From a virus (taxonomy: Duplodnaviria; Caudoviricetes): DNA of 64,000 nucleotides. The translations under genes were made by a program, and so were the position numbers. Under the pieces are notes generated by a model that saw nothing but the letters and a program-made list of their open reading frames with translations, did no database searches and had not been told where the DNA came from. The stretch lies in IMG/VR virus record IMGVR_UViG_3300028532_000002, positions 17,052-81,051 of that record; one strand, 5' to 3'. Numbering within the stretch: position 1 is the first letter of the stretch; each line of letters opens with the position of its first letter. Shown here one piece after another: positions 1-64,000 of the stretch.

Positions 1-274
1 AGGCCGCGCGGGTGCTCGGCTCAACGGCGGTCGTCGCGGGGACGCACATGCGGGAGATCTCGCGGGCGACGCTGGGCGGGAGCGGGCCGACGATGATCGA
101 GCCCAGACGGCCGACCAGTGCGGTACTCCACGCCTGCCCCGGACGCGGCGGCCCGGTCAGGTACTTCACGTACTCCTCGCGCGGGGTGCCGGTGTAGGCC
201 ACCGACGCCTGAATGTGCGGCTCACACTCGGCCAGGAACGCGGTCAGGTCAGGGGTTTCGGTCGGCCCGCTCAT
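1..274 (-). CDS. Hypothetical early protein, 3' end outside window
   Basis: ATG at 274 overlaps the Cro-like stop (ATGA); frame open to base 1 (MSGPTETPDLTAFLAECEPH...); not in supplied track. Confidence 0.65.
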   Translation of the reverse strand, partial: MSGPTETPDLTAFLAECEPHIQASVAYTGTPREEYVKYLTGPPRPGQAWSTALVGRLGSIIVGPLPPSVAREISRMCVPATTAVEPSTRAA

Positions 275-519
275 GCCGATTCGCCAAGTTCTGTGCCGTC
301 GGCCGTGGGGAGGGTGGGGAAGCTGATGTCCTCCAGCTCCGCAGCGAGCGCGTCGGCGATCCCTACCGCCGTTTCCGGCGCGGCGCGGCGCTTCCCGCGC
401 TCGATCCGGGAGATCGACGACGGCGTGACACCAGCGACATCAGCGATCTCGCGCTGTGTCAGGCCTGCCTTCTTCCTCAGCTCCCGCACGGCCAAGCCGT
501 AGATTTTTCGTGTCGCCAT
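271..519 (-). CDS. Cro-like XRE helix-turn-helix regulator
   Basis: VRELRKKAGLTQREIADVAGVTPSSISRIERG is a classic HTH_3 signature; divergent from repressor-like gene. Confidence 0.9.
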   Translation of the reverse strand: MATRKIYGLAVRELRKKAGLTQREIADVAGVTPSSISRIERGKRRAAPETAVGIADALAAELEDISFPTLPTADGTELGESA

Positions 520-571
520 GAGGGCACTCTAGGGGACTTCTGGGCACATTCACAACCCTTGAAGGGTTCTT
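520..571 (-). promoter_or_regulatory. Leaderless promoter of the cro-like gene with overlapping operator palindrome
   Basis: Minus strand TTGTGA(555-550)-N18-TAGAGT(531-526)-N6-ATG(519); palindrome AACCCTT-G-AAGGGTT at 554-568 overlaps the -35. Confidence 0.6.
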
Positions 572-735
572 TTGGGTTCATGCGGAGTCCCAAACCCCAC
601 CAGTAAAGTTGGGAACTTTTTTGCACCCGGCTATCCGTCGAGAATCCTTACGGGGTAGCATCTGCGCGAGACTGGGGCCCGAGCCCAAATGTGCCCAAAG
701 GGCCCCTTCGGGGGGTGAATCGCGAAGGAGCGAGC

Positions 736-1308
736 ATGACTGACACGCCTGAACTCGACTACTGGAAGCGCATCGCAAGTTGCCTACAGCGACAGCGCGT
801 AACGCTGCACCCCGACTACGCGGTGCGTCGGGCGTGGATCAAGCACACCGTCCCTCTCGGACTGAAGAAACGGGTCGTGGACGACCTGGAACAAGGAGCC
901 CGCGGCAACTTCAAAAAGTCGACACTCGCCCTGGCCGAACGGCTCTATGGTCTGCCTGAGGGGTGGATTACCGACTCCCTCGAATCGATGCGCGCCGGCG
1001 GAGACCCCCTCCCTCTCCCCGAGCAGCCCGTCTCCCACACCGGCCCCATACTTGTGCCCGCAGGACAGCACCCGCCGGGCCATCAAGGCGAGCCAGCGCA
1101 GATACTGCGCGGCATCCCTCCCCTGGAGAAGGACGAGAAGCTCACCGTCTGGGACTCCGGAGACGGCCGGCTGGACTACGAGTTCGTGAAGAAGGAGATC
1201 CCTGGAGCCCGGTCGCCCGTGACGCTCACCGCGGACTACCCGGCCGAGGACACCCTGGAGGCCGTGGTGCGGCGCCTACGCCACACGGTTCTCGGTCTTC
1301 ACAGGTGA
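736..1308 (+). CDS. Putative immunity repressor
   Basis: AAGGAG RBS before ATG 736; divergent from cro; helical N-terminal domain ending ...STLALAERLYGLPEGWITDSL resembles actinophage repressors. Confidence 0.65.
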   Translation: MTDTPELDYWKRIASCLQRQRVTLHPDYAVRRAWIKHTVPLGLKKRVVDDLEQGARGNFKKSTLALAERLYGLPEGWITDSLESMRAGGDPLPLPEQPVSHTGPILVPAGQHPPGHQGEPAQILRGIPPLEKDEKLTVWDSGDGRLDYEFVKKEIPGARSPVTLTADYPAEDTLEAVVRRLRHTVLGLHR

Positions 1309-1566
1309 ACACCAGGTGACCTGGTGAACCGGATTTACCTCTTGTGCGTCGTATTGTCACGAGGCGATGTAAACCCCGCCTCTGCATAGCCATGCCCGAA
1401 CGACCTTTTGTGGCGTTTTGCCTGGTCAGATAGGGTAAAATTTGTCACGACGGTGTGATTTGGGCTTTACCAAAGTGACCCAGATCACATAGCGTCGCAG
1501 ATCCGCCCACCCGGGCACCCCCGACCTTCCCCCGGGGCCTCCTACCACGACGCGAGGCGGTCTACG

Positions 1567-1914
1567 GTGATCCCCTACCCCTTCCACCCACCATCCGACG
1601 GCCGGATGATCCCCTTCTACGTCACCATCGCGAAGCTGGGTGACAGCAGCCGAGCTGGGCAGCGCTTCGTCTTCGATGACCGCATCGTGTGGGCCCTCCA
1701 GGACCACGCACCCGTCACCGAAACCGCCGTCGCAAGCTTCAACGACTTGTCCGAGGCCGAGCAGATCGCCATGCTCATCGGCTTCAACATCCACTGGCCG
1801 CTCGAAGCGGTCCGCCGCAACCCCGAAGCCGCGCTGGGTCCCCTCTACCGCGGCTTCGCTACTGCGGACATCATCCCGGCAGCGCTCCAGGAACCCGCCC
1901 GACTCAGGGCATAG
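1567..1914 (+). CDS. Hypothetical protein downstream of repressor
   Basis: 115-aa ORF followed by a terminator; no HEXXH motif; start uncertain. Confidence 0.5.
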   Translation: MIPYPFHPPSDGRMIPFYVTIAKLGDSSRAGQRFVFDDRIVWALQDHAPVTETAVASFNDLSEAEQIAMLIGFNIHWPLEAVRRNPEAALGPLYRGFATADIIPAALQEPARLRA

Positions 1915-1930
1915 CCCCCAGGGCATAGAC

Positions 1931-1958
1931 AAGCCCCGGCCGTTCGGCCGGGGCTTTC
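1931..1958. terminator. Intrinsic terminator between convergent genes
   Basis: AAGCCCCGGCC-GTTC-GGCCGGGGCTT followed by TT. Confidence 0.8.
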
Positions 1959-1969
1959 CCGTGCACCAC

Positions 1970-3703
1970 CTACGCGGCAAGCACGCCCTTCCACGCGACC
2001 CTGACATGCTGCTCAGGCAGAAGCTTGCGCCGACCCACATTCCCCACGGCCAGCATCCGCACCTCCTTCGCAAGCAGCCGCACAGCTGCCCGCCGCTGCG
2101 CTTGCGTCCACCCGGACCACACTCGACGGGCCGCCTGCGCAGACCCCGCAGCCAGCTCCACCAGAAGCGGATCCACCATCACCGGACGCGCCGCCACCCG
2201 CGCCGCCTCCAGCTGCATCAGCAACGGCTTCTCCGCGCGCTCCCCCATCTGCCAGGAAACCCGTCCTGCCTCTACCGCCTCATACAGGCCGGCAAGCTCA
2301 GCCTCCAGCTCCTCGACCTGCTTCTCGGCCGCCGTCAGCGCCTCCCGATTCTCCCGAGGGACCAGAGCAGCCCGCACATCCGGGTGCTCCAGCCGGTCGA
2401 ACAGGAACGACTGGAACGCCTCGTCGAGAACCGCCACCCGCCGCGACCCGTGAACCGGCGCCCCCTTCCCCAGCCCCACACACCGGTACAGACGGACGTT
2501 CTCCCGCTTGATCGGCACCGCGTACACCACGGCCCCACACTCATCGCACAGCGCGATCCCCGACAGCAGATCCATCGAGGATTGCTCCCGCGGGAGCCGT
2601 CCGTTGTTGTTCTCCTTCGGAGTGAGTGCCTCCTGGACCGCCTGCCACCGCGGCGGCGCCAGCACCGCCTGCCAGCCGCCCTGCTCGATCACCCGCCCGT
2701 TGTACCCGCGCTTGCCCTTCAGCGTGGGGGAGGACAGCAGCTGCTTCACCGTCTTGTGCGTCCACCCCTTCGACCGCACCTTCCGGCCGTTCTTCAGCTC
2801 CCGCGTCTCCCCCAGGAGTTGCCCACGTGGCGTCCGCACCCCACGCCGGTTCAAGTCCGCAGCGATCGCCGTGGGGGTGTGCTTGTCCTCAAGCAGCCGA
2901 TCCGCGATCTCCACGACGAGAGCCGCCCGCTGAGGGTGGATCACCTGCCGCACCAGCTCCCCAGTGTCCGGGTCGTAGTCCCGGGTGTACGCGTAGTGGG
3001 CGTACCCGTGCGGGCGCCCTTCCTCCGCGTGCGCATCCACGTCCCGCAGCACCCGCTTCCGAGTGGTGCCGGACTCCTGAATCACCTTGGCCATCTGCGT
3101 GTCGAGGTACCCCATGTCATCGGGGTCGTTGGTGTCCCAGAGTCGTTTGTCGAGTCCGATGTAGACATTGTTGTCCTGGCAGGCCAGCACCAGGTGCGCC
3201 CACACCATCCTGTCGCGGGTGCCTCGGGACAGCTCCCACAGCCACAGGATGTCTGCGCCACCTGCGCGAATCAGTGCCTCGACCTTGGGCCAGTCCTCCC
3301 GAACTCCGGCCGCCCACTCGCTAGCGGAGATGTCGTTGTCGGAGAACTCGGCCACCACATCCCAGTCGTGCTCCTCTGCCCGTCTGCGGCCGATCTTCAG
3401 CTGCTGACCTACCGACCGGCCCTGATGGGAGTCCTGAGACACGCGCGCGTAGATGACGACGCGCAGCCGCCGCGGGGGCATCCTCGCACCGGACATACCG
3501 GCCGCACCCAGGCGAGCCTCGTGTAGGGCAGTTACGCTGGCCCCGTGCCCGCCCGTGGCAGCCACCCTGTGCCCGGCAGGGCCGCGCCCGTTCGCCGTCG
3601 CACATATCGGGGAAGATCTATGGCCCCTCACCAGCCCAAACGTGCGCTCTGCGGTGCATGGCGCGTACTGAGTGTGGCGGAAGCTCGTCAAGACTGAGGG
3701 CAT
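1970..3703 (-). CDS. int: Large serine integrase (resolvase, recombinase and zinc-ribbon domains)
   Basis: VIYARVS catalytic Ser motif, WELSRGTR, recombinase domain, CDECG...YRC zinc ribbon, coiled coil; start may be 3481, 3496 or 3703. Confidence 0.95.
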   Translation of the reverse strand: MPSVLTSFRHTQYAPCTAERTFGLVRGHRSSPICATANGRGPAGHRVAATGGHGASVTALHEARLGAAGMSGARMPPRRLRVVIYARVSQDSHQGRSVGQQLKIGRRRAEEHDWDVVAEFSDNDISASEWAAGVREDWPKVEALIRAGGADILWLWELSRGTRDRMVWAHLVLACQDNNVYIGLDKRLWDTNDPDDMGYLDTQMAKVIQESGTTRKRVLRDVDAHAEEGRPHGYAHYAYTRDYDPDTGELVRQVIHPQRAALVVEIADRLLEDKHTPTAIAADLNRRGVRTPRGQLLGETRELKNGRKVRSKGWTHKTVKQLLSSPTLKGKRGYNGRVIEQGGWQAVLAPPRWQAVQEALTPKENNNGRLPREQSSMDLLSGIALCDECGAVVYAVPIKRENVRLYRCVGLGKGAPVHGSRRVAVLDEAFQSFLFDRLEHPDVRAALVPRENREALTAAEKQVEELEAELAGLYEAVEAGRVSWQMGERAEKPLLMQLEAARVAARPVMVDPLLVELAAGSAQAARRVWSGWTQAQRRAAVRLLAKEVRMLAVGNVGRRKLLPEQHVRVAWKGVLAA

Positions 3704-3733
3704 GGGGCTATAGTAGACCCCGAATCACCACAC

Positions 3734-3765
3734 TAAGAGTTCTTCGCCTTGCTGAAGAACCCTTA
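3734..3765. other. Candidate attP-like inverted repeat
   Basis: TAAGAGTTCTTC-gccTTgct-GAAGAACCCTTA, 12-bp arms with 1 mismatch, centred on TT (3749-3750), in AT-rich DNA just upstream of int. Confidence 0.45.
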
Positions 3766-3852
3766 ATAGCACCTTAAATATGTGCGCCCCCGGGCGGTGC
3801 GGACACACCACCTGAGGGCTGACCCGCCCCTGAGCACACCAGGAGACGAGCT

Positions 3853-4047
3853 GTGATGACCGTACCCTCTGGCGTCCCCGTGGACGCCGCCGCCCTCGCG
3901 CTTGACGGGATTGTGACCCTCGCGCGAATGCTGACCCTCACCGAGTGGGCTGTGCTCGTCGCCTGCTTCTCCCTCCTCGCGGCGACGTTCTTCCTCGCGA
4001 CCTTCACCCGTCCGTTCTTCGTGGATCAGGCCCCCTCCTCCCGATAG
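3853..4047 (+). CDS. Small membrane protein, first gene of transfer operon
   Basis: AGGAG RBS; hydrophobic segment WAVLVACFSLLAATFFLATF. Confidence 0.6.
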   Translation: MMTVPSGVPVDAAALALDGIVTLARMLTLTEWAVLVACFSLLAATFFLATFTRPFFVDQAPSSR

Positions 4048-4124
4048 GCGTGCGGCCCCGCTGGTACCCGCCCCTGCACCCGTCGGGCGCCGGCGGGACT
4101 GTACGCCCACAACAAGGAGGACCC

Positions 4125-4256
4125 ATGGCCACCGTGATCATCTACCGCGTCGACGGCACCGAAGAGACCAAGACGGTTCGGGACGAGGACACCGCCCAGT
4201 ACGACGACCTGCCGTTCACCGACCCGAACGTGGTCCGCACCGAGATCCGATTCTGA
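4125..4256 (+). CDS. 43-aa acidic hypothetical protein
   Basis: AAGGAGG RBS before ATG 4125; MATVIIYRVDGTEETKTVRDED... Confidence 0.65.
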   Translation: MATVIIYRVDGTEETKTVRDEDTAQYDDLPFTDPNVVRTEIRF

Positions 4257-4453
4257 TGCCCGGCCGAGTCGCCGCTGGCGTCGCCATCAGCGCGGGAACG
4301 CACGCGCTGATCGACAGGCGTTGGCCGGTGCGCGAGTGGATGGACCGCGCCGGCGCCAGCCGATTCCGACAGCACGGCGGCGCGGCGCATGTCGACCAGG
4401 CCATGCATCACGTCGCCCTGTACGCCGCGGCCCTCGTGATCGCTGGCCGCTGA
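4256..4453 (+). CDS. DUF3307-like membrane protein, C-terminal half only
   Basis: THALIDRRWPVREWM...GGAAHVDQAMH matches the C-terminal part of a family I recall from actinomycete conjugative elements; TGATG coupling. Confidence 0.55.
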   Translation: MPGRVAAGVAISAGTHALIDRRWPVREWMDRAGASRFRQHGGAAHVDQAMHHVALYAAALVIAGR

Positions 4454-4505
4454 ACATCTGCCCGCCCCCTCGCCGGGGGCGGGCCCCACTCTCCTGGAGG
4501 ATCCG

Positions 4506-4751
4506 GTGTCCGACACCGCGACTGCCCGCAGTGTCGGGCCCCACACCCAGCTCGGTCCCGCCTGGACCCGGCTGCCGACCAACCCCGAGCGCTCCCGCGA
4601 GGCCGCCGACCGCGCCCTGGCCGAGTGCCAGGTCGACCCGACCACGGGCCTGTGGCCGTCGGGTCGGGGCCCCTCCCCGTCGTGGCAGCGGCTGATCAAG
4701 GAAGCCGCTGCGGCGGCTACGGCGGCCGACGAGGAGGAGATCGCAGCATGA
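4506..4751 (+). CDS. Hypothetical protein
   Basis: GGAGG RBS; stop overlaps next ATG. Confidence 0.55.
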   Translation: MSDTATARSVGPHTQLGPAWTRLPTNPERSREAADRALAECQVDPTTGLWPSGRGPSPSWQRLIKEAAAAATAADEEEIAA

Positions 4752-5194
4752 TCGAGTCCGCCAACATCGCCGCCAGCGTGGTGTTCCTGATCGTCGCGTT
4801 GGTCCTGTGGTTCGCGAAGACCTGGCCCAAGTTGCAGCTCATCCTGTTCATCCTCGCGGGTGCGGGCATGTCCGCCGGGGTCATCGGCGGCGGGATCCAG
4901 GACGGTGTCGTCGGTCTGATCGACGGCGTGAACCGGGGCATGGTCTGGGCGTTCGGGTCGCCCGTTCCCGGGCTGCTCGCCGTCCTCGCCGTCGTCATCA
5001 TCGTCCTGACCTGGATGGGCAAGGTGGGGTGGATGAAGAAGGCCGCCCGCTATGTGCCGGGCCTCACCGCGCTGGCCGCGCCGATCATCTGGCACCTGAC
5101 GGGCGGGATTTTCGCCCCCCTCGCTCTGATCGTCGGCAGCTTCGGTTCCATCATCGGCGCGATCATCTTCGGAACCATGGGCCTGACCTTCTAA
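4748..5194 (+). CDS. Multi-pass membrane protein (transfer/spread accessory)
   Basis: ATGA overlap; 4-5 hydrophobic helices; upstream of traB. Confidence 0.75.
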   Translation: MIESANIAASVVFLIVALVLWFAKTWPKLQLILFILAGAGMSAGVIGGGIQDGVVGLIDGVNRGMVWAFGSPVPGLLAVLAVVIIVLTWMGKVGWMKKAARYVPGLTALAAPIIWHLTGGIFAPLALIVGSFGSIIGAIIFGTMGLTF

Positions 5195-5211
5195 CCCCTC
5201 TCGGAGGAACC

Positions 5212-5499
5212 ATGCGTAGTACCCGTAACTCCCTGTTCGCCGTCGCCATCGGCGGAAGCATCGGCTTCCTGGCCGTCCGCCCCGACCTTGGCGCCGTTGG
5301 TGAAGTCCTGGACGCGCAGGCCGAGATCCTCGGACTCGAGATCGCCATGGTCGCCCCGGTCCTGTTTCTCCTCGCCGTGCTGACCGTCTTCCTCTTCGTC
5401 CTGGTCGAGATCGTGACCGGGGTCGTGGACCTCGTTACCTGGCTGATCCGGCGCCACCGCAACCGCAACGCCCCCGCGGAGGTGCACGGTGACCGCTGA
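5212..5499 (+). CDS. Two-helix membrane protein
   Basis: GGAGG RBS; hydrophobic segments; overlaps traB start. Confidence 0.7.
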   Translation: MRSTRNSLFAVAIGGSIGFLAVRPDLGAVGEVLDAQAEILGLEIAMVAPVLFLLAVLTVFLFVLVEIVTGVVDLVTWLIRRHRNRNAPAEVHGDR

Positions 5500-7573
5500 G
5501 CCGACCGACGCTCAGGTCATCCCGCTGCGCCCCCGGCGTGACGCCGAGGACCGGCCGATCCGTCCCGAGTGGACGGGCCGCGCCGGCCGTCGGCGTGCCG
5601 ACCGGCCGACCGTCGGGGCGTCGGGTGGACCCGCCGCCCGACCCGACACCCCGACCGACCACCCGACGCCCGACCCCGACCTGGAGAAGACGCAGGTCAT
5701 CAGGCGTCGGCGTCTACCGACCCTGCCGTCGGGGATCGGCGCGGCCACGCTCGCCGTGCCCGCCCGGTGCGCGTGCTGCGTGGGGCGCGGCATCAAGGCC
5801 GGCGGGGACCGGTTCGGCGAGTGGGCGTCCGAGAAGGGCCACAAGGCCGAGCGGGCGAAGAAGACCCTCTGGTGGGTCGTCGGCGGGGTGGCCGTCCTGT
5901 ACGTGACCGCTCCCTATGGCCTGCTGTGCCTGCTCACCGTCGGCGCCATCGCCGCGGTGGTCGCGGGCCGGAGGGTCCCTCCGGCGGTGTCGGGTGGGGC
6001 CGACGCTCCGGGCAGGACGTTCACCGGCCCGACCGCTCCCCGAGCCGACACGTCGGGCAACGAACCGACCATCCCGGCCGACCACCCGACGCCTCCCCCG
6101 CTGCCCGACTACACGGTGGCCGACCACCCGACCGACAGCACCGACGGCGCGAGCCGCTACTCCGGGCCCGCCATGACGGCCCGCATCACCCCGGCGACCC
6201 TGACCGCCGAAGCGCTCCCCACCCTGCTCGCCCAGGCCGGGATCATCCGACCGGCCGACCGACGGCTGGTCGTCGTCGAGGGAGAACCGACCCGACACCC
6301 GACCGGGGCGGTGTCGGCGTCCATGCTGCTGCCGCCCGGCGCCGACGCGGAGGAGGTCATCGCGCAGGCGCGGGTGGTCGCGTCCGCGCTGGGTGTCGGC
6401 AAGATGCTCGTCGGGCTGTCGGCCGACCCCGAGCACGCGGGTCGGCTGGAGCTGTATGTGGCCGACGCCGACCCGTTCACGGAGTCGGTTCCGTCGCCGT
6501 TGGTCGGTCGGGAGGAGGAGCTGTCGGTGTGGGAACGGCTGCCGGTCGGGTGGGACGTGCGTATGGACTCGGTTGCGCTGCGTCTGGTTGACGCGTCCAT
6601 GCTCATCGCCGGAGAGCCCCGCGCCGGGAAGAGCGTGGCGCTGTCGGAGATCATCGCCGCGTTCGCCTTGGACCCCTCTGCGGACCTGTTCCTGTTCGAT
6701 GGCAAGGGCGCTGGCGACCAGGCGGTGTGGAGGCCCGTCGCGCGGGTGTTCTGCAAGCGCAACGCCGAGATGCTGCGGGTCCACCTGGAGTGGGCGGTGG
6801 AGGAGATGGAGCGGCGGTTCGACGCCCTGGAGGAGGACGGGCGCGACACCAAGCTCACGCCGGAGATCGCCGAGGACCTGGGATTCAACGTGAGCTTGCT
6901 GGCCGTGGACGAGACCCGCTACTACATGTCGGATCCCACGCACGGCAAGGCGATCGCCCGCCTGGCGGTGGACCTCGCGGCTCGCGGCCCGGCGGCCGGG
7001 ATGATCTCGGCGTGGGCCACCCAGTACATGGACAAGACCGCCATCCCCCCACAGCTCAAGGGTGTGTGCTCGCTGCGGTGGGCGTTCCGCACCCCGGACG
7101 CGGTCGCGAGCAACCTCGTGTTGGGTCCAGGGGCGGTCGGCCGTGGCTACAACTCCTCCAGGATTCCCCGGGTGACGCACCGCGGCGTCAGCATTCTGGA
7201 CGCGGACGGCGACGAGCCTCAGATGATGCGCACCCACTACCTGACCCCGGCCGAGCTGCGCGAGATCGCGGACACCGCGACCGCGCTGCGCGGCGGCCCG
7301 GTGGAGGCCAGCGAGCCCGCGGCGGCGGATGCCGACGGGGCGCAGGTGCTGGAGCGGGCGCTGGCGGCGCTCGCCGACAACGAGGACCGAGTCGAGCGCG
7401 ACGACCTCGCCGAGCGGCTCGACGTGGACCCGGACGACCTCAGGGCCCGGCTCAGAACGGCCGGCGCGGGCGCCCCGCAGAGCATGCGGATCAACGGCGT
7501 TCCGAACGCGCGCGGCTGGTATCGGCGGGTCCTGGAGGAGGCGTTGGACGCTGTCACGGACGCGCCGCCGTGA
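5489..7573 (+). CDS. traB: TraB-type FtsK/SpoIIIE conjugal DNA translocase
   Basis: N-terminal TM pair, Walker A GEPRAGKS, FLFDGKG, Walker B LLAVDE, WATQY, C-terminal winged-helix-like ERDDLAERLDVDPDDLRARL. Confidence 0.9.
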   Translation: MTAEPTDAQVIPLRPRRDAEDRPIRPEWTGRAGRRRADRPTVGASGGPAARPDTPTDHPTPDPDLEKTQVIRRRRLPTLPSGIGAATLAVPARCACCVGRGIKAGGDRFGEWASEKGHKAERAKKTLWWVVGGVAVLYVTAPYGLLCLLTVGAIAAVVAGRRVPPAVSGGADAPGRTFTGPTAPRADTSGNEPTIPADHPTPPPLPDYTVADHPTDSTDGASRYSGPAMTARITPATLTAEALPTLLAQAGIIRPADRRLVVVEGEPTRHPTGAVSASMLLPPGADAEEVIAQARVVASALGVGKMLVGLSADPEHAGRLELYVADADPFTESVPSPLVGREEELSVWERLPVGWDVRMDSVALRLVDASMLIAGEPRAGKSVALSEIIAAFALDPSADLFLFDGKGAGDQAVWRPVARVFCKRNAEMLRVHLEWAVEEMERRFDALEEDGRDTKLTPEIAEDLGFNVSLLAVDETRYYMSDPTHGKAIARLAVDLAARGPAAGMISAWATQYMDKTAIPPQLKGVCSLRWAFRTPDAVASNLVLGPGAVGRGYNSSRIPRVTHRGVSILDADGDEPQMMRTHYLTPAELREIADTATALRGGPVEASEPAAADADGAQVLERALAALADNEDRVERDDLAERLDVDPDDLRARLRTAGAGAPQSMRINGVPNARGWYRRVLEEALDAVTDAPP

Positions 7574-7660
7574 CGTCACGCCCCGCGCGCGTGACAGGCG
7601 CGTGACACCAGGGCGTGACACCGATTCACCTGCATAAACACCCGTGTGGCGGGCGTGACA
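7552..7660 (+). repeat. clt-like cluster of 8-bp direct repeats (GCGTGACA)
   Basis: Exact copies at 7589, 7600, 7613 and 7653; variants CCGTGACG at 7569 and inverted TGTCACGG at 7552; immediately 3' of traB. Confidence 0.7.
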
Positions 7661-7802
7661 CTCACCCCGACCACACCCCAGAAAACGGCCCCCAGGAGGG
7701 GGTCCGGCGCCACCGCCACACCGCCACACCACACAGAAGCGGCCTGCCCCCTACCGGCCAAGGACCAGGGGCGGGCCTAGACCCCGAGAAGGAGCCTGAA
7801 CC

Positions 7803-9401
7803 ATGTTCGCAGACGCCATCACCGACCCGGCCGTCCAGGAGGCCGCGTCCGCCCCGTGGTGGGTGTGGGCGCTGACCGCCGTGGCCGTCCTGGGTGTGAC
7901 GGTGTGGGTGGTGCTCCGCCTGCACCAGACCGTCCGGGACGGGTGGAGCATCCGGGACGTTCTGCCCCGGGTGGTCGCCTCGGTGCGGTCCGCACGCCCC
8001 CGGCCGGCCGCCGCTGTGACGGTGCCCCGGCCGCGGCCCGCCGCCGCGCCCTCCGTGCCGCCGGTGCCGCCCGCGCCGGACCCCGTCGCCCCGGTTGAAC
8101 CCCCCCAGGCGGCCCCGGTCGAGGCTGCGGGACCGCCCACGGCGTCCCGCCTCAAGGGCCTCATCGTCGCCGCCAGCATCCCGTCCACGTTCTCTCTGGT
8201 GTGGACCGTGTGGACGTTCATCGACATGCTGACCGCGCCGCTGCCCGCCGCGCTGGCGGCCGGTCTGGTCCTGGACGTGGCGCTCGTCGCCGCGGTCGCG
8301 ATCGGATTCCTCGTCCCGGACAGGGCGACCCCCGCGAAGATCGCCGGGTGGATCATTGCGGCCCTGGCGGCGGTGATCGTGGGCTGGCACAGCATGACGC
8401 TGATGACGGTGCTCGTGCTGCTCGGCGCGATTCCGCTGGCGTCCAAGGCGCTGTGGCACCTGGCGCTCGACGCCTACCTGACGCAGCGGCGCCAGCTGGC
8501 GGCCTGGCATGCCCGACAGGAGGACGAGGCGCGGGCGGCGCGGGAGCGGGAGGCGGAGGAGGCCCGGCAGCGGAAGGAGGCCGAGCTCGCCGCGGAGGAG
8601 GAGCGCAAGCGCCGCGAGGAGGAGCTGTCCTCCGACCTGGACCACAAGCAGCAGGTGCTGATCGCCAAGAAGCAGAAGGAGGCCGAGTTCGCCCGGCGGA
8701 TGGCCGCTGCGGAGCTGGAGCTGGAGATGGCCAAGTCCGAGGCCGAGCACAAGGCGGCCCTGGCCAAGATCCGGCGTCTGGGTGAGCAGCAGCGGGCGAT
8801 GGACAAGGAGTCCGCGGAGGTCGAGAAGGGACGCCAGCAGCTGATCCGGGAGATCAAGGCGGGCGAGGGTATCGACTTCGCTGTCGAGGCCGCGCGCCCG
8901 GCGCGGCGTGCACTTGGCCGACCCGACGACCCGACCGACGGTCCCGACGGGCCCGGCGGCGGGAAGCCGGTGGAGGACGTGTGGTTCCCGGAGCCGACCG
9001 ACGTGCAGTGGGAGCGGCACGGGCAGCCGACGGCCCGGCCGACTGCCGACCCGATCCCGGTGGGACAGTCGGTCGACGCCCGACCGACCGCCGACCTGCC
9101 GCCGTTCCTGTGGCCCGACGCCGCCCCGACGCCCGACCCGACCCCGGCGCCGGGTCCGTCGGTGGACGTGCCGCGCGACGACGACGCTCTCCTGGAACGC
9201 GTGCACGCCTTGGTGATGTCCGGGGAGTTGCCGCTGGTGCTGACCCGTGAGCAGCGGGCCGCCGGGCAGGTCGTCCCGGACCGACCGGCCGCCGAATCGC
9301 TGCGCAACGCGGTCGGGTGCGGGCAGGTCCGATCGCGGAGGCTGCGTGACGCCTACCCCGACTACGCCACCGGCCGAGAGAACACGTGGGGTGCGGCGTA
9401 G
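7803..9401 (+). CDS. SpdB-like spread protein (membrane helices, coiled coil, Pro/Thr-rich tail)
   Basis: AAGGAG RBS; several TM helices, long E/K/R coiled coil, C-terminal HTH-like SLRNAVGCGQVRSRRLRD. Confidence 0.7.
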   Translation: MFADAITDPAVQEAASAPWWVWALTAVAVLGVTVWVVLRLHQTVRDGWSIRDVLPRVVASVRSARPRPAAAVTVPRPRPAAAPSVPPVPPAPDPVAPVEPPQAAPVEAAGPPTASRLKGLIVAASIPSTFSLVWTVWTFIDMLTAPLPAALAAGLVLDVALVAAVAIGFLVPDRATPAKIAGWIIAALAAVIVGWHSMTLMTVLVLLGAIPLASKALWHLALDAYLTQRRQLAAWHARQEDEARAAREREAEEARQRKEAELAAEEERKRREEELSSDLDHKQQVLIAKKQKEAEFARRMAAAELELEMAKSEAEHKAALAKIRRLGEQQRAMDKESAEVEKGRQQLIREIKAGEGIDFAVEAARPARRALGRPDDPTDGPDGPGGGKPVEDVWFPEPTDVQWERHGQPTARPTADPIPVGQSVDARPTADLPPFLWPDAAPTPDPTPAPGPSVDVPRDDDALLERVHALVMSGELPLVLTREQRAAGQVVPDRPAAESLRNAVGCGQVRSRRLRDAYPDYATGRENTWGAA

Positions 9402-9415
9402 CCCGCACCCGACCC

Positions 9416-9442
9416 GGGGGCGTCGGACTGTCCGACGCCCCC
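9416..9442. repeat. Perfect 13-bp inverted repeat in CCGAC-rich intergenic DNA
   Basis: GGGGGCGTCGGAC-T-GTCCGACGCCCCC. Confidence 0.75.
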
Positions 9443-9526
9443 GCTGTGATGGACCCGACCGACCGACAGGAGACCCGACGCCATGACCGACACCCGACCC
9501 CCGACCCCCCGACCGGGGTGGTCGCC

Positions 9527-10345
9527 ATGATGGGACGCTCCCACGCGGCGACCGGTGTACTCGCCGGAGTCGCCGTCGCGGCGGCGTTCGGCGCCCACGG
9601 TTCCGACTACTTCATCCTCGCGGCCGTCGGCGCGGGGGCCGCTCTCCTGCCCGACCTCGACGAGCCCGGCTCCACGGTCGGTCGGTCCCTCGGGGGGCTG
9701 ACGCAGGGCGTGTCCCGGTGGACCCGACGCCTGTCCTCCGCCGCGTTCCGGGCGACCGCGACCCGGTGGGACACCGGCCGCATCCGCCGCGAGGAGGACG
9801 GCGAGGGGCTGGCCCCCGGCGGGCACCGCCACCTCACCCACACCCTGCCCGCCGTCGCCGTCTACGGACTGCTCGCGTGGGGGACGGCGTCGCTCGGGCC
9901 GATCGGGCTGGGGGTGACCGTCGCCGCCATGGCCGCGCTCGGCCTCGGCCTGGTCCTGCGGGAGATCGGGGTGCACTCCACCCCGCGGCGGCGCGACGAC
10001 GAGTCGACCATGGCGTGGCGGGCCCGTGCGCGGATGGCCGGCCTCCAGACCGTGGGTGTGCTTGCCGTCGGCCTGGGGATGGGCGCGGTCGTGTTGGACG
10101 GGGGCGCCCCGTGGCTGGTCGGGGTGACCGTCGCGGTGGGGGCGCTGGTGCACATCGGCGGGGACTGGCTGACCCGGGCCGGCGTCCCGCTTGCGTGGCC
10201 GGTCCCGTACCGGGGGAAGAGGTGGCGGATGTTCCGGTCGCCGGTCGCGTTCCACACCGGGAAGTCGAAAGTGGAGGACGGCATCCGGTGGGCGAGCCTC
10301 GCGGGCGCCCCCATGCTCGCGCTCCTTGCCGAGGCACCTCTGTGA
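9527..10345 (+). CDS. YdjM-like membrane metal-dependent hydrolase
   Basis: MGRSHAATG, ALLPDLD, GHRHLTHTL, HIGGDWLT..GVPLAWP motifs. Confidence 0.85.
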   Translation: MMGRSHAATGVLAGVAVAAAFGAHGSDYFILAAVGAGAALLPDLDEPGSTVGRSLGGLTQGVSRWTRRLSSAAFRATATRWDTGRIRREEDGEGLAPGGHRHLTHTLPAVAVYGLLAWGTASLGPIGLGVTVAAMAALGLGLVLREIGVHSTPRRRDDESTMAWRARARMAGLQTVGVLAVGLGMGAVVLDGGAPWLVGVTVAVGALVHIGGDWLTRAGVPLAWPVPYRGKRWRMFRSPVAFHTGKSKVEDGIRWASLAGAPMLALLAEAPL

Positions 10346-10397
10346 ACCGCCCTCGCCTGGATGCCCGACCGGCCATGATGATGAGCAGGAGGACACG

Positions 10398-10631
10398 ATG
10401 AACGACACCGCGATCCCGCTGCCCGCCGACGCGGAAGCACGATTCGCCGCGCTTACCGACGCGTGGCGGCCCCTCTTCGACGAACTCGCGTGCGGGCTCG
10501 AAGCCGCCGGGCGGGTCCTCCAGGAGTCCATGGAGACGTCCGCGCAGTACTGGGCGGTCGCCTCGATGATGCCCACCCTGAGCATGCGGCAGACCATGGT
10601 GCACGGCTACGTGCCCTGCGGGGGGGCGTGA
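10398..10631 (+). CDS. Hypothetical protein
   Basis: AGGAGG RBS before ATG 10398. Confidence 0.6.
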   Translation: MNDTAIPLPADAEARFAALTDAWRPLFDELACGLEAAGRVLQESMETSAQYWAVASMMPTLSMRQTMVHGYVPCGGA

Positions 10632-10864
10632 TGAGCTACCCGCTCCACGGCGGTCCCCTCGACGGGGCGACCGCCCCGGCCGGCGACATCGTCGACGGCC
10701 TGTACACCATCACCCGCTACGTGGGGGCTCCGCTCTCGGCGTTCACCGCCTCCCCCGTGCCGGACGAGGAGGCCAAGCCCGGCGGGCGCGAGACCGTGGT
10801 GTACGAGATCCAGACCTACAGGGGCCGCAAGCGGCTTGAGTACGCAGGAGGGAACACGTGGTGA
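10631..10864 (+). CDS. Hypothetical protein (GGPLDG motif)
   Basis: TGATG coupling; MSYPLHGGPLDG resembles VRLVGGPMDG in 15528..15749. Confidence 0.6.
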   Translation: MSYPLHGGPLDGATAPAGDIVDGLYTITRYVGAPLSAFTASPVPDEEAKPGGRETVVYEIQTYRGRKRLEYAGGNTW

Positions 10865-11340
10865 TGAACGTGCAGGCAGGCGAGGACGTGGACGTGCTTC
10901 ACACGCGCGTCTGTCAGGCGCTGGACGGCCACCGGAGGCGGCTGCACCCGCGCTTCATGGACGGCGCCCTACCGGCGAAGACCGCCGGGGAGCTGTGGGA
11001 GGCCATCGACAAGGCGCGCGCCGCGGCCGACCAGGCCCACGCCGACGGTGACCTCGCCGCGCTCCAGGTGCTGGCGAAACGGTGGCCGTCCCCGGCGCCC
11101 ACCCGGTCGGAGGCCCCCGAGGCATTCGACGCGCTCGCGGACCGGGCGGAGCACCTGATCATCAGGGTCGGCGAGTCCCGCGCCCGGGAGCAGCTGGAGG
11201 AGGAGCTGGGGAAGGCGGTCCAGGGCGCCCAGGAGGGGGCCGTGACTCTGGTGGCGGTCGCCGTGGAGGGCGCGATCCGGCAGGCCCGGGACGCGGTCAG
11301 GGACCGGCAGGACGTGTTCGCGAAGAGCAGCGAGGAGTAG
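10864..11340 (+). CDS. Hypothetical helical protein
   Basis: TGATG coupling; GC3-rich codons. Confidence 0.6.
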   Translation: MNVQAGEDVDVLHTRVCQALDGHRRRLHPRFMDGALPAKTAGELWEAIDKARAAADQAHADGDLAALQVLAKRWPSPAPTRSEAPEAFDALADRAEHLIIRVGESRAREQLEEELGKAVQGAQEGAVTLVAVAVEGAIRQARDAVRDRQDVFAKSSEE

Positions 11341-11342
11341 AC

Positions 11343-11612
11343 GTGAACGAGGACGAGCAGGGGGCCGCCGCGTACCGGCGCGACGATGGATGGACGCCCC
11401 GGGGCGAGGCCGGGCAGCGGACCCTCGCGGAGGCCACGGCCGCCGCCCTCGGGCACGAGATCGTCGAGGAGGACGACATGACCCCCCAGGACCGGCCGTG
11501 CGACGACGGCCACTTCCTGCCGAAGGACGAGGCCGACAAACGGTACGGGACCTGCACCAAGTGCGGGTGGTTCGTAGACCAGTGGGCCGACCAGGAAGAG
11601 GAAGGCCCCTGA
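11343..11612 (+). CDS. Small protein with Cys/His motif
   Basis: GTG 2 nt after upstream stop; PCDDGH...CTKCGW; followed by a terminator. Confidence 0.55.
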   Translation: MNEDEQGAAAYRRDDGWTPRGEAGQRTLAEATAAALGHEIVEEDDMTPQDRPCDDGHFLPKDEADKRYGTCTKCGWFVDQWADQEEEGP

Positions 11613-11645
11613 CCACAGGTCCCCCAGGATGCGGCCATAGCCGCT

Positions 11646-11678
11646 GGCCCTCACCTTCGGGTGGGGGCCTTCTGTGTT
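11646..11678 (+). terminator. Intrinsic terminator ending the transfer operon
   Basis: GGCCCTCACC-TTCG-GGTGGGGGCC then TTCTGTGTT. Confidence 0.7.
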
Positions 11679-11797
11679 CGCCCACAACTGCTAGCGACCT
11701 GCAACTTTCGCTTGCTCTTGCAGTTGGCGCCCGAGCGGGACGGGCACCCTGTCGGTCCCGCACGGTAGGACAGGAACCTCACCACCCGAGGAGCCCC

Positions 11798-12139
11798 ATG
11801 CTGCCGCGCTGCGCCGACACCACCATCCTGACCGACACCGAGACCGCCACGCTGACCCCGGACGGGCCCGTGCAGCTGGCGCTCATGGAGACCGAGGAGT
11901 CCGCGGAGGAGTTCCGGTGCGAACTCCAGGCCGCCCACCCCGACCGGCATGCCGGGTACGTGCAGGACGGCGACGACGAGATGGTCTGGTGGGTGCGGTG
12001 GGGGCCCGGCGGCCCCCGGGAGCTGGTCACCGTGCCCAACGACGACCACTGTCAGGGCGAGCTGCCCGAAGACGAACTGGTGTGCACCCTGCTGGAGCAC
12101 TGGGGTGGGCACTGCTTCGAGCTGGAGGGAGGACAGTGA
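11798..12139 (+). CDS. Hypothetical acidic protein with Cys/His motif
   Basis: GAGGAG RBS; HC...CTLLEHWGGHC. Confidence 0.6.
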   Translation: MLPRCADTTILTDTETATLTPDGPVQLALMETEESAEEFRCELQAAHPDRHAGYVQDGDDEMVWWVRWGPGGPRELVTVPNDDHCQGELPEDELVCTLLEHWGGHCFELEGGQ

Positions 12140-12228
12140 CCCGCGCGTGAGGCCGGTCGTCCCGGCACACGTAGAACCTGTCCTCTTCCCCTTCCTCGGG
12201 CGGGGTCGCCCGGCTACGGTGGGCTCCC

Positions 12229-12435
12229 ATGGACACCTCCAAGGACACGACCCGTATCCAGCCGTCCGGGATCTGCCGGCGCGGCCACCACGAGTGGCGG
12301 CACGACCGTCCGGGCGGAAAGCGGCTGACGTGCACGCGGTGTCGATCCATGTCGATGACGAACTACTCCCCTGAGGGCGGGGGCTGCCGGTCGGACTGCG
12401 CGGACTGCAACCCCCGCCCCCCTGAGGGTCAGTAG
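12229..12435 (+). CDS. Cys-rich mini zinc-finger protein
   Basis: CRRGHHEW...CTRC...CRSDCADC. Confidence 0.5.
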   Translation: MDTSKDTTRIQPSGICRRGHHEWRHDRPGGKRLTCTRCRSMSMTNYSPEGGGCRSDCADCNPRPPEGQ

Positions 12436-12533
12436 TTCTTCGCGCGGAACGCCCCGCATGTGCTGCACTGCTCGGTGCCCGGGTTCGGTCCGGGCCCCCA
12501 GTCGTGCTGCCCGCCCTGACAAGGTCCTGACAT
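12429..12533 (-). CDS. 34-aa mini zinc-finger peptide (not in supplied track)
   Basis: GGAGGT RBS; MSGPCQGGQHDWGPGPNPGTEQCSTCGAFRAKNY. Confidence 0.55.
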   Translation of the reverse strand: MSGPCQGGQHDWGPGPNPGTEQCSTCGAFRAKNY

Positions 12534-12661
12534 GGCCACCTCCACAGGGAGATGTACCCCGTGGGTGGTTCGTGCTGGTGGCCAGGTGTGGCCAGAAGCA
12601 ATGCCGGGCTCCCGCCCCTTGGGGAGGGTGAGGGCAGAGGGGTAGCCTCGAAGGGTGTCGC

Positions 12662-12701
12662 GACAAAACCGACCCCCGCCAACTGGTCTGGCGGGGGTCG
12701 G
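12662..12701 (-). terminator. Terminator after DUF397 gene
   Basis: ACCGACCCCCGCCA-N7-TGGCGGGGGTCGGT with a T-run on the minus strand. Confidence 0.7.
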
Positions 12702-12720
12702 TCACGTCACGCAGCAGCTC

Positions 12721-12897
12721 CTACTGGACGCGCACCGCCGCGAGGAGAGCGGTCCACTCGGGGGCCGGGGCCTCCAGGTGGCCCAGTTCCCGGTTCTGGG
12801 TGTCCCGCATCAGCGTCTCGAAGCCCTCGCTGACCTCGACGCAGTTCCCCGATCCGCTGCTGTAGCTGGCTTTGTGCCACGTGCGGGTTTCATTCAT
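12721..12897 (-). CDS. DUF397 domain protein
   Basis: WHKASYSSGSGNCVEV...RDTQNRELGHL...EW signature. Confidence 0.92.
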   Translation of the reverse strand: MNETRTWHKASYSSGSGNCVEVSEGFETLMRDTQNRELGHLEAPAPEWTALLAAVRVQ

Positions 12898-13709
12898 CGT
12901 CCACCGACCTCTCGCAACATCGTGAGTGTCGCGGCTTCCGAAAGGGCCTCTCCTTGGAGAAGACCAAACGTGGTCGCGCACTCCTGGTATCGATCCATAT
13001 CGCTGATGACCGTCTCCCCGGTCATATACTCCGCCGATGCCACGGGGGGCTCGTCCGCGAAGGTGTACAGCCTGAAAGCGCCACCACTGCCGTAGTGACG
13101 CCCCGTGCTCCGGGGGATGATCTGAACCCTGACCTTACCGCTGTCCATGTCGTCGAGGACCCTCTGCACCTGATTTGTCAGCAGCTCAGGGCCGCGCGCT
13201 CCGACCTGCTGGTGGAGGACCGCTTCGCCGAGGAGGCACAGGACCAGGGGGCGGGGTTCTTCGTCCAGGAGACGCTGTCGCGTCATGCGGTTGTGCACGA
13301 GCTGATCGACGGCGGATGAGGGCATGCCGGGGAAGATGTCCTCGAAGACCGCGCGGGCGTAGTCCTCGGTCTGGAGCAGGCCGGGGATGACGAGTGGCTG
13401 GAAGTCGCGGATCTGGGTGGCCGCGGTCTCCAGCTCGGGCAGTTCCGCGAATCGGAACGGGGTCTGCACCTGGCGGCGGACCTTGGCCCATTCGTCGGCC
13501 AGGCGACCTCCGGCCTTGAGGTGCTCGTCGAGCTGGTTGATGTACTTCTCGTCGACCTTGCGGGATCCCGTCTCCCACGAGGAGTAGTAGCTGCCCACGA
13601 CGTCGAGTTTCTTGGCGACGTCGATTTGCCGCAGGTTCAGGTCCTCGCGGTGCTTCTTCATCTGCTTCCCGAAGTGCTTCCATGCCGGGTCGGTCGGGCG
13701 CTTCGACAT
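12894..13709 (-). CDS. XRE HTH + DUF5753 regulator (WhiJ/Scr1-like)
   Basis: N-terminal HTH, FQPLVIPGLLQTEDYARAVF, LGEAVLHQQVG; coupled to DUF397. Confidence 0.92.
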   Translation of the reverse strand: MSKRPTDPAWKHFGKQMKKHREDLNLRQIDVAKKLDVVGSYYSSWETGSRKVDEKYINQLDEHLKAGGRLADEWAKVRRQVQTPFRFAELPELETAATQIRDFQPLVIPGLLQTEDYARAVFEDIFPGMPSSAVDQLVHNRMTRQRLLDEEPRPLVLCLLGEAVLHQQVGARGPELLTNQVQRVLDDMDSGKVRVQIIPRSTGRHYGSGGAFRLYTFADEPPVASAEYMTGETVISDMDRYQECATTFGLLQGEALSEAATLTMLREVGGR

Positions 13710-14024
13710 TCACTCCTCCAAGATTTCGCTGAGATGGTCAGATTACACAGAAATTTCACCCCAAGGGAAGAGTCTTCTGTGAAATCTCCTATCGCGCGAC
13801 CGTTCCGTGAAGTCCCTTGATCTGGATACTTCACTACGGGATCGTGTGGGCACGGAGAAATATCTGTGGAATGCGGAGAAGCCACCCCATTGCGGATGAA
13901 TGCCTTGCCGTAGGACAAACGCTCCACACGGTGACACATCCGACCAAAAGAAAAGCCCCGACGGCCGAAGTCAGAGGCGGCCGTCGAGGCTCAGCGCCCC
14001 ACCCCGAAACACCCGAGGTGAGAC

Positions 14025-14477
14025 ATGCAGAAGTGTACCGCTCCACCCCTGCCACTTCCACGCCGACTGTGCGGAACCGACACCAGGTCGGGCATCCTGA
14101 TCGGCCCCGACCGCGCACACGTCCGGGTCGCCCGACAGTGGGCGTCTCAGGCCACCCGATCCCGGACCGGCCTGGCCGAGCCCGTCGCGGTCGTCGTGTC
14201 CGAGCTGGCCACGAACGCCCTGATGCACACCGCATCAGGGCTGGCCAACGGCACCGTCCGCATCGAGCTCGAACGCACGCCCCGCCACCTGGAACTGCGT
14301 GTCACTGACGGCGGGCCCCGCCCCGGCCTCGTGGGCACCCTGCCTGCGATCCCCGACCCGGCTCCACTTCGGGTCGGCGGCAACGGCCTGCGTCTGGTTG
14401 AGGCCATGTGTTCCTACTGGGACTGGTCGCAAGGGACCGGCGGAGCGATCACCGTGCGAGCCGTCTTCCACTGCTAG
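14025..14477 (+). CDS. HATPase_c ATP-binding protein (AbaA/anti-sigma-like)
   Basis: VVVSELATNALMH, LRVTDGG, GNGLRLVEAM; divergent from the XRE-DUF397 pair. Confidence 0.9.
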   Translation: MQKCTAPPLPLPRRLCGTDTRSGILIGPDRAHVRVARQWASQATRSRTGLAEPVAVVVSELATNALMHTASGLANGTVRIELERTPRHLELRVTDGGPRPGLVGTLPAIPDPAPLRVGGNGLRLVEAMCSYWDWSQGTGGAITVRAVFHC

Positions 14478-14773
14478 CCCCCAGCTTCCGCGCCGACCGT
14501 TCCCGGCGCGGAACCACTGTGGTGCAGCGGTGACGCGCCTCCTCCCGTCCCATGGGGAGGATTCCGCCGCCGCACCACACCCGGGCCCTGCACCGCACCG
14601 CACCGCAGGGCCCGGGGCCCACACCACACGCCCCCGCAGCACACGCGGGGGCTCCCCACCCGGCCTGGACGCCGGGGCGGGGCCGCCGATCGGGAAGTCG
14701 GCGGCCCCGCACACCCCCGCACACCCACAGACCTCCGGGAGATCCCGTGACACCCGCCACCCCCACTCCTGCC

Positions 14774-15121
14774 ATGGAGCCGCAGGGCTACCCGCACCGG
14801 ACCCAGGTCACCGCCTGGCCGAGCACACCTGCTCAGGTCGGACGGTGGGTGGCAGCACACCTGACCCGTGCCGGCCGGACGGTACCCGAGGTGTTCGTGA
14901 CGGACCTGCGACTACTCGCCGAGGCGTTCCCGGAGCGCGCGGTGTACCGCGTGGTGTGCTGGCCGGGCGAGACCACCCGCGTGCACCTGGCCCCCGTAGA
15001 GGCGGCCGAGCCGTCCCCCGCTGTCCCTGTCCTGGACCGGCCGGGCGCGGAGTGGGGGCCGCTGCCTGAGGGTGGCTGGTGGATCCAGAGCCCCACCCAT
15101 CCCAGCTCTGCTGAGAGCTAG
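14774..15121 (+). CDS. Hypothetical protein
   Basis: ATG 14774; GC3-rich codons; followed by a terminator. Confidence 0.5.
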   Translation: MEPQGYPHRTQVTAWPSTPAQVGRWVAAHLTRAGRTVPEVFVTDLRLLAEAFPERAVYRVVCWPGETTRVHLAPVEAAEPSPAVPVLDRPGAEWGPLPEGGWWIQSPTHPSSAES

Positions 15122-15184
15122 GCCCACAGTCCCCCGGGGTGGAACCCGGGTGGGCCCGACGGGGAAGCAGGTAGTCGGGCCCGG

Positions 15185-15214
15185 CCCCGCCCACTGAAAG
15201 GTGGGCGGGGTTTT
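15185..15214 (+). terminator. Intrinsic terminator
   Basis: CCCCGCCCAC-TGAAAG-GTGGGCGGGG-TTTT. Confidence 0.75.
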
Positions 15215-15274
15215 CGCGTTCCCGCCCGCCCGGCACGCCCGGGTGGAAAAATGGGGCGCCCGAGAGGAGCGAGA

Positions 15275-15448
15275 ATGGCTGACACCCCCGAGAAGCCGAA
15301 GGTCATGAAGGGCTGGTCGAAGGCGTCGAAGCGCCGAGCAGCGACGAAGCGGAGGCAGCTCCCGGGAGGTCGCGACCAGGGTGAGCCTGTGGACCCGAAG
15401 GCACCGTGCGAGACGTGCGGAATCCGCGGCGGCTGCGACTGCCGGTGA
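15275..15448 (+). CDS. Small basic protein with CxxC-x4-CxC
   Basis: GAGGAG RBS; K/R-rich N-terminus, CETCGIRGGCDC. Confidence 0.55.
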   Translation: MADTPEKPKVMKGWSKASKRRAATKRRQLPGGRDQGEPVDPKAPCETCGIRGGCDCR

Positions 15449-15527
15449 ACGTGCTCCCCGCCTCTGCGGGGATGGTCCCCTCAATCGGGACGACACCACC
15501 TGCTCCCCGCACGCGTGGGGATGGCGT

Positions 15528-15749
15528 CTACGGCGCCCAGCCCTGCCAGTGCCACACGGTGGGGTCCGCGCCGGGCGCGGCTCCGTACACGACGCGCCCG
15601 CCCGGGAGATCCGCAGGCGCTTTCAGGTCCGAGTCGGGGATCATGATCGTGCCCGGCTCCGGGTCCTCGTACACGGACGCCCGTTCCACGTCCTGTACGG
15701 TCCCGTCCATCGGGCCGCCGACCAGTCGCACCTGCACCACTTCGCTCAT
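15528..15749 (-). CDS. Hypothetical protein (GGPMDG motif)
   Basis: GGAGGA RBS before ATG 15749. Confidence 0.6.
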   Translation of the reverse strand: MSEVVQVRLVGGPMDGTVQDVERASVYEDPEPGTIMIPDSDLKAPADLPGGRVVYGAAPGADPTVWHWQGWAP

Positions 15750-15822
15750 GCTGTGATCCTCCCAGCCGGATACGACCTGTGGACGAGGTGGCCGAGATCG
15801 GCCAGCGGGGTACACCACCTGC

Positions 15823-15954
15823 ATGGACACTGCTCCCCAGACCCCGGAAGACCGTGACGATCAGGCGTGGCTCGCAGGCCTCTTGGCGGAGCTGAGCACC
15901 GAGGATGCCTACGAGATCGCCGAGTCGCTCGGCATCGACCCCGACACCCTCTGA
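15823..15954 (+). CDS. 43-aa acidic peptide (not in supplied track)
   Basis: MDTAPQTPEDRDDQAWLAGLLAELSTEDAYEIAESLGIDPDTL; TGATG overlap with next gene. Confidence 0.5.
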   Translation: MDTAPQTPEDRDDQAWLAGLLAELSTEDAYEIAESLGIDPDTL

Positions 15955-16259
15955 TGCCCGCGCCCACCCACCGCCCGCCGCCCATGGTCCGTGTGACCGT
16001 CCAGGGGGTGCGCCTGCACGCCTACCTCCTCGCGTGGGTGGGCGCCGCCCGCGCGCGTGTGGGGTGGTGCGAGCAGTACCAAGTTGTGCCGGGGGTGGCT
16101 GAGCCCTACCAGTGGCGGTGGGTGGAGCAAGACCTGCCGCGGGGCGACGTGGAGACACTGGACGGCCAGTCGGCCCTCGCGGTGCCGCGGGCGGAGACCG
16201 CGCAGGAGCCGGAGCAGGACACCGACCCCAGGACGTGGCGGCAGATGAAGCGGGGGTGA
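15954..16259 (+). CDS. Hypothetical protein
   Basis: Coupled to upstream peptide; convergent with glycosyltransferase. Confidence 0.55.
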   Translation: MPAPTHRPPPMVRVTVQGVRLHAYLLAWVGAARARVGWCEQYQVVPGVAEPYQWRWVEQDLPRGDVETLDGQSALAVPRAETAQEPEQDTDPRTWRQMKRG

Positions 16260-16272
16260 GGCGGTCGAGCGC

Positions 16273-17874
16273 TCACCGCGCCTCGATGGCGGCCACCCAC
16301 GCCGCCAGCTCTGCGCGCGGGTCCACCTCTGCGGAGCGCGCCGACGCGGCCTTGGAAGCGACGTCCCACCCACCGTCCAGCAGCTCTCGCAGGGCCCGCT
16401 CCCAGCCGTCGATGTCGGCCCGGTCCACGAACACCCCGGCGGGGCCGAGCGCCTCGCGGAGCCCGATCGTGGGGTGCGCGATGGTGGGGATGCCGGACGC
16501 CGCGGCCTCGATGGCGACCATCCCGTAGGACTCCTCCGCCGAGGGCATGAGCAGGACGCGGGTGCGCGCCCACACGTCCCCCGCCATGTCGTCGGTGTGG
16601 TCCTGCCAGGTGACGTTGGGCAGGCCGTCGGGGCGGACCTGTTCGGTCTGCTGGTAGCCGCCCTCCACCGCGAGGAACTGCGCGTCGGGCATCCGGCGGG
16701 CCAGCTCGTAGAACACCCCGGCGCCCTTCGCGGGGATCGGGTTGACCAGGGTCACCATGTCGCCCGGCGCCGCACGGTGCTGCTCCGCCCACACGGGCGG
16801 GTGCACCACCAGGTGGGCGCCGCGGGCCGCCAGGCGCAGGCTCCGCGCGACGTGGTGGGTGTTCGCGACGAACAGGCTGGCGCCCGCGCGCACGTCCCGC
16901 AGGATCCACGGGGCCGCCGAGTGCAACACCTGGACGAGGCGGGCGCGCGCCTGCCGGGCGAGCTGGCGGGCGAGAGGTACGGACTTCAGGTGGGAAACGA
17001 CCACGTCGGCGTCCAGGCGTTCGGGCGTGCCGACGCGGACCGTGACCCCGTCCACGACCGCGTCGTCGGTCTCGTCGGTCGCCCACACCGTCACCTCGTG
17101 GCCGCGGTCGGCCAGGGCGCGCAGGAGCTCGTGGAGCATCAGCTCGGCCCCGGCCCGGTGGGCGGGCAGGTAGTAGTGGGCCAGGGCTGCGATACGGAGC
17201 GGGCGGTCGTCGGCGGCGGCGGCGACGAGGCGGCGCATGGCCGCCGGGTCGCGGCGGGCCCGCACGTACTCCTGGTACCGGGCCCGGTTGGTGCGGTACT
17301 GGGGGGAACGCACGTTCGCGGCGGGGGTGTGGTGCAGGTGGGTGATGGTGCCGTGGTGGCGCACGCCTTCCCCCAGCAGGACGTTGGAGGCGGTCCAGAA
17401 CGCGTCGTCCTCGAACCCCCAGCCGACGAAGTCCTCGTCCATGCCGCCGGCCTTCCACCAGGCGTCCGTCGAGATGACCCACACGCCGCCGATCGGCCGC
17501 CGGGACTCGTCGGCCACGGGCGCGTCCATGGGGTCGACACCCCGCGCGTACACGGCGAGGGTGCCCTCGGGGGTGAGGGCCCGGTACCGGGTGTAGGGCA
17601 GGTGCAGGCGCCCGTCGGCCGCGGCGCCCTCGATGGCGGCCCGGAGCGGCGCCTCCTCGGCGATGGTGTCGGCGTCGCACAGCACCACCACCCCCGACCC
17701 GGCCCGGCGCACCGCGGCGTTGCGCACCCGGGCCCGGGAGAACTCGCCGTCGACGTCGACCAGGAGGTGGTCGGCGTCGGGGAGCATCTCGCGGAGCCGC
17801 CACTGCACGTACTCGGCGTGGATCTCCCGGTCCAGCTGGCCGCCCCGGAACGGGACCGCGACGGTCACCTTCAC
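16273..17874 (-). CDS. Two-domain glycosyltransferase (GT2/GT7C-like + GT4-like)
   Basis: N-domain CDADT and GGMDEDFVGWGFED; C-domain HRAGAELMLHEL, NPIPAKG, EESYGMVAIEAAASGIP. Confidence 0.92.
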   Translation of the reverse strand: MKVTVAVPFRGGQLDREIHAEYVQWRLREMLPDADHLLVDVDGEFSRARVRNAAVRRAGSGVVVLCDADTIAEEAPLRAAIEGAAADGRLHLPYTRYRALTPEGTLAVYARGVDPMDAPVADESRRPIGGVWVISTDAWWKAGGMDEDFVGWGFEDDAFWTASNVLLGEGVRHHGTITHLHHTPAANVRSPQYRTNRARYQEYVRARRDPAAMRRLVAAAADDRPLRIAALAHYYLPAHRAGAELMLHELLRALADRGHEVTVWATDETDDAVVDGVTVRVGTPERLDADVVVSHLKSVPLARQLARQARARLVQVLHSAAPWILRDVRAGASLFVANTHHVARSLRLAARGAHLVVHPPVWAEQHRAAPGDMVTLVNPIPAKGAGVFYELARRMPDAQFLAVEGGYQQTEQVRPDGLPNVTWQDHTDDMAGDVWARTRVLLMPSAEESYGMVAIEAAASGIPTIAHPTIGLREALGPAGVFVDRADIDGWERALRELLDGGWDVASKAASARSAEVDPRAELAAWVAAIEAR

Positions 17875-18414
17875 CTACGTACCCCTCACTGCCTTCTCAG
17901 CGGACCACAGGTAGTAGCCCAGCACGTCGCCCTCGTGGGCCTCGACGAGGCCGGGCCCCAGCTCCGCGCGCATCTGCGGCCCGGTCCAGTGGTCCCGGTG
18001 GATCTCGAACCAGTTCCCGTTGACGTCCGCCTGGTCGTGATGGGCCAACGGGACGCTGACGAGGACGTGGTGCGCCCAGTCCCGCATGCGCGCGAGCACC
18101 GCCCGCGCCTCCGGCTGCGTCATGTGCTCCAGCACGTCCGCGAGGATGACCAGGTCCGGTTCGCGCAGGATGGTGTACGGGTCCAGGTGGCGGATGTCCG
18201 CGACGACGACGTGGTCGTAGGCCTCGAACAGCTGGAACTGCTGGATGTAGGGGGCCCACGCCTCCACCCCCACCCACCGGCACCCCGGGGTGGCGTCGCG
18301 GGCCAGCTGCACGTAGGTGCCCTCGCCGGGTCCCACGTCCACCACAGAGGCGGGCGCGAGAGACCTGATGATCTCCCGCGCCCACCCCTTTCCCTCACGG
18401 TCGGAGGTCGGCAC
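17875..18414 (-). CDS. Class I SAM-dependent methyltransferase
   Basis: VVDVGPGEGTY motif I, GVEAW, DLVILADVLEHM. Confidence 0.9.
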   Translation of the reverse strand: MPTSDREGKGWAREIIRSLAPASVVDVGPGEGTYVQLARDATPGCRWVGVEAWAPYIQQFQLFEAYDHVVVADIRHLDPYTILREPDLVILADVLEHMTQPEARAVLARMRDWAHHVLVSVPLAHHDQADVNGNWFEIHRDHWTGPQMRAELGPGLVEAHEGDVLGYYLWSAEKAVRGT

Positions 18415-18765
18415 CTACGCCGCCACCGGCCGGACGGGCGTGGGCGACACCTCGTGGCGGAGCACCAGGGTCATGATCGCGACGATCGCGCCGTTGATCG
18501 CGACCACCAGCTCGGGGCTCACCCCGATCCCGTAGTGGGTCAGCAGCGGGGCGAGCGTCAGTATGACGGCAGTGAACGCCGCGGGGGCGATGGGGCGGAC
18601 GTAGACCGCCTGCACCGCACCCAGGACCGCGCCGAGCGCCCCGACGATCAGCGGCACCGCGGCGTCGGTCAGGTACGGCAGGCCGACCGCGACGCCGACG
18701 AGGAGGACGGCCTGGACGGCGTTCAGGATGACGACCGGCTCGCGGCCGAACACGGGAGACTTCAT
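18415..18765 (-). CDS. Holin
   Basis: IFGREP-type N-terminus (VFGREPVVIL), four TM helices, in the lysis cassette. Confidence 0.75.
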   Translation of the reverse strand: MKSPVFGREPVVILNAVQAVLLVGVAVGLPYLTDAAVPLIVGALGAVLGAVQAVYVRPIAPAAFTAVILTLAPLLTHYGIGVSPELVVAINGAIVAIMTLVLRHEVSPTPVRPVAA

Positions 18766-18950
18766 GGGCTGGATTCCTGTTCTCGGGCTTCTCGCCCGTC
18801 AAGACTGCTGTGAGTGATGACCCAGCCGACCGATCCGTCTTTGCGTTTGATCGGTCGGGTGGTGGGGCCGCACATGCAGTCGGCCTCGTTGGTGTCGGTG
18901 TCGTGCTCGACCAGGTCATTGTCGGGGTAGACGTGCACGGTGTCGGACAC
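18762..18950 (-). CDS. Small hypothetical protein in lysis cassette
   Basis: VHVYPDNDLVEHDT...CMCGP...HSSLDGRE; ATGA overlap with holin. Confidence 0.7.
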   Translation of the reverse strand: MSDTVHVYPDNDLVEHDTDTNEADCMCGPTTRPIKRKDGSVGWVITHSSLDGREAREQESSP

Positions 18951-18956
18951 GGTGGC

Positions 18957-19943
18957 CTACTTCGGCCAGTAGAAGACGTCCGCGGTGGCCGACACGACCT
19001 TCGCGGCAGCGTCCCCGTACTGGACGACGCGGACCCGGACCCGGCGGCCCTTGGCGAGGTTGCCCTTCCAGCTGTAGGTGAAGTGGCCGTTGCCGCCGGC
19101 GTGCACGGGGCTGTCGATGGGCCGGTTGCGGGCGTACACCCACGACCCCTTGCCGTCCTGTTCGTACTCGGTGGCGCGCAGCTGCACCTCCGCACCGGCG
19201 GACAGGTCGGCGATGGTCACCCCCACGGAGAAGTCGTAGAGGGCGCCGTCCTTCTCGTTGACGCCCACCAGCGAGTACAGGCTGCCGGTGGAGGTGCCGC
19301 CGTGGTCGGCGTCGACCACGGTCTCGAACTCCAGGGAGGTCCACTCGCCGGGGTTGAGGGTCTGGGTCCGGTCCTTCTCGAACCGGCGGTGTCGGGGCAT
19401 GCCGTCTTCTCCCTTGTCGTTATCGGTGAAGCTCGTGGGCGGCTTCGCGAACGTGCCGTCCTCGACGAGCCGGTAGGCCCTGGCGCCGGGGCACGAGGTG
19501 GAGATGAAGTCGCGGTGGCCGAGCACCTTCCCGGAGATGGAGGTGTCCGGTTCCATCAGCCACTGGCGCAGCTGGCGGACGGCGTTGATCTGCTCCGGGG
19601 TGATCTCGTCGTTCGGGCCCGTGGCCAGGGTCACCGAGTAGTGCGAGGTGTTGCCGCCGGGCTGGGCGGCCTGCGCCCGGTACAGGCCGCGCCCCTCCAG
19701 GACGTAGCCGTGGCTGCACGCCATCCAGCTGTAGCCGATGTCCGCCCAGCCGCGGGACGGCCCGGTATGGAAGCGACGGGTGTTGCGCCAGTACGTGATG
19801 CAGGCCGAGTGATCCTTGTCGGCGAGGCCCTGGTCGGCGCTGTCGTAGTGGATGACCAGACCCGATCGGGGGTTGGCCCTCTCGGCGGGCGTCGACCCCC
19901 AGCCGAGGTCGGCGCGAGACACGTACTTCGTGGGTATGGGCAT
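18957..19943 (-). CDS. Endolysin, amidase_2 (PGRP-like) N-acetylmuramoyl-L-alanine amidase
   Basis: GLVIHY, WADIGYSW, EGRG, AQPGGN, GHRDFISTSCPG. Confidence 0.92.
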   Translation of the reverse strand: MPIPTKYVSRADLGWGSTPAERANPRSGLVIHYDSADQGLADKDHSACITYWRNTRRFHTGPSRGWADIGYSWMACSHGYVLEGRGLYRAQAAQPGGNTSHYSVTLATGPNDEITPEQINAVRQLRQWLMEPDTSISGKVLGHRDFISTSCPGARAYRLVEDGTFAKPPTSFTDNDKGEDGMPRHRRFEKDRTQTLNPGEWTSLEFETVVDADHGGTSTGSLYSLVGVNEKDGALYDFSVGVTIADLSAGAEVQLRATEYEQDGKGSWVYARNRPIDSPVHAGGNGHFTYSWKGNLAKGRRVRVRVVQYGDAAAKVVSATADVFYWPK

Positions 19944-19958
19944 GTGCTCCTCCGAGCG

Positions 19959-20429
19959 TCAGGACAGGGGCGGCAGCGGGGTGACGGTCTCCACCGGCCC
20001 CGGCGGGCCGGGCGGCCCGGGTGGGCCCTGCGGACCTTCGGGACCCTGAGGTCCGGCAGGCCCCGGGACACCGGGGGCGCCGGACGGACCGGCCGGGCCC
20101 GGGGCGCCATCGGCCCCGCTCTCCCCGTCGGCGCCGTCGCCTCCGGGGGGTCCGCTCGAACCGTCGTCGCCGTCCCTCCCGGAAGGTCCGGGGCGGCCGG
20201 GCGGGCCGGACGGGCCCGGCACAGGAATCGGGGTGGAGGTCGGCGGCGGCACCGGCGTTCCGCCGAGCTGCTCCACCTGCTGGGACAGCTCCTCGCGGTG
20301 CTGCTCGGCGTCGGACAGGCGCTGGGCCTGCTGCACGGCCGCGCCGATCAGGGCCGCCAGCACCCCGTAGAGGACGAGGAGAGCCAGGACGTACAGGATG
20401 CCGGCCGCACGTACTCGTCTCCGGGTCAT
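19959..20429 (-). CDS. Membrane-anchored collagen-like protein
   Basis: N-terminal TM, short coiled coil, long Gly-X-Y run. Confidence 0.8.
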
Positions 20430-20713
20430 CCCATCCCCCTCAGAAAGAGGGCAACCGCGATGCCCACGAAGATCGGTCCGATGAAGGAGGTGATCGCGGT
20501 GAGAAGGGCAGTCCGCGTCTGGGTCCGCTGCTCGGTGAGCTGGGCCTCCAGCCGGGCGATGCGGTCCAGATCAGCTTTCCGCTGCGCTTCGTACACCTCT
20601 TTCAAGACGTACATCGACAACCGCTGATCGAGCTGTCCGATGTCCCCGGACAGCTCTCGGTAGCCCGACTCGATCGCCCTCTTGAGCTCCCACATGGTGG
20701 GTTCGTCAGCCAC
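20426..20713 (-). CDS. Coiled-coil protein with C-terminal TM (lysis cassette)
   Basis: GTG 20713; C-terminal hydrophobic helix; ATGA overlap with next gene. Confidence 0.7.
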
Positions 20714-20819
20714 CGGCCACCTCCCACCCCGACAGGGGGGTGCTCGTGGCACTCGACGGTCTCTGTGGTGTCACACCCACTCCCCCCGAAATCGGTGGTG
20801 ACTCACCCAGTATGCCGCA

Positions 20820-20849
20820 AAGGTATCGACACACCGTTTTCGATACCTT
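20820..20849. promoter_or_regulatory. Operator-like inverted repeat between lysis cassette and divergent gene
   Basis: AAGGTATCGA-N10-TCGATACCTT, perfect 10-bp arms, no U-tail. Confidence 0.5.
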
Positions 20850-20977
20850 CGGGGTATGCTCCTGGAGAGAGATGAGAGGGCACGAGAGATCGTGTCTGCT
20901 CAGGGGGGTGCGAGGGCCTTGGCTTGGGGGAGCCAAGGCCCTCACCTTTTGTCCGGCCCGGCCCGTAGCCTCAGATC

Positions 20978-21475
20978 ATGGACATCTCCCTCTCCCCCCT
21001 CGACGTCGGCGACCTCTCCGGCGTTGCTGCTCTGCTTGTCGCGATCGTCGCTGGCGTCATCGCTGGCCTGGCCAAACGGGAAGCGCGCCGCGCCGCCGAC
21101 GCGGCCGAGGACTCCGCAACGTCCTCGAAGAGGTCAGCGGACGCGGCCGAGGAGCAGACGAACCTCGCGCGCGCCCAGGACGACCGCTACGACCCGATGT
21201 GGGAACTGAGCATGCTGCCCGCAGAGGGCCTCGGCGCCATGAGGCTGGCGGTGACCAACCGAACGGGAGAGACCGCCTACGGAGCGACGGTCTCAGGCGA
21301 GGGGGTCGGCAGCAGCTCCCCTGCCGATGTTCTCGATGGCTCGCCCGTGGAGTTCGACTTCAAGCCGCCCCGGGGTCGCCTCGAAGGTTGTGAGGTGGAA
21401 GTTCGGTGGCGGCGACCGGAGTACCGCGGATCGACGGAACAGGTGTGGCTCGGGGGTCTCTCCTCATTGCTGTAG
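20978..21475 (+). CDS. Membrane-anchored accessory (moron-like) protein
   Basis: N-terminal TM; opposite strand to neighbours; own terminator. Confidence 0.7.
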   Translation: MDISLSPLDVGDLSGVAALLVAIVAGVIAGLAKREARRAADAAEDSATSSKRSADAAEEQTNLARAQDDRYDPMWELSMLPAEGLGAMRLAVTNRTGETAYGATVSGEGVGSSSPADVLDGSPVEFDFKPPRGRLEGCEVEVRWRRPEYRGSTEQVWLGGLSSLL

Positions 21476-21479
21476 GGAC

Positions 21480-21520
21480 AACACGAAGGCCCGCACCACA
21501 CGGTGCGGGCCTTCGTTGTT
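21480..21520. terminator. Bidirectional terminator
   Basis: CGAAGGCCCGCACC-ACAC-GGTGCGGGCCTTCG. Confidence 0.8.
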
Positions 21521-21527
21521 TCCAGGG

Positions 21528-21800
21528 TCAGCGGAGGTCCCAGGGCGGCGCCCCGGCGCCCTTGACCTCCACGTAGTCGTCACCGGCCGCGAAGGACACG
21601 GGGATGGCCCGCCCCTCCCCTTCGTCGGTGCGCAGGGTGACCATGTTGCGGCGGAACACGACCGCGAGGTCCTCCTCGTCCAGGTGGAGTTGGCCGCCCC
21701 ACTCCTTCAGGGGGCCGCCGGCGCTCGTGGCAAGGACGGCGTGGGCGGAGGCTGAGCCCCCGTCGTGCACGACCTCGACCGGGCCTTCGTAGCTGCTCAT
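21528..21800 (-). CDS. DUF4873-like small protein
   Basis: YEGPVEV...WGGQL...GAGAPPW pattern recalled for DUF4873. Confidence 0.55.
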   Translation of the reverse strand: MSSYEGPVEVVHDGGSASAHAVLATSAGGPLKEWGGQLHLDEEDLAVVFRRNMVTLRTDEGEGRAIPVSFAAGDDYVEVKGAGAPPWDLR

Positions 21801-22144
21801 GTCTTCTCCTGTGTGGTCTTGCGGGGCCGGTTCGTGCGCTGGAGGCCGTAGGCCATCCCGCACGCTCCGAACAGGGACACCAGCGAGACCACGACCGCAG
21901 GGGCGATCCACCACCCACCCATGACGGCCATCCACGCGCCCAGGGCGCCGAAGATCCCCATCAGGCCTGCGCCCAGGGTGATGATGGTCGGGTCCCGGGA
22001 CGGTTCGGCCGCGGGCGCCTCGTTGCTCGGCCGGTCGTCGATTTGGGCGTGGGTGACCTCGATGCCGGCGTCGTGCAGTGCGTCGACGGCCCGTCGGCGG
22101 GTGTTCTCGTCGGCGTTGGCGACCGCCAGTCGCAGGGTGCTCAT
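21797..22144 (-). CDS. Membrane protein (two C-terminal TMs)
   Basis: ATGA overlaps at both ends. Confidence 0.65.
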   Translation of the reverse strand: MSTLRLAVANADENTRRRAVDALHDAGIEVTHAQIDDRPSNEAPAAEPSRDPTIITLGAGLMGIFGALGAWMAVMGGWWIAPAVVVSLVSLFGACGMAYGLQRTNRPRKTTQEKT

Positions 22145-22491
22145 GACTCCTCCTGCTGAGCCCGGGCGAGTTGGGCGCGCAGGTCGGCGACCTCGCGGGC
22201 CCACTCCACGACAGTGTGCTCCTTCAGGTGCGCCTCCAGGACACGCTCGGTGGTCGCCGCGGTTCGCCGGTGCACGTCTGCGGCCAGCTGCGCCAGGGGC
22301 ACGCTTCCGAACCCCGGTACGACGGAGAGGTCCGCGGGCAGGGGCTCCTCGGTGTGCAACCAGGTGCAGGCCGAGATCGGGCAGTGCCTGACCACGGTCG
22401 GACCGGTGAGGACGCCGCCGCGCCGGAACGCCTCCACGTTGCCGGCCTCCTGCGCCTCGCGTCTGCCGGCCTTCGGGGCGCAAGCGTTCAC
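22141..22491 (-). CDS. Hypothetical protein with CxxxxC-x2-H motif
   Basis: HCPISACTWLH; coupled to the RHH gene. Confidence 0.55.
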   Translation of the reverse strand: MNACAPKAGRREAQEAGNVEAFRRGGVLTGPTVVRHCPISACTWLHTEEPLPADLSVVPGFGSVPLAQLAADVHRRTAATTERVLEAHLKEHTVVEWAREVADLRAQLARAQQEES

Positions 22492-23075
22492 TGCTGGACC
22501 CAGGCGTCGACCTTGCCGTACTCGCGCAGGTCGTCGATCAGATCCGCAGCGCCCTCGACTCCGGCTGCGGCCTGGCCCTCCAGGAAGGGGATCAGGTCCT
22601 TGTCGAGGGTGAGTATCGAGCCGACGACGCCGTCCGGCGCGATGCGCTGGATGAGGGTGTGGAGGAGTTGCTGCGGGATGGTGACCCGAACGCTCCGAGC
22701 TCCTGCTGTGTCCTCGATGTCGAGGACCCGCAGGAGGTCGCGGGCCGCAGTGATGGCCAAGTCCGCGCGGGCGTTGTCGCGGAAGCCGCCCCCCGTGTAC
22801 TGCTCGGTGAGGAGTTCGACGACCTCCCAGGGATCGACCTGCGGGGCGCCCTCGGAGAGGGGGTGCCCGTAGATCTCGACGCGCTCCTGGAGGACGTTGG
22901 TCAGGGTGATCTTTTTGGCGCCCGCGGGCAGGGCCTCGGTCTCCGCTTCAGCGCGGGCGAGGGCGGGGGTCCAGATCTTGTCGGTGATGCGGACGTTGCG
23001 CTTGGGGGTGGGCCCGTCGGGGCTGGGTGTGCGAGGCATGCGGCCAGTCTCGCATGTGGGGGTACGGCTCGTCAT
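22488..23075 (-). CDS. Ribbon-helix-helix-like DNA-binding protein, candidate island regulator
   Basis: GGAGGG RBS before ATG 23075; TPKRNVRITDKIWTPALARAE...TLTNVLQERVEIY resembles actinophage RHH proteins. Confidence 0.65.
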   Translation of the reverse strand: MTSRTPTCETGRMPRTPSPDGPTPKRNVRITDKIWTPALARAEAETEALPAGAKKITLTNVLQERVEIYGHPLSEGAPQVDPWEVVELLTEQYTGGGFRDNARADLAITAARDLLRVLDIEDTAGARSVRVTIPQQLLHTLIQRIAPDGVVGSILTLDKDLIPFLEGQAAAGVEGAADLIDDLREYGKVDAWVQQ

Positions 23076-23098
23076 TTTTGTCCCTCCATGTGCTGTGT

Positions 23099-23153
23099 CT
23101 GTCCCTACGGGGGATTGAACCTGTCCCCCCATCTGACTATACTGGGGGGACAG
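23099..23153 (+). promoter_or_regulatory. Promoter/operator cassette P1
   Basis: TTGAAC(23115)-N17-TATACT(23138); CTGTCCCCCCA(23121)...TGGGGGGACAG(23143). Confidence 0.85.
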
Positions 23154-23177
23154 AAACAGTCAAGGGGAGGAACCACC

Positions 23178-23510
23178 ATGGGGATCCAGTTCTGCGCCGC
23201 CGCCGACCGTCCGGCCGCCCCCGTGGTGGACGTGAACGCCTTCCACGGGTCGCGCCTGCTGCGCCTCCTGGGCCTGCCCGTCGAGCCGGTCGGCGACGTT
23301 CCGGCCGCCGAGCTGCGCGAGCGCGCCACGCTCGCCATCGCCATGTGCGAGGCGGGCGAGGCGCACGCCGACGGCGAGGCCGGGGCCGCCCTGGAGTCGG
23401 CCGCGCGCGGCGCGGACCCCTCGCACCTGCGCATGCGCCTCGTGGAGCTGCTCGGCGTCGCCGAGTGGGTCCGCGAGCACCGCCCCGGCGGCCCCGTCAC
23501 CTGGGGCTGA
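23178..23510 (+). CDS. Island gene P1-1, hypothetical
   Basis: GGAGG RBS; first gene after P1. Confidence 0.7.
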   Translation: MGIQFCAAADRPAAPVVDVNAFHGSRLLRLLGLPVEPVGDVPAAELRERATLAIAMCEAGEAHADGEAGAALESAARGADPSHLRMRLVELLGVAEWVREHRPGGPVTWG

Positions 23511-23574
23511 CCCCTCCCCCACCACACACCCCACCGGGGCGGCCCCACCGGGCCGCCCCAGGAAGGACACTCCC

Positions 23575-24108
23575 ATGCACGACATCTCCGACCGCCTGCT
23601 GAACCGCCTGGTCGAGGCCGTCAAGGAGGCCGAGCGCACCGGCGTCTACGCCCACCTGCCCGCGAAGACCCCGGCCGCGTCCCGTGAGGCGCTCCTGCGC
23701 CGCGAGCTCGTCTACCGCAACCACGTCGAAGGGCGGTGGGAGCTGTCGCTGGAGGCCGTCGGCATGGCAGAGGAGGAGATCGAGCGCCGCGCCCACGACG
23801 CGGCCGAGGAGGCTGCCCGGCCCGCCCTCCAGGCCGCCGCCGACCGGGTGTTCCTCGCCCAGTGGGCGGGCCTGCCCGGGGAAGAGGAGTTCCGCGCGGT
23901 CGCCCCCGCGCGGGGCGTGCGCACCCACGAGGCCCGGTGTGCCGACAGGGCTCTGCGGCCGACGTGCGCCGAGCCGGGCCGGAGCCTGCGGACGAACTTC
24001 CTCCCCACCGACGCCGACATCACCTGCCCCAAGTGCCGCAAGCGACGGGCGCTACGCGCCGAGAGCCGCGCCGAGCTGGCCGCCGCCCGCGCCCGGCTCG
24101 CCGTCTGA
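23575..24108 (+). CDS. Island gene P1-2, hypothetical with zinc motif
   Basis: AGGAAGGA RBS; HEARC...PTC...ITCPKC. Confidence 0.7.
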   Translation: MHDISDRLLNRLVEAVKEAERTGVYAHLPAKTPAASREALLRRELVYRNHVEGRWELSLEAVGMAEEEIERRAHDAAEEAARPALQAAADRVFLAQWAGLPGEEEFRAVAPARGVRTHEARCADRALRPTCAEPGRSLRTNFLPTDADITCPKCRKRRALRAESRAELAAARARLAV

Positions 24109-24161
24109 CCCCACGAACCGTCGGGGCGGCCGACCGGCCGCCCCGCAGAAAGGACACCGCC

Positions 24162-24713
24162 ATGACCAGCACCCCCTCCTGGACCCCGCCCCGCGCCATG
24201 GTCGACCTGCTGGAAGAGGCCACCCGATTCGGCCGCAACTCCTCGGTGACCCACGCCACCGATTCCGGCGGCGCACCCTTCGTGACCGTGCGTCTGTCGT
24301 GGCAGCGCGAGCGCCAGGACTACCCGGTCGAAATCCGCGCGACGTGGCACACCCGCACCACGGGCACGTACCGACTGAAGTCCGCCATCGCCCGGTGGCC
24401 GGGGCAGGACTGGGTGGACGTGAGCCTCACCCGCGCACAGGCGCTCGTGGCCGACGGCCAGGAGCTTCAGCCCGCCCCCGAGGAGGCCCCCGACCCGGCG
24501 CAGGAGTGGGCGCGGGTGTGGGGTAACCCCTACCTGGCCGGGGACGTAGGGGGGCGACTGACGTGCGAGGAGACGGAGGTGGTCGCCGACCTCCTCGCGA
24601 CCCTGGGAATGCCGGACCGGGGGTTGGCGTGGCTGGTGGAGCACGCCCAGGATGATGACGAGGGCGACAGTCACTGGGACCTGCGCCAGCAGTACCCGCT
24701 TGGGTGGATCTAA
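24162..24713 (+). CDS. Island gene P1-3, two-domain hypothetical
   Basis: AAAGGA RBS; C-terminal LTCEETEVVADLL...EHAQDDDEGDSH. Confidence 0.7.
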   Translation: MTSTPSWTPPRAMVDLLEEATRFGRNSSVTHATDSGGAPFVTVRLSWQRERQDYPVEIRATWHTRTTGTYRLKSAIARWPGQDWVDVSLTRAQALVADGQELQPAPEEAPDPAQEWARVWGNPYLAGDVGGRLTCEETEVVADLLATLGMPDRGLAWLVEHAQDDDEGDSHWDLRQQYPLGWI

Positions 24714-24714
24714 C

Positions 24715-24770
24715 CTGTCCCCCCATTTGAGTTGCAACTGTCCCCCCATTTGTATATAGTGGGGGGACAG
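24715..24770 (+). promoter_or_regulatory. Promoter/operator cassette P2
   Basis: Extra half-site at 24715; TTGCAA(24732)-N17-TATAGT(24755); inverted repeat 24738/24760. Confidence 0.85.
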
Positions 24771-24805
24771 CAAGCGGGGGAGCCCGCCGAGACCGGGGAG
24801 ACACC

Positions 24806-25132
24806 ATGGCCGAGAAGTACGAGTTCAGCGGGCGCACCATGACCGTCCACGAGTACCGCGCCCTGGACACCCGCCGCCCCTACGCGGTCGTCGACATCGA
24901 CGGCGTCCCCGTCTGGCTCACCCTGGACGCGCACGGCCTGCTCTCCACCTCCGTCCGCCACCCCGAGGGCATCAACGCCGGGGCCGACGTCCTGTGGGAC
25001 CTGCGCGGCTCGGGCCTGGTCGACCTGGTCTGCCGGGGCACCTCGGCCGAGGCCGACGACACCGAGTCCTGGCTGGGCCCCGTCCCCGTCCGGCTGCGCC
25101 CGTTCACGTCCCGCGCCACCACCTGCCCGTAG
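24806..25132 (+). CDS. Island gene P2-1, hypothetical
   Basis: GGGGAG RBS; GC3-rich. Confidence 0.7.
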   Translation: MAEKYEFSGRTMTVHEYRALDTRRPYAVVDIDGVPVWLTLDAHGLLSTSVRHPEGINAGADVLWDLRGSGLVDLVCRGTSAEADDTESWLGPVPVRLRPFTSRATTCP

Positions 25133-25187
25133 CCGCCCCGCCCGCCCCCTCTCCGGGGGCGGGCCCCACCCCCACCGGGAGCACCCC

Positions 25188-25688
25188 ATGGCCACCGCCG
25201 TCCGCGCCACCCGCGCCGCCACCAGCCCCGTCGTCGGCCACTACGTCACCGTCACGGTCACCGACACCGACTGGGACACCGGGCAGGCCAGCGGGACCCG
25301 CACCCTCTACCGCGCCTACCTCGCGGACGGCACCCCGGCGGGGTCCCCGATCAGCTGGGGGAACGGACTCGCCCCCGACACGAACGCCTACCCGACCGAG
25401 GCCAAGGCGCGCGCCGGGATCCGCCGCGCCCACCGCCACCTCACCGAGATCCGCGCCGAGCTCGACACCCTCCGCGCCGAGGCCGCCGCCCGCGCCGAGG
25501 CCGTCATCTCCGTCGCCCCGGTGGCCGACGAGTCCGGCCGCGAGGTCGGCACCGTCCGCGAGCGCCGCGACGGCCGCTACCTGGCCGCCCTGCCCGCCGC
25601 CGACGGGAGCGGCTACCTGCCCGTCCAGGTGTGCGACACCCACACCGACGCCGAGGCCGCCGTCCACGCCCACCTGAACGGGAGCTGA
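25188..25688 (+). CDS. Island gene P2-2, hypothetical
   Basis: GGGAG RBS after a hairpin. Confidence 0.7.
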   Translation: MATAVRATRAATSPVVGHYVTVTVTDTDWDTGQASGTRTLYRAYLADGTPAGSPISWGNGLAPDTNAYPTEAKARAGIRRAHRHLTEIRAELDTLRAEAAARAEAVISVAPVADESGREVGTVRERRDGRYLAALPAADGSGYLPVQVCDTHTDAEAAVHAHLNGS

Positions 25689-25690
25689 CC

Positions 25691-26071
25691 ATGAACCCCA
25701 CGACCGCCCGCCGCCTCTCGCGCGGGCTGACCGGCGACGCGCGCGCCATCGCCCGCGCGGCCGAGCGCCTCCTGTCGCTCCGGCCGGACCGCCCCACCTC
25801 TCCGAGCCCGCACGCGCGCATGGCCGCCGCCCTGTACGCCCTACACGCCGCTCGCGCCGCCACCGAGGGCCCCGGGCCCACCTGCGAGCAGTGCCGCAAG
25901 GGCGTCGACCTCGACACCGGCCGGTGCGCCTGCCCCGGCCGGGCGTGGGGCCTGCCCGTGGTCGACGTCGTCCCTGACGCGGTCGGACTCCCCCGGTGGG
26001 AGGGCCGCCCCGAGCGGGCCCCGGCGCGGCTGGTCGCCGCCGGGTTGCGCCACGGCTACCACCTGTCCTGA
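25691..26071 (+). CDS. Island gene P2-3, hypothetical with CxxC...CxC
   Basis: ATG 2 nt after upstream stop; CEQCRKG...RCACPG. Confidence 0.6.
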   Translation: MNPTTARRLSRGLTGDARAIARAAERLLSLRPDRPTSPSPHARMAAALYALHAARAATEGPGPTCEQCRKGVDLDTGRCACPGRAWGLPVVDVVPDAVGLPRWEGRPERAPARLVAAGLRHGYHLS

Positions 26072-26116
26072 ACCCGCGGCCGGCGCCCGCCGACCGCCAT
26101 CTGAGAGGAACTCACC

Positions 26117-26404
26117 ATGCAGCAGCTTCCGATCCGCGTCCGCGCCAGCGTCGTGCAGGACGCCATCGACGCCCACCCGACCCCGGCGGCCGAGTGCGCG
26201 TGGGCCGAGACCCGGTTCGCCGTGGCCTCCAGGCCCTCCAGGAGGGCGGCCACCCGCGCCCCGCACCGGATGGCCCCGGGGTCGTTCAGCACGCCGCAGG
26301 GAATGCGCCACTCGGCGCTGTGCGCGGACTGCCCCTATCGGACGCCGCCGACGGTGACACCGGAGGCCATGGACGCACTGGTCGAGGCGCACGAGGCCGG
26401 ATAG
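26117..26404 (+). CDS. Island gene P2-4, hypothetical
   Basis: GAGGA RBS; LCADCPY. Confidence 0.6.
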   Translation: MQQLPIRVRASVVQDAIDAHPTPAAECAWAETRFAVASRPSRRAATRAPHRMAPGSFSTPQGMRHSALCADCPYRTPPTVTPEAMDALVEAHEAG

Positions 26405-26450
26405 TCGGCCTGATCTGCCTTTGACCTGCGGGGATACCCCCACCGCCAAA

Positions 26451-26506
26451 CTGTCCCCCCATTTATGTTGATACTGTCCCCCCACTGGGTTATAGTGGGG
26501 GGACAA
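26451..26506 (+). promoter_or_regulatory. Promoter/operator cassette P3
   Basis: Extra half-site at 26451; TTGATA(26468)-N17-TATAGT(26491); inverted repeat 26474/26496. Confidence 0.85.
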
Positions 26507-26527
26507 GAACGGATGAGGGAGACGGAC

Positions 26528-26914
26528 ATGGCGAGCACCACCAAGAACACCGAGACCAACACCCCGCGCTGCGCCCGCTGCGCCCGCGTGCTCACCAGCA
26601 CCACTTCCATCGCCCGTGGCATCGGCCCCGGCTGCGCGACCATCCTGCGCCGCGAGGCACGCGCCGAGTACCGCGCCCACCAGATCGAGTCCGCCCGCGA
26701 GCTCATCGCTGACGGCGGCATCGCCCACCTGCGCAGCGCGGTCTACCTCACCGTCTCCACCGACGGCACCCGCGTCCACCGCACCACCACCACCCACTGC
26801 ACCTGCGACGCCGGTATCCGCAACGGCCGCTGCTACCACTCCGCAGCGGTCCGCATCATCACCGCCCTGTCCCTGGCCCGCCCCGCCCGCCCCGCCCACA
26901 CCCTCGCCGCCTGA
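26528..26914 (+). CDS. DUF6011-like + SWIM-type zinc-finger protein
   Basis: CARCARVLT..SIARGIGPGC and HCTCDAGIRNGRCYHSAA. Confidence 0.75.
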   Translation: MASTTKNTETNTPRCARCARVLTSTTSIARGIGPGCATILRREARAEYRAHQIESARELIADGGIAHLRSAVYLTVSTDGTRVHRTTTTHCTCDAGIRNGRCYHSAAVRIITALSLARPARPAHTLAA

Positions 26915-26968
26915 GCCCGCCCCCGGCGGCCCCGCACACGGGGCCGCCACCCCGGATAGGAACCCCCG

Positions 26969-27274
26969 ATGACCGCCACCGCCCGCGAGATCGCCGTCCG
27001 CACCGCCACCGAGTTCGCCCGCATGGCCGAGGCATGGGAGGACGCCACCGACGCCGATGGCGACACCAGCCGCCGCCTGGCGACCCTCCTGCGCACCGGC
27101 ACCGCGTGGCCGACCGGCCCCCGGTCCGTGGCCGCCACCGTCACCGGGACCGACGCCGCCCTGTGGGGCTACACGGCCGGACAGGTCCTCGACGCCGCCG
27201 CCGACCTTGACGAGGTGTTCACCACCGGCCAGATCACCGAGACCGCCCCCGGTTCTTGGCACCTCACCTGGTAA
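26969..27274 (+). CDS. Island gene P3-2, hypothetical
   Basis: AGGA RBS after a hairpin. Confidence 0.65.
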   Translation: MTATAREIAVRTATEFARMAEAWEDATDADGDTSRRLATLLRTGTAWPTGPRSVAATVTGTDAALWGYTAGQVLDAAADLDEVFTTGQITETAPGSWHLTW

Positions 27275-27332
27275 CCGCCCGGGGGGGTCGCGCCCGTCCG
27301 CGACCTTCGCCCCCTCCCCGAAGGAGAGTTCG

Positions 27333-27716
27333 ATGCACCCCGCCAACACCACCGTGATCATCGTCCGCGCCACCAGAAACAAGCCGTTCGAGGTCGTGCG
27401 GCGCAACGGCCGGTTCCGTGTCCGCGACTCGCGCACCGGTCGGATGATGACCGGCCAGCTCCCCAAGGCAGACGCCGTACAGATGGCCAACTATCACAAC
27501 CGGCGCACGCCGGGCCCGTGTGTGGCCGCTGCCGGGGGTCATTCCGTGAGGCGGTCGCCGTCGGGGCGGTACTGGGAGGTTCTCGACCCTGACGACATTC
27601 CGATCAAGGAACTGGCCTCCCCGACCCGTAGGGAGGCACTGGCCAGGGTCGACGCGATGCTTGCCACGCGAGCCCTGACAGCTATTGAAACCACCGAGGA
27701 GATCCACCATGTCTGA
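27333..27716 (+). CDS. Island gene P3-3, basic hypothetical
   Basis: AAGGAG RBS. Confidence 0.6.
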   Translation: MHPANTTVIIVRATRNKPFEVVRRNGRFRVRDSRTGRMMTGQLPKADAVQMANYHNRRTPGPCVAAAGGHSVRRSPSGRYWEVLDPDDIPIKELASPTRREALARVDAMLATRALTAIETTEEIHHV

Positions 27717-28245
27717 CCGCACCGACCACGTTCTGAGCGCCATCGACCACGCCGTTTCCGACTGGGAGGTGGGCCCCGACGCCATGCGGTCGATGCCCGA
27801 CCTGCCGCCTGCCCCCGAGGTGGACGCGCACGCGCTGGCCACCGACGCGGCCGTGCGGGCACTGAGCGACGCCCTGGACCGGTCGGGCACCACCCGGGCC
27901 GGGCTGATCGAGGCCGGCCACCTCGTGGAGGCCCCGGCTGGCATGGCGGCAGAGGCCGGGTGGACGGTGCCCGTCGCCGTCACCCGGGCGCTGTGGCTGG
28001 ACATGGTCGAGTGGCCCGACTCCGAGGCGTGTCCGCAGGACGAGTCCGGGCGGTGGTGGGATGTGCTGTGGATGAGCGCGTTCGCGGCCCGCCGGAACCG
28101 GGCCCGAGGCGGGATGGTGCGCGCGGGACTGTTCCGGGTGCCGCGCGGCGGGATGGTGGCCGAGAAGGTGACGGTGGAGGTGTCGATCGGGCCGGGCGAC
28201 GACGGGGGTCCGGCGGTGACGCTGTCGCTTCCGCAGGAGGGGTGA
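27709..28245 (+). CDS. DUF6573-like protein
   Basis: QDESGRWWDVLWM...IGPGDDGGPAVTL recalled as DUF6573; GAGGAG RBS. Confidence 0.7.
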   Translation: MSDRTDHVLSAIDHAVSDWEVGPDAMRSMPDLPPAPEVDAHALATDAAVRALSDALDRSGTTRAGLIEAGHLVEAPAGMAAEAGWTVPVAVTRALWLDMVEWPDSEACPQDESGRWWDVLWMSAFAARRNRARGGMVRAGLFRVPRGGMVAEKVTVEVSIGPGDDGGPAVTLSLPQEG

Positions 28246-28259
28246 CCTGCCATCCAAAT

Positions 28260-28315
28260 CTGTCCCCCCACATGACTTGAAACTGTCCCCCCATCTATAT
28301 ATAGTGGGGGGACAA
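28260..28315 (+). promoter_or_regulatory. Promoter/operator cassette P4
   Basis: Extra half-site at 28260; TTGAAA(28277)-N17-TATAGT(28300); inverted repeat 28283/28305. Confidence 0.85.
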
Positions 28316-28345
28316 GAACGGATGAGGGGAAAGGAGGCGGCGCAC

Positions 28346-28531
28346 ATGCACCGCGAGGACTACCTCTACCTGGCCCCCGAGGCCGACGACGCCGAGGGCG
28401 AGTGCGTGTACGAGACCGGCGGCGACGACACCTGCGACGCCCCCGCGACCGACCTGTTCTGCGACGTCCACGACGACGCGATCAGCCCCGAGGACCGCGC
28501 CCTCTACGAGCGCCACCACCTCGCCGCATGA
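28346..28531 (+). CDS. 61-aa very acidic Cys/His protein
   Basis: AAGGAGG RBS; 18 D/E versus 3 R; C-x9-C-x8-C-x2-H. Confidence 0.7.
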   Translation: MHREDYLYLAPEADDAEGECVYETGGDDTCDAPATDLFCDVHDDAISPEDRALYERHHLAA

Positions 28532-28614
28532 GAGCGGCCCGGCCGGGGCTCCACCCCCGGCCGGGCCTACGGACCCCCGACAGCGACCAGCGACCAGCCA
28601 CCAGGAGAACCACG

Positions 28615-29106
28615 ATGAACGCTACCGCTACCGCCGCCGCCCTCGCGGCCCTGCTCGACTCCCTCGCCGCCGACACCCCGGCGCACCTGTCCACGCTGAT
28701 CGAGGACACCGACAGCTACGGCACCGGAGACGACGACGGCGACACCGCCGTAGGCAACTACCTCGCCCTGCGCCTGCTCATAGGGGGCGTCCCCGCGCAG
28801 GTGCTGGTGCAGTACCACACCGTGACGGCCGTGGACCTGCACACCCGAGCGGTCCTCGCCCGGGGCGAGATGACCGGGGGGCTCGCGGAGCTGCGCGACC
28901 TGATCGAGGAGGAGGACACCGAGTTCGCCCACCTGCACCAGGCGGGAGCGGTGGAGGCCTCCCGTGGTGGTGCGGCCGACCGCGCCGAGGAGGCCGCGAC
29001 CGGCCCGATCTGGGAGCGCGCGGACACCGACGACGCCGACTTCTTCGACCTGATCACCGGCATGTGGGACGGGGTGAACGCCCCGGCACTGACCGCCGTC
29101 GCCTGA
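28615..29106 (+). CDS. Acidic hypothetical protein
   Basis: AGGAG RBS; about 29 D/E, about 7 R, no K. Confidence 0.7.
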   Translation: MNATATAAALAALLDSLAADTPAHLSTLIEDTDSYGTGDDDGDTAVGNYLALRLLIGGVPAQVLVQYHTVTAVDLHTRAVLARGEMTGGLAELRDLIEEEDTEFAHLHQAGAVEASRGGAADRAEEAATGPIWERADTDDADFFDLITGMWDGVNAPALTAVA

Positions 29107-29176
29107 CCCGACCAGGGCCGCCCCGCCCGTCCTGCGGGGCGGCCCCTCCCCTCCCACGCCCACACGAGGAGACGCC

Positions 29177-29443
29177 GTGACCACCCACAAGAACTACTCC
29201 CTCAAAGGTTTCACGCCCCAGATCGAGTGCAGCACCGACCCCATCGGCGTCAACAGCTCGGACGACCTCAACCGAGTGGACTGCGTCGAGTGCCTGCGCG
29301 CCGTTGCCAAGAGCACCACCGCCAAGGTCGCCGAGCTGGACAAGAAGTACGCCCGGGCCCGCTACGACCGCAACCGCTACTGGGAGCAGCGCAACACCGC
29401 CCGCGAGCGCGCGAACAAGCTCGCCGCCGAGTCCGCCGAGTAG
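29177..29443 (+). CDS. Island gene P4-3, CxxC plus coiled coil
   Basis: GAGGAG RBS. Confidence 0.7.
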   Translation: MTTHKNYSLKGFTPQIECSTDPIGVNSSDDLNRVDCVECLRAVAKSTTAKVAELDKKYARARYDRNRYWEQRNTARERANKLAAESAE

Positions 29444-29504
29444 CCACCCGGCCGGCCGCCCCCGACCGCCACCGGGGGCGGCCCCCACACCCGAAGGAGA
29501 CACC

Positions 29505-29684
29505 GTGGTCACCTATCAGGACCTGCCCCCTGCCGACCGCGCCATCCTCGCGCTCGCCAGCCACGAGGTCACCTCGGCGCTGATCGACGGCGACAAGGCA
29601 CGCGCGGCCAGCTGCGAAGACTTCTTTCGGTGGGCGTGCGGAACCTACGGGATCGACCCCGACGAGACCTTGACGCACCTGTGA
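29505..29684 (+). CDS. Island gene P4-4, small hypothetical
   Basis: AAGGAG RBS before GTG 29505. Confidence 0.6.
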   Translation: MVTYQDLPPADRAILALASHEVTSALIDGDKARAASCEDFFRWACGTYGIDPDETLTHL

Positions 29685-29745
29685 CTGAACCGCCCGCCCC
29701 GGGCCCGCCCCGGGGCGGGCCCCACAACCCGAACGGGGAGACCCC

Positions 29746-30261
29746 ATGACCAGCATCGACCACCACCTGACCGAGGCCGAGAAGCTGACCGCCCGCGGCT
29801 TCGAGGAGAACGACGGGACGTGGGCGCTGGTGTACCAGCAGGCTGCACAGACGCACGCCACCATCGCCCTGACCATGGCCACGGCCGCCAAGACGAACCA
29901 GGAGCTGGCTGCCGAACTGGAGACGGTCCGCGCCGAACTGGAGGCCGAGCGACGCAAAAACCGGGACGCCGCCCTGTCGATGCGCAACCGCGCCGCGGCC
30001 ACCGCCGTCACCGCCGTGTGGCAGATGCCCGCCCACGGGTGGGCGGAGCTGAACAAGGCCATGCGCTCGGTGTACGCCCTGCCGCTGGACACCGACCGCA
30101 CGCCCGGCGCCCCCACCATCCACGACGACGCCGTGCACGGGCGAAGCAAGCTCGCCGCCACCCACGGGGCGACCACGTGTGGCCTGCCCGCTGGCGACGT
30201 GGGGCGCACGAGCGACAACCCTGACGGCGTCACGTGCCCGTGGTGCCGCGACCTGCTGTAG
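29746..30261 (+). CDS. Island gene P4-5, coiled coil plus zinc motif
   Basis: GGGGAG RBS; H...TTCG...VTCPWC. Confidence 0.7.
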   Translation: MTSIDHHLTEAEKLTARGFEENDGTWALVYQQAAQTHATIALTMATAAKTNQELAAELETVRAELEAERRKNRDAALSMRNRAAATAVTAVWQMPAHGWAELNKAMRSVYALPLDTDRTPGAPTIHDDAVHGRSKLAATHGATTCGLPAGDVGRTSDNPDGVTCPWCRDLL

Positions 30262-30317
30262 CCCAACCCCCCGCCCCGCGCCCGCGGGGCGGGCCCCTCT
30301 TCCTGTTGGAGAACACC

Positions 30318-30770
30318 ATGAACAGCACCTCCACCCTCCGCCTCCTCGCCGACCTCTCCGAGCGCGCCCACAGCGCCCTTCTGGGAGGCCAGATGGAGTG
30401 GTCCGTGACCATCGCCGGGGCGGCCGTCGGCACCCTCTTCGACCGGGACAGCCGCCCCGACTCGCAGCGCGCACGCCTCCAGCAGTGGGGTGCCCTCATG
30501 GGGCAGGACCTGGACATCACCGAGACCCAGGAGGGCGACACCACCCACCTGGAAGCACGCCTTCAGTACGACGACGTGCCGGTAACGCTGCGCGCCGTGT
30601 GCCCGCCCTACCGGCCCCGCCTGTGCGGGCACGTCTCGGATGAGGGGTTGTCCTGCCAGATGCGCCCCGGCCACACCAGCTGGGTGACGAGCTACGCGAT
30701 GCACCTGCACCGCGCCGAGGACGGCACCACCACGCGCTGGGAGTACAACAGCGCCGACCTGAACCGATAG
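30318..30770 (+). CDS. Island gene P4-6, hypothetical with Cys/His motif
   Basis: GGAG RBS; LCGH...SCQMRPGH...H. Confidence 0.65.
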   Translation: MNSTSTLRLLADLSERAHSALLGGQMEWSVTIAGAAVGTLFDRDSRPDSQRARLQQWGALMGQDLDITETQEGDTTHLEARLQYDDVPVTLRAVCPPYRPRLCGHVSDEGLSCQMRPGHTSWVTSYAMHLHRAEDGTTTRWEYNSADLNR

Positions 30771-30788
30771 GACTGACCCCGCACACGA

Positions 30789-30834
30789 CGAAGCCCCGAA
30801 CTCTTTCCTGTTGGGAAAGAGCTCGGGGCGTTCG
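30789..30834. terminator. Terminator closing the island
   Basis: CGAAGCCCCGAACTCTTTCC / GGAAAGAGCTCGGGGCGTTCG long stem between convergent genes. Confidence 0.75.
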
Positions 30835-30840
30835 CGCGCG

Positions 30841-31437
30841 CTACGCGACGGGGACGACGGCGACCTCCGGGGCGCCCTCCGCGGCCAGGCCAAGCGCGGC
30901 CAGCTCGGTGCCCTCCGGCAGGTCGAACACCATCGTGTACTCGCTGGTGTTGCCGGGGTTGGTCTCCTCGGAGAACGAGCAAACCTCCGCGTGGGGAGCG
31001 AACTCCGTGCCGTCCGCGGCGTAGGCGTGCACGCCCGACCAGGAGTCGGCAGGCGGGTAGGCCGGCGCGGTGCTGGTGTTCTCCGCGCTGATGGTGACCA
31101 CGTAGAACTCGCCACTGGCGGTGTACTGGCTGCCGCAGTCGTCGTCGTTGTAGGTGGCCGCGGTGCCGATGTCGGTGACCGCGTAGTCGAACACGCCGTC
31201 GGTCGGCTCACCCGACGGCGGTGCGGTCGGGGCGGGCGGCGCCTCTTCCTCGTACTCCTCCATCGCCTCCATGTCCTCGGGGACGCTGGCGTCTTCGATG
31301 TCGGCGCCGATGTCCTCGAACGCGCTGTTCAGGGAGGCGCGGATATAGGCCTGGTTGGAGATCCATCCGAGGCCGAAGCCGATCACGACCGCGACGGCGG
31401 CGCTGGCCATGGTGACGATCCACCCGGTTCTGGTCAC
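30841..31437 (-). CDS. Membrane-anchored acidic protein, DUF4352-like Ig fold
   Basis: N-terminal TM; YVVTISAENTS, ETNPGNTSEYTMVFDLPEG. Confidence 0.7.
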   Translation of the reverse strand: MTRTGWIVTMASAAVAVVIGFGLGWISNQAYIRASLNSAFEDIGADIEDASVPEDMEAMEEYEEEAPPAPTAPPSGEPTDGVFDYAVTDIGTAATYNDDDCGSQYTASGEFYVVTISAENTSTAPAYPPADSWSGVHAYAADGTEFAPHAEVCSFSEETNPGNTSEYTMVFDLPEGTELAALGLAAEGAPEVAVVPVA

Positions 31438-31570
31438 TGGGGGTTCTCCTTACTGGGGGCCGGGCAAGGAGCGGGGGCTGGCGGCCGGCGGTGGTGGGCA
31501 ATTCGCCGCACAGTATCCCGCTCCAGAGACATCGGGGGGTGGTTTCGGTGGATCGTCCTACACTCGTGGC

Positions 31571-31810
31571 ATGAGCGATCGGGAGCTGTACAAGGTCGGG
31601 TTCCACTTCGGCGACGAGGACTTCCAGTCGGTGACCCTGGCGACCAGCCCGGACGACGACGAGTCGCTGGAGAAGTACCTGGGCAAGAAGCTGAACGGCG
31701 CCAGCGCCGCACGCTTCGCGGCGTTCGGCGACGGCGCGGACGGGTTCACCTTGATCAACACGGACCGGTTGACCAAGGTGTCCGTCCGCAAGATCACCGA
31801 AAGCGCTTGA
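31571..31810 (+). CDS. 79-aa hypothetical protein convergent with tail genes
   Basis: ATG 31571; overlaps end of the last tail gene. Confidence 0.55.
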   Translation: MSDRELYKVGFHFGDEDFQSVTLATSPDDDESLEKYLGKKLNGASAARFAAFGDGADGFTLINTDRLTKVSVRKITESA

Positions 31811-32528
31811 CCCACAGGTTCGACCTGGCGTTGACCACGGTCGCAGTGGTCGAGGCGGCGTTCTGCGCCCACCTCAGCTGGAGGCGCCCCGGCGACGCCC
31901 CGGTCCTGAGAAGCCCGTGCTCGATGATGCTGTTCGCCGAGCTGCTGCACCCGTAGGAGCGCTCGGTGGACCACACCGCCGCGCCGGTCTGCATCGTCAC
32001 CCCCGCCCCCGGATCCTGGGACACGTAGGGGCCCTGAAGCCACCGGCCCCCGGAGTCGGACCCGGCCGGGATCGACCAGGCGACCTTGATGTCCGAGGCG
32101 GTGGACCCGGTGGCGTTCATCGCGAGGATCACCCGGTAGGTCGCATTCGCGGCCACGTCCAGGTACAGCTCCGTGTCATCCACCAGGCTGGTGGAGTTGG
32201 TGACGGACTGCTCGGTGTCCTTGATGACCAGCCACTCCGTGGGCTCCGGCGCCGACATCGGCCCGGCGACCACGTAGGTGTCCCGGCCGGCCGGGATGAG
32301 CAGCACCCGCACACCGGGGGTTGGCCGGTACCCGTACAGGGTCGGGTACCGGCGCCGCCCCGCGCCGTCCTCGCCGTCGAACTGCACCCGTGGGGCCGCG
32401 CCGTGGGGGCCGTCCGGGTCGTGATCGTAGGCCACCCGGGCCAACCGGGTGGGCTTGTCGGCGTTGCTGTGAGGTCGGGTGGCGTGCGTGTACCCGGCGA
32501 TGTTGGCCAGGGCCTGCTCCACACTCAC
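31794..32528 (-). CDS. Minor tail protein
   Basis: GTG start in 4-nt overlap; N-terminal RYPTLYGYRPTPGVRVLL region, C-terminal beta domain GRLQLRWAQ. Confidence 0.75.
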   Translation of the reverse strand: MSVEQALANIAGYTHATRPHSNADKPTRLARVAYDHDPDGPHGAAPRVQFDGEDGAGRRRYPTLYGYRPTPGVRVLLIPAGRDTYVVAGPMSAPEPTEWLVIKDTEQSVTNSTSLVDDTELYLDVAANATYRVILAMNATGSTASDIKVAWSIPAGSDSGGRWLQGPYVSQDPGAGVTMQTGAAVWSTERSYGCSSSANSIIEHGLLRTGASPGRLQLRWAQNAASTTATVVNARSNLWVKRFR

Positions 32529-32884
32529 GAGAGCACCACCCCGGGGTCTTCTTCTTCGATGTCCTCGACCGGGGGCTCCTCCTCGCCGTCGCCGGGCTGG
32601 GGCAGGTTCGGGGCGGGCGCCGTGTTGACGATCTCGTAGACGCCGTCGGTGAACTCGGCCTCGATGCGGGTGGGGTACCCGCAGGCACCGCAGCCCGCGG
32701 CGACGCCGCCGACGTTGGTGTGCAGGGCCCCCTCGCGGCCGACGCCCTGCGCCGTACACCCGGGGGTGTGACAGGTGACGGTGCCGACCACCTGGTGCCA
32801 GTCCTTGACCTCGTCGGGCCATATGCCCTGGAGGAGCTGGGTCACGAACGCGGCGGCGGCCGTCAGGTACTCGTCGTGGGTCAT
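32525..32884 (-). CDS. Tail-associated protein with Cys motifs
   Basis: TCHTPGC...GCGACG; tail-fibre-assembly-like position. Confidence 0.6.
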   Translation of the reverse strand: MTHDEYLTAAAAFVTQLLQGIWPDEVKDWHQVVGTVTCHTPGCTAQGVGREGALHTNVGGVAAGCGACGYPTRIEAEFTDGVYEIVNTAPAPNLPQPGDGEEEPPVEDIEEEDPGVVLS

Positions 32885-32895
32885 GGGGTTCACGG

Positions 32896-33192
32896 TCACT
32901 GGTCTCTCCACATCAGTACGGAAATGTTGGTCTCGGTGGCGTTGGTGCGGCGGATCCACACCAGGCACCCGGACGGGGTCACCGAGGACACCGACACCTC
33001 CACCACCCGCAGTCCGGGCACGGAGGAGTGGGCGGTGGCCAGGGCCTGGACGGGGCCGGTGCCGCGCAGCGCCAGGCCGGTGATCTCCACGGACGTGGGG
33101 ACGTTGGGCTGGGGGGTGACGGTGACCATCAGGCTGGCCATGTTCCCGGCGGACACGGACCCGGTGACCTGCACGTCGTCGTTGTAGATCAC
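32896..33192 (-). CDS. Tail-tip beta-domain protein, paralog 3
   Basis: Shares AGN, PNxPT, GxG, VPG, WxxRTNxT with two neighbours. Confidence 0.75.
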   Translation of the reverse strand: MIYNDDVQVTGSVSAGNMASLMVTVTPQPNVPTSVEITGLALRGTGPVQALATAHSSVPGLRVVEVSVSSVTPSGCLVWIRRTNATETNISVLMWRDQ

Positions 33193-33485
33193 GCGAGGTC
33201 CCGGATGCTGATCCACCGCACGATGGTCGCGGTGGTGTTGGTGCGGTACACCCAGATCGTGAATCCGAACGGGGTGATGTCGGTGACGCCCAGGCCGAGC
33301 ACGGTGCCGGGGACCAAGGTGTTCGCGGTGACCCACGCACGGGTCGCGCCGGCCCCGGCGAGGTTGTGCCCGGACACCACGTAGGACGTGGGCGAGTTCG
33401 CGAGGGGGGCAATGCTGACCTCCCCCGTGACGATGTTGCCCGCCCGCAGCGCCCCCGAGATACGCAGGTCGTGGGTGAGGATCAT
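33189..33485 (-). CDS. Tail-tip beta-domain protein, paralog 2
   Basis: Same motif set as the 33486 C-terminus. Confidence 0.78.
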   Translation of the reverse strand: MILTHDLRISGALRAGNIVTGEVSIAPLANSPTSYVVSGHNLAGAGATRAWVTANTLVPGTVLGLGVTDITPFGFTIWVYRTNTTATIVRWISIRDLA

Positions 33486-35561
33486 TCAGGCCCCCCGGAT
33501 GGCGAGGTAGTGGATGTTCGTCGCGGTCGCGTTGGTCCGGTACACCCACAGCACGAACCCGTCCGGGGAGGGGTTGCGCAGGGTGACCTCACGCAGGGTG
33601 CCGCCGGGGACCGCGGTGACGGCGGTCAGCTGCACCCGCACCGGCCCGGTCCCGGTGAGGTTGAGGCCGGTCACTGTGACCGGCGTCGGCGTGTTCGGCA
33701 CCGGGGAGACGTTGATCGTGCCGGTGCGGATGTTGCCTGCGGACAGCGCCCCGGTGATGGTGGCGTCGCCGACGACGATGGAGGGGTCGGTGGCAGGGGT
33801 CAGGGACACCACCCGGCGTGCACGGTGGCGCATCAGGCCCGTGGACGCCAGATCCATTTCCCAGGTGTGGCCGGTGAAATCCGCGTCCACGGCCAGGTCG
33901 TCACGGCGGATCGAGTACACGTCATCGTGGGAGTGCAGTGGGTTCAGGGCGGTCGCGAACTCCTGCGCCTCGTACAACTGGCTCGACTCGAACGCGACCT
34001 GGGCTATCTGTTCGATCAGCGCCGACTCCGAGGTGGCGTCCTGTTGGTCGCGGACTTCGGTGATGACCCGCCCGCGCCGCACCGTCGACGTCGGCGAGGC
34101 CGGGTCGCGGTTCGTGAACGTGATGTTCAACTCGTCGCGGTCCGGCTCCGAGACGGTGCCCGTCCACCGGTTGGGGACGGCGTACAGGTCGTACTCCTCC
34201 ACGGCGTCGGGCACCATGATCGACCTCGAGTCGTCGACGTACACGAACTCGGTCGCCCTCTGGCCGGGCGGGACGTAGGGGGCGGCTACCGCTGTCCCCT
34301 CCTCATCGAAGGACAGCGACCTGTAGTTGATGGACGAGAGCAGGTCGGCGATGATCATCGCCCGCGACGTGCCCGGGTCCCAGTCGCGCGGGGTCGGCAT
34401 CACCTCCACGGAGGGGGTGATCTGGTGCTGCACGACCCCGGCCTGCTCCAGGACCCGACGCACCTCCCCCGTCACCAAGTCGGTCGGGTTCGCGTTCAGC
34501 TCGAACCGGGAGAACCGGAACTGCGGGGACACGTTGGTGTTGGCGGCGGCCGTGCTCACGGACACCCCGAACTGGCCGTCGGCGACCTGCGCCGAAGTGA
34601 TGGTGCGCTCCAGCATCCACCCGGTCGGCTCCGGGGTGCCGTCCAGCCATACCCGCGCCATCAGGTCCTGGCCGACCAGGCGGGCCCGCGCGTGCAGCCA
34701 CCCGCCGGCGGTGTAGGTCAGCCCCGTCGGTTCGGTGGCCCCGACCTGTGATGTGCCGCTGGCCGCCGACATGGACACGGACCCGTCCACCCCCAGGTGG
34801 ATGCGGGCCCGGTAGTAGACGCCGACACCGATGTAGCGGAGCAGGAGGGAGGGCAGGTAGGTGGCGCCGGTCGCGATCTGGTTCACGGACAGGCGTGTGT
34901 ACACTTCCCCGTCCCGGTAGCGGCGGTCGGGGATGCTTACCCGCACGATGGAGGGGCTCCCGGTCAGGGTCACCGACCCGATCCCGTTGCTGACCGTGTA
35001 GACGGTGTTGGCGGTGCTCTGCTGCCAGACGGGCCCTACGTCCGGCGTCCCCCAGAACCCGGAGGCGGTGCGCTGGTACGTGTCGAGGATGTCGAGGTGG
35101 GCGCCAGTGGTGTACCGGCCGGGGATCTGGTCGTCCGCGAGGATGACTCCCTGGTCGTAGGCCTGGATGTCGCGCCACACGTACCGTGTGGCGTCGACCG
35201 ACTGGGTGGGAGTGGTGGGCAGGAAAACCCCGAGCGGCCACTCCACCCAGTCCTGAGGGCCGTAGGGGGGCAGGTGCAGACGGGCCCACGGCTGGATGCG
35301 GTTCGACCCCCAGTCCACGCCGGTCCCCGACCGGACCCGCAGGGACAGATCCCTCTTGATGTCCCCCAGGTTGTTGAGGGTGACGCGGCCGGAGTCCGCG
35401 GCGACCTCGTCCAGGGGGCGCAGCAGCCGGTTGGTGCGGTCTAGGAGGTCGTAGCGGAACGTCATCCGCTGGGAGCCGTCGACGCCGTGCAGAGCACGCC
35501 GCACCTCGTCCTCGGTGTGCCCGTTGGGGTTGCGGGGCCCCTGCACTGGGATGGGCTGCAT
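33486..35561 (-). CDS. Minor tail (Tal/hub-like) protein with C-terminal lectin-like domain
   Basis: Downstream of tape measure; actinophage minor-tail motifs (YLPSLLLRY, ELLSSINY-like ADLLSSINY, VPNRW). Confidence 0.8.
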   Translation of the reverse strand: MQPIPVQGPRNPNGHTEDEVRRALHGVDGSQRMTFRYDLLDRTNRLLRPLDEVAADSGRVTLNNLGDIKRDLSLRVRSGTGVDWGSNRIQPWARLHLPPYGPQDWVEWPLGVFLPTTPTQSVDATRYVWRDIQAYDQGVILADDQIPGRYTTGAHLDILDTYQRTASGFWGTPDVGPVWQQSTANTVYTVSNGIGSVTLTGSPSIVRVSIPDRRYRDGEVYTRLSVNQIATGATYLPSLLLRYIGVGVYYRARIHLGVDGSVSMSAASGTSQVGATEPTGLTYTAGGWLHARARLVGQDLMARVWLDGTPEPTGWMLERTITSAQVADGQFGVSVSTAAANTNVSPQFRFSRFELNANPTDLVTGEVRRVLEQAGVVQHQITPSVEVMPTPRDWDPGTSRAMIIADLLSSINYRSLSFDEEGTAVAAPYVPPGQRATEFVYVDDSRSIMVPDAVEEYDLYAVPNRWTGTVSEPDRDELNITFTNRDPASPTSTVRRGRVITEVRDQQDATSESALIEQIAQVAFESSQLYEAQEFATALNPLHSHDDVYSIRRDDLAVDADFTGHTWEMDLASTGLMRHRARRVVSLTPATDPSIVVGDATITGALSAGNIRTGTINVSPVPNTPTPVTVTGLNLTGTGPVRVQLTAVTAVPGGTLREVTLRNPSPDGFVLWVYRTNATATNIHYLAIRGA

Positions 35562-38500
35562 CAGCGCTCACCCCCGGGCAGGTCCGAGCTGACGCGGGTC
35601 ATGGTCCAGGAGGGCTGGTCGCCCCACTCGGTGTCGCCGACGTCGAAACCGTCCATGGTGCTGATCCACACCCGTCCCCTGTTGTCCCTGCACACGAGGG
35701 TGCGGCGGGCCTCGTTCCACGAGCGCAGGCTGTCGGTGGCGGGCAACCGGCCGGGGCCCTCGGGGATGTCCACGGTGATCGACCAGGTGTCGATGCGGGT
35801 GTCGCCCCACGCCGCGACGGGCAGGGCCCGGCCCACGAACTGGTGGTGGGCCTGCTCCACCGCGCTGCTGTCGGAGCGTTGGGCGCGGCCGTACAGGTAC
35901 TGGGTGATGGTGTCCTCCGGGGCGGCCGGGTCGTGCAGCCACACCCCGAGGAAGTCGACCCTGCCGGGCGCCGGGGCGGAGTCCACGGTGACGCCGTCCG
36001 GCGCCAGGGCGCGCGCGAGGTAGGTGTAGACGCGGCCGGACCCGGCGAGGTAGTCGCGCAGGGCCTCGCCGGGGGCGACGGTGCCCACCAGCTCCGGCCG
36101 CCCGCCCCGGTAGGTGCGCCAGACCTCGTTGGCGGTGGGGGCGGGCACGTCGGAGGCGGTGCGCACCTCGACACCGTCCACGAACAGCACCTGCCCGTCC
36201 GTGGGGGCGGCCAGGTCGGGCCCGTACCCGGCTGTGGTCGCGCCCGCCGGCGCGGACGCGGTGTGCTCGACCAGGGTCCACTCCCCCGCCTCCACGGGCA
36301 CGTCCGTGCTCGCGGAGGCGAGCAGCGCCCCGTCGGTGCCGTAGAAGTCCAGGACCGGGCGGACGGTCGCCGCGGTGGGCGAGTACGCCCACAGGGCCAG
36401 GGTGTACCGGCGGAACTCGGCCACCTCGACCCGCCACACGGGCCCGCAGCGGATCCCCGTCGCCGCCGGGGCGCCGGCCACCTCCAGGCGCCCGGAGTGG
36501 GCGCCGGCGTGGGCCTGCTCGGTGGAGGAGGTCAGGGTCACCGACGCATCGGGCACCCACCCGTCGGTGCCGGTCTCGAACCCCCCGTCGAGCTGGGACA
36601 GGAGTTCGCCGGGTTCGGGGTTGTCGACCTCGATGCGGAGGTGCGCGCCGTCGGGGACGGGCACCAGGGCGATGGTGGGCTGCATCGGCGAGGAGTAGTC
36701 CGGCCGCACGAGCCGGGTCCCGGTGGAGGAGGCGACGCCGGCGGCGCGGCCGGTGACCTCGATCCGGTACTCCACCTGGGAGGCGAGCCCGGTGACGAGG
36801 TGGGTGGTGGCGGTGGAGGCGATCCACCCGGTGTCGGAGTGCACGGCCCCGGTGGCGGTGGCGATGGCCACGACCCGGTAGGAGTCCTGGACAGCGCCCG
36901 TCACCTCCCACACCACCTGCACGTCAGCGGTCTCCAGCGGCTCCAGGTCGGTCGCCGGGACCGTAATGGTCGTGTTGCCGCTGGCGCTGGTGGCGAAGAA
37001 CCCGAACCCGGAGAAGGGCCCGGCTTCGCCGAGGCGGTCCCAGGTGCGGACCCTCCACCGGTACGTCTGGCCGTTGGCGAGGGTGTTCGCGGGCAGAGTG
37101 TGGGAGGAGGAGGTGGCGGTGGTCTGCCCGGTGCTGTAGACCACCGTGTCGGTGAGGTCGTCCCACACCTCCAGCGTGTAGGCCGACTGGGTGTCGGCCG
37201 GGTTGGGGTCGCGGAAGGACCATGCGAACGTGGTGGCCGCGGTGGCGTCGAAATTCGCCTTCGCGGTCACCTGGGGAGCGTCGGGGGCCTGGTTGATCTC
37301 CTCGGCCACGTACAGGAGCTGCTCGGCGAACCCCTGCTGGTTCGCCACTGAGATGAGGACCTGCTGGCCGGCCGACTCGCCCCTGTGCACGCGGATGGCC
37401 CGGTTCACGGACCCGGAGGCTCCGATGTCGGTGGCGACCTCCACCTCGTCCCCCGCGGCGAGACCCGTGGCCAGGTTCACGTGGGTTTTCATCAGCCGCC
37501 GAGGGTTGGTGGCGTCCAGGTAGTACACCCACACCAGGTGGGTGACGGGGTCGTAGAGGGCATCCCATGCCGAGGACCCGGCGAGGGTGGTGGGTGCGGG
37601 CATGGTCGCCATGCCCAGGCCGTCCAAGCTCGCGCGTGCGAGCACCGACCACGTCGACCCTCCGGTGCCCTGCTGGCGGTGGGTGACGGTGATCCCGAAC
37701 CCAGCGCTGGAGGAGGCGTGCACGGTCACGCACTGGGAGGCCGAGACGGGCAGCACGCGGGCCTTGGCGTCGGCGTCCTTGGTGGCGTACTCCGCGGCGG
37801 TGTCCAGGGTGCGGACGGTGCCGATGGACGCCCCGTCGTCGGCGAGCTGGTAGCGGGCGAAGGACTGGGCGGCGCGGGCGCCGAGCGCCTGGTGCTTGGC
37901 CGTCGAGGTGATGAACCCGCGGTTGGAGACGTTGCCGTCGGCGTCGCGGACCGCGCACAGGTCCGCGAGCGTCCCGGTCTCGTTCGGGTAGTTGTTGAAC
38001 CCGTCCGCCGAGCTCGCGTCCACCATCGTGCCGTCGGCGTTCCCGGACCCGCGCAGGAGCGACCCCGTGCCGGTGAGGACGTGGTCGCAGGAGATGAGCG
38101 CATACCCGAGCGGGGTGCCCGCGTTGTCTCCGGCCTCGCGGCCGACGAGCGCCACGAGGGTGCCGCGGGTGCCGCCCTGCGGGTGCCACGCCATGGTGAC
38201 GTTGTTGACCCTGCGGTCGTAGGTGGGTAGGGCCGCGGTGCGGTTCGTGGTGGCCGCCGACCAGGTGTTCCCGGGCCCGCGCGTGTAGGCGCGGATGATG
38301 ATCTGGTTGTCGCCGTTGTCGTTGCACACGTACACCGTGTCGGCCTCGTCGCGGGCCATCGCGACGGTCTGCGCACCCCGGCGTTCCGCCACCGAGGACA
38401 GGGTGTCGATGGTGGTCGGCGCGGTGCCGTCGTGGTGGCGCACCAGGAAGGACAGCGGGCCCGGCGCGGGAGCGGTCTGCTCCAGCACCATGTGCGTGCC

Positions 38501-39127
38501 GTCGGACAGCTGTACCTGCGCCCCCAGAGACAGGTCGAGCAGGTGCTTGGTGGTGGCGGTGACGTACAGGGCGGGCCGCTGCGCCGCCGAGTTCACCAGC
38601 TCGGCCTGGCGCAGCGTCTGCCACTCCAACCCGCCCGGCGCCTGCTGGCCCCGGTTGCGGGAGGAGCACACCACGTACCGCAGGGACGCGGAGGCGTCGA
38701 GCTCGGCCAGGTCCAGGCCGGCGCGCATCAGCTGCCCGCCCGCCTGGTGGGCGCCCACGATGCGGGCCCGCAGCGCAGCCGCCGACAGCTGGGACGGGGT
38801 ACGCCAGTCCGCTGCGTTGATCAGGCTGCCGAAGTCGTAGCTGCGCAGCTCCATGTCGCGGGCAGTACCGGCCCCGGCCGTGGACCCGGCCTGGAGGCGC
38901 AGGTAGGCGCCCACGGGGGTCGCGGTGCCGTCGGTCGCCCAGTCCAGGCGCACGAAGGACTGCCACACGTACCGGGTGCCGGACGCGAGCGACTGCCCGT
39001 AGTACATCAGCGGCGCCGAGTTGTCGGGGGCCTGGACGTTGGACCCGGACAGGGCGGAGGAGTAGGAGCCCGACGACGACTCGAGGTAGCCGTCGAAGTT
39101 GTGGCCCAGGACGATGCTCACGGTCAT
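35561..39127 (-). CDS. Large minor tail protein with Fn3/Ig-like and CBM-like domains
   Basis: ATG 39127 in 4-nt overlap; PDAPQV...AWSFRDPNPADTQSAY, GFETGTDGW CBM-like segment. Confidence 0.8.
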   Translation of the reverse strand: MTVSIVLGHNFDGYLESSSGSYSSALSGSNVQAPDNSAPLMYYGQSLASGTRYVWQSFVRLDWATDGTATPVGAYLRLQAGSTAGAGTARDMELRSYDFGSLINAADWRTPSQLSAAALRARIVGAHQAGGQLMRAGLDLAELDASASLRYVVCSSRNRGQQAPGGLEWQTLRQAELVNSAAQRPALYVTATTKHLLDLSLGAQVQLSDGTHMVLEQTAPAPGPLSFLVRHHDGTAPTTIDTLSSVAERRGAQTVAMARDEADTVYVCNDNGDNQIIIRAYTRGPGNTWSAATTNRTAALPTYDRRVNNVTMAWHPQGGTRGTLVALVGREAGDNAGTPLGYALISCDHVLTGTGSLLRGSGNADGTMVDASSADGFNNYPNETGTLADLCAVRDADGNVSNRGFITSTAKHQALGARAAQSFARYQLADDGASIGTVRTLDTAAEYATKDADAKARVLPVSASQCVTVHASSSAGFGITVTHRQQGTGGSTWSVLARASLDGLGMATMPAPTTLAGSSAWDALYDPVTHLVWVYYLDATNPRRLMKTHVNLATGLAAGDEVEVATDIGASGSVNRAIRVHRGESAGQQVLISVANQQGFAEQLLYVAEEINQAPDAPQVTAKANFDATAATTFAWSFRDPNPADTQSAYTLEVWDDLTDTVVYSTGQTTATSSSHTLPANTLANGQTYRWRVRTWDRLGEAGPFSGFGFFATSASGNTTITVPATDLEPLETADVQVVWEVTGAVQDSYRVVAIATATGAVHSDTGWIASTATTHLVTGLASQVEYRIEVTGRAAGVASSTGTRLVRPDYSSPMQPTIALVPVPDGAHLRIEVDNPEPGELLSQLDGGFETGTDGWVPDASVTLTSSTEQAHAGAHSGRLEVAGAPAATGIRCGPVWRVEVAEFRRYTLALWAYSPTAATVRPVLDFYGTDGALLASASTDVPVEAGEWTLVEHTASAPAGATTAGYGPDLAAPTDGQVLFVDGVEVRTASDVPAPTANEVWRTYRGGRPELVGTVAPGEALRDYLAGSGRVYTYLARALAPDGVTVDSAPAPGRVDFLGVWLHDPAAPEDTITQYLYGRAQRSDSSAVEQAHHQFVGRALPVAAWGDTRIDTWSITVDIPEGPGRLPATDSLRSWNEARRTLVCRDNRGRVWISTMDGFDVGDTEWGDQPSWTMTRVSSDLPGGER

Positions 39128-39375
39128 CGGCCGGCCTCCGTCTGCGAGCCGAGGAGGGCGGCGATGGTGCGGCCCGGGTCGCCGCCGAGCGGGTCCAGGA
39201 GCCGCACCGGGGCCTGTCCCTGGTTGGGGCCCTCCCACACCAGCAGCATGGGGCTGTCGGGGTCCTGGGCGACAGCGGCGACGGTGGCGTACCCCTGGGC
39301 GCCCAGCACGCGCAGGGTGCCGTCGGCGCCCCGGTCGGGGTTGGCCGACCATAGGGCGAGCGCGTTCTCGTTCAT
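39124..39375 (-). CDS. Small tail-region protein
   Basis: ATGA overlaps at both ends. Confidence 0.7.
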   Translation of the reverse strand: MNENALALWSANPDRGADGTLRVLGAQGYATVAAVAQDPDSPMLLVWEGPNQGQAPVRLLDPLGGDPGRTIAALLGSQTEAGR

Positions 39376-42300
39376 CGGGTGGGGGCTCCTACTCGGGTAC
39401 GCGCGCCGTGGCGGCGCGCTTCGGACTGGAGGCGGTCGAAGAAGGCGACCGCGCTCTTCATCTGGGCGATGTCGGCGGCGGGGATGGTGATGGCCCCCGA
39501 CTCGAAGTGCAGGTGGACGTCGCCGCCGGTGCGGGTGGCTTCGGCCCAGGCGCGCATCTCCTCGCGGAGCACCACGAGCTCGGCTTCGCCGCGGTGGTTG
39601 ACGGCGGCCCGCTTGTCGAGGACGACGCCGCCTGTGTCGTGGGTGGGCGCCACGTCCAGGGCGCGGCGCATGACCTTGTCGCGCAGCGGCGTGAACGCGT
39701 CCGGGGTTTCCCGCTTGTCCTGGTTCCAGAACTGGCGGGCCTCGACCAGGCCGCCGCCCGCGAACGCCGGGCGGCGGATGCTGGACGCCGAGTTCATGTA
39801 CCCGAACTGCCTGCGCACCGCGTTGGATTCGTTGCCGCCGACGCTCTCGCCCGTGGCGGGGTCCGCGACGATGTTGATGTGGCCGGCGTCGGATCGGTAC
39901 AGGGCCAGGTCGCCCGGCTGGGCCTCTGAGCGTGACACCCGCGGCAGGGTCGTGAAGTTGGAGACGAGCGGTGTCCACCCGTCGCGGACCGCGTCCAGGG
40001 CCTTGTGTGCGTTGGCCTTCTTGAAAACCCAGTCCACGAACATCCCGCACCAGGCGGCGGAGAAGAACGGCTCGGTGAACTTGTTGGGCCGCCCGCTGAT
40101 GCCGACCTGGGAGCGGGCGACGTCCACGACCTTCTGTCCGTCGCCGCCCTCCAGCTGGGACGCGAACGGCGACCAGAACCCGTGGAGCTTCCCAATGAGG
40201 TGTTCGATGATGTTCGTGGGCAGGCCCTGAAAACCGGTGGACCCGTAGTCGTCGCGGAGCGCGCCGAGGATGGGCCCGGTGACGCCGTTGACGGCGTCCA
40301 TGAACCCGCCCTTGAAGAACCCGGACATCTTGTCGCCGAAGTCGCCGATGATGCCGCCGAACCGGAACCCCGGCAGGCCCGCGAGGAGGCTGCTGGCGCG
40401 GCCCTTGAGGTTGTTCGCGGCGTGCACGAACGACGGGCCGAGGGACTGCACGGCCTCGGGGACGAGCACACCCTCACCGTCGCGGAACAGGGCCACCCGG
40501 TTGTCCTGCGCGGAGTACCCGGGCTGGACGCCGCCGGCGCGCATGTCGACCATGCCGCCGTCGCGGAACCCGCGCGGCAGGTCCACCTTTCCAATACTTC
40601 CGACGCCGGGAACTTTATCCGCAATTCGATTCCATAGTTTGCGAATTCCCTCATTATAAACCGTGGAAATTACGAACCGAACGGGCTTTTTGGCGACTTC
40701 TTCCAGCTTATTCCAGACGCTTCTAATTCCGTCTCGCGCGCGCTCGAAACTACTAATTGCCCGGGATCGGAAACTGTCGAACGCGGCGGACACCTGGTCG
40801 CGCAGCGCGCGGGCGCGCGCCACCACCCAGTCGCGCATGGCCCCGACGATGGCGGTGCCGCGGTCGCGCAGGTTCGTGAGAGTGGAGACGCCGCGGTCGC
40901 GCAGGCCCGTGAAGAAGCCGAGCACCCGGTCGCGGAGCTGGAGGGCGGCGGCGACCGCCCGGTCGCGCAGCGCCCGCACCCGGGCGACCACCCAGTCCCG
41001 GAGTGCGGCGACCAGGGCCGCCCCGCGGTCGCGCAGGCTCACGAACCACCCGATGATCGCCTCGACCATGTCGGGGATGATCGAGTTGCCGACGAGGGTG
41101 TCGTACAGCCAGGTGAACGCGCCGACGACCGCGTCGACGATCCCCCCGACGATGTTCGTCAAGATCTGCCAGGCGCCGGTGACGATGCCGACCAGGGCCT
41201 GCCAGATTCCGGCGAAGACCTGCTTGATGCCGTCCCAGGCGCGCGACCAGTCGCCGGTCAGGATGCCGATGGCCGTGTTGAAAATGCCCTTGATGACCTC
41301 GAATCCGCCGGAGACCATCCCGGACAGGATCGTCCACAGGCCGGAGAAGTGGCCGATGATGCGCTCGCCGAAGGTCTCCCAGATCCAGGTGGCGGCGTCC
41401 GTGGCCCGGCGCAGGATCGTGCCGATGAGCTCACCGCCGAGGGAGACGATCTCACTGATCTCCGACCACCAGCCGGACACCGTGTCGAGGACGTCGGAGT
41501 CGGCGAGTCTGCCCTGGATGTCGTCCAAGATCGGCAGGAGCCGCTCGCGGGCGTAGTCCATCGACTCGGAGATGAAACCGCCGGCCTCGGAGAACGCGGC
41601 GCCCATCTCGCGCATCTTGCTGGTGAGCTTGCCGCCCGCCTCGTCGCTGTCCAGGAGCGCCGTGGTGAGGCCGCCGAGCGGGGAGATGAGGGTGAGCAGG
41701 CCGCCGGGGATCCGCTCCGTGATCCACACGTAGGCCTCGGACAGCCACCCGACGAGCCGGATGGTCCCGGTGATGAAGTCGAGGAGGCCGATGACGATGC
41801 CCCCGAAGACGTCCGGGTTCTCCTCGACCGTCGTGAAGAGCTCGGACAGGGCTGTGCCCATCCGGTCGAAGGCGCCCTCAAGTTCGGGGCCGATCACGTC
41901 CAGCAGCGCCGTGAAGGAGCCGGTGATGGAGTCGATCAGGGACCCGTCGCCCTCGAACGCCCCGAACAGGTCCGCGGAGAAGCGGGACAGGGCGGGCGCC
42001 ATGTCCGCGAATGCCTGCTCCAGGTGCGGGCTGAGGCTGTCGAACAGGTCGGTGAGGTCGTCGGAGACGTCCACCAGCGTCTGTTCGAGGGGGCGCGCGA
42101 TCTCCTGCATCGTGGAGACGACGTGGTCGCGCAGCCCGGAGAACGCCTCTCGGACCCGGTCGGCCTGGGCCGCCGCGAACAGGCCGATACCGGCGATCCC
42201 GGCGCCGAACGCCAACGTGAACGCCACACCGGCTGTGGCGCCGATCAGCGGGAGGGCGGCCATCGCCGCAGCTACGATGCCGACCAGCAGCCAGGGGACC

Positions 42301-42830
42301 TTGCCGAGCATCCCGAACGAGCGGGTGAACATGTTGGTGATGCCGCCGAGGCCGCCGGAGACCGCGTCGGACATGCCGCCCATGAACCGGCCGCCGCCAC
42401 GGCGGCCACCACCGCCCCAGTCGGGGCCGTCCTCCAGGCCCTTGATGAACCGGCCGTGGGCGTCGCGCATGCGCCCCTCGGCGCCGCGGGTGAACCCCTC
42501 GCCGAACCCTTCCCCGGAGTCCTCCCCTGCGGAGATGAACCGGCCGCGCTCCACGCGGATGCCGCGCTGGGCGGCGGAGGAGAACGCGCCCGCGTAGGCG
42601 GCGCCCTGCTGGGTGCCGGAGGCCACGAACCGGCCGCGGGCGTCGCGCAGGGGCCGGTGGGCGGCAGACACCCCGCGGCGCATCCCCGATCGGGCGCCGG
42701 CGGAGAACCCGTCGGTGTACCCGTCGGCGGCTTCCTGGCCGACCTGGCGGGCCGCGCGCCGCATCTGCGCCCGGTCCGTCTGTGCGGACACGTGCACATA
42801 CGCGGACGCGATCCTGAATCCGCCGGCCAC
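39372..42830 (-). CDS. Tape measure protein with C-terminal CHAP-like domain
   Basis: 1152 aa, Ala/Gly-rich helical repeats with periodic W/F; AWCGMFVDWVF...GDL...GHINIV...GGN. Confidence 0.92.
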   Translation of the reverse strand: MAGGFRIASAYVHVSAQTDRAQMRRAARQVGQEAADGYTDGFSAGARSGMRRGVSAAHRPLRDARGRFVASGTQQGAAYAGAFSSAAQRGIRVERGRFISAGEDSGEGFGEGFTRGAEGRMRDAHGRFIKGLEDGPDWGGGGRRGGGRFMGGMSDAVSGGLGGITNMFTRSFGMLGKVPWLLVGIVAAAMAALPLIGATAGVAFTLAFGAGIAGIGLFAAAQADRVREAFSGLRDHVVSTMQEIARPLEQTLVDVSDDLTDLFDSLSPHLEQAFADMAPALSRFSADLFGAFEGDGSLIDSITGSFTALLDVIGPELEGAFDRMGTALSELFTTVEENPDVFGGIVIGLLDFITGTIRLVGWLSEAYVWITERIPGGLLTLISPLGGLTTALLDSDEAGGKLTSKMREMGAAFSEAGGFISESMDYARERLLPILDDIQGRLADSDVLDTVSGWWSEISEIVSLGGELIGTILRRATDAATWIWETFGERIIGHFSGLWTILSGMVSGGFEVIKGIFNTAIGILTGDWSRAWDGIKQVFAGIWQALVGIVTGAWQILTNIVGGIVDAVVGAFTWLYDTLVGNSIIPDMVEAIIGWFVSLRDRGAALVAALRDWVVARVRALRDRAVAAALQLRDRVLGFFTGLRDRGVSTLTNLRDRGTAIVGAMRDWVVARARALRDQVSAAFDSFRSRAISSFERARDGIRSVWNKLEEVAKKPVRFVISTVYNEGIRKLWNRIADKVPGVGSIGKVDLPRGFRDGGMVDMRAGGVQPGYSAQDNRVALFRDGEGVLVPEAVQSLGPSFVHAANNLKGRASSLLAGLPGFRFGGIIGDFGDKMSGFFKGGFMDAVNGVTGPILGALRDDYGSTGFQGLPTNIIEHLIGKLHGFWSPFASQLEGGDGQKVVDVARSQVGISGRPNKFTEPFFSAAWCGMFVDWVFKKANAHKALDAVRDGWTPLVSNFTTLPRVSRSEAQPGDLALYRSDAGHINIVADPATGESVGGNESNAVRRQFGYMNSASSIRRPAFAGGGLVEARQFWNQDKRETPDAFTPLRDKVMRRALDVAPTHDTGGVVLDKRAAVNHRGEAELVVLREEMRAWAEATRTGGDVHLHFESGAITIPAADIAQMKSAVAFFDRLQSEARRHGARTRVGAPTR

Positions 42831-42840
42831 CGGCCACCCC

Positions 42841-43254
42841 CTACGTGCGCTTCTTCATCCGGCCGATCACGGGAGGCATCCCGTTGGTGTCGCCCTGGAA
42901 GGCGGGTGACATGGCCAGCTGGTCGAGGTCGCGCGGGGGCGCGTCCTGGGTCGGGGCGGACGGTGGGCCGGGGGTGGAGTGGCCGTGGTACCCGTCCGCG
43001 CGCTGCTGCTGCTCGTGCTCTCGTCGTGCGTTCTCGTTCTCGGACCAGCCGCGGACCGCCGACCCCTCCTGGAAGGGCAGGGCCTCGCAGAGGCGGAAGA
43101 ACCGCTCGGCGCCCATCTGGGGCGGGAACACCTCGTCGGCGATCCCGGGCCCCCAGTCGGGCGGCCACTGGTAGAACCGTCTGAAGTCCGCGTCGACCAG
43201 GTCGATGAGGTCTACGACCCACGCGACCTCGGCCGCGCGGGTCAGGAGTTTCCC
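42841..43254 (-). CDS. Tail assembly chaperone, frameshift extension (gpT-like)
   Basis: -1 frame from GGGAAAC (43254-43248) is open into the 42841..43131 ORF. Confidence 0.75.
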   Translation of the reverse strand, partial: GKLLTRAAEVAWVVDLIDLVDADFRRFYQWPPDWGPGIADEVFPPQMGAERFFRLCEALPFQEGSAVRGWSENENARREHEQQQRADGYHGHSTPGPPSAPTQDAPPRDLDQLAMSPAFQGDTNGMPPVIGRMKKRT

Positions 43255-43691
43255 AGGGCCTTCGACGTCGCAGAGGTCATCTTCACCTCCACGATGTCCA
43301 TGACCTGCTGCATGTTCTCGTCGGTCATGCCCTCGGCCTCGGCGAGGGCATCCAGGGTGTGCTCACCCAGGAGCAGCGCGAACGCCTCCGCGACGGCGTA
43401 CTGGTCACCGCCCGCGCGCACGTCCCGCAGGTACCGCATGGCCAGGTTCGGCGGCACGTCCTTGGGGATCGAGTAGGTGACGTCCTCCACGCGGGGGGTG
43501 CCGTCCTCGTCGACCTCCTGGTAGCCGTCCTCCCCGATGACCGGCTGGTCCTCCAGGACGAACAGGGCCTCCATCTCGACCTCGACCTCGGGGGCCTTCG
43601 CGCCGATGCGCACAGGCCCGTCCGGCAGCTGCGGGCGCACCCGCGGGGCGGCCGGACGGGCGGGGCGGTTCGGGTTCTTCTTCTTCGGCAT
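43242..43691 (-). CDS. Tail assembly chaperone (gpG-like)
   Basis: Between major tail and tape measure; ends at a slippery GGGAAAC. Confidence 0.85.
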   Translation of the reverse strand: MPKKKNPNRPARPAAPRVRPQLPDGPVRIGAKAPEVEVEMEALFVLEDQPVIGEDGYQEVDEDGTPRVEDVTYSIPKDVPPNLAMRYLRDVRAGGDQYAVAEAFALLLGEHTLDALAEAEGMTDENMQQVMDIVEVKMTSATSKALGNS

Positions 43692-43735
43692 GGTCTTCTC
43701 TCCGGTCTGGGTCGGTCAGGGGTGTGTGGCGCGGG

Positions 43736-44338
43736 TCAGGACGCGAGCGCGACCTCGTCGACGTACTCCACGGGGGAGGTTTCGGAGTCCACGAACATCG
43801 CGTTGAACACCACGGGGTACAGCCACAGGCCGTCCTTCTGATAGGCGCTCTCGACGTTCTCGATCGAGATGCACCGGTACAGGACGACACGGCGCCGCAT
43901 GTTGCCGCCGGGCGCCCACCCGTCCAGGACGATGGACAGCTCGTCGGGCAGGAACGCGTCCTGCCCGGCCTTCATCGTGAAGCGCCGGTATCCGGCGCCT
44001 TCAGTGATGAACTCGTCGGGGTCGTGGTTGAGGGCGATCGCGAGGTTGGCCAGGGTGCCCTGCGCGAGGCTGGTGGAGACCTGGGTGTCGCGCTCGGTCA
44101 GGCGCTGGCCGACGGCGTCGGCGACCTGGTCGACGCTCATCCTGAAGAACGACTGGTTGTTGGTGAGGGTGACGCCTCCGTCAGTCGCGCCGCAGTCGTG
44201 CCAGCCGTCCGCCTCCAGCAGCGGGTGGGCGACGTCCTCGGGGTCGGGCAGGGTGCTGATGCCGTACCGGCCGCGCCAGAGCTGGGCGGGTCCGGCCAGG
44301 ATGGTCTCCCGGTCGACGACTGCGCGGGGTCCACTCAT
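43736..44338 (-). CDS. Major tail protein
   Basis: ILAGPAQLW, GATDGGVTL, LAQGTLANLA, VENVESAYQKDG...PVVF. Confidence 0.85.
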   Translation of the reverse strand: MSGPRAVVDRETILAGPAQLWRGRYGISTLPDPEDVAHPLLEADGWHDCGATDGGVTLTNNQSFFRMSVDQVADAVGQRLTERDTQVSTSLAQGTLANLAIALNHDPDEFITEGAGYRRFTMKAGQDAFLPDELSIVLDGWAPGGNMRRRVVLYRCISIENVESAYQKDGLWLYPVVFNAMFVDSETSPVEYVDEVALAS

Positions 44339-44805
44339 GACTGCTCTCCTTCTTCGAGGTCGGCCTGCACCCAGTTCAGGGCGAGGTCCATGCGGTAGAG
44401 GGCGTAGGAGGAGGGGTCGGTGGGGATGCGGCGGAGCCCGCGGGGGATCGCTCCGGTGACCCGCGCGCCGTGCCATCCGGTGCGCAGGGTCAGGGGGGTG
44501 TTCAGGGAGAGCCCGGCGACGGCGGCGTTGGCGACGCGCTGGCCGAGGGCCGCGGCGAGCCCGTAGTCGGGGCGCAGGCTGTTGGGGTTCACGGCCCGGA
44601 ACTCGATCTGGTGCACGGACTCCCCCCACGGGACGGTGGGGTTCTGGGAGCCGGACACGTCGGGGCCCACCACGCAGAAACCCCGCTCCGCCCAGCTGTT
44701 CTGATCCTTGGGGAGCTGAGTGGAGCACATGCCCGGCGCCCAGTCGGGCAGGGACAGGATCCAGGCGACGGCGACGAGCTCGGAGGTGGCCGGGTGCAGG
44801 CTCAC
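44335..44805 (-). CDS. Tail terminator
   Basis: Position; ATSELVAVAWI...ALYRMDLALNW. Confidence 0.7.
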   Translation of the reverse strand: MSLHPATSELVAVAWILSLPDWAPGMCSTQLPKDQNSWAERGFCVVGPDVSGSQNPTVPWGESVHQIEFRAVNPNSLRPDYGLAAALGQRVANAAVAGLSLNTPLTLRTGWHGARVTGAIPRGLRRIPTDPSSYALYRMDLALNWVQADLEEGEQS

Positions 44806-45059
44806 AGTTCCTCGTCCTCCCCGCGCTCGGCCCCGCAGGTGAGGTCCATGTCGGTGGTCAGCGTCGCGGCGCGCAGCAGGCCGGCCACGTCCCACGGCTG
44901 GAGGCCGTCGGAGTAGCGCTGGGCGAGCGCGTAGGAGCCCATGCCCTCCCCCTCGGGGAGCAGGCACTTGACGATGACGAGGACCTCGACGGGCTGCCAC
45001 CCCTCGGGGAGGCCGTCGACCTCCACGCCGAACACGTGCTCGCGGTCGTCGGTGCTCAT
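44802..45059 (-). CDS. Hypothetical neck-region protein
   Basis: Overlapping stop/start with neighbours. Confidence 0.65.
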   Translation of the reverse strand: MSTDDREHVFGVEVDGLPEGWQPVEVLVIVKCLLPEGEGMGSYALAQRYSDGLQPWDVAGLLRAATLTTDMDLTCGAERGEDEEL

Positions 45060-45451
45060 GAGGTTCCCGATCCCTTGGGGCGTCCGCGGCGCTTGTACGC
45101 GGCCGGGCGCAGGGTCGGCTGCGCGGGCGTGCCCGGGTGCTGGACCACCGCGACGGGGTGGTCCGCGCCGGGCCACCACAGCGCTTCGGCGTGGACGGGG
45201 CGGATCTCGTGGGGGTCGGTGCCGAACTCGGGGTGGTCCGCGTAGTCCAGGGAGGAGCCGACGTTGCGCTCGCACTGGCGGGGCTTCTCGGTGCCGTAGG
45301 ACTCCGAGAGGCGGCCGGTGTCGATCGCGGCGCCGTCGCCGGCATCCTCGGCGATCGCCTCGGCCAAGGGCCCGACGGCGTTGCGGTCGACGGCGTCGTC
45401 GACGTGCTGCTCCCAGCCGCGGGCCATGACGACCCGCACGCGCTGTGTCAT
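45056..45451 (-). CDS. HK97 gp10-like neck protein
   Basis: IDTGRLSESY, YADHPEFGT, HPGTPAQPTLRPA. Confidence 0.8.
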   Translation of the reverse strand: MTQRVRVVMARGWEQHVDDAVDRNAVGPLAEAIAEDAGDGAAIDTGRLSESYGTEKPRQCERNVGSSLDYADHPEFGTDPHEIRPVHAEALWWPGADHPVAVVQHPGTPAQPTLRPAAYKRRGRPKGSGTS

Positions 45452-45523
45452 GCTCTGCTTCCCCCTGGGCCGTTTGCGGGCCGGATCGGGTGGTTCGGTT
45501 GTCCCTGCCTGGGCGGTTGCGGC

Positions 45524-45865
45524 TCAGGCGGGGGGTTGGTTGGACAGGTCCACGCAGGCGCAGACCTTGTCCACGAGCCACCCGGACAGGCGCGGCTGGT
45601 GGATCTCACGGACGGGGTAGATGCGGCCGGTGGCCTCGTCGACCAGGCGGTCGAGGGCGGCCACGTCCACGTCGCCGGGGACCTTGATCTTGATGTCGCG
45701 GACGGTGCGCGGGGCCCCGGTGGAGGGGTCCCAGATCCGCTGGGCGTGTTCGATCAGCTCGCCAGGCACACCCGTGGCGACGGTCTGCTCGGGGCCGGTG
45801 CCGGTGTAGTCGTCCACCGGCCCGTCGCGCAGCACCGTCCACGCGGTGTTGACCTGGCTGGTCAT
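45524..45865 (-). CDS. Head-to-tail stopper/closure protein
   Basis: Position; DRLVDEATGRIYPV. Confidence 0.7.
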   Translation of the reverse strand: MTSQVNTAWTVLRDGPVDDYTGTGPEQTVATGVPGELIEHAQRIWDPSTGAPRTVRDIKIKVPGDVDVAALDRLVDEATGRIYPVREIHQPRLSGWLVDKVCACVDLSNQPPA

Positions 45866-46215
45866 CAGACGGCCGGGGTCTCGGTGTCCGGCGTCGCCTT
45901 CGTCTTGCTGCGGGTACGTGCGGGCGCGGCCGGGGTCGCGGTCTCGGCGTCCTTAGCGGCCTGGATGGCGGCGAGCTGCTCGGCGACTCGCTGATCCACG
46001 AGGGCGTCCACATCCACCTGCGGGGCCGCGGGGGCGGGGGTGTCGGCGCGCTGCCACTTCGCGGAGCGGTCCAGGGTGGTGAGCAGGCGCTGCTGGCGGC
46101 CCTGGATCTTGCGGGTGTGCTGGGGGTTGCGGCCGGTCAGCTCGTGCGGGGAGGCGACCTCCTGCACGTGGCCGGTGGGCTTGCCGCCGCGGTACAGCTG
46201 GAAGTGGATGGGCAT
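45865..46215 (-). CDS. Hypothetical head-tail region protein
   Basis: TGATG overlaps at both ends. Confidence 0.65.
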   Translation of the reverse strand: MPIHFQLYRGGKPTGHVQEVASPHELTGRNPQHTRKIQGRQQRLLTTLDRSAKWQRADTPAPAAPQVDVDALVDQRVAEQLAAIQAAKDAETATPAAPARTRSKTKATPDTETPAV

Positions 46216-46643
46216 CACGAGTCTCCAAACATGGTGTGGATCTGGTTGCGGTAGGGGTAGAGGAGCCGCTCGGGGAGGTCGATGGTCATGTCGATGCCGG
46301 ACAGGGCTCCGAGGCCGACGGCGCCGCGGATGATCTCCGCCTCCTCCTCGGTGGCGTAGAGGGTGTCCTGGCCTTCGGCGACCTGCCACCGGAAGACGGT
46401 GTCGGTGCCCTCGGTGGTGAAGCCGTGGGGGTTCTCGACGGCGCGGCGGACCATCTCGTAGGCGACCCGGCGGACGGCCACGGGCACGGTCTCGTGGGTG
46501 GCCTCGTCTAGGTGGCCGTCGGCGATGTCGCGCACGAGCCCGGACACGTCCTCGCAGTGCGCCTGTACCTGGGTCAGCCAGGAGTCGGCGAAGGTGCGGC
46601 GCATGCGGGCGCCCACTTGCTCGGGTGTGATCAGGTCAGCCAC
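46215..46643 (-). CDS. Head-to-tail adaptor
   Basis: GGAGG RBS; MVRRAVENPHGFTTEG...LYATEEE resembles actinophage adaptors. Confidence 0.75.
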   Translation of the reverse strand: MADLITPEQVGARMRRTFADSWLTQVQAHCEDVSGLVRDIADGHLDEATHETVPVAVRRVAYEMVRRAVENPHGFTTEGTDTVFRWQVAEGQDTLYATEEEAEIIRGAVGLGALSGIDMTIDLPERLLYPYRNQIHTMFGDS

Positions 46644-46716
46644 CCGGCACCTCCTCCACTGGGTTGGGGTGCGGGGCGGACGCGACCGGAGAAGGGACGC
46701 CCGCCCCGCACGTTCA

Positions 46717-47583
46717 TCAGGACACGTCGTCGTTGCCGATGACGACGGCCCGGTCGGCATCGACCAGCGCCGCACCCGCGAAGGTCGAAAGAAGCGACCG
46801 GTCGGTGGCGGTCGTCGGGTCGAACATGTAGATGTGGCGGAGCGAAATGCCCTCTTCCACGGCGGTGGAGGACTGGGTGGCGCCCTCGGGGTCGGCCGGC
46901 GCGCTGTTCGCGAACGCGAACGAGCTCTCGTGGTAGAGGACGCCGCGGGTGCCGGTCAGCGCGGCGGTCTCGACGACGTTGAACCCTCGGTAGCGGCCGA
47001 TCCGCGCCTCGGTGAGCGCGGTCGGGGTGGGCGGGGAGTCGAACGGGGTCAGGTTGGGCTTGCCGAGCAGGATCTCGGCCAGCGCGGGGGACGCGGCGAG
47101 CCAGCGGCCCTCCATGGGGACGTGGTTGCGGCCCAGGTCGGCGCGGCCGGACAGGATCGCGGCGTCGATGTTGGAGGTGGCTCCGCCGGTGACCTCGTAC
47201 TCGATCGGCAGGGCGTTCATGACGTCCGCGAGGACGTCTTCGGCGCCGACGGCGACCGCGCGCACCTGCGGCATGACGACCTGGGTCGTGAAGTTCTCGA
47301 TGTCCAGGGTGCGCTGCTGGAGGGTGATGCGCGCGCCGTCGTAGATGTGCTCCAGGCCCGTCTCGACGGGGATCTCGGAGATCTCGGAGAAGTCCAGGGT
47401 GTCGCCCGGGTTCTCCTGGATCTTGGCGTCCCGGGGTACCGGGACGCGGATGATCACGGAGCCGCCGGAGGGGCCGGAGTACTCGTCCGAGGGGACCCGG
47501 GAGACCGTCATGGGCAGGGCCAGACGGCGGGTCAGGAGCGATACGGCCAGTCGCGAGATGCGGCTGGAGGTGACAAGCGCCAT
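46717..47583 (-). CDS. Major capsid protein
   Basis: Follows scaffold; EGISLRHIYMFD...SLLSTFAGA motif typical of actinophage HK97-fold capsids. Confidence 0.85.
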   Translation of the reverse strand: MALVTSSRISRLAVSLLTRRLALPMTVSRVPSDEYSGPSGGSVIIRVPVPRDAKIQENPGDTLDFSEISEIPVETGLEHIYDGARITLQQRTLDIENFTTQVVMPQVRAVAVGAEDVLADVMNALPIEYEVTGGATSNIDAAILSGRADLGRNHVPMEGRWLAASPALAEILLGKPNLTPFDSPPTPTALTEARIGRYRGFNVVETAALTGTRGVLYHESSFAFANSAPADPEGATQSSTAVEEGISLRHIYMFDPTTATDRSLLSTFAGAALVDADRAVVIGNDDVS

Positions 47584-47615
47584 GGGTCAGTCCTCCCGGA
47601 CCCACGGCGGCGGCG

Positions 47616-48263
47616 TCACCGACCGTAGGTCTGCTTCATGGCCTTGGCGACGAGCTCGTCGTCGGTGGGGCCGTCGTCCGCGCCGGAGGCTCCGCCTCGG
47701 AGCTTCTCGGTGGGACGGGTGGTCTTCTTGGGTTCGGGGGAGGTTTCGGGGGTCGGCTCGGTGTCGCCGGCGGGCTTGTCGAGGCCGAACAGGGTCTTGA
47801 TCTTGGCGGCGTCGTTGAGCAGCGCTTCCTTGGTCTTGCCGCGGAGACGTGTGGCCTGCTCGGTGGTCAGGCCGGTCTCTTCGGCGACGGTCGCGATGAG
47901 GACCTTGCGTTCGGCTGCCGCGGTCTTCTCCTCGGCTGCGGTCACGCGGGCGGCGAGTTCGTCCAGCTGGGCCTTGGTGGCGGTGCCTTCGGCCTTGGCC
48001 TTCTCCAGTTGCCTGAAGTTGGTCTTGGCCCGGTCCTCCTGCCTTTTCAGGAGGGCCTTGTACTTGCGGGCTTCCGCTTCCCAGTCCGTGCCGTCGGCGG
48101 GGGCGTCGTCCTCCTGGGTGGAGGCGGTGTCCTCGTCGGTGTCGGCGCTGGTGCTCTCGGCGGCGGTCTCGGTGGTCTCGTCCCGTTCCGGGGCGGTCTC
48201 CGTGGACTGCTGCTCCTGCTCCTGCTCTTCGCTCTGTTCGGTTGTCTCGTCGTGCTCGCTCAT
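47616..48263 (-). CDS. Capsid scaffolding protein
   Basis: Acidic N-terminus, coiled coil, RLRGKTKEALLNDA, PTEKLRGGA; frame extends to ATG 48479. Confidence 0.85.
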   Translation of the reverse strand: MSEHDETTEQSEEQEQEQQSTETAPERDETTETAAESTSADTDEDTASTQEDDAPADGTDWEAEARKYKALLKRQEDRAKTNFRQLEKAKAEGTATKAQLDELAARVTAAEEKTAAAERKVLIATVAEETGLTTEQATRLRGKTKEALLNDAAKIKTLFGLDKPAGDTEPTPETSPEPKKTTRPTEKLRGGASGADDGPTDDELVAKAMKQTYGR

Positions 48264-48475
48264 GCGGTCCCGTTCCGGGTGTGTCGTGGCCGTTTCGGCG
48301 CTGTCTTCCGCTTCTGCGTGTGCTGTTGTGGAGTCGCCCGTTTCGGGCTCCTCTGCCTCGGATGATACCCCAATGGAATCACCATTGGCTTGTTGATGCG
48401 TTTCAGGTATCACGGCCGCCACGGCGAGGGCCTCCTCGGCTTCGAGCGCTTCCACGGCCTCTTTGACCTGCTGGT

Positions 48476-48742
48476 TCATGGGTTGAGCCTTCCTGTGGTG
48501 GTGTCCCAGGTGTCCGGGATCAGGTTGAGGAGCCCCAGCGCGCGCGCCCGACGGACGATGAATCGTCGCACCAATGCGCGTTGGGTATCAGTCGCCGGGC
48601 TCACCCGGCCGACGGCGCGGATCGCGTTCTCCAGGTCGGTGCGGTTACGGATGGGGAAGCGGCCCGGGGCGCCGTCGCGCCCCGGGAGCGCCCGGCCCTG
48701 CTGGGCCAGGCGCCGCCGCTCCCCCGCGCCCGGGTCAGCCAC
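48476..48742 (-). CDS. Small head-module protein (DUF6582-like, uncertain)
   Basis: GRFPIRNRTDLENAIRAVGR...RRARALGLLNLIPDTW. Confidence 0.6.
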   Translation of the reverse strand: MADPGAGERRRLAQQGRALPGRDGAPGRFPIRNRTDLENAIRAVGRVSPATDTQRALVRRFIVRRARALGLLNLIPDTWDTTTGRLNP

Positions 48743-49913
48743 GGACGGCCACCCGGAACACGAACTTCTTCCCGCTGTCGACGGTGTCGGTGTGCTCCAC
48801 GTCGCCGCACGGCACACGCCCGGCGTCCAGGGCGCGGCGCAGCACGACGCGGGCCTGCCGGTCCAGCCACGTCTGGTCGACCCGGTCGGGGCGCACCGCG
48901 GGGACGGTGAGCTCGAAGTGCTCGCGCTCGTCCTCCTCCTGGGCGGAGGCGTCGGGGTCGCCGGCCGGGACGGCGGCGCCCGCCTCGGCGTCCTTGTGCT
49001 CGGGTTCGGCGTCGGCCGCGCGCAGCCGCTCGACGAGCTCGGCCTTGTTGCCGGTGGTGGGCAGGCCGCGCTTCTTCGCGCGCTCGCGCAGGTCCGCGAC
49101 GAGCAGCTCCTCGTAGTCCACGGCGCTGGTGTCGGTCATCGGGGTCTCCTCCATGGGTGGGCCCAGCGGGGCGCCGGGCTCGGACAGGATCAGGCGCATC
49201 GCGCCCGGGTCGGGGACAGTGGCGGCGGTGCGCGGCAGGATGCCCGCCGCGGGGGTGTGGCCGGCGGCCTCCTTGTAGCGCAGGGCCAGGGCGGTGTTCA
49301 CGGCCCGGCCGTGCCCGTGCTTGTCCGCAGAGGGCGGGTGCCACAGGTGGTAGGCGCGGCCGGGGATGCGGGCGCCGGGGCCGCCGGTGAGGGTGTGGAC
49401 GGCGTACTGGTAGGCGCGGTCCTCCCCTCCCCACGCGCTCATGCGCTCGTCGTGGCCGCCCACGAGGGCGTTGACGTCGGCGCGCACGGCGATGCACCCG
49501 GACGGGGCGTCGGCGACCAGGCGCTCGGCGGGGTGGGTCGGCATGCGTGCGTCGGGCCCGTGCTCGAGAATCCGGCGGGTGGCGGCGCGGGGCAGGCGCA
49601 CGAGGTCGATGTAGGCGTGCACGAGGCGGCCGGTGGTGTGCGCGGCCTCGGCGGCGGCGTGCAGCTGGTCGATGGGGACAACGGTGTCGGCGTCCGCGAA
49701 CACCAGCACCTGCGCGCCGTCGTTGCGGGCGCGGGCGGCGGCGTCGTTGCGGGCGGCGGCACGGGATGGCCCGGTGCCGTAGACGACGGTGAGGCCGTAC
49801 CGCTCCCAGTACGCGCGCGTCCACTCCCGGGCCGCCTCCCGGTGGGGGCAGCCCGTGGGGAACCAGGGCACGCACACGGCCATGCGCGGGGACTCGCGCA
49901 CGAACACGGTCAT
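48735..49913 (-). CDS. Glycosyltransferase (GT2/GT7C-like) fused to HeH/SAP-like domain
   Basis: FADADT, GGHDERMSAWGGED; C-terminal YEELLVADLRERAKKRGLPTTGNKAELVERL. Confidence 0.85.
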   Translation of the reverse strand: MTVFVRESPRMAVCVPWFPTGCPHREAAREWTRAYWERYGLTVVYGTGPSRAAARNDAAARARNDGAQVLVFADADTVVPIDQLHAAAEAAHTTGRLVHAYIDLVRLPRAATRRILEHGPDARMPTHPAERLVADAPSGCIAVRADVNALVGGHDERMSAWGGEDRAYQYAVHTLTGGPGARIPGRAYHLWHPPSADKHGHGRAVNTALALRYKEAAGHTPAAGILPRTAATVPDPGAMRLILSEPGAPLGPPMEETPMTDTSAVDYEELLVADLRERAKKRGLPTTGNKAELVERLRAADAEPEHKDAEAGAAVPAGDPDASAQEEDEREHFELTVPAVRPDRVDQTWLDRQARVVLRRALDAGRVPCGDVEHTDTVDSGKKFVFRVAVRG

Positions 49914-50257
49914 TTCAGCCCGCGGTCGCGCCGGTCGATGCAGTCGGCCAGGGCCATCCACTCGCGGGCGGCCTCGATCTTGCGACGCGCGGCACCTTCG
50001 TTGACCATGGGCGCGGTGGCGGCCGTGAGTGCGTCGGCCGCGGCGGTGACGGCCTGGACGAAGGTGGGCATCTGCCCCTTCTCGCGGGGCGTCGGGTCGG
50101 TGGCCATGGGGTTCTCCTGGTGTCGGTAGTCGGGGCCGGGGATGAGGAGTCCGCCGCGCTGGAAGCGCTCGGCCTCCACAGGCTTCGGGGCCGCGGGGTC
50201 GCGGGGAAGGGATTCCTGCTGCTGCTCGCGGATGGGCCCGGGGTTGGGGACGGCCAC
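49910..50257 (-). CDS. Hypothetical protein
   Basis: GGAGGA RBS for GTG 50257; alternative ATG 50107 also has an RBS. Confidence 0.55.
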   Translation of the reverse strand: MAVPNPGPIREQQQESLPRDPAAPKPVEAERFQRGGLLIPGPDYRHQENPMATDPTPREKGQMPTFVQAVTAAADALTAATAPMVNEGAARRKIEAAREWMALADCIDRRDRGLK

Positions 50258-50259
50258 GG

Positions 50260-50577
50260 TCAGTCCTCCGGGTGGTGCCAGGTGCCGCCGAGGTACACGC
50301 GGGTGCCGGTGTGGCAGCGGGCGCCGGGGGCGTCGCCGGCCGGGTCGCCGGGGGCGCCGGGCACGCGCGGCGTGAAGAACATTCCGGTGGGGTTCAGCAC
50401 GGCCAGGCCGACGCCGTGGTCGGACTCGCCAGCGGGCGCAGACCAGTCGTGCACCTGCGTGACGACCGCGGCCCGGCACACCGACGGATACGCCTGGGTT
50501 CCGTCGGGGCGCACCGGGGTGCCGTGGGCGACGTAGTGCACGGTGTCGCCCACGTGGGGCGGCCAGTGTGCGGCCAT
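50260..50577 (-). CDS. Conserved-type actinophage small protein
   Basis: PHVGDTVHYV...CRAAVVT...GLAVLNPTGMFF. Confidence 0.75.
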   Translation of the reverse strand: MAAHWPPHVGDTVHYVAHGTPVRPDGTQAYPSVCRAAVVTQVHDWSAPAGESDHGVGLAVLNPTGMFFTPRVPGAPGDPAGDAPGARCHTGTRVYLGGTWHHPED

Positions 50578-50579
50578 GG

Positions 50580-50957
50580 TCAGGCTTCCTTCGCGCGGGC
50601 GCGGCGCAGGGCGTCGACCGCCTCGGCCTCGGTGGCGGTGAGCTGGTAGGTGGTGCGGAGCGTGTGGGTCTCCCCGCGGTACTCGGCCAGGGCCTGGCGG
50701 AGGCCGTTCTCGTCGCGGTCGTAGGAGCGCCACCACTCCATGGCCTGCCACACAGGGGCGAGCCGGTCGGTGGACGCCTCGACGCGGGCTCCGGCGGCGC
50801 GCAGGGTCGCGAGCACGCCTGCGGTCTCGGCGGCGGCGTCCTCCGCGTAGCCGAGTTCGGCGAGGGCGGTGACCATGTCGGACAGGTCGTCGGCGCGGGT
50901 GGCGAGCGCCGCGAGGGTCCGGGCGTCGCAGAGGTAGTTGAACGATCCGCCGCTCAC
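50580..50957 (-). CDS. Hypothetical protein
   Basis: MSGGSFNYL...VWQAMEWWRSYD; GGAGGA RBS. Confidence 0.7.
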   Translation of the reverse strand: MSGGSFNYLCDARTLAALATRADDLSDMVTALAELGYAEDAAAETAGVLATLRAAGARVEASTDRLAPVWQAMEWWRSYDRDENGLRQALAEYRGETHTLRTTYQLTATEAEAVDALRRARAKEA

Positions 50958-51157
50958 GAGCGTCCTCCCGGGTAGAAGAGCGCTTCGGGGGCGAACTCCT
51001 CTGCAGTGAGGAGGCTGCGCAGGCCGGTCCAGACGGCGCGCTCCGTCTCGTCGCCCTCCTCGGTGCCGAGGGCGACCTTGGCAGCCTGGCGGAGGGCCTT
51101 GAGCTCGTCCGTGGTGAGCGTGAGCGTGTGGGTGACGGTGGTGGCGATCTTGGCCAT
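50954..51157 (-). CDS. Small hypothetical protein
   Basis: Overlapping stop/start. Confidence 0.6.
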   Translation of the reverse strand: MAKIATTVTHTLTLTTDELKALRQAAKVALGTEEGDETERAVWTGLRSLLTAEEFAPEALFYPGGRS

Positions 51158-51159
51158 GC

Positions 51160-51426
51160 TCAGGACTCCCTGGCCTGGTCAGCTGCGGCGAGGGCCTCGT
51201 GCTCCTCGGGCCGGTAGATGCGGGTGGTCGCGATCCGGTCGCAGGTGCCGACGTCTCCGGGGACGTTCGGGTGCTGACCGCCGAGGACGATCCGGTCGGC
51301 GCCGACCGCGATGAGAATGCCGACGTGGCGGACCTCGCCGGGGGTGGAGACGACGACGGGGTGGCCGATGAGGTGCCAGTACTTGGTGGGGTCGTCGGGG
51401 ACCCCAGTGGGAAGGAACTTCGTCAT
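51160..51426 (-). CDS. Small hypothetical protein (SH3/Sm-like)
   Basis: GGAG RBS; LIGHPVVV...VGILIAV. Confidence 0.6.
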   Translation of the reverse strand: MTKFLPTGVPDDPTKYWHLIGHPVVVSTPGEVRHVGILIAVGADRIVLGGQHPNVPGDVGTCDRIATTRIYRPEEHEALAAADQARES

Positions 51427-51590
51427 GGTGTTCTCCGGTCGGTTTCGTGTGTGGTTTCGGAAGCAGATCAGCGGCCTAGGTTCCGTTGTTCTCGCGGCCT
51501 TCGGAGGCCAGATCAGCGAATCGGGCGCCCTTCTTCCGACGGGGCATCAGCACCACTCCGCGGCGAATTGGGTGAGCCACTCGGCGCGGG

Positions 51591-52937
51591 TTAGACGGCG
51601 GTAAGTTCGGCTGCGCGCGCGACCGGCTGGGCGGCCGGGTCGGCGTCGGTGTTGTCGAGGTCGTGGTCGCCGTCGGCGGTTCCGTCGCGGGCGGCCTGGC
51701 GGTCGCGTTCGGCGCGGGCCTCGATCCACCGGTCGACGGTGGACTGGGAGACGCCGGGCACCATCTCGTACAGCTCCTGCACGGGCACGTCGAGCTTCTC
51801 GCCGAGGATCTCCAGGGCGGACACGACAAGGCCCAGGCGTCGGGCCGCAGTGTCCTTCCACATGACCTCGGCGAGCGGGTCGTCGGGGATGCCGGCCATC
51901 TCTCCGGCGCGGCCGAGGAGTTGTTCGTGCCCCTCCCCCAGGGCGGTCTCGCGTTCGATGAGCTTGCGGTCGGTGGCGGCGTTGACGGCGTCGAGGGCTT
52001 CGGCGCTGATCTGCACGATCTGGCCGAGGAGTTCGTTGGCGGGGGTCTGGGAGATGACGGCGAGGTGGCGCAAGGTGGCCTCGCGGGAGTCGATGTAGGG
52101 GTCCAGGGGCACCGGGTCGAACTGCCCCAGGGCCACCTCGCCGGGCTTCTTGGGGATGGTCAGCAGGTTCGCCGCGGCGGCCTTGACCCTGTCGGCGCCC
52201 TTGGCAAGCCAGCCGATGATGTACCGCTGGCCGTGCGCCCCGTAGTGCTGGGCCACGAGCAGGAGGAAAGTCGTGATGTTGATCTGGTCCTGGAGGTCCA
52301 TCAGCGGTTCGATGGTGCCGACCACGGGGTCGTCGAGGTCGACGGTGGGCAGGTAGCGGACGATGGGGCACACGCCCTGGTCGTGCGACTCGGTGTCGCG
52401 GTGGTCGAAGCCGCCCTGGCCGAGGTAGAGGGTGTGCACGTCCTGGTTGTCGTAGAGGCGCCACTGGCCGTGGTGGCGCTTCTCCAGGGCGAACTCCGGC
52501 CAGACGTCGTCGTCGCCGTAGGCCGCGGTGAGCTGGCGGGGGGAGGCTCCGCGCAGAACGGGGACGGGCTCGCCCGGGAGGGTGATGCCGTAGGCGGCCC
52601 CGTAGGTGGAGGCGGCGCGGGTGATGCCGAGCTGGCGGGAGTCGAACTGGTTGCGCTGCCAGATGTCCCACACCGCCTTGGCGTGGCCGGTGTTCTCGCG
52701 CCGGTACCCGTCGACGTACAGGGACTGAGTCTCCGATTCGGGGACCAACCTGAGGATGTTGACCTTCGCGATGTTGGCGAGGGCCTTCAGCTCCAGGGGG
52801 GCGTCCGGCGGGAGCCAGGTCAGTTCGGGTTCGCCGCGCACGTACATGCGGATCTTGTCGAGGCGCTCCTTCTCGCGGCCTCGGATCTTCAGCAGCTCCT
52901 GGGCGCGTGCCTGGACCTGGTCTGGTGTGAGCGCCAC
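51591..52937 (-). CDS. Portal protein (SPP1 gp6-like)
   Basis: Downstream of TerL; YGAAY, GVCPIVRY, MDLQDQIN, ISAEAL. Confidence 0.9.
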   Translation of the reverse strand: MALTPDQVQARAQELLKIRGREKERLDKIRMYVRGEPELTWLPPDAPLELKALANIAKVNILRLVPESETQSLYVDGYRRENTGHAKAVWDIWQRNQFDSRQLGITRAASTYGAAYGITLPGEPVPVLRGASPRQLTAAYGDDDVWPEFALEKRHHGQWRLYDNQDVHTLYLGQGGFDHRDTESHDQGVCPIVRYLPTVDLDDPVVGTIEPLMDLQDQINITTFLLLVAQHYGAHGQRYIIGWLAKGADRVKAAAANLLTIPKKPGEVALGQFDPVPLDPYIDSREATLRHLAVISQTPANELLGQIVQISAEALDAVNAATDRKLIERETALGEGHEQLLGRAGEMAGIPDDPLAEVMWKDTAARRLGLVVSALEILGEKLDVPVQELYEMVPGVSQSTVDRWIEARAERDRQAARDGTADGDHDLDNTDADPAAQPVARAAELTAV

Positions 52938-53026
52938 CTGTTACCCCCCGGTGTTGGCGTCTACCACGGATGATAGCTGTGGGGTATCAACATCCAGGTT
53001 TTGATGCCGTGGGGGTATGGGCGGAG

Positions 53027-54358
53027 TCAGAAGCCCATCTCGAAGTCGAATCCCTCGTCGACGTGCATGACCAGGTACCGACTGGCGTCCATGCCGTGGT
53101 CGTTGATCTTCAGCGGCTGCTCCTTCGGGCCGCTCCGGGCGGTGCCGGGGTCCCACACGTACCCGGTGATCTCCTCCAACGTGGAGCAGGGCTTCTTCGC
53201 GGCCTCCAGCTCCATGTCGCGGGAGACCACGGCGTCGCGCAGGAACAGGATCCGCGGCCGGCCGTCGCCGGTGACGCGCATGCGCGCCTGGACGGCCTGG
53301 ATGCCCTCAGACACCTTCTTGTCGGCGCTGGTGGTGATCATGCCGAGCTCGCGTTCCAGGACCGCGCGGCCCTCGGCGTCGTGGTCGACGACGACCGCAC
53401 TGGGGAGGGGTTCGGTCCACTCCCCTCCCGGGCCCTGCATGGCGGCGAGGATGTCGCGCGCGTGCAGGTCGACGGTGCGTTTGGTCCGGTAGATCTCCCG
53501 GTACAGGTACAGGCGCCCGTCGCCGTCCTGGGCCCACCACTGGGCGACGAAAGGGTTGGTGTACCCGAAGTCGACGGCGAGGTAGCGGGTCCAGTCCGCG
53601 GGGATGTCGAAGCGGTCGAGGACGTGGACGGTGTCCTGGAAGTCCTCGTAGATGATGCCTTCGGCGGCGGCCCACACGCCGCGGCGCAGGCGGGCGTGCC
53701 GGACCCCGGTGAGGTTGTCGAGCTTGCCGATGTAGGCGACGCCGCGCTCGGTGAGGGACCCGTCGGCGTTGAAGTAGACGGGGTTGTCCTCGTGGCGGGT
53801 GTTGATCAGCCTCGTGGTGCCCTTGTCGCAGCGCAGCTTCAAGAAGTGGGTGGGCGAGTCCGGGTTGCAGCCCGCCAGCAACTGCTGGAAGGACATGGCG
53901 CCGTGGCGGAGGCGGGTCATGATCGCCTCCCAGTCGTCGACGGTGAGCTCGGTGGCCTCGTCCGCGAACACCACGTCGTACTCCGACGACATGATCTTGG
54001 TGGGTTTGTCCATGCCGCCGACGACGATCGTGGACCCGTTGTCGTACCGGTAGGCGGCGGCCTCCTGCGGGGAGCCGCCGTAGAAGTGCACGGCTCCGGT
54101 CGCGAGGAGTTCGGGGATGACCTGCTCGCGCCAGGTGACCAGCGTCGTCGACCCCAGGGACACCGAGGTCTTGCGGACGATCAGCCCGCGCATGCCCGGG
54201 TTGAGCAGCGCCATGAGGTTGAGCTTCTCCAGGCACACCCGCGACTTGCCGGTGCCGGCCGGGCCACACGCGAGGACCTCGTCGTCGCGCGCCTCCATCA
54301 CCTCCACGGCGTGCCCGCGCGGGGTGTAGGCGTGGACGAGGTCAGCGGAGAGCGTCAA
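53027..54358 (-). CDS. terL: Terminase large subunit (PBSX-like)
   Basis: GPAGTGKS Walker A, VFADEATE Walker B, CNPD, AVDFGYTNP, DHGMDASRY. Confidence 0.95.
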   Translation of the reverse strand: MTLSADLVHAYTPRGHAVEVMEARDDEVLACGPAGTGKSRVCLEKLNLMALLNPGMRGLIVRKTSVSLGSTTLVTWREQVIPELLATGAVHFYGGSPQEAAAYRYDNGSTIVVGGMDKPTKIMSSEYDVVFADEATELTVDDWEAIMTRLRHGAMSFQQLLAGCNPDSPTHFLKLRCDKGTTRLINTRHEDNPVYFNADGSLTERGVAYIGKLDNLTGVRHARLRRGVWAAAEGIIYEDFQDTVHVLDRFDIPADWTRYLAVDFGYTNPFVAQWWAQDGDGRLYLYREIYRTKRTVDLHARDILAAMQGPGGEWTEPLPSAVVVDHDAEGRAVLERELGMITTSADKKVSEGIQAVQARMRVTGDGRPRILFLRDAVVSRDMELEAAKKPCSTLEEITGYVWDPGTARSGPKEQPLKINDHGMDASRYLVMHVDEGFDFEMGF

Positions 54359-54800
54359 GGTCGACCCCGGTCACGTGGTAGGTGGCCACCTTGCCGGAGT
54401 GCTCGGTCTTGGCCGGCGCGTCCAGGCCCAACAGTTTGCGGCGTTCGGCGTCCAGCTGGGAGATGAGCTTGGCCGCGGCGAGCCGGGGGCTGTTGTCGCG
54501 CAGCGGCATACCGTCGGGGCCCTCCACGACCCTGCCGGTGGCGGACACGACGTAGTGGTGGGTGGTCATCACCGCGGAGGCTTCGGCAATGAGGACGTCC
54601 AGGCGCTCCACGACGGTCAGGCGGACGGCGTCGCGTTCCTCCTCGGGGATGGACGCGCGCACGTCGGCGATGATCTGCGAGACGCGGGACTGTCCGATGT
54701 CGTGGTGTTCGGCGATGCGTTCCTGGGTCCATCCGGCCAGGTGCTGCTGCCAGATGAGTCCGTTGCGGCCCTCCAGGCGGCCCGTGGCGTTGTTCGGCAT
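54342..54800 (-). CDS. terS: Terminase small subunit
   Basis: N-terminal HTH WTQERIAEHHDIGQSRVSQI; RRKLLGLDAP. Confidence 0.85.
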   Translation of the reverse strand: MPNNATGRLEGRNGLIWQQHLAGWTQERIAEHHDIGQSRVSQIIADVRASIPEEERDAVRLTVVERLDVLIAEASAVMTTHHYVVSATGRVVEGPDGMPLRDNSPRLAAAKLISQLDAERRKLLGLDAPAKTEHSGKVATYHVTGVDLDALR

Positions 54801-54832
54801 TCCCCCTCCTCAGATGGGCGGATTATCAGTTA

Positions 54833-55537
54833 TTACCGGTCTGAGCGTCGGATGCGGAGCTTGCAGCGGCACCAGGGGTGGGCGGGTGGGAGGCCGGTGA
54901 ACCCGGTCCAGTTGGTGAAGGACTGGTAGGTGCCGTCGGGTCCGGTGGGGGTGGTGCCGTCGAGGTCGTTGCAGACGGGGCAGACGCTGGTGTCCTCCTC
55001 GGACCCCCATTCGGTGGTGCGTCCGAGGGCGCGGGCGGTGTGGTCGAACACCTGGTTGTAGGTGCCGTACAGCCAGGTGGTGATGGTGCGGGTGAGGGTG
55101 CGGGCCAGGCGTGCAAGTTGCTGGGAGGGGGGTGTGGGGTTGATGGGCAGGGTGGTGCCGAGGGCGGCGGCGGTGTCGGTGAGGGCCTGGACGATGTCGG
55201 CGTGGACGTCGTCGAGGGTGGTGGCGATCAGGCGGCGGATGGTGGTCGGGTCGGTGGGGGGCGTGCCGGCAGCTGCCGTGTGGGCGAGGGTGGCGGCTTG
55301 GGTGAGGAGGGTGGTGGTCTGGTCGGTGAGTTCTCGGGTGGCTTCGTGGGTGAGGTGGTCGGCGGCGAGGGCGGTGTCGCGCCCCCAGGTGCCGGGGAGG
55401 GCGAGGGGAACGGGGGGTAGCTGGGTGAGGGCGCCGGCGAGCGCGGCGGTGATGGCCGCGGCGGCTGCGGCTTCGAGGGCGGTGAGCTGTTCCTCGACCT
55501 GCTCGTCGGTGGGTGGTTCCTCTGGTGTGGTGGTCAT
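54833..55537 (-). CDS. MuF-like minor head protein
   Basis: W...EDTSVCPVC..LDG...PPAHPWCRC. Confidence 0.8.
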   Translation of the reverse strand: MTTTPEEPPTDEQVEEQLTALEAAAAAAITAALAGALTQLPPVPLALPGTWGRDTALAADHLTHEATRELTDQTTTLLTQAATLAHTAAAGTPPTDPTTIRRLIATTLDDVHADIVQALTDTAAALGTTLPINPTPPSQQLARLARTLTRTITTWLYGTYNQVFDHTARALGRTTEWGSEEDTSVCPVCNDLDGTTPTGPDGTYQSFTNWTGFTGLPPAHPWCRCKLRIRRSDR

Positions 55538-55606
55538 GTCGTCCCCCGTTTGGTATCACCATTGACGATAGCTGGCGGCTATGGTGGGTGGTGTGGTGGT
55601 GAAGGG

Positions 55607-55639
55607 CGAAGGGCCCGCGCTCGGTGCGCGGGCCCTTCG
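55607..55639 (-). terminator. Hairpin terminator between early and late regions
   Basis: CGAAGGGCCCGCGC-TCGGT-GCGCGGGCCCTTCG. Confidence 0.65.
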
Positions 55640-55655
55640 TCGTGGGTGGGGGTGG

Positions 55656-56948
55656 TCAGGGGCGGTCGTCGTAGCAGCGGGGGCCGCTGATGAACTGCCG
55701 GGTGGGGGTCTTCCCGCAGGTTTCGCCGCGGGCGGCAATGTAGTGGCCGCAGGGCAGGTGCTCCTGGCCGGGCATGGCTTCGGCGATCCACACGGCGATG
55801 TGCGGGGGCAGTGTCCAGGCGGTCTCGGTGGCGGGCGGTTCGGCGGGCGGTTCGGTGGTGGTGGGTGGCCGGTCGCGGGTGGGGACGGGGATCTTCGGGG
55901 CGCCTTGGCCGGGTGCGCGCGGGGTTCGGGCGCCGCCGGTGACGCGGAGGCGGCGTCGGGGCTGGTGGAGGATCGAGTCGTGGTTCTCGTAGCCCTCGGT
56001 GTGCCTGGTGGCGGGTGTGGTGAGGGTGCGCAGGTGCGGGGGTAGGTCGGCTTCGGTGAACGGGCGGCCCTGGGTGTGGGCGTACTCGGCGTGGTGGTCG
56101 GGTGTGGCCCACAGGCGGGCGACGGTGCGCTCGTCGTCGGAGGGGATGGCGATGGGCACGAGGAGACCTCCGGCGGAGTGCTCGATGAACTCCTCCAGAC
56201 GGGTGGGGCGCCGCTCCCAGATGCCGTGCTCTTTGCCGCAGTCCAGGGTGAGGGGGCCGGGGGTGGTGCAGGGCCCGGGGATGTTGCGGCACCACTCCCA
56301 GCGGTAGGTGCTGATGCCGTCGGAAACCCATGCGGCGCGGCCGTGGAGGATCTGTTCGGGGAGCATCTGGTTGGCCATGGACCAGGGGACCTTGTGGATG
56401 AGTTCGCGGGTCTTGGACTTGGCGCTGTAGTCGGTGGTGAGCCAAGAGGGGGTGTGGCCGTCCCGGTAGACGAGGTTGGTGCGTTTGGTGATGGCGCCCT
56501 TGCCGGGCTGGGTGACCTGGATCTGCCAGTTGATCTGGCGGCCGTCGGGTCCGAGCACGGCCACGTCGGCGCGGCCCCTGGTGGAGGAGCCGTAGTCGGC
56601 GGACAGGCCGGCGGTGGAGGCGTTGGTGGCGATGCGGTCCCGCCAGGCCTTGCGCTCGTCGTTGTCGGCGGGGTCGCATGAGCGGTCCTCGGAGGAGTGG
56701 TGGGCGACCTCCCAGAACCCTTCCCGGCCGCGTTGCTGGCGCACGTACATGGACGCCTTGTCGTGGCGCTGGGGGATGGCGCGGCAGCGGGTGCACAGCA
56801 GGTAGCCCTTGGCGTAGGTGCGGCGTTTGCCCGGGGCGGTGTAGAGGAGGGTGCGGAGCTGTTCGGGGGTGAGGCCGAAGTCGTCGAGGTTGGGGTCGAG
56901 CTCCAGGCGGGCCGCGACCCACAGGACGGGGGCGAGTGCATCTGTCAT
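55656..56948 (-). CDS. CoiA-like nuclease-fold protein with C-terminal zinc motif
   Basis: GAGG RBS; CTRC...H N-terminal, RADV...WQIQ PD-(D/E)xK-like core, CGH...TCG...RC. Confidence 0.6.
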   Translation of the reverse strand: MTDALAPVLWVAARLELDPNLDDFGLTPEQLRTLLYTAPGKRRTYAKGYLLCTRCRAIPQRHDKASMYVRQQRGREGFWEVAHHSSEDRSCDPADNDERKAWRDRIATNASTAGLSADYGSSTRGRADVAVLGPDGRQINWQIQVTQPGKGAITKRTNLVYRDGHTPSWLTTDYSAKSKTRELIHKVPWSMANQMLPEQILHGRAAWVSDGISTYRWEWCRNIPGPCTTPGPLTLDCGKEHGIWERRPTRLEEFIEHSAGGLLVPIAIPSDDERTVARLWATPDHHAEYAHTQGRPFTEADLPPHLRTLTTPATRHTEGYENHDSILHQPRRRLRVTGGARTPRAPGQGAPKIPVPTRDRPPTTTEPPAEPPATETAWTLPPHIAVWIAEAMPGQEHLPCGHYIAARGETCGKTPTRQFISGPRCYDDRP

Positions 56949-57021
56949 GGTCACCTCGCAGGGAAGGGGCGTGCGTTGATGCTTGCAGCCGGTACTGCCA
57001 AAACGGGGCGGATGCCGTGGA

Positions 57022-57657
57022 TCAGGCGTAGGGGCCGAGTGCTTCGCTGGTGAGGCAGGGCCAGGGCAGGGGGTTGCCGTCGGCGTCGGCGCAGTGGGCG
57101 CACGTGGCGGGGAGGAGGCCCGTCGCGGTGCAGAGCACGTCGCCGCGGTCGTCGCGCGGGTGCATGTCGGCGCTGGAGTCGGTGTCGTGGCCGCAGTTGA
57201 TGCAGGTGTGGTCGGAGCCATTGGGGTCAGGGAGGGCCCACGGGTAGGTCTGGTGGGGTGCGTGGAGGCGTCGCACCCTGGCGATCGCGGCTCTGAGCGT
57301 TCTGGACTGTGCGCGCGCCTTGCGGGTCTTGTCGCGCTGGTCGGCGAGTTTGCCTTCGAGGTCGTGGACGCGGGCGTTGGCGTGCTCGACGGAAAGGGTG
57401 AGGGCCTTGTGGACGGAGGGGGCCATGGCCCGGTTCTCGGCGCGTTCGGTGAGGCGGATGCTGCGCTGGATGCCGGGGGTGCGGTCGAGGTACCCGTCGT
57501 CGGTGAGGATCTTGACGTGGCGGCTGACCGTGGCGGGGCTGGAGAGCCCGGAGCGGTCGGCGATCTCGCGGAGGGTGGGTGCGTGGCCCTGTTCCGCGGT
57601 GAGGGCGCGGATGGCCGCGAGGATGGTTCCCTGGGTGGCGGTGAGGGTGGTGCGCAC
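57022..57657 (-). CDS. LexA-type DNA-binding domain fused to phage zinc module (no peptidase)
   Basis: LTATQGTILAAI...GHAPTLREIA..GLSSPATVSRHV..L...GYL.R.PG..RSI. Confidence 0.85.
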   Translation of the reverse strand: MRTTLTATQGTILAAIRALTAEQGHAPTLREIADRSGLSSPATVSRHVKILTDDGYLDRTPGIQRSIRLTERAENRAMAPSVHKALTLSVEHANARVHDLEGKLADQRDKTRKARAQSRTLRAAIARVRRLHAPHQTYPWALPDPNGSDHTCINCGHDTDSSADMHPRDDRGDVLCTATGLLPATCAHCADADGNPLPWPCLTSEALGPYA

Positions 57658-57739
57658 GGGGGCCTCCTGGTGTTGTTACTGGTGAGACGCACTGGGAGGG
57701 TGGGGGGTTGCGCGGGCGGGAGCGGGCCGCCCGCAGTGA

Positions 57740-58372
57740 CTACTCCCCCGCGAGTTCGCGGGCGCGGGCGAGGGCGAGGAGTACGTCCGTGTGGCGTTCG
57801 GTCGGCCCCCACGAGCGCACGAACCATTCGGGCCCGCCGTCGTGCGGCTGTTCCCGGGTGACGCGGACGAAGGTGTCCATGGCCCCGAACTCGAATGCGG
57901 TCGCGTGGCCGAGGTAGGTCCGTAGCTTCCGGTTCTCCTCCTCCAGGTCCGCGGTGTGGCGGGCTTGGGCTTCGGTGTGGGCTCGACGCTCGGCCTGGTC
58001 GGTTTCCCATACGGCGATGATCTGCTCCGGGTCGCCGCTGTGGGCCTCGACCTCGGTGCGCGGGTCGAAGCCGCCGTCGGGGGTGTCCACCCGGTTCGCG
58101 AGGACGTCCATGATCGCGGCGGCGCGGTGTTGGTCGGGGGTGCCGCCGAGGGCCCCGTTCCACTTCCCGCACGAGCAGGAGCGGTGTCCGGCGAGGTCGA
58201 TGTCGTCGGGGTCGGTCTCGTGGTCGGCGAGCACGGCGGTGATGCGGTCGCGGAGGGGGGTTTGTGCTTGCACGGTGGGGCAGGGCCAGTGCCGGTAGTC
58301 GGCGGCGCAGATCAGCGCTCCGGGCCGGGTGCAGCCGCAGGGGCACTGGTGGGTGGGCCGGTGGTCAGACAT
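57740..58372 (-). CDS. Mosaic hypothetical protein
   Basis: GGAG RBS; multiple Cys motifs, coiled coil. Confidence 0.65.
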   Translation of the reverse strand: MSDHRPTHQCPCGCTRPGALICAADYRHWPCPTVQAQTPLRDRITAVLADHETDPDDIDLAGHRSCSCGKWNGALGGTPDQHRAAAIMDVLANRVDTPDGGFDPRTEVEAHSGDPEQIIAVWETDQAERRAHTEAQARHTADLEEENRKLRTYLGHATAFEFGAMDTFVRVTREQPHDGGPEWFVRSWGPTERHTDVLLALARARELAGE

Positions 58373-59612
58373 GGGTGTCTCCGTCCAAGGCGATCTTGGT
58401 GGCGCACGGCCAAGGGGCCTCTTCCTCCTGGATGATGCAGTGGGTGCAGGTGCGGCGTGGGCGGACCCGGCAGCGCAGGGTGCCGTACCCGTCGGCGAAG
58501 TGGTTCTCGGTGAGGGTGCCGGCCGCGTCGCGGAGCGGGGCGTCGCAGTGGTCGCATTCCAGGTGGTACGGGTAAGGGGCCTCGGCCTGGTGGTAGTGGG
58601 TTTCGCAGGCGTGGAGGGCGCGGACGGCGGCGGCCTGCGCCTCCAGGGCGGCGAGGTCCTCGCGCTCGACGTACAGCTCGGTGAAGCGGGCCGCGGCGCG
58701 GGCGCCGGCCGGGGTGACGGACGGGTAGTAGTCGGCGACCCCGTCTTCGCCGACGTCCGGCACGAGCCCGGCGATGATGCGGGCGGGGATGCGGGTGCCG
58801 CCGATGCAGGCCTGGCCGCCCGCGGCTTCGGGGCGGATGGTGACGGACCCGGCGAGGCGCTTCTCCAGCTCCACGATGCGGGCCCCGCGTTCGGCCTTGA
58901 TGCCGTCCAGGCGAGCCATGGACTCGCGATGCACGCGGACTGACTCCTCCAGCTCGGCGATGCGGTCGCGGAGCTTGTCGGCTTCGTGCTCCATGTGGGA
59001 GAAGTCCGAGGCATCCGGGCCGTCGTCGGCGCCCAGGAGGGCGAGGGCGTGGGCGATCCACGCCGCGCCCATGTGGCCGAGGGTCGGGCCGGGGAGCGGG
59101 TGGCCGCAGGTGCACGCGCAGGTGCTGGTGGTGTGGTCCAGGCGGGGCCGGTGCGGGGTGTCGCCCTCCCACAGGTGGACGTGGTCGGGGCACAGCAGCA
59201 GGTGCGGGGAGGAGGTCCGGAGCCAGTGGCGGTCGGCGGTGGCCTGTTCGGGGGCGGGGCCGTCGGCGGCGTCGTAGAAGGCGAGGCACCCGGGGATGGC
59301 GCAGCGGCGGGCGAGGGTGCCGTACCGTTCGACCTCGAGTTCGGAGATGCGGATGTCTCGGGCGGCCAGGACCGGGGCGAACTCGGTCATCGCGGCATCG
59401 GCGTTGGCGGAGGCGCTCCTCTCGACCAGGGTCCGGGTTCCGCGTTCGAGGTGGCGGCCGTCGGCCTCGGAGAGGACGCGGGCCACGAGTGCTGCGGCGA
59501 CTCGGTCGCGGAGGCCGGCGTCGTCGACGGTCTGGGGGCGGGGAGGCGTGGGGGTGGCGTCCAGGTCCTGTTGCATCTCGGTGTAGAGGCGGTTCAGTGC
59601 GCTCATGCCCAT
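58365..59612 (-). CDS. Mosaic protein containing a DUF433-like domain
   Basis: GGQACIGGTRIPARII...YYPSVT; zinc motifs; AAGGA RBS. Confidence 0.7.
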   Translation of the reverse strand: MGMSALNRLYTEMQQDLDATPTPPRPQTVDDAGLRDRVAAALVARVLSEADGRHLERGTRTLVERSASANADAAMTEFAPVLAARDIRISELEVERYGTLARRCAIPGCLAFYDAADGPAPEQATADRHWLRTSSPHLLLCPDHVHLWEGDTPHRPRLDHTTSTCACTCGHPLPGPTLGHMGAAWIAHALALLGADDGPDASDFSHMEHEADKLRDRIAELEESVRVHRESMARLDGIKAERGARIVELEKRLAGSVTIRPEAAGGQACIGGTRIPARIIAGLVPDVGEDGVADYYPSVTPAGARAAARFTELYVEREDLAALEAQAAAVRALHACETHYHQAEAPYPYHLECDHCDAPLRDAAGTLTENHFADGYGTLRCRVRPRRTCTHCIIQEEEAPWPCATKIALDGDTHV

Positions 59613-59664
59613 CGGTTTCCTTTCGGTTCGGGCCCGGGGCCGGGTGGTCCGGCCCCGGGGCGGG

Positions 59665-59922
59665 TCAGGCTTCGTCGGCGGAGGCGAGCACGCCGTTGGT
59701 GTGCCAGCGGCGCCCGTACTCGTCCTCGTGCAGGCCGGGGTGTTCCTCGGTACGGCGGCACTGGGCGAAGATCGGGAGGCCGCGGCGGCCGTGGTGGAGG
59801 GTGCTGATCGTGTGGTCGCACGGGGCGGTCCCGGCGCGGTCGGTCTTCATCTGGTGGAGGCGGGTGGACGCGAGGGCGTGGGTGACGCTCTTCATGGCGT
59901 GGGTGACCGGGTCGGCGCCCAT
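59665..59922 (-). CDS. Small Cys/His protein
   Basis: ATG 59922; C...CRRTEEHPGLH...W. Confidence 0.6.
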   Translation of the reverse strand: MGADPVTHAMKSVTHALASTRLHQMKTDRAGTAPCDHTISTLHHGRRGLPIFAQCRRTEEHPGLHEDEYGRRWHTNGVLASADEA

Positions 59923-60156
59923 CAGGCGATTCCCTTCGGCTCGTGCGGGTCCGGGGACGGGCCCGGCCTGTCCGCTCCACACCAGGACCAGCCGTGGACG
60001 TCGACCCAGTGGCGCTGGCGGGGGTGTTCGGCGTCGTGCCAGATGGTGCCGGTCGCACCTCCAGCACTGGTCGCGGCGGCCGGTGGCGCTGACGGCGTCG
60101 GCGTGGTCCCGCATCGTCTGCCGTGCCTGTGCGTCCCGGCTGGGCGGGCGGGTCAT
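59922..60156 (-). pseudogene. Possible frameshifted small gene
   Basis: Frame from ATG 60156 loses GC3 bias near 60060; the shifted frame (GATGTIWHDAEHPRQRHW...) ends in TGA overlapping the next ATG. Confidence 0.35.
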
Positions 60157-60377
60157 CGGGCCCGCCCGGTGCGCTTCCACGGCTCCAACAGCTCGACGAC
60201 CTTCTCCAGGGCGGCGCGGATCTCCGGGGTGTCGGGGTCGATCCGGTCGTCGCTGTAGTAGGTGCCGCGGTACTCGTCGAGGTGGTCGAGGCGGTCCAGG
60301 GCGGATTTGGCGCGCTTGTGCACGGTGCGGACCTCGGTCAGCGCGTCGCTGGTGTCGCGGCCACGGTCAGCGCTCAT
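60153..60377 (-). CDS. Small hypothetical protein
   Basis: ATGA overlaps. Confidence 0.65.
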   Translation of the reverse strand: MSADRGRDTSDALTEVRTVHKRAKSALDRLDHLDEYRGTYYSDDRIDPDTPEIRAALEKVVELLEPWKRTGRAR

Positions 60378-60736
60378 CGGGTGGGCTCCTCGCTCGGGAT
60401 GAGGTGGGCGGGGTGGGTGCGGGGCGGCCCGTGCAGGACCTCCACGGACCGCAGGCGCAGGGTGTCGGGGTCGGTCTGGCGCTCGTAAATGCGCAGGACG
60501 TCACACGCGGGACAGCGATGGGCGTGCCACCGGTACAGCTCCACCTGGCGGCCCCGGTGGGTCGTGAGGGCGAAGCCGCGGTTGATGCAGCCGGGGCCGG
60601 GGTCGGCGCAGGTGTCGCACCCGGGGTCGACGTGGGACAGGATCTGCTCGGCCGCCCACGGGTTCCACCGGGCGACGGGGACGCCCCCGATCTCGTCGGG
60701 GAGCGCCGGGATGGAGCGGAGCTCGCGGTCGCTCAC
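60374..60736 (-). CDS. Zinc-finger hypothetical protein
   Basis: CDTC...C...HRCPAC. Confidence 0.65.
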   Translation of the reverse strand: MSDRELRSIPALPDEIGGVPVARWNPWAAEQILSHVDPGCDTCADPGPGCINRGFALTTHRGRQVELYRWHAHRCPACDVLRIYERQTDPDTLRLRSVEVLHGPPRTHPAHLIPSEEPTR

Positions 60737-61344
60737 TGGTCGTCTCCGGGGGTGTTGGCGGCGAGCAGAAGGACGTCTGCGTGGCAGGGTTCCGTGGTTT
60801 TGCACCAGCACATGAGGTTGCGGCCGGCCAGCTGTGGGAGCGCGTTGCGGAGCTCCCAGTGCTCCACGGCCATGCTGGCCGGGCGCGCCTGGGGGTTGGG
60901 GGTCGTGATCCACGACTGGAACCAGGAGACCGCGCTCTGGGCGTCAGCGATCTCCAGTCGCACGCCGGTGTAGTCCCACCCCGGAACCAGCGGCTCGGGT
61001 TGGGTATCGCAGTCGGGGGTCCAGGCGTAGGTCTCGCCGACCGTGTAGGGGTTCCCGAATTTGGTGCCGCGGCCGACGTACCGGGCGCCGGTCGGGGACC
61101 GCCACCCCTTGTCGCGGCGGCGCTGGATGCGGGTGGGGATGGGGCCGCCGCGATCGAGGGGGTGGACGTGGCCCAGGACGATGCCGCCGCTGTAGTCCTC
61201 AACGAGCACCATGGGTTCGCCGTGGCCGAGGGGCCACGCGGCGCTGCGGGTGACGGTGATGAGGGGCTCGTCGGTGAGCGTACCGGGGTAGGCGGCGACC
61301 TTCGTGCCTTCGGGGTAGAGGGCGTTCCACAGGGCAGCGGTCAT
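60733..61344 (-). CDS. DUF4326 domain protein
   Basis: RIQRRR.KGWR...YVGRGTKFGNPY...LAGRNLMCWC...CHADVLL. Confidence 0.85.
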   Translation of the reverse strand: MTAALWNALYPEGTKVAAYPGTLTDEPLITVTRSAAWPLGHGEPMVLVEDYSGGIVLGHVHPLDRGGPIPTRIQRRRDKGWRSPTGARYVGRGTKFGNPYTVGETYAWTPDCDTQPEPLVPGWDYTGVRLEIADAQSAVSWFQSWITTPNPQARPASMAVEHWELRNALPQLAGRNLMCWCKTTEPCHADVLLLAANTPGDDQ

Positions 61345-61619
61345 CGGTCGTTCTCCTGGTCGGTGAGGTAGCGGTGGGCGAGCCCGGCGATGCAGGCGGC
61401 GCGGATGCGGCGGACGGTGCCGAGCAGGTAGCGGATGCCGCGGCGGTCCAGAGGGATGGTCGTGGTGATGCCGGTGATGCCGCGTGCGTCGCCGGGCTGG
61501 TCCCAGGCGGGGCCAGTGAGGCGGATGCGGATTTCCAGGTGGGGGGCGTGCCTGGTGCCGGTGGCGCGGCGCAGGTCCCGCCGGGCCGCGCGGTAGGCGG
61601 CCCGGCGGCGGGTGTTCAC
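61341..61619 (-). CDS. Basic hypothetical protein
   Basis: GTG in overlap with upstream stop. Confidence 0.55.
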   Translation of the reverse strand: MNTRRRAAYRAARRDLRRATGTRHAPHLEIRIRLTGPAWDQPGDARGITGITTTIPLDRRGIRYLLGTVRRIRAACIAGLAHRYLTDQENDR

Positions 61620-61858
61620 AGCGACTCCCCCACGGGGGCGGTGAGCCAGGACGACCACTGAGTCGTCCTGGTCTCGGGGTTGTCGGGTCCGAGGCGACGA
61701 GAGATGTCCTCGCCGGTGGTGACGACGTACTCGTAGGTGCCGTCGTGGTAGGGGCCCTTGATCTCGCGAACCGTCCCGGTGGCGAGGTTCTCTCGTCGGG
61801 CCCACTCCTGGCGTGCGTGGTAGACGCGGGTGCCGACGGGCAGCGGCTGTGCGGTCAT
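61616..61858 (-). CDS. Small hypothetical protein
   Basis: ATGA overlap; LPVGTRVYH. Confidence 0.6.
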   Translation of the reverse strand: MTAQPLPVGTRVYHARQEWARRENLATGTVREIKGPYHDGTYEYVVTTGEDISRRLGPDNPETRTTQWSSWLTAPVGESL

Positions 61859-62043
61859 CGGGAGGCTCCGATCGGAGTCTGGGCGCGGAGGGCGCCGGCG
61901 GCGGTGAGGGTGTACAGGCGGCGGGCGACGCGGGTGGGGTCGGGCTGGGGTTCGTGTTCGCTGTGGATCAGGCCGGCGTCCTCCAGGCGGGTGAGGGCGG
62001 GGTGGAGGCGGCCGAAGTCGATGCGGCAGAACGGGCAGGACAC
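61855..62043 (-). CDS. Truncated PadR-like winged-helix protein
   Basis: GRLHPALTRLEDAGLIHS...RRLYTLTAAG. Confidence 0.7.
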   Translation of the reverse strand: MSCPFCRIDFGRLHPALTRLEDAGLIHSEHEPQPDPTRVARRLYTLTAAGALRAQTPIGASR

Positions 62044-62115
62044 GAAGGTCTCCTCTCGGGCCCGCCCCGGCGGTCGGCCGGGGCGGGCGGGGGTGGCCGG
62101 TTCGGGTGGTGGTTC

Positions 62116-62436
62116 TCAGTCGAGCGATACGGCGTCGTCGTAGCCGGACCAGTTGTCGACGCCCGCGGCCTCCAGGGCGAGCAGAGTGTCGAAGGCCTTT
62201 TCCAGGGAGGCGAGGCGGGCCGCGTCGATCACGACGTGCCCGGTGTCCCCAGGGGCGTCGAGGACGGCACGGGCCAGCTCGACGGCGTCGTCTCCCTGCG
62301 GGACGTACACGGTCGCGCGGCGCGTCTGGCCGTTGAAGGTCTCCCGGGCCTGGATGCACATGTGCCCGCTCAGGACGCCGACTTCGAGCACGTCGTTGTG
62401 GCGGTCGGTGTAGGTGTATGGGAACTCGGTGCTCAC
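62116..62436 (-). CDS. Hypothetical protein
   Basis: GAGGAG RBS; C-terminal LEAAGVDNWSGY motif. Confidence 0.7.
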   Translation of the reverse strand: MSTEFPYTYTDRHNDVLEVGVLSGHMCIQARETFNGQTRRATVYVPQGDDAVELARAVLDAPGDTGHVVIDAARLASLEKAFDTLLALEAAGVDNWSGYDDAVSLD

Positions 62437-62446
62437 GGTGTTCTCC

Positions 62447-63223
62447 TCAGGTGGTCTTGTGGGGGCAGGGGCCGCGCATCTGGTCGTAGATCTCGGCGGA
62501 GTACCGCTCGTGGGTGACCAGCTCGATGCGGTACCCGAAGCGGCGTTCGCTGTCCCGCTCGGCGTCGTCGGGGGTCAGCTCCTCCCACGCCTTGTCGGCG
62601 GTCGTGAGGACGGTGTCGCCGTACTGGGCGAGGGTCACCGCGCGCGGGCACCCGCAGGGCGACCAGAGCACCCAGTCGCAGGCGGTGAGCGTGACGAGCG
62701 GTCCGGCCTGCGCCTCGACGTCGGGGAGGCTGACGACCACGCCGGGCCCGGTGGTCAGCCGGTAACGGTCGTTGGCCTCCTTGTGCCAGACGTCGCCGTG
62801 ACGGTCGCGGTAGGCGGTCGGGGCGGCGGGCTTGGGCTGGTCCTTGGTGAGGGCGTGGATGACGGTGCTCACGGGCCCGCACGGCCAGGCGTGGATCCTG
62901 TAGCCGTCGTCCTCGTCGGCGCAGTACTCGCAGACGGCCTTGATGGGCGTGTTCGCGCACCGGTAGTAGCCGCCGAACGCGATGCCGTTCTCGTCGGCGG
63001 GGTGCTTCCCGTCGCTCGGGTTGGTTCCGCAGACCCGGCACCGGTCCGGGTCGTTGCCGCCGGAGGGCTGGTAGGGGGTGGAGACGTGGGGGGACAGCAC
63101 CGCGCGCAGGGCCGCGATGACGCGGGCGGCGTCGTGGACGGCGGCCGTGCCCTTGGTGGCCTCGAAGAGGCGGCGGTCGGCGGCGTCGATGAGTTCGACG
63201 GGGTCGGGGGTGGGGTCAGCCAT
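62447..63223 (-). CDS. Mosaic hypothetical protein with zinc motifs
   Basis: CRVC, CEYC...WPC, AYRDRHGDVW, WVLWSPCGC. Confidence 0.65.
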   Translation of the reverse strand: MADPTPDPVELIDAADRRLFEATKGTAAVHDAARVIAALRAVLSPHVSTPYQPSGGNDPDRCRVCGTNPSDGKHPADENGIAFGGYYRCANTPIKAVCEYCADEDDGYRIHAWPCGPVSTVIHALTKDQPKPAAPTAYRDRHGDVWHKEANDRYRLTTGPGVVVSLPDVEAQAGPLVTLTACDWVLWSPCGCPRAVTLAQYGDTVLTTADKAWEELTPDDAERDSERRFGYRIELVTHERYSAEIYDQMRGPCPHKTT

Positions 63224-64000
63224 CGGTGTCACCCTTGAGAACGCCGGGGGCGGCGAGCACCTGGATGTCCGTGCCGTGGTCGAGGTCGATGGTGTGCTCC
63301 GCGCGCTCCCGGGCTTCCAGGGCGGCGACGCGGTCCTCGACCTGGCGGAGCCGCTCGGCGGACGCGGCCCCGGCCTCCAGGGTGTGGATGCGCTCGTACA
63401 GCTCGGCGAGGGTGGGCACCTCGTCCCCCGGCTCGACGAGGTCCTCGGCGGGGAGGTCAACGAGGTCCGGGCGGTCAGTGTTGGGCCGCAGCGGAAGGGC
63501 GGCGATGGCCTCGGAGATGGCCATGGGCACCCGGTGCGTGTCGATGAGGACTTCCTGCGCGGCGAGGTCGCGCATGGACCGGGCGCCCTTTTCGAGCGCC
63601 GCGTCGCGCTCTTGGCGCAGCCGCCGGACCTCGCAGGTCAGCTCGAATCCGCGGGCGCTGCGGGCGCGGTAGGCGTCGATCTCGTCAGTGCGGGCCACCT
63701 CGTGCTCGGTGTCTCCGGCGACGGCGAGGATCGCGCGGGCCAGAGCGACAGCGTCGGGGCCCTTGGGCGCGTGCGCGGTCAGGAGGGCCTGGGCGAGCTG
63801 CACCACGGCGGGGATGGTGACGTCTTCGGGGTCGGGTCCGGCGCTGATGCGCTCGGTCACCGTGAGGGGGATGACGGCGGGGGTGTAGGGAGCCTGGTAG
63901 GTGTACGCGGCGGAGCGGACGGCGTCCGCGTGTGTGGGGGCCTGGACGGTCTCCAGAAAGTCCGGCTCGTAGTCGTAGGGGGAAGTGATGATGGCGGGCC
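63216..64000 (-). CDS. Hypothetical coiled-coil protein, 5' end outside window
   Basis: Frame of 63216..63860 stays open to base 64000. Confidence 0.65.
   Translation of the reverse strand, partial: PAIITSPYDYEPDFLETVQAPTHADAVRSAAYTYQAPYTPAVIPLTVTERISAGPDPEDVTIPAVVQLAQALLTAHAPKGPDAVALARAILAVAGDTEHEVARTDEIDAYRARSARGFELTCEVRRLRQERDAALEKGARSMRDLAAQEVLIDTHRVPMAISEAIAALPLRPNTDRPDLVDLPAEDLVEPGDEVPTLAELYERIHTLEAGAASAERLRQVEDRVAALEARERAEHTIDLDHGTDIQVLAAPGVLKGDTDG

Follow-up and report, generated by a model that had tools for sequence, protein, structure and literature searches.

The window considered here (the whole 64-kb stretch of DNA that was analysed) carries a Streptomyces-type conjugation module amid genes of a tailed phage, which raises the question of whether a phage can own an apparatus for moving double-stranded DNA and what such an apparatus would do for it. 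The initial annotation read the module as part of an integrating phage that may spread both by virion and by hyphal conjugation.

The window and the remainder of its record make up a single contig of 81,051 bp with a 127-bp overlap between its ends, which closes it into a circle of about 80.9 kb. An independent ENA assembly of the same element measures 81,060 bp, and both assemblies agree on 80,919 bp (81,060-141 and 81,051-132); completeness as reported by CheckV is 92%. TerL, portal, capsid, tape measure, tail, lysis, integrase and early recombination and replication genes all lie on this one genome. Judged by its gene content, the element is a temperate tailed phage of the siphovirus type, with a circular or circularly permuted genome of about 80.9 kb. 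The DNA being of metagenomic origin, this circle may represent an episome, a replicative form or virion DNA. The minus-strand late region is broken up by a plus-strand island (~23.1-30.8 kb). The large serine integrase is the sole integrase of the element, with a single PF07508 match and no PF00589 match (a second integrase) in the whole 81-kb record, and searches of the same record for ParA (AAA_31), ParB (ParB_N) and Prim-Pol found none. The inverted repeat 31 nt upstream of the integrase start, with arms TAAGAGTTCTTC and GAAGAACCCTTA that are 92% complementary, is inferred to be the likely attP. Beyond the tra operon lies a WhiJ-like regulatory trio, whose DUF397/DUF5753 pair has a tblastx match to its counterpart in L002, an unrelated 82.7-kb phage with the same module; an XRE-DUF5753 gene also flanks two further TraB modules (L041 and L042).

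The tra operon comprises 12 genes (3856-11670) and adjoins the integrase and the likely attP. Small membrane proteins come first, followed by TraB, four GCGTGACA repeats, the SpdB2-like protein and YdjM (Table 1). The module had been placed at 3853-10345 in the initial annotation; its end needs correction, the operon continuing to an intrinsic terminator at 11646-11669. As the host, a member of the Streptosporangiales is more likely than Streptomyces. The intact 694-aa TraB/FtsK translocase and the four or more co-oriented membrane or spread-like genes described earlier (the 63-, 148- and 95-aa, SpdB2-like and YdjM genes) are borne out, and the clt-like repeat resolves into four exact copies of GCGTGACA after the traB stop.

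TraB shares 35% identity with TraB of plasmid pSVH1 over 371 aa (E 1e-45), and the alignment contains the Walker A (GEPRAGKS) and Walker B (LLAVDE) motifs. A profile search started from TraB matches FtsK (7.5e-22), and its predicted model matches the FtsK motor in Foldseek (7.6e-18). A hydrophobic segment at residues 141-159 in a Kyte-Doolittle scan forms a helix in the model, and N-terminal membrane anchoring is a prediction only. The C-terminus is modelled as H-b-H-H-b-b-H, a winged-helix topology (pLDDT ~90) that is conserved across the TraB clade; winged-helix regulators (SmtB, Rex, CadC, MarR) account for nearly all of its best PDB matches, which are weak (E >=0.065). TraB of L002 is 63-68% identical, and the motor domain has a dN/dS of 0.30 in this comparison, a sign of purifying selection. 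Homology and predicted fold identify TraB as an FtsK-type protein; its DNA binding and translocation are inferred.

Among the smaller genes, the best conserved partner is the 148-aa protein, with an L002 ortholog that is 80% identical (dN/dS 0.39) and 62% identity in a Nocardiopsis locus; the 81-aa gene overlaps its start by ATGA, which amounts to translational coupling. The 95-aa gene shows ~53% identity to the corresponding region of L002 (tblastx), and a GC hairpin (4460-4488) lies directly 3' of the 65-aa gene. YdjM belongs to the conserved part of the module, with orthologs after TraB in L002 and Nocardiopsis, and the three distal genes gave no family matches. The 532-aa protein consists of an N-terminal cluster of TM segments, a charged coiled region, a Pro-rich linker and a conserved C-terminus. 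The latter is 51% identical to a 544-aa protein of L002 that passes the DUF2637 cut-off (2.7e-7); in a profile search the 532-aa protein itself gave no DUF2637 match, and its direct similarity to pSVH1 SpdB2 is weak (E 0.036). We regard it as only weakly SpdB2-like by sequence. A DUF2637 protein adjoins TraB in plasmid pFP11 as well.

The exact copies of GCGTGACA (at 7589, 7600, 7613 and 7653) are packed into 72 bp following the traB stop, and the word occurs only six times in the window, four of them at this site. The identical scan picked up GACCCGG five times at the traB stop of pSVH1. In L002 and the prophage clade the repeat layout after the traB stop is conserved and the repeat words differ; among relatives the word varies together with the winged-helix variant, and a TGACCTGC core is invariant. 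By analogy with the plasmids we infer, without binding data, that the winged helix of TraB reads the GCGTGACA repeats. A cis-site on the phage itself that co-varies with the DNA-binding domain of TraB points to the phage genome as the substrate.

Table 1. Features of the phage element in and around the tra operon (window positions)
Feature	Coordinates	Strand	Basis
Large serine integrase	1970..3703	-	Resolvase, Recombinase and Zn ribbon domains; phrog_95 integrase, 233 bits
Candidate attP: 12-bp imperfect inverted repeat, 8-nt spacer	3734..3765		AT-rich gap between int and tra operon
Membrane protein, 63 aa, first tra-operon gene	3856..4047	+	GC3 gene call; predicted TM segment
43-aa ORF	4125..4256	+	ENA assembly gene call; 65-69% identical in L002 (tblastx)
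65-aa protein	4256..4453	+	phrog_2470 membrane protein, E 2.6e-8
81-aa protein	4506..4751	+	Sequence and ENA assembly gene call
148-aa Spd-like protein, 4-5 TM segments	4748..5194	+	TM prediction
95-aa membrane protein, overlaps traB start	5212..5499	+	TM prediction; ENA gene call
TraB, 694 aa, FtsK/SpoIIIE-type	5489..7573	+	PF01580, 29.8 bits (cut-off 24)
clt-like site	7550..7660		GCGTGACA x4 plus degenerate or inverted copies around a conserved ACCTGC core
SpdB2-like membrane protein, 532 aa	7803..9401	+	TM prediction
YdjM-family membrane-bound metal-dependent hydrolase	9527..10345	+	PF04307, E 6.7e-23; phrog_20744
Distal operon genes (133, 160, ~90 aa)	10463..11669	+	Gene calls
WhiJ-like regulatory trio	12730..14477		DUF397-like (-), XRE-DUF5753 (-), HATPase_c_2 anti-sigma-like (+)
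Phage late region: MuF-like, TerL, portal, scaffold, capsid, tape measure, tail proteins; collagen-like fibre, amidase (lysin), methyltransferase, glycosyltransferase	16273..55537	-	Gene content

The initial annotation took the tra block to be part of the phage rather than a separate AICE, pointing to the neighbouring serine integrase and full siphovirus late operon, both of which are present, and to the lack of a GntR repressor, Rep or second integrase nearby. For GntR and a second integrase, and also for Prim-Pol and ParA/ParB, this lack extends to the whole 81-kb record. The hairpin that it saw shared between the tra block and the phage island does reappear, at 25140-25168; within it, the stretch 4460-4484 is repeated at 25140-25164 with one mismatch (0 expected in shuffles). 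Beyond the single circular assembly, the module recurs on other backbones. L002 has portal, capsid, tail fibre, ERF and tyrosine integrase genes, and in Nocardiopsis a third copy is found at the margin of an integrated element. TraBs of a sister clade have lysis and tail genes as neighbours in the genomes of at least 12 of 20 species, most of them Streptosporangiaceae, and neither Rep nor a second integrase is close by; in 12 of the 20 loci a homolog of an endolysin, a minor tail protein or a tape measure follows TraB 2-8 kb downstream. Two chromosomal contexts run from host genes through tra genes to lysis and tail genes, and no Rep intervenes; three proviruses have an integrase at one end and TraB at the other; in the one isolate prophage tested, att sites were not definable. 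The phage-linked TraBs form one clade apart from those of plasmids, with moderate support (SH-aLRT 90). Residence on one molecule and recurrence beside phage genes indicate a module built into the phage rather than a neighbouring AICE. The features first noted are all present, and their interpretation as a built-in accessory operon of a temperate phage is supported by the sequence evidence.

We propose, with somewhat more confidence than doubt and by analogy with Streptomyces plasmids, that this operon is a dsDNA transfer apparatus that moves the phage genome. TraB would form a membrane-anchored hexameric FtsK-like motor, as assumed from pSVH1, and its C-terminal winged helix would dock on the GCGTGACA repeats (clt) just 3' of traB; docking downstream of its own gene is proposed to make the phage genome the cis substrate. 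Passage of DNA through septal cross-walls may be aided by the SpdB2-like protein, the small membrane proteins and perhaps YdjM. A phage genome that has been excised or is replicating might then travel as naked dsDNA to adjacent compartments or into mated hyphae, and in the recipient the serine integrase would insert it via the attP beside the operon. The timing of expression is likewise inferred. Several points count against the scheme: the absence of functional data, the metagenomic origin of the circle, the merely weak likeness of the 532-aa protein to SpdB2, the weak PDB matches of the winged helix, the att sites that were not definable in the isolate prophage, and a substrate of 81 kb, which exceeds the typical AICE size. 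Plasmid traB is normally tamed by a GntR repressor (TraR/KorA). No PF00392 match to such a repressor was found anywhere in the 81-kb record, and the repeated operator word of the phage, CTGTCCCCCCA, is absent from the tra operon, which also counts against the scheme; most relatives, L002 and many of the prophages among them, do have a GntR repressor, unlike the 81-kb element.

Whether transfer would occur between mycelia or only within one is a matter of inference. The apparatus might serve only after virion infection or induction, carrying phage DNA through the cross-walls of one mycelium in the manner of plasmid spread with Spd proteins, without DNA transfer between separate mycelia. All hosts of the phage-linked TraB clade are mycelial actinomycetes, Spd-like membrane proteins form much of the operon, and SpdB2 homologues on the temperate phages phiC31 and VWB have already been suggested to aid the spread of phage DNA (Thoma et al. 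2015, PMC4447253). However, phages of the phiC31 type manage with a Spd homologue alone, and a tblastn search with TraB (1e-5) of 50,697 phage records returned no TraB-like gene, only one weak match in a Bacillus phage. The TraB-clt pair of plasmids performs both transfer and spread, and thus sequence is unable to separate intra- from inter-mycelial use. We consider a restriction to one mycelium unlikely, while spread of phage DNA within a mycelium is as good a reading of the data as dual spread by virion and hyphal transfer, which remains an inference.

A different use, in which the lysogen benefits from the module as a moron through mobilisation of the host chromosome, exclusion of incoming DNA or plasmids, or otherwise, would suit its location, which is the classic one of morons (attP on one side, the lysis end on the other), the promoter region and terminator of its own and the adjoining WhiJ-like developmental regulators; such co-option appears improbable in view of the co-variation of the cis-site on the phage with the TraB DNA-binding domain and of the merely weak generic ATPase matches yielded by PADLOC. 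That the block is an inert AICE or plasmid remnant, a nested or adjacent separate element or an assembly chimera is scarcely credible, even if the module has passed from one phage backbone to another, unrelated one, the experimentally studied relatives nearest to its TraB are plasmid-borne and its GC content is slightly above that of the flanks, because none of its ORFs is disrupted at a dS of ~0.5 and dN/dS stays far below 1, no flanking direct repeats, Rep or second integrase were found, two independent assemblies and further fragments show identical junctions, and many species share the location beside lysis genes.

Returning to the transfer apparatus, this phage carries a pump, docking repeats and membrane partners, as do the prophages of at least 12 species, which probably gives these phages a second, capsid-free route. 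We tentatively extend this, at slightly less than even confidence, to an integrating lineage comprising the 81-kb phage, L002, the Nocardiopsis element and the prophages of at least 12 species of Streptosporangiaceae or Streptomyces, in which a dedicated TraB clade has a winged helix co-evolving with a structured clt (direct repeats, the invariant TGACCTGC core and further repeats). Within the literature that could be searched, no integrating phage lineage that has a TraB clade of its own seems to have been described; the precedent is the plasmid-phage pZL12. If the lineage exists as proposed, routine conjugation-like transmission without capsids would be a normal second route, free of receptors and packaging limits. 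If the module works, phages could pass between hyphae without capsids, evading receptor-based resistance and extracellular barriers; the boundary between prophages and integrative conjugative elements would be blurred, and prophages would join TraB-driven gene flow, with possible chromosome mobilisation, in antibiotic-producing actinomycetes. The related prophages in culturable strains make the idea directly testable, and the co-varying winged helix and repeat word offer a natural series in which site recognition by TraB can be studied.

Among known systems, lytic Streptomyces phages (Geonosis, Jaresh and AndoPrime) also encode an FtsK-family ATPase domain, in FtsK/SpoIIIE-like proteins read by their authors as replication or development factors (PMC11536984, PMC13587820); these are too distant for tblastn at 1e-5, and no clt or Spd context is reported there. 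The phages phiC31 and VWB are integrating actinophages that encode a plasmid-type spread protein, although TraB or clt are not reported for them. The plasmid pZL12 was reportedly described by Zhong et al. (2010, J Bacteriol 192:3747). As far as the available portions of the sources go, pZL12 (phage ZL12) combines virion genes and a conjugal transfer locus on one replicon (PMC3583192, PMC4487206) and, like the related pSLE1, is an autonomous plasmid that encodes ParA/ParB, unlike the 81-kb phage with its serine integrase. A phage-plasmid of the pZL12 or P1 type was rejected for our element on these grounds, and no FtsK-domain gene above threshold was found in the four Streptomyces phage-plasmids of ~100 kb that were examined.

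With AICEs such as pSAM2, SLP1 and pMEA300 the phage shares an integrase, a TraB-type translocase and chromosomal integration, and transfer as an excised dsDNA circle would be expected. An AICE has been defined by Int, Rep and Tra together (Ghinet et al. 2011, PMC3218068), and the best-characterised ones measure 10.9-17.3 kb according to the accessible part of the source (PMC2440964). This definition does not fit an 81-kb element that encodes a full virion and has Int and Tra without a detectable Prim-Pol; a DUF3631 search of the element was empty, as were its controls, and a RepAM search was uninformative. The 2011 survey expressly put aside FtsK matches within prophages, and such matches are at present discarded by AICE surveys. 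With the Streptomyces plasmids pSVH1, pSG5, pFP11 and pIJ101 the phage has in common an FtsK-type TraB with Walker A/B motifs, for which an N-terminal membrane anchor and a C-terminal winged helix are predicted here, direct repeats of 8 bp where traB ends, and translationally coupled small membrane proteins, together with a protein that is only weakly of the DUF2637/SpdB2 type in the phage; L002 additionally has the GNAT-GntR pair divergent from the operon. Unlike in these plasmids, TraB of the phage belongs to a separate clade, the SpdB2-like gene lies downstream rather than upstream of traB, a YdjM hydrolase has been added, there is neither a GntR repressor nor, as far as the searches reached, a plasmid Rep, and the carrier is an 81-kb tailed phage.

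Four lines of evidence support the claim of the initial annotation that the tra block is part of the phage, namely its place on a circular phage molecule, its occurrence in a second phage (L002, an 82.7-kb contig), a third copy in Nocardiopsis and its relatives in prophages. By GC3-based gene calling and family scans, the window is phage-type from end to end. It spans positions 17052-81051 of one 81,051-bp record whose final 127 bases equal bases 6-132, which is a circular-assembly signature, and the module is on the same circular molecule as the phage genes. The overlap (genome 1-132 / 80920-81051) consists of 127 identical bases beyond a 5-base tip with two mismatches. The same element measures 81,060 bp in an independent MEGAHIT assembly, and as 81,060-141 and 81,051-132 both equal 80,919 bp, we infer a unit genome of about 80.9 kb, by arithmetic only and without sight of the ENA contig ends. 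The record is entered in IMG/VR as linear, and its CheckV completeness is given as 92%.

The entire record encodes one integrase, and family searches across it detected no ParA, ParB, GntR or Prim-Pol, in agreement with the earlier statement that a second integrase and a repressor are absent. Neither a second recombinase nor a plasmid or AICE replication gene was found on this one circle, and a separate AICE next to a prophage is rejected; no flanking direct repeats were found around the module in the window. An assembly chimera and a partition-type phage-plasmid were also rejected. Its TerL shares 75% identity with the Thermobifida phage P1312 protein and 57% with the one from Streptomyces phage Dagobah. 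When the late region was compared with phages by megablast, nothing matched.

Features of the phage genome (window positions, or place in gene order)
Feature	Position	Strand	Remark
Serine integrase	1970-3703	minus	
attP (proposed)	3734-3765		12-bp inverted repeat, 8-nt spacer; in AT-rich gap between integrase and tra operon
tra operon	from 3856		co-oriented; divergent from integrase
63-aa membrane protein	operon gene 1		
43-aa ORF	operon gene 2		
65-aa protein	operon gene 3		phrog_2470
81-aa protein	operon gene 4		ATGA coupling to 148-aa gene
148-aa protein	operon gene 5		4-5 TM segments
tRNA-Gln call (ARAGORN)	4884-4973		90 nt; inside 148-aa membrane-protein gene; almost certainly a false positive
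95-aa membrane protein	operon gene 6		overlaps traB start
TraB	operon gene 7		694 aa
(C)TGACCTGC, mid-cluster	7625-7634		ACCTGC at 7629-7634
532-aa multi-TM protein	operon gene 8		
YdjM-family hydrolase	operon gene 9		
Three small genes	operon distal end		no family matches
Intrinsic terminator	11646-11669		end of tra operon
WhiJ-like trio	12730-14477		DUF397-like, XRE-DUF5753 and HATPase_c_2 anti-sigma-like genes; beside tra operon
Two-domain glycosyltransferase, methyltransferase	16273-18414		end of lysis cassette
Four promoter/operator cassettes	23115-28342 (and 63087)		CTGTCCCCCCA half-sites
MuF-like, TerL, portal, scaffold, capsid, tape measure, tail proteins, collagen-like fibre, amidase, methyltransferase, glycosyltransferase	late region	minus	
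Major head protein match and overlapping 186-aa ORF	46215-47583		
GT2-type glycosyltransferase-SAP fusion	48735-49961		between portal and scaffold
211-aa LexA-type DNA-binding repressor	57022-57657		early region
DUF4326 protein	60733-61344		early region
T7 gp5.9-like RecBCD inhibitor domain	62116-62436		early region
gp5.9-like gene, LexA-type repressor (both also listed above)	across contig junction	minus	family scans
Record-end overlap	63869-64000		
RecE/YqaJ, RecT, RusA, DnaC-like loader, C5 methylase, SSB	after integrase in gene order	minus	family scans

The major head protein match is confined to positions 16-218 of a profile 385 positions long. It is followed by a 186-aa ORF that overlaps it in a different frame and is 41% identical to a protein of Thermobifida phage P1312; the capsid gene may contain a frameshift, real or due to assembly error, and a split-capsid check gave no decision. 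The glycosyltransferases and the methyltransferase suggest glycosylation of the virion or the cell wall. The CTGTCCCCCCA half-sites (12 matches against 3.5 expected) occur in direct and inverted copies. The cassettes drive a plus-strand island that lies within the late region, and none of the cassettes is near the tra operon, in which no copy of the phage's own repeated operator word was found. The hairpin that the initial annotation had offered as a tie between module and phage does exist in the sequence.

Among 5.8 billion proteins, the closest TraB is encoded on the 82.7-kb contig (63% identical in BLASTP, 68% when aligned columns are counted), which is a different temperate phage and has only the module in common with this one. 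The shared parts are the 43-aa ORF, the 148-aa and 95-aa proteins, TraB, the SpdB2-like C-terminus, YdjM and a DUF397/DUF5753 pair. Besides ERF, RusA, WhiB, DnaC-like, tyrosine integrase and replication initiator genes, the 82.7-kb phage has genes for a portal (phrog_776), a MuF/protease fusion, a major head protein (phrog_777) and a tail fibre, and a divergent GNAT-GntR pair precedes its operon exactly as in pSVH1. The third copy, in Nocardiopsis sp. NRRL B-16309 (148-aa protein 62% and YdjM 56% identical), has host genes on one side and phage-like small genes on the other.

TraBs at the next level of similarity (45-52% identity) belong to prophages. Culturable strains with related prophages include Streptomyces sp. 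NPDC050535, Nonomuraea spiralis JCM 3286, Planomonospora venezuelensis CECT 3303 and Nocardiopsis sp. NRRL B-16309. In the first of these, host catabolic genes are followed by small genes with TraB, XRE-DUF5753, an endolysin and tail genes; a search there for att sites turned up no direct repeats beyond chance 13-16-mers, and no tRNA, leaving the exact borders undefined. A 248-kb metagenome contig runs from tail genes through holin, endolysin, small genes with TraB, and DUF6879 with XRE-DUF5753 to host genes. Three IMG/VR proviruses have a tyrosine integrase and TraB at opposite ends, with TerL between them in two; once circularised, this arrangement gives the topology of the phage studied here. 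As IMG/VR loci compared broadly with the window by tblastx returned mostly noise, we used marker-based tblastn, with markers verified against PHROGs, on 20 loci from species-representative genomes, nearly all Streptosporangiaceae. Linkage of TraB to phage genes was seen in 12 of them, where an endolysin, minor-tail or tape-measure homolog lies 2-8 kb downstream and convergent with TraB; a Prim-Pol match was found in only one of the 20. In a maximum-likelihood tree, all 17 phage-linked TraBs and 9 of unknown context fall into a single clade (SH-aLRT 90) that excludes the six plasmid TraBs, and this phage and the 82.7-kb phage are together sister (100) to the Streptosporangiaceae clade (99). The deep order remains uncertain, given the long branches of two plasmid rows and of L062. 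A 75-kb provirus (IMGVR_UViG_2918501144_000002) carries a TraB nearly identical in the tree to that of pSVH1, and its carrier is probably a plasmid/AICE-type element in or beside the predicted provirus.

Along 371 residues that include Walker A and B, the TraB of this phage is 35% identical (E 1e-45) to the experimentally studied TraB of pSVH1. A profile built from its relatives matches FtsK (7.5e-22), and its AlphaFold model superposes on FtsK motor structures (E about 1e-17). Residues 609-690 are confidently predicted to adopt a winged-helix fold, for which the best PDB matches, all weak, are winged-helix regulators. NCBIfam offers no fitting model; with 'plasmid_TraB', whose cut-off is 800 bits, pSVH1 TraB itself reaches just 41. 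The 532-aa protein has a weak likeness to SpdB2 (E 0.036); its ortholog in the 82.7-kb phage passes the DUF2637 threshold, and pFP11 encodes a DUF2637 protein beside its TraB.

Six exact copies of GCGTGACA occur in the whole window, four of them within 72 bp directly 3' of the traB stop, where degenerate and inverted copies are also present. The same k-mer scan, as a positive control, found GACCCGG five times at the pSVH1 traB stop. All relatives inspected share one layout after traB: a word repeated directly three or four times, then an invariant core, (C)TGACCTGC, then more copies. The core is mid-cluster whatever the repeat word, also at about 12065-12075 of L002, and was seen directly after the traB stop at six loci of relatives (L044, L059, L045, L021, L046 and L054). 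To our knowledge, no such core has been described for plasmid clt sites. This phage and its 82.7-kb counterpart use CGTGAC(A/G) as the repeat word, whereas the main prophage clade uses GGTCTACC. Two loci with a distinct winged-helix variant in common have CCTAGCA or CTAGCG. The word thus co-varies with the predicted DNA-binding domain of the adjacent protein, as the TraB/TRS model would have it.

In plasmids, a GntR repressor makes traB tolerable, and this element lacks one. TraB in L002 and in two chromosomal prophage contexts (L041, L042) is also flanked by XRE-DUF5753, often with DUF6879 or DUF397. Genes of the XRE-DUF5753/DUF397 type may regulate the module where GntR is missing.

By analogy with pSVH1 (Thoma et al. 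2015, PMC4447253), clt would serve as the docking site for hexamers of TraB, which would pump the double-stranded phage genome across the envelope or septal cross-walls, assisted by Spd-type membrane proteins, after which the serine integrase would establish it in the recipient. We hypothesize, as reasonably probable on this analogy, that the module serves a general, capsid-free transfer of the phage genome. The module might instead only move phage DNA within one mycelium after infection; sequence alone cannot separate this from transfer between mycelia, and we consider it possible though rather unlikely. Other uses of the module seem improbable, and one of them, a defence role, is rejected, as PADLOC gave it no support beyond weak ATPase matches. 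That the module is a remnant or an artefact is hardly credible; between this phage and the 82.7-kb phage, dS is about 0.5, and the motor domain has a dN/dS of 0.30, its 148-aa partner one of 0.39, values that are conservative because codon bias is strong. Along with the co-variation of repeat word and winged helix, these rates speak for a functional module.

The searchable literature yielded no account of integrating tailed phages that carry a whole TraB-clt-Spd module, nor of a phage-specific TraB clade. When 50,697 phage records were searched with TraB by tblastn, a single weak match came up. Among Streptomyces phage-plasmids, TraB is missing from two whose TerL is related, and four have no FtsK-domain gene above threshold. 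The AICE survey of Ghinet et al. (PMC3218068) excluded FtsK hits in prophages. Lytic Streptomyces phages do carry FtsK-like genes, but these are unrelated at this level to the TraB described here (PMC11536984, PMC13587820). The phages phiC31 and VWB carry SpdB2 homologues (PMC4447253), and pZL12, according to the passages citing it in PMC3583192 and PMC4487206, is a conjugative plasmid-phage characterised in 2010.

Follow-up and report, generated by a model that had tools for sequence, protein, structure and literature searches.

What is the function of the short repeats that crowd around the end of a traB-like gene in the genome of a tailed phage? Clt regions hold direct 8-bp repeats that are read by the cognate TraB (PMC4447253), and the repeats had been put forward as such a site in the preliminary description, which reported four exact, co-oriented copies of GCGTGACA and two variants. 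We examined the locus in a stretch of 64,000 bp (the window) and in the complete genome of 81,051 bp from which the window was taken. Exact-word search recovered all four copies at the expected places, all on the plus strand, with start-to-start distances of 11 and 13 bp for the first three, as described, and 40 bp for the last (spacers 3, 5, and 32 bp). The two variants around the traB stop are likewise real, but both lie on the minus strand and are therefore inverted rather than co-oriented. The features of the locus are collected in the table.

Features of the traB locus, with positions counted from the first base of the window
Feature	Position	Strand	Evidence or remark
traB-like gene, 694 aa	5489..7573	+	Pfam FtsK_SpoIIIE 5e-7; phrog_1358 FtsK/SpoIIIE-like 3e-31
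Winged-helix codons (TraB residues 611-691), presumed octamer reader	7319..7561	+	AF2 domain model
One-mismatch copy CCGTGACA, inverted	7552-7559	-	in last traB codons (..AVT..)
Perfect 10-bp palindrome GTGACGTCAC	7570-7579		contains TGA stop of traB (7571-7573)
One-mismatch copy GCGTGACG, inverted	7574-7581	-	overlaps palindrome GTGACGTCAC
Octamer copy 1, exact GCGTGACA	7589-7596	+	exact-word search
Octamer copy 2, exact (GCGTGACACC)	7600-7607	+	exact-word search
Octamer copy 3, exact (GGCGTGACACC)	7613-7620	+	exact-word search
CACCTGC, version of (G/C)ACCTG(C/G) motif, between copies 3 and 4	7627..7633	+	54 bp past stop
Octamer copy 4, exact (GGCGTGACAC)	7653-7660	+	exact-word search
532-aa membrane protein, Spd-like TraB partner	7803..9401	+	translation; weak SpdB2 similarity

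The whole array spans 7552-7660, and its first exact octamer begins 16 bp past the traB stop. Across the genome, GCGTGACA occurs exactly six times, always on the plus strand, and four of the six copies fall within 72 bp at the end of traB; the only exact copies outside the array, in the window as in the whole genome, are found at 423 and 39930. Conservation is confined to a unit of 8-10 bp, (G)GCGTGACA(C)(C), and does not extend into the spacers. When all 8-mers were screened for at least four non-overlapping same-strand copies in 80 bp, two places in the genome were returned, one of them the GCGTGACA array. The other, a tandem repeat, is unrelated and lies outside the window. Comparable clusters were absent from all 40 genomes simulated under a first-order Markov model, and a rough calculation puts the chance that four of six copies, if placed uniformly, fall inside 72 bp at ~4e-8. 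The array therefore exists and is non-random, and clustering by chance is excluded. Elsewhere in the genome, near-matches to GCGTGACA were neither enriched nor unusually depleted relative to letter permutations of the word. An apparent depletion of one-mismatch copies (47 against 91 in dinucleotide shuffles) proved to be compositional, as letter permutations give similar counts. The palindrome GTGACGTCAC, of which GCGTGACG is one half, occurs once in the genome, and the spacer between octamer copies 3 and 4 includes a brief patch richer in AT (cataaaca).

The identification of the adjoining gene as traB was upheld by Pfam, PHROG, homologues, and models, which together show the full TraB architecture. 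Residues 1-94 of the protein are disordered, helices at 83-160 form a membrane hairpin (hydrophobic stretch ~128-160), residues 160-229 make up a P/T-rich linker, and the FtsK-like motor (240-600) is followed by a winged helix (611-691). The motor region aligns with pSVH1 TraB at 35% identity (residues 256-601; E 2e-38), and its Walker A (GEPRAGKS) and Walker B (VDET) motifs are conserved in homologues. A profile of TraB homologues matched FtsK in the PDB (1.4e-20), and the AF2 model of TraB matched the FtsK motor 2iut (Foldseek E 1.4e-16). FtsK/SpoIIIE-domain proteins of Nonomuraea, Streptosporangium, and Actinacidiphila are ~45-53% identical to phage TraB, and plasmid-borne TraB proteins in PLSDB reach ~37% at most. 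Its closest relative, P0002, is encoded on an 82.7-kb contig (63% identity by BLASTP, 68% in a MAFFT alignment); searches of genome contigs, IMG/VR, and metagenomes (the last with a P0001+P0002 profile) returned no other close relative. Phage TraB is thus a complete TraB-type translocase, with a membrane hairpin, an FtsK-like motor, and a C-terminal winged helix, and none of the required domains is missing.

The presumed reader of the octamer is the C-terminal domain, which was modelled as a 100-aa construct with pLDDT above 90 over residues 21-97 and which shows the topology H1-S1-H2-H3-hairpin wing-H4; its putative recognition helix, H3, covers approximately residues 648-657 of TraB (PDDLRARLRT). 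In P0002 this helix reads PDDLRDRLVT, a difference of two residues. The top structural matches of this domain were all winged-helix DNA-binding domains (Rex, MarR, IclR, and others), with Rex as the best (Z 7.3; rmsd 3.0; 69 aligned). FtsK gamma was absent among the matches listed, and Z values of 5-7 are at the level of a common fold. A search with the C-terminal 90 aa by itself returned only the self-match.

That a clt often adjoins traB, and that each element has an octamer of its own, had been taken as established; both came out as expected for most of the loci compared here. As a positive control, the experimentally defined pSVH1 repeat GACCCGGA was re-located at +16, +38, +70, and +91 in direct orientation and at +107 inverted, counted from the traB stop. 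Most of 19 related TraB loci in IMG/VR likewise carry their own 8-mer array, which starts within ~40 bp of the stop, with a spacing of 10-30 bp, so the layout of gene and then array recurs with other octamers. The words at this matching place include CCTAGCAG, GGTCTACC, TCTCGGGT, GACCCGGA, and the pJV1-type CCGCACAG. Among the related loci, the octamer follows the type of the TraB C-terminus, in that the word is shared wherever H3 and wing are of the same type, and in the phage both H3 and octamer are unique among the loci compared. The octamer changes together with the TraB C-terminal domain, although this covariation is confounded by phylogeny.

A second element of these regions is the motif (G/C)ACCTG(C/G), which was found within 220 bp past the stop in 16 of 21 TraB loci (expected 0.23 per locus) and whose offset in the phage, +54, falls within the +46 to +60 of the closest clade. 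The lone CACCTGC in the phage array is not significant by itself (~0.07 expected; 26 copies on the plus strand genome-wide). At least three TraB clades have the form (T)GACCTGC in their clt regions, and it may represent a common, TraB-independent part of clt. Motifs aside, the phage intergenic DNA gave nothing significant against the regions 3' of traB in relatives, the best match being the 11-mer GAAAACGGCCC at a nearly equal offset in locus L147 (not significant), and against plasmids it gave only noise.

We also scanned for the octamer without reference to traB. Doublets of GCGTGACA in IMG/VR and triplets in metagenomes each returned well above 100 loci, none of which has a TraB relative, and the high-GC loci inspected consist of longer tandem or iteron-like units that happen to include the word. 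These scans lend the clt reading no support. A scan of IMG/VR for TGACACC doublets found no relative of phage TraB; it did return one locus, L175, in which a TraB of a second clade is followed by six copies of CTGACACC. The C-terminal 100 aa of the L175 protein have no detectable similarity to the C-terminal domain of phage TraB.

Because of its architecture, the reading of the array as a clt is well supported, and every part of it that can be tested on sequence speaks in its favor. We consider it probable that the array is the docking site of phage TraB, and most likely a site of a known kind, though its word is new and its host element, an integrase-bearing, siphovirus-like genome, is unusual. 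The four direct copies of GCGTGACA would then be the TraB recognition sequences, perhaps joined by the two near-copies that lie inverted at the stop. Binding of these octamers by the winged-helix C-termini of a TraB hexamer would load the FtsK-like motor ring onto the double-stranded element, and the motor would pump the DNA across the membrane into a neighboring hyphal compartment or a mating partner, presumably assisted by the downstream Spd-like membrane protein.

This 532-aa protein has an N-terminal transmembrane segment, a hydrophobic, transmembrane-like cluster at approximately residues 115-220, and what reads as a charged, coiled-coil-like stretch. It shows weak similarity to pSVH1 SpdB2 across the transmembrane region (E 0.036), matched no Pfam or PHROG family (Pfam was empty even at E 10), and returned no homologue in IMG/VR. 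Its C-terminal tail (residues ~457-532) resembles the winged helices of GntR, FtsK-gamma, and Rex in an ESM Atlas model (TM ~0.4), a lead which makes a winged helix possible there. The array could be a docking site whose reader is this tail, which would tether the element's DNA to the spreading apparatus. In favor of this reading, the array is placed between the two genes, 143 bp ahead of the start at 7803, and SpdB2 of pSVH1 binds dsDNA (PMC4447253). The resemblance of the tail is weak, however, and in pSVH1 and pWTY27 the experimentally established reader of the equivalent repeats is TraB or TraA. Moreover, the related TraB loci show the same arrangement of stop and array and in none of them is a homologue of the 532-aa protein present, which identifies TraB as the common partner of the arrays. 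We regard the 532-aa protein, the main rival to TraB, as an unlikely reader.

The same position ahead of the next gene would also suit operators, at which a dimeric repressor bound to GTGACA/TGTCAC half-sites would control the spd-like operon or read-through from traB. Inverted half-sites are present (TGTCAC at 7552, and the palindrome at 7570-7579), and in pSVH1 the repeats ahead of spdB3 are bound by TraR (PMC4447253). All four exact copies, however, are direct and lack palindromic pairing, a scan of 7300-8000 gave no sigma-70-like promoter, and the layout is that of the clt regions of relatives. The genome also encodes no regulator of the GntR/TraR type, and control of traB therefore differs from the plasmid paradigm. 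Together, these observations leave an operator function rather improbable.

Arrays containing the octamer in many unrelated contigs without TraB, where they form 11-22-bp tandem or iteron-like units, and the AT-richer patch noted above could suggest replication-origin iterons, a partition centromere, or a phage packaging site with no connection to TraB. We consider this very unlikely: in the phage only the core of 8-10 bp is conserved and the spacers are irregular, unlike the tandem units elsewhere and unlike the fully conserved tandem units of ~11-22 bp, next to rep or par genes, that are expected of iterons or centromeres. The genome encodes neither ParA nor ParB, neither of the two ORFs scanned upstream of traB (3823-4044 and 4454-5191) matches a Pfam family, and the terminase genes lie 45 kb from the array. 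Finally, a hairpin that terminates or attenuates the traB mRNA, with the repeats as by-products of its stem, is scarcely credible and was rejected as unsupported. The inverted repeats at 7551-7564 and 7584-7597 (86% complementary) could pair around the stop codon, but the folding energy is no better than that of shuffled sequences (z -1.4 for 7545-7670; z -0.1 for 7545-7605), no plus-strand terminator-like site or Rfam match was found, and the stem does not require copies 2-4.

An octamer array 3' of traB is in itself what a specialist would expect. We tentatively propose, as something slightly less probable than its opposite, that an integrating lineage of tailed temperate phages (two known members of 81-83 kb, with a serine integrase and no partition genes) possesses a working TraB-clt-Spd module and moves as naked dsDNA, free of virions, between hyphal compartments or mating partners. 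If so, the phage would be conjugative and would differ from plasmid-phages of the pZL12 type, with the GCGTGACA array as its transfer origin. If TraB loads on the array, the 110-bp fragment would be a handle for moving a complete tailed-phage genome by conjugation-type pumping, and the boundary between phages and conjugative elements would be blurred in mycelial actinomycetes. The locus also adds a pair of TraB C-terminal domain and octamer to the small set used in work on the winged-helix recognition code.

Among known systems, one close parallel is FtsK gamma with KOPS, in which the C-terminal winged helix of a hexameric dsDNA pump reads an 8-bp word. The motor fold of phage TraB matches that of FtsK, whereas the recognition words are deployed differently: KOPS are dispersed chromosome-wide with strand skew, and GCGTGACA, which shows no such pattern, is clustered at one locus, with only two other copies in 81 kb.

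Another likeness is to the 14.3-kb theta plasmid pWTY27, in contrast to which the present element is an 81-kb tailed-phage genome. EMSA and DNase footprinting showed that TraA of pWTY27 binds the four DC1 repeats (TGACACC) in the plasmid's clt (Wang et al., 2012; PMC3583192), and this clt straddles the tra stop, with 16 bp inside the gene and the remainder non-coding (PMC3583192). Both loci thus straddle the stop of tra or traB and combine a short word, present in four direct copies, with inverted repeats. The words themselves share the core TGACAC(C), which in the phage is part of GCGTGACAC(C). The preliminary description had not recognized the octamer, but it has precedents in the core of the DC1 repeats and in the presence of the word 3' of the L175 TraB as well. 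The sharing of the core may be coincidence or convergence, because the C-terminal domain of L175 has no detectable similarity to that of phage TraB in spite of its CTGACACC repeats.

As a host element, the phage invites comparison with the Streptomyces plasmid-phages pZL12 and pFP4 (Zhong et al., 2010; Chen et al., 2012; via PMC3583192, PMC4170104, and PMC4487206). As far as these accounts describe them, they resemble the phage in that a single element encodes phage particles and also a tra function of the Streptomyces type. Elements of the pZL12 type have ParA/ParB and plasmid replication (PMC4487206), whereas the phage lacks ParA/ParB and carries a large serine recombinase (integrase).

The locus of pSVH1 is a close match as well. 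By the accounts of the original work (Vogelmann et al., 2011) that PMC3583192 and PMC4447253 give, its repeats GACCCGGA are recognized by helix alpha-3 in the winged helix of TraB. The octamer differs between the two; the exact inverted copy of pSVH1 follows the direct ones, whereas the inverted copies of the phage precede them and overlap the stop; and pSVH1 has the GntR-type regulator TraR, which has no counterpart in the phage genome. In both, four direct 8-bp copies start 16 bp past the traB stop and are joined by inverted copies, and the (G/C)ACCTGC motif occurs in the corresponding intergenic region.

The octamer GCGTGACA forms a real array beside the stop codon of the traB-like gene. 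The four exact same-direction copies claimed in the preliminary description were borne out by exact search, and the two further variants it listed are both present at one mismatch, although both proved to be inverted. Beyond the array, exact copies occur in the 64-kb window at 423 and 39930 only, and a search of both strands of the 81,051-bp genome, in which the window occupies bases 17052-81051, recovered the same six copies, with none on the minus strand. The conserved unit spans 8-10 bp, (G)GCGTGACA(C)(C), and recurs at start-to-start distances of 11, 13 and 40 bp, with spacers of 3, 5 and 32 bp that are unrelated to each other. Scanning the whole genome for any 8-mer with at least four non-overlapping same-strand copies inside 80 bp, we found two sites: this array and, ~8.6 kb before the window begins (genome bases ~8447-8488), an unrelated tandem array of a perfectly repeated 8-bp unit, TTCCCCTG, with four units or more. 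No site with at least four clustered same-strand 8-mer copies arose in any of 40 simulated genomes.

Several smaller features were observed alongside. The isolated GGCGTGACAC at window 422-431, the same 10-mer as array copies 3 and 4, falls in a minus-strand 82-aa ORF (271-519), a match in coding sequence that most likely arose by chance. The intergenic region of the array also contains 3 of the 7 genome-wide copies of another local repeat, CCGCCACAC, whose inverted copy there directly adjoins octamer copy 4. A terminator-like hairpin, CCCCCTCCTGGGGG then CCGTTTTCTG, lies on the minus strand at 7689-7702 between two plus-strand genes, and GAAAACGGCCC is also present in L147, the locus of a TraB relative, at a nearly equal offset after traB, a similarity that is statistically not significant.

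Features of the transfer locus, the 694-aa protein model and compared loci (L-numbers; loci of TraB relatives or scan matches)
Feature	Position or loci	Strand or orientation	Remarks
Large serine recombinase	1970-3724	-	adjoins transfer module
traB-like ORF	5489-7573		694 aa; Pfam FtsK_SpoIIIE match
AlphaFold, 694-aa protein	N-terminus		disordered
AlphaFold, 694-aa protein	residues 83-160		long helical membrane hairpin
AlphaFold, 694-aa protein	linker, P/T-rich		disordered
AlphaFold, 694-aa protein	residues 240-600		motor domain, pLDDT >90
AlphaFold, 694-aa protein	residues 611-691		separate C-terminal domain
CCGTGACA, one mismatch	7552-7559	inverted	within final codons of traB-like gene
GTGACGTCAC, perfect palindrome	7570-7579		includes TGA stop 7571-7573; unique in genome
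GCGTGACG, one mismatch	7574-7581	inverted	half of palindrome GTGACGTCAC
GCGTGACA, exact copies	starts 7589, 7600, 7613, 7653	all +	exact search
CACCTGC	7627-7633		+54 after traB stop
CCGCCACAC	7644-7652	inverted
CCGCCACAC	7713-7721, 7721-7729	direct	abutting each other
(C/T)TGACCTGC-like motif	window 7627-7633; L013:4522 region; L134, L136, L137, L139, L142, L145/146, L147, L149; L175:8063-8071	- in L175
L175 post-traB region	7924-8079	-	CTGACCTGC + six CTGACACC
Word CCTAGCAG-type	L133, L134, L138
Word GGTCTACC	L135, L136, L137, L147
Word TCTCGGGT or TCTAGG	L139, L140
Word GACCCGGA	L142
Word CCGCACAG	L150, L151		pJV1 type

The 694-aa product of the traB-like gene has all the parts that define a TraB. 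It matched an FtsK/SpoIIIE-like family in PHROG (3e-31), and in tblastn it shared 35% identity with pSVH1 TraB across residues 256-601, with ~70 other actinomycete plasmid proteins similarly related to it. Its nearest relative, P0002, is 677 aa long and encoded on a contig of 82.7 kb (BLASTP identity 63%, 68% in a MAFFT alignment). Next, at ~45-53% across motor and C-terminus, come FtsK/SpoIIIE-domain proteins from Nonomuraea, Streptosporangium and Actinacidiphila. Both Walker motifs, A (GEPRAGKS) and B (VDET), are conserved, a profile from 42 homologues detected FtsK in the PDB at 1.4e-20, and the motor domain best matched the FtsK motor 2iut in structure (E 1.4e-16). Modelled alone, the C-terminal domain gave pLDDT >90 and the topology H1-S1-H2-H3-hairpin-H4; its top structural matches, led by Rex (Z 7.3), were all DNA-binding domains of the winged-helix type, and FtsK gamma was absent among the matches listed.

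We compared the locus with plasmids and viral contigs carrying related proteins. In the pSVH1 control, the published word of the clt (the cis-acting transfer locus read by TraB), GACCCGGA, was found in direct orientation at +16, +38, +70 and +91 relative to the traB stop, with one inverted copy at +107, in agreement with the window in copy number (four direct) and first-copy distance. Most of 19 IMG/VR loci encoding TraB relatives likewise had a locus-specific 8-mer array immediately 3' of the traB stop, and the word groups matched groups of the TraB C-terminal domain, as seen in the wing and in H3, the putative recognition helix. Among these loci the window is unique in its C-terminal domain and likewise in its word. 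Such covariation is expected under the clt model, but phylogeny is not independent of it.

A motif, (G/C)ACCTG(C/G), often CTGACCTGC, was present within 220 bp 3' of the stop in 16 of 21 loci (expected 0.23 per locus); loci of the closest clade have it at +46 to +60. The window CACCTGC alone is not significant; its position is what matters. As a (C/T)TGACCTGC-like motif, with this same count of 16 of 21 loci, it is common to post-traB regions across at least three TraB clades with different octamers, and we found no discussion of it in the literature examined. It is no element-specific recognition word, and could be a host-factor site in common, a promoter element or a clt core shared by elements.

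The octamer had earlier been described as unrecognised, but a precedent exists. The pWTY27 clt, comprising 16 bp of the traA interior plus 159 bp, holds four TGACACC repeats that TraA binds and footprints (PMC3583192), and since the window repeat GCGTGACAC(C) has the same core, its word has precedent. A TGACACC scan further identified locus L175, where a 668-aa protein is followed by copies of CTGACACC, the word footprinted in pWTY27 (PMC3583192). This protein had no Pfam match and belongs to a large family named 'plasmid transfer protein TraB' by NCBI. Its last 100 residues have no sequence similarity to the window's C-terminal domain, and the common core may therefore reflect coincidence or convergence.

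The array could instead be read by the downstream 532-aa membrane protein (7803-9401), which combines several TM segments with a long run of charged, coiled-coil-like sequence and is only weakly SpdB2-like (E 0.036). In an ESM Atlas model its final ~75 residues (~457-532) matched GntR, FtsK gamma, Rex and a DUF2637 protein at TM ~0.4, a lead only, and may form a winged-helix-like DNA-binding tail. This resemblance is weak, however, the protein has no family match, and relatives of the same layout have no homologue of it, so that TraB is the constant partner of the arrays. Operator sites are difficult to reconcile with the direct orientation of the exact copies, the absence of any promoter-like site found at the locus and a genome encoding no GntR regulator. 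Arrays containing GCGTGACA on many unrelated contigs would suit a role as iterons, centromere or pac site, yet no TraB is nearby there and the octamer, in the high-GC cases inspected, is part of longer tandem units, the window conserves the core only, and the genome lacks par genes. An RNA hairpin is disfavored by predicted folding no better than that of shuffled sequence and by the lack of an Rfam match.

The array is thus very probably a clt. The anatomy and the comparative layout are observed, and binding, loading and transfer are inferred. In the proposed mechanism, the winged helices of membrane TraB hexamers would bind all four direct octamers, perhaps together with the two inverted copies by the traB stop. 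At 10.5 bp per turn, copies 1, 2 and 4 lie on about one helix face and copy 3 about one third of a turn off. Octamer binding would load the TraB ring onto the double-stranded element, the motor would pump DNA across the membrane, and the Spd-like 532-aa protein would help spread across septa.

The carrier, an IMG/VR virus record assembled as linear (CheckV completeness 92%), encodes a tape-measure protein, portal, large terminase, major head protein and tail proteins, and no ParA, ParB or GntR/TraR-type regulator was found in the whole genome. Together with the serine recombinase, this places the TraB module in a tailed temperate phage genome, neither a plasmid nor a classical AICE. The portal's closest matches were in Thermobifida phage P1312, at 45%, and on a Streptomonospora plasmid of 90 kb, at 44%. 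The TraB protein cluster occurs on contigs up to 81,056 and 81,060 bp (Logan, ENA and JGI), and no comparable TraB was present among phages of the INPHARED collection. ARAGORN called a 90-nt tRNA-Gln at window 4884-4973, inside a GC3-biased ORF (4454-5194); the call is probably false, since Rfam found no tRNA there at gathering threshold.

Classical AICEs have tyrosine integrases, whereas this genome has a large serine recombinase. The known plasmid-phages pZL12 and pFP4, which both conjugate and form particles (PMC3583192, PMC4170104, PMC4487206), carry ParAB, unlike the carrier genome. A serine recombinase beside the transfer module, with no ParA/ParB or GntR/TraR, thus distinguishes the carrier from pZL12-type plasmid-phages and classical AICEs alike. 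The probable clt belongs to a class already known, and its carrier here, a tailed phage genome, is unusual.

Follow-up and report, generated by a model that had tools for sequence, protein, structure and literature searches.

Six promoter–operator cassettes across a temperate actinomycete phage genome and a divergent candidate repressor gene

Six copies of a composite promoter–operator cassette were found in the phage genome, four of them (P1–P4) in an island of 17 small genes and two (P5 and P6) far outside it. We consider it probable that they are immediate-early promoters shut by a phage repressor, for which the divergent gene P0001 is the best candidate. The window analyzed here, a stretch of 64,000 nucleotides, represents positions 17052-81051 of an 81,051-bp virus record, whose ends overlap by 132 nt at 98.5% identity and close into a circle. 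The genome is that of a circular ~80.9-kb siphophage of a high-GC, Nocardiopsaceae-like actinomycete, and the phage is temperate because a serine integrase is encoded. The first-pass annotation had described a four-cassette regulon inserted as an island. Its coordinates and sequences were all verified, but the picture was incomplete: the regulon is phage-wide, with P5 and P6 beyond the window adding DnaC-like, C5-methylase, SSB, and gp5.9-like genes, and the GC content and coding-strand skew of the island matched those of the rest of the phage, which lends no support to an insertion.

Anatomy and distribution of the cassettes

A scan of positions 22400-31000 identified five sigma70 sites (one on the minus strand), versus 0.2 expected. 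The promoters TTGAAC, TTGCAA, TTGATA, and TTGAAA, each followed by N17 and TATACT or TATAGT, were located at 23115, 24732, 26468, and 28277, respectively, with the spacings of 1617, 1736, and 1809 bp given previously. The −35 and −10 hexamers of the cassettes showed 9–10 consensus matches out of 12 around the 17-nt spacer. Each −10 box is bracketed by the inverted repeat CTGTCCCCCCA-N11-TGGGGGGACA, of which four exact copies were observed (at 23121, 24738, 26474, and 28283) versus none in 100 dinucleotide shuffles. These two results bear out the proposal of near-consensus host-type promoters with an embedded operator. Across the whole genome, just eight sigma70-consensus sites were present in 81 kb on both strands, and seven were operator-linked.

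The operator consists of an 11-bp box, (C/T)TGTCCCCCC(A/G), in three copies per cassette. Counting from the predicted transcription start site (TSS), inferred at ~7 nt after the −10 box, the first direct box (U) lies at about −52 to −42, the second (L) at about −29 to −19, abutting the −35 hexamer, and the inverted box (R) at about −7 to +4, from the last base of the −10 box to past the predicted start site; the box centers are thus 22–23 bp apart, or about two helical turns. The U box reported 23 bp upstream in P2–P4 was located in all three, and the GACAAGAACGGATGAGGG downstream of both P3 and P4 was also found as described. The cassettes and the only exact box outside them are as follows.

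23099-23153, plus strand: cassette P1, predicted to drive g1–g3 (degenerate upstream box CTGTCCCTACG, 23099-23109; −35 TTGAAC, 23115-23120; L box CTGTCCCCCCA, 23121-23131; −10 TATACT, 23138-23143; inverted R box TGGGGGGACAG, 23143-23153)
24715-24770, plus strand: cassette P2, predicted to drive g4–g7 (U box, 24715-24725; −35 TTGCAA, 24732-24737; L box, 24738-24748; −10 TATAGT, 24755-24760; R box, 24760-24770)
26451-26506, plus strand: cassette P3, predicted to drive g8–g11 (U box, 26451-26461; −35 TTGATA, 26468-26473; L box, 26474-26484; −10 TATAGT, 26491-26496; R box with final base A, 26496-26506)
28260-28315, plus strand: cassette P4, predicted to drive g12–g17 (U box, 28260-28270; −35 TTGAAA, 28277-28282; L box, 28283-28293; −10 TATAGT, 28300-28305; R box with final base A, 28305-28315)
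Record positions 842-896 and 10898-10952, minus strand: the two cassettes outside the window
63087-63097, minus strand: exact operator box in a coding region, in the minus-strand block downstream of P6

The whole genome contained 13 exact boxes versus 0.13 expected, and all five boxes with one mismatch fell inside cassettes; boxes with two mismatches were at chance level (44 observed versus 61 expected). The exact box at 63087-63097 may be a chance occurrence (0.13 are expected in a genome) or may act as a lone roadblock-type site. In an alignment of the six cassettes, only the U box, TTG, the L box, TATAnT, the R box, and a short AAC were conserved. Because conservation is confined to the boxes and promoter hexamers while the flanks are unrelated, the alignment has the pattern of protein-binding sites rather than of a duplicated gene segment. 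Searches of other genome, virus, and metagenome records gave no match to the operator, searchable collections contained no close relatives with the same operator, and it was absent from the literature searched, as the first-pass annotation, which did not recognize it, had implied.

The co-regulated small genes lie on the strand opposite to the late and lysis genes on either side, and their counts of 3, 4, 4, and 6 (17 in all, plus strand) agreed with those first given; each gene had a GC3 of 0.88–1.0 and a ribosome-binding site (RBS).

23178-23510, 23575-24108, and 24162-24713, plus strand: g1–g3, no recognizable family
24806-25132, 25188-25688, 25691-26071, and 26117-26404, plus strand: g4–g7, no recognizable family
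26528-26914, plus strand: g8, DUF6011 (E 2.7e-11), with 52% identity to its phiM2 counterpart
26969-27274 and 27333-27716, plus strand: g9 and g10
27709-28245, plus strand: g11, DUF6573 (E 3.6e-12)
28346-28531, 28615-29106, and 29177-29443, plus strand: g12–g14, no recognizable family
29505-29684, 29746-30261, and 30318-30770, plus strand: g15–g17, no recognizable family
30785-30830, bidirectional: GC-rich terminator hairpin serving both the island and the late (tail) operon that converges on it

DUF6011 and DUF6573 were the only recognizable families among the 17 proteins; the C-terminus of g3 matched phrog_1178, whose function is unknown, and g12, g13, and g15 were strongly acidic (pI 4.1–4.4). 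Fold searches returned no informative match for the DUF6573 protein and no informative neighbor for the best-modeled island protein. The anti-defence arsenal proposed in the first-pass annotation gained no direct support, and none of the 17 proteins matched a known anti-defence family. The single terminator proposed to end the island corresponds to the strong hairpin at 30785-30830 (−37 and −47 kcal/mol on the two strands, with z of −4.5 and −7.5, respectively). Every other island gap of at least 45 nt also held a strong hairpin, all of them different in sequence.

Beyond the island, IstB/DnaC-like, C5 DNA methylase, DUF6248, HTH_17, and SSB genes lie downstream of P5. As the record closes into a circle, P6 reads into a block containing a T7 gp5.9 RecBCD-inhibitor-like domain (E 1.4e-12). 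Overall, the co-regulated content is typical of early genes.

The divergent operon and its candidate repressor

The first-pass annotation had compared the island with Acr-Aca loci, in which the silencer lies inside the locus; the likely silencer is instead a divergent ribbon-helix-helix (RHH)-like gene next to P1.

23136-23163, minus strand: reverse promoter P1', within the P1 operator and facing P1 in the same inverted repeat (−35 TTGACT, 23163-23158; 16-nt spacer including the R box; −10 TATAGT, 23141-23136)
22488-23075, minus strand: candidate repressor gene P0001, 195 aa (RBS GGAGGG, ATG at 23075)
22141-22437, 21797-22144, and 21528-21800, minus strand: three small genes in the same direction, no recognizable family, forming the P1' operon with P0001
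21480-21525: strong bidirectional hairpin ending the P1' operon (−48.9 kcal/mol for an 80-nt segment)

P1' (TTGACT-N16-TATAGT) matched the consensus at 10 of 12 positions and is directed at P0001. The hairpin is convergent with the plus-strand gene at 20978-21475, so that transcription from P1' stops short of the lysis genes. Among the DNA-binding candidates of the phage, P0001 alone had strong boxes in its own promoter; degenerate boxes over its RBS were not more frequent than expected by chance.

The protein comprises an RHH-like N-terminus (residues ~24–70), a helical dimer domain (82–117), and, at the C-terminus, a small alpha/beta domain. A strand-helix-helix pattern is seen in the conserved core of the N-terminus, PKRNxRIxDxxWxPALxRAxxEG...Y. 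Pfam gave no significant match. Residues 19–49 matched PHROG 6506 'Arc-like repressor' (E 3.9e-4) and individual homologues gave weak matches to Arc (0.068), NikA-like (0.11), and VapB antitoxin (0.22) proteins. Atlas neighbors of residues 15–75, which serve as leads only, were mostly RHH_1, RHH_3, RHH_6, NikA-like, and MetJ by features (0.84–0.87) and Antitox_RHH, RHH_4, and RHH_1 by structure (TM 0.58–0.68). Foldseek and an exhaustive aligner found no significant neighbor of the monomer, with the N-terminus barely covered. Residues 18–125 were predicted as a homodimer at 0.82, versus 0.00 for the best of three controls. Among proteins solved as same-chain pairs, 20 of 30 reached this mark, versus 1 of 23 among those solved as single chains; these counts are only a rough guide for P0001 because our own alignment was used. 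At least 95% of contacts agreed among the runs, with a partner pLDDT of at least 86. The predicted interface is symmetric, involving residues 23–32 of both chains, helix 1–helix 2', and helix 2–helix 2' (62:62, 65:65), and in the model has an intertwined RHH geometry, although the pass may partly reflect likeness to solved RHH dimers. By these four weak but concordant routes, the product looks like an RHH dimer. The box (11 bp, asymmetric, with a C6 tract and 22–23-bp spacing) is unlike characterized RHH operators, in which the sub-sites adjoin one another or are spaced by ~11 bp, and P0001 would need its extra domains to oligomerize in order to bridge distant boxes.

Proposed repression and alternative explanations

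In the mechanism we favor, each cassette would act as a promoter for host sigma70 (HrdB-type), close to consensus and with a spacer of exactly 17 nt, surrounded by three 11-bp boxes. Upon DNA entry into a repressor-free cell, by infection or another route, host RNA polymerase would fire all six simultaneously, with P1–P4 yielding the 17 small soluble orphan proteins, P5 the replication, methylase, and SSB genes, and P6 the block with the gp5.9-like RecBCD inhibitor. A phage-encoded repressor would then fill the boxes and occlude the −35/−10/start region, switching the set off for lysogenic immunity, early shut-off, or both; the burst-then-silencing logic first proposed for the island fits this anatomy. 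P0001 would be negatively autoregulated, because its consensus promoter faces P1 inside the same inverted repeat. A good third box is missing in P1 only, so that autoregulation would act through the weakest of the six operators, and the repressor could keep P2–P6 shut yet still be produced. A point against this reading is that, if P1 and P1' have one common operator, a maintenance repressor would leave P1 partly open in lysogens. Nearly every island gene is followed by a GC hairpin; these hairpins probably attenuate or stabilize transcripts, which would explain why a promoter is re-supplied every 1.6–1.8 kb.

The same regulon could instead be governed by another phage protein or a host factor, with P0001 in a different role, which we regard as unlikely, though more likely than the other alternatives. 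The candidates are as follows, together with the HTH_17 protein in the P5 operon and a WhiB-domain protein.

57022-57657: LexA-DBD/coiled-coil/Cys-rich protein
12894-13709: XRE HTH_31+DUF5753 protein
61855-62043: PadR-like fragment

Their DNA-binding domains were detected at significant E-values, whereas the RHH assignment of P0001 is statistically insecure, and the XRE gene occupies a low-GC patch of its own, bordered by non-coding DNA, as an immunity gene might. However, no box with at most two mismatches lies near the start of any of these genes, and the switch-like topology (divergent, with the promoter in the operator) is found in P0001 only and recurs at the first phiM2 cassette. The outer bases of the inverted repeat, CTGT...ACAG, recall the half-sites to which the winged helix of E. 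coli LexA binds, but CTGT-N25-ACAG is far from the LexA N8 spacing, and the LexA-DBD protein lacks an S24 autocleavage module and is encoded inside an operon. A simple HTH dimer reads inverted half-sites, leaving the third direct box at two-turn spacing unexplained.

It is improbable that the repeat is mainly a nucleic-acid structure or recombination seam needing no dedicated repressor. In T4-like phages, PeSLs (promoter/stem-loop cassettes) are motifs that combine a promoter with a terminator; they occur in variable regions, in which most unique genes have no known homologues, and act as genetic-exchange points (PMC2839356, PMC4122927). By analogy, read-through RNA from the block upstream would be terminated or processed at the L:R hairpin, transcription would start again from the promoter, and the ~55-bp identity would allow block swapping between phages. 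A co-directional gene precedes five of the six cassettes, so read-through RNA would carry an 11–13-bp G/C stem; the strong hairpins in the other island gaps of at least 45 nt and the orphan nature of the island genes agree with this. Extra flanks common to P3/P4 (downstream), P5/P6 (downstream), and P3/P5 (upstream) suggest spread by duplication or recombination. However, a hairpin needs neither a third direct box nor identical arms in all six copies, the loop always holds the −10 box at a fixed distance from the −35 box, P1 has the full inverted repeat with no co-directional gene upstream, and there are no relatives to show block swapping. Moreover, such a role is compatible with repression and need not replace it.

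Still less probable is that the boxes are activator sites requiring a phage or host factor, which would make the genes middle rather than immediate-early. One box is centered near −47, a classic activator position. Consensus promoters are missing from the rest of the phage, which must therefore encode transcription factors of its own, and the gene for a WhiB-domain protein, whose family acts together with the principal sigma factor, lies upstream of P5. On the other hand, cassette promoters with hexamers of 9–10 out of 12 consensus matches at the optimal 17-nt spacing should need no help, a protein on the box over the −10 end and predicted start blocks RNA polymerase, and the promoter of P0001 in the same site is a hallmark of negative autoregulation.

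An Acr-Aca-type locus, in which every anti-defence operon has its silencing autorepressor within the island, is very improbable: strong promoters with inverted-repeat operators before small, often acidic proteins, the phiM2 DUF6011 homologue, whose array also includes an ArdC-family protein and an orphan methylase, and the gp5.9-like gene and C5 methylase under the same promoters speak for this reading, but none of the 17 island proteins matched known anti-defence families or had a detectable HTH, RHH, or other DNA-binding domain, replication genes beyond the island are under the same operator, and the gene with autoregulatory topology sits outside the island.

Comparison with phiM2 and known phage switches

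The Streptomonospora litoralis plasmid phiM2 is a distant relative with 16 proteins in common with the phage (identities of 47% for capsid, 44% for portal, and 52% for both RusA and DUF6011). It carries ten cassettes of the form TTG(C/A)TA-N17-TATGAT with a conserved AGATATAA behind it, and their −10 box, too, lies between the arms of an inverted repeat. Seven of the ten punctuate a 14-kb small-gene array including the ArdC-family protein and the orphan methylase (N6), one pair is face to face, and the first adjoins a divergent Myb/SANT-like DNA-binding gene. The operator word is not the same and P0001 is absent, as expected if operator and regulator change together; phiM2 is an independent recurrence of the cassette architecture.

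Among phage repressors, Mnt and Arc are RHH proteins. In P22 immI, these two control arc/ant, and the region is flanked by the late genes 16/sieA and 9 (PMC11016777). The repressor gene of the Streptomyces phages R4, phiJoe, and phiScoe is located between their lysis and early regions, and its product has at least eight sites of action (PMC10276819). Overall, the regulon is a familiar kind of phage switch, of which the sequence and layout are new.

Promoter/operator cassettes across the phage genome

The first-pass annotation had described the island at 23099–30834 as a regulon of four promoter/operator cassettes (P1–P4) preceding 17 small genes, and its account of 22900–31100 held, the cassettes, promoters, genes and terminator all being re-found. 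The four cassettes stood, but the regulon was not confined to the island: a pattern search of the whole record recovered two more, P5 and P6, outside the window.

Features of the phage genome. Positions are those of the window unless the source record is named.
Record 842–896, minus strand: cassette P6, with all three boxes
Record 10898–10952, minus strand: cassette P5, with all three boxes
Record parts beyond the window: genes for YqaJ/RecT, RusA, a WhiB-domain protein, a DnaC/IstB-like protein, a C5 methylase and SSB
1970–3703: serine integrase
About 4100–12100: TraB/FtsK-type module
16273–19943: amidase endolysin, methyltransferase and glycosyltransferase
20978–21475, plus strand: gene with a hydrophobic N-terminus among minus-strand genes
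22488–23075, minus strand: gene for P0001, the candidate repressor
23099–30834, plus strand: island with cassettes P1–P4 and genes g1–g17
30841–54800, minus strand: TerS-like, TerL, portal, capsid, tape measure and tail genes

The sequence identifies the phage as a temperate siphophage of an actinomycete of ~72% GC. In the source record (IMG/VR, 81,051 bp; the window is its positions 17052–81051), the first 132 nt recur at the end (window 63868–64000) with 98.5% identity, and this overlap of the record ends points to a closed circle of ~80.9 kb, or else to a short terminal redundancy.

The exact motif CTGTCCCCCCA-N11-TGGGGGGACA occurs four times in the island, starting at 23121, 24738, 26474 and 28283, and was absent from 100 dinucleotide-preserving shuffles. 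P2–P4 carry an additional direct box 23 bp upstream, so that a complete operator consists of three 11-bp boxes (upstream direct, direct at the -35, and inverted at the -10/start). Scanning 22400–31000 for sigma70 promoters returned five sites (four on the plus strand, one on the minus strand) against 0.2 expected. The plus-strand promoters P1–P4 have the -35 elements TTGAAC, TTGCAA, TTGATA and TTGAAA, the -10 elements TATACT or TATAGT, and a spacer of 17 nt in all four; those of P5 and P6 read TTGAAA or TTGTAA-N17-TATAGT. All six cassettes match the consensus at 9–10 of 12 positions with the 17-nt spacer, while P1', a minus-strand promoter inside the P1 operator, matches at 10 of 12 with a 16-nt spacer. 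The two stretches scanned gave seven sites together (0.2 expected per stretch), and the same rule applied to both strands of all 81 kb gave eight sites only, namely the six cassettes, P1' and a site at window 3685. This last site (3685–3714, plus strand; TCGTCA-N18-TATAGT) is the sole sigma70-consensus site of the genome without an operator; it is found where the serine integrase gene meets the TraB-type module and is directed into the latter.

Exact 11-mer boxes numbered 13 genome-wide, compared with 0.13 expected, and each of the five one-mismatch boxes lay in a cassette. Boxes with at most one mismatch were thus located within the six promoters in 17 of 18 cases, at positions fixed relative to the -35 and -10; the lone exact box beyond the cassettes was at 63087 on the minus strand, in a transcribed region. 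Two-mismatch boxes were at chance level (44 observed and 61 expected), and we therefore discounted and rejected a tiling of degenerate boxes over the ribosome-binding site (RBS) of the regulator gene (23057, 23078 and 23100), although it is in helical phase with P1. When the six cassettes were aligned, conservation was confined to the three boxes, TTG, TATAnT and, beyond the third box, a short AAC, a pattern that reads as the signature of protein-binding sites overlaid on a promoter. The same box covers the core of several promoters far above chance, as in a repressor–operator regulon.

The operon behind P5 comprises DnaC-like, HTH_17, C5-methylase, DUF6248 and SSB genes, and P6 precedes one gene and then, via the circle junction, a block at window 63998–54342. 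Within this block, the gene at 62116–62436 (minus strand) encodes 106 amino acids whose C-terminal part matches Pfam Phage_T7_Gp5_9 (RecBCD inhibitor; E 1.4e-12). Overall, the sequence data argue for a real regulon of early promoters and operators that extends over the phage genome and has a plausible cognate repressor.

The candidate repressor and a proposed switch

The P0001 gene, divergent from the island, starts at an ATG at 23075 on the minus strand, preceded by the RBS GGAGGG. P1' (TTGACT-N16-TATAGT, 23163–23136, minus strand) lies between the P1 boxes, with the inverted repeat common to P1 and P1', so the P0001 gene would be under the control of whatever binds the operator. The four-gene operon headed by this gene ends at a strong convergent terminator (~21480–21525), a bidirectional hairpin, which, together with the opposing gene at 20978–21475, rules out transcription from P1' into the lysis genes. 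By this topology and by its predicted fold, P0001 is a candidate for the repressor.

Only eight homologues of P0001 were found among 1.84 billion representative proteins, in singleton metagenome records and Actinocorallia herbida (two loci; WP_148085817), and these have in common the core PKRNxRIxDxxWxPALxRAxxEG...Y. The predicted N-terminal strand of P0001 itself reads RNVRIT. PHROG 6506 ('Arc-like repressor') matches residues 19–49 (E 3.9e-4). Pfam gave no significant match for P0001, and single homologues gave weak ones (E of 0.068, 0.11 and 0.22 for Arc, NikA-like and VapB, respectively). The language-model and structure neighbours belong mostly to ribbon-helix-helix (RHH) families, all scoring below 0.9, the level above which such matches exceed mere leads. 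The AlphaFold monomer has an unpaired segment at residues 26–31, followed by helices at 32–47 and 58–70. For residues 18–125, the homodimer prediction reached 0.82, compared with 0.00 for the best control; this mark was reached by 20 of 30 solved same-chain pairs and 1 of 23 solved single chains, counts that are only a rough guide because P0001 was run with an alignment made for this analysis. Contacts agreed between runs at 95% or more, with a partner pLDDT of at least 86, and the predicted interface is symmetric, with residues 23–32 contributed by both chains and helix 2 packed against helix 2'. The prediction is thus of an intertwined, symmetric RHH-type dimer, which indicates RHH likeness rather than proof, because solved RHH dimers are in the PDB. 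With the whole monomer, whose N-terminal part was barely sampled, Foldseek found nothing in the PDB at E <= 0.001, and the best hit of an exhaustive aligner (Z 4.7, not significant) fell on the C-terminal domain; a sequence profile search of the PDB gave no match. The positive lines of evidence, from the PHROG match to the dimer prediction, are individually weak but concordant in suggesting an RHH fold.

Five other DNA-binding proteins are encoded by the phage (a LexA-DBD protein, an XRE/DUF5753 protein, an HTH_17 protein, a PadR-like fragment and the WhiB-domain protein), and in the genome-wide box census none had boxes at its own gene. The LexA-DBD protein (57022–57657, minus strand; 211 aa) has a LexA-type winged-helix DNA-binding domain (E 8.8e-16), a central coiled coil and a tail rich in Cys. 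It is without the S24 autocleavage module, which rules it out as an SOS-cleavable immunity repressor, and is possibly a transcription factor for late or middle genes. The XRE HTH_31+DUF5753 gene and its probable downstream DUF397 partner (12721–13709, minus strand) lie in a patch of lower GC (0.65) with long non-coding flanks, and could be an imported regulatory or toxin–antitoxin-like pair, or an immunity gene.

We propose that in a repressor-free cell the host RNA polymerase would read the six consensus promoters and P1' simultaneously. As the repressor builds up, it would occupy the direct–direct–inverted box triplet, which extends from roughly -52 to +4 (counted from a transcription start placed ~7 nt downstream of the -10) with box centres 22–23 bp apart, and would obstruct the -35/-10/start region. 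The P1/P1' operator is expected to be the weakest of the six because P1 alone has a degenerate upstream box; on this anatomy, the repressor gene would idle while P2–P6 stay shut. The outcome would be lysogenic immunity, an Arc-like early shut-off, or both. A more far-reaching version, which we consider unlikely, is that P0001 represents a new RHH family whose extra domains bridge the three asymmetric C6-tract boxes, two helical turns apart, thereby wrapping the whole promoter and holding a phage-wide entry regulon shut. In that version, as the phage has a TraB-type dsDNA transfer module, the same derepression burst would follow whether the DNA entered a hypha lacking the repressor by infection or by conjugation, and the island's 17 orphans would form a new anti-defence/host-takeover set tuned to this dual lifestyle.

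Island genes and relatives of the regulon

GC3-based gene calling and RBS inspection gave four blocks of 3, 4, 4 and 6 genes, 17 in all, on the plus strand. The island ends at a hairpin (30785–30830) that is strong on either strand (z -4.5 and -7.5) and is a bidirectional terminator common to the island and the convergent tail operon. Each island gap of at least 45 nt (window 23510–30320) contains a different GC hairpin of 10–13 bp (-18 to -35 kcal/mol) just before the next RBS. These hairpins probably attenuate transcripts, as partial terminators, or stabilise them, which would explain a new promoter every 1.6–1.8 kb.

Family matches were limited to g8 (DUF6011), g11 (DUF6573) and the C-terminus of g3 (phrog_1178), all of unassigned role; the island proteins showed no similarity to named anti-defence families in Pfam or PHROGs, and DUF6573 and DUF6011 are not mentioned in the literature searched. 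All 17 proteins are soluble, six are strongly acidic and five have CxxC pairs. Secretion or membrane location was ruled out (no TM segments), as was paralogy within the island (no paralogues among the 17). For the g11 model (pLDDT 85), Foldseek found nothing in the PDB or a viral library at E <= 0.001, and the best Z of an exhaustive structural aligner was 4.2; likeness to CdiA/RelE/ParE-type folds and 'polyvalent protein' domains was too faint for interpretation. The C-terminal part of g8 (26528–26914, plus strand) has a C-x-C ... C-x-H pattern (Cys91, Cys93, Cys102 and His104) that by eye resembles a SWIM-like zinc finger.

The first-pass annotation had not recognised the operator from the literature, and the box word was likewise absent, in a relevant context, from the literature that we searched. 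The operator had 4 matches in IMG/VR and 39 in GTDB genomes, all single GC hairpins or unrelated repeats, and its promoter-embedded form had none in genomes and eight unrelated matches in metagenomes. The search based on the portal protein gave relatives at up to 48% identity. A blastn comparison of the island with phages and plasmids gave short DUF6011/DUF6573 matches only, a word-based search with P0001 returned P0001 itself and nothing else, and tblastn of P0001 against phages and plasmids gave no match. No loci of the relatives P0002, P0003, P0004 and P0012 were found in viral and metagenome contigs; P0003 (40% identity to P0001) and P0012 (64% to g11) are both recorded from a JGI contig of 75,893 bp, which probably represents a nearer relative of the phage.

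Words similar to the operator were seen in two other settings. Two unrelated IMG/VR contigs (56–57% GC; 7238–7410 and 1155–1440) contain dense (C)TGTCCCCCC and GGGGGGACA(G) words in both orientations, perhaps an iteron-like cluster, or a cluster of operators, read by a similarly specific protein. Five metagenome contigs (40–50% GC) have in common one repeat element of ~100 bp, containing GGGACAGGGGGGACG, the inverted pair TGTCCCCCCC and GGGGGGACA, and another TGTCCCCCCC; the element resembles a dispersed repeat from some unrelated organism.

A parallel organisation was reached via the g8 DUF6011 gene in phiM2 (NZ_CP036456.1), a circular plasmid of Streptomonospora litoralis that is 90 kb long and carries phage genes. 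It has 16 proteins in common with the phage (capsid, portal and RusA with 47, 44 and 52% identity, respectively) and is a distant relative.

Promoter/operator cassettes of phiM2.
NZ_CP036456.1 49278–63518 (reverse complement), and 10889 and 77218/77238: ten cassettes of the form TTG(C/A)TA-N17-TATGAT followed by the conserved AGATATAA

In these cassettes, (A/C)TATCT beside the -35 and AGATAT past the -10 are the arms of an inverted repeat on either side of the -10. Seven of the ten are distributed along a 14-kb array of small genes, among them the DUF6011 homologue and genes for an ArdC-family protein and an orphan N6 methylase; two cassettes face each other, and the first cassette is adjoined by a divergent Myb/SANT-like DNA-binding gene. 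Both elements have sigma70-like promoters, an inverted repeat around the -10, a small-gene array and a divergent DNA-binding gene, whereas phiM2, known from sequence alone, differs in its operator word, in an arm spacing of ~29 bp, in having no third box that we could see, and in containing no P0001 homologue. The same architecture with another operator and regulator is the picture expected of diverging repressor/operator specificities, and suggests that cassettes with lineage-specific operators are a general organisation of actinophage early genes, on which the literature is sparse.

Regarding function, the evidence for a possible early takeover or counter-defence role of the 17 genes is circumstantial, namely their co-regulation with the gp5.9-like, methylase and replication genes and the neighbours of the phiM2 homologue. 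The anti-defence reading of the island proposed in the first-pass annotation is open and not supported. The regulon flags the genes that would be expressed first, including the gp5.9-like RecBCD inhibitor, the C5 methylase and the 17 orphans, as candidates for counter-defence or host takeover. Six near-identical promoters, a three-box operator and a candidate repressor make up a compact, testable switch for a little-studied group of actinomycete phages, and, if the pair works as proposed, an orthogonal repressor/promoter tool for high-GC actinomycetes.

Comparison with known regulatory systems

The Mnt and Arc proteins of phage P22 have RHH folds, and the P22 promoters Pant and Pmnt overlap. 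At the immI locus, these repressors control arc/ant, and the module is flanked by late genes 16/sieA and 9 (PMC11016777). The immI locus is the closest functional counterpart of the proposed P1/P1' switch: both have a small RHH-type repressor gene (here a candidate) divergent from the promoter it controls, two promoters on one operator, a burst followed by shut-off (here proposed) and a position amid late genes, which here are the tail and lysis genes. P22, however, has one promoter pair, which controls an antirepressor, whereas this phage has its operator at six promoters spread over the genome, the replication genes' promoters among them. The boxes also differ in being 11 bp, asymmetric, two helical turns apart and arranged direct–direct–inverted, and P0001 differs from the P22 repressors in its 195 aa with two extra domains and in a sequence similarity limited to the weak Arc-like PHROG match.

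For one repressor acting on many sites in temperate actinophages, the repeats of phiC31, a temperate Streptomyces phage, and the stoperators of other phages are the closest analogues. Ingham, Wilson, Smith and co-workers (1993–1995) reportedly described in phiC31 a repressor c, conserved inverted repeats and a conserved early promoter family. The inverted repeat, which is highly conserved, recurs between genes and at the repressor's own promoter; the early promoters are many and near-identical and are not known to be of sigma70 consensus, the operators reportedly lie apart from the promoter core, and the repressor isoforms are large HTH proteins. In this phage the operator is interleaved base by base with a consensus promoter. 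Stoperators of Cluster A mycobacteriophages (L5 gp71 type) are single 13–14-bp sites, mostly inside transcription units, at which a monomeric HTH repressor of two domains binds and elongation is blocked (PMC9283540, PMC6550527). These phages and the Streptomyces phages R4/phiJoe/phiScoe (PMC10276819) are, like this one, temperate actinophages with one repressor and many dispersed asymmetric sites, and in the stoperator systems, too, one site overlaps an early lytic promoter. Here, in contrast, the sites are triplets locked onto promoters and the candidate regulator is RHH-like; single sites within units do not outnumber promoter sites, one lone box lying in a transcribed region.

Regarding repeated promoter-plus-stem-loop units before orphan genes, the nearest analogy is with the promoter-early stem-loop (PeSL) cassettes of T4-type phages (PMC2839356, PMC4122927). 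As in PeSLs, a host-type early promoter and a stem-loop (11–13-bp stem) recur, six times here, in variable regions between small genes mostly without known homologues, and the repeats could serve as recombination seams. In PeSLs the stem-loop precedes the promoter and acts as a terminator, with no repressor implied, and PeSL phages are virulent and AT-rich. In this phage the order of elements is different, because the stem arms bracket the -10 box; there are also a third direct box and an attached gene for the candidate cognate regulator.

The Omega repressor of inc18 plasmids is an RHH dimer that reads asymmetric repeats in direct–direct–inverted order, the heptads being contiguous. CopG of pMV158, also an RHH dimer, binds a single 13-bp element (PMC2724298). 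Both occlude the promoter core, as proposed here, and the orientation pattern of Omega is that of the present boxes, which differ from both in being 11 bp and 22–23 bp apart.

The first-pass annotation had likened the island to anti-CRISPR (Acr) operons with Aca autorepressors. Such operons were reportedly described by Stanley et al. in 2019 and Birkholz et al. in 2019; in them the HTH protein Aca is a product of the single operon that it represses. A strong promoter with inverted-repeat operators before small early genes, and repression after a burst (here proposed), are features in common. No DNA-binding domain was detected in any of the 17 island proteins, and the gene with autoregulatory topology lies outside the island, so the analogy fails on its defining feature, a regulator within the island. 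In addition, the operator here serves the whole early programme, and no acr or aca homologues were detected.

As a type of system the regulon is unsurprising and its kind is already known, phage regulons with one repressor and many sites being textbook material. The sequence variant and the layout are new, and four features set the regulon apart from all the systems compared: its boxes come in triplets interleaved with a consensus promoter, they are spaced by two helical turns, their word contains a C6 tract, and the candidate repressor belongs to an orphan RHH-like family.
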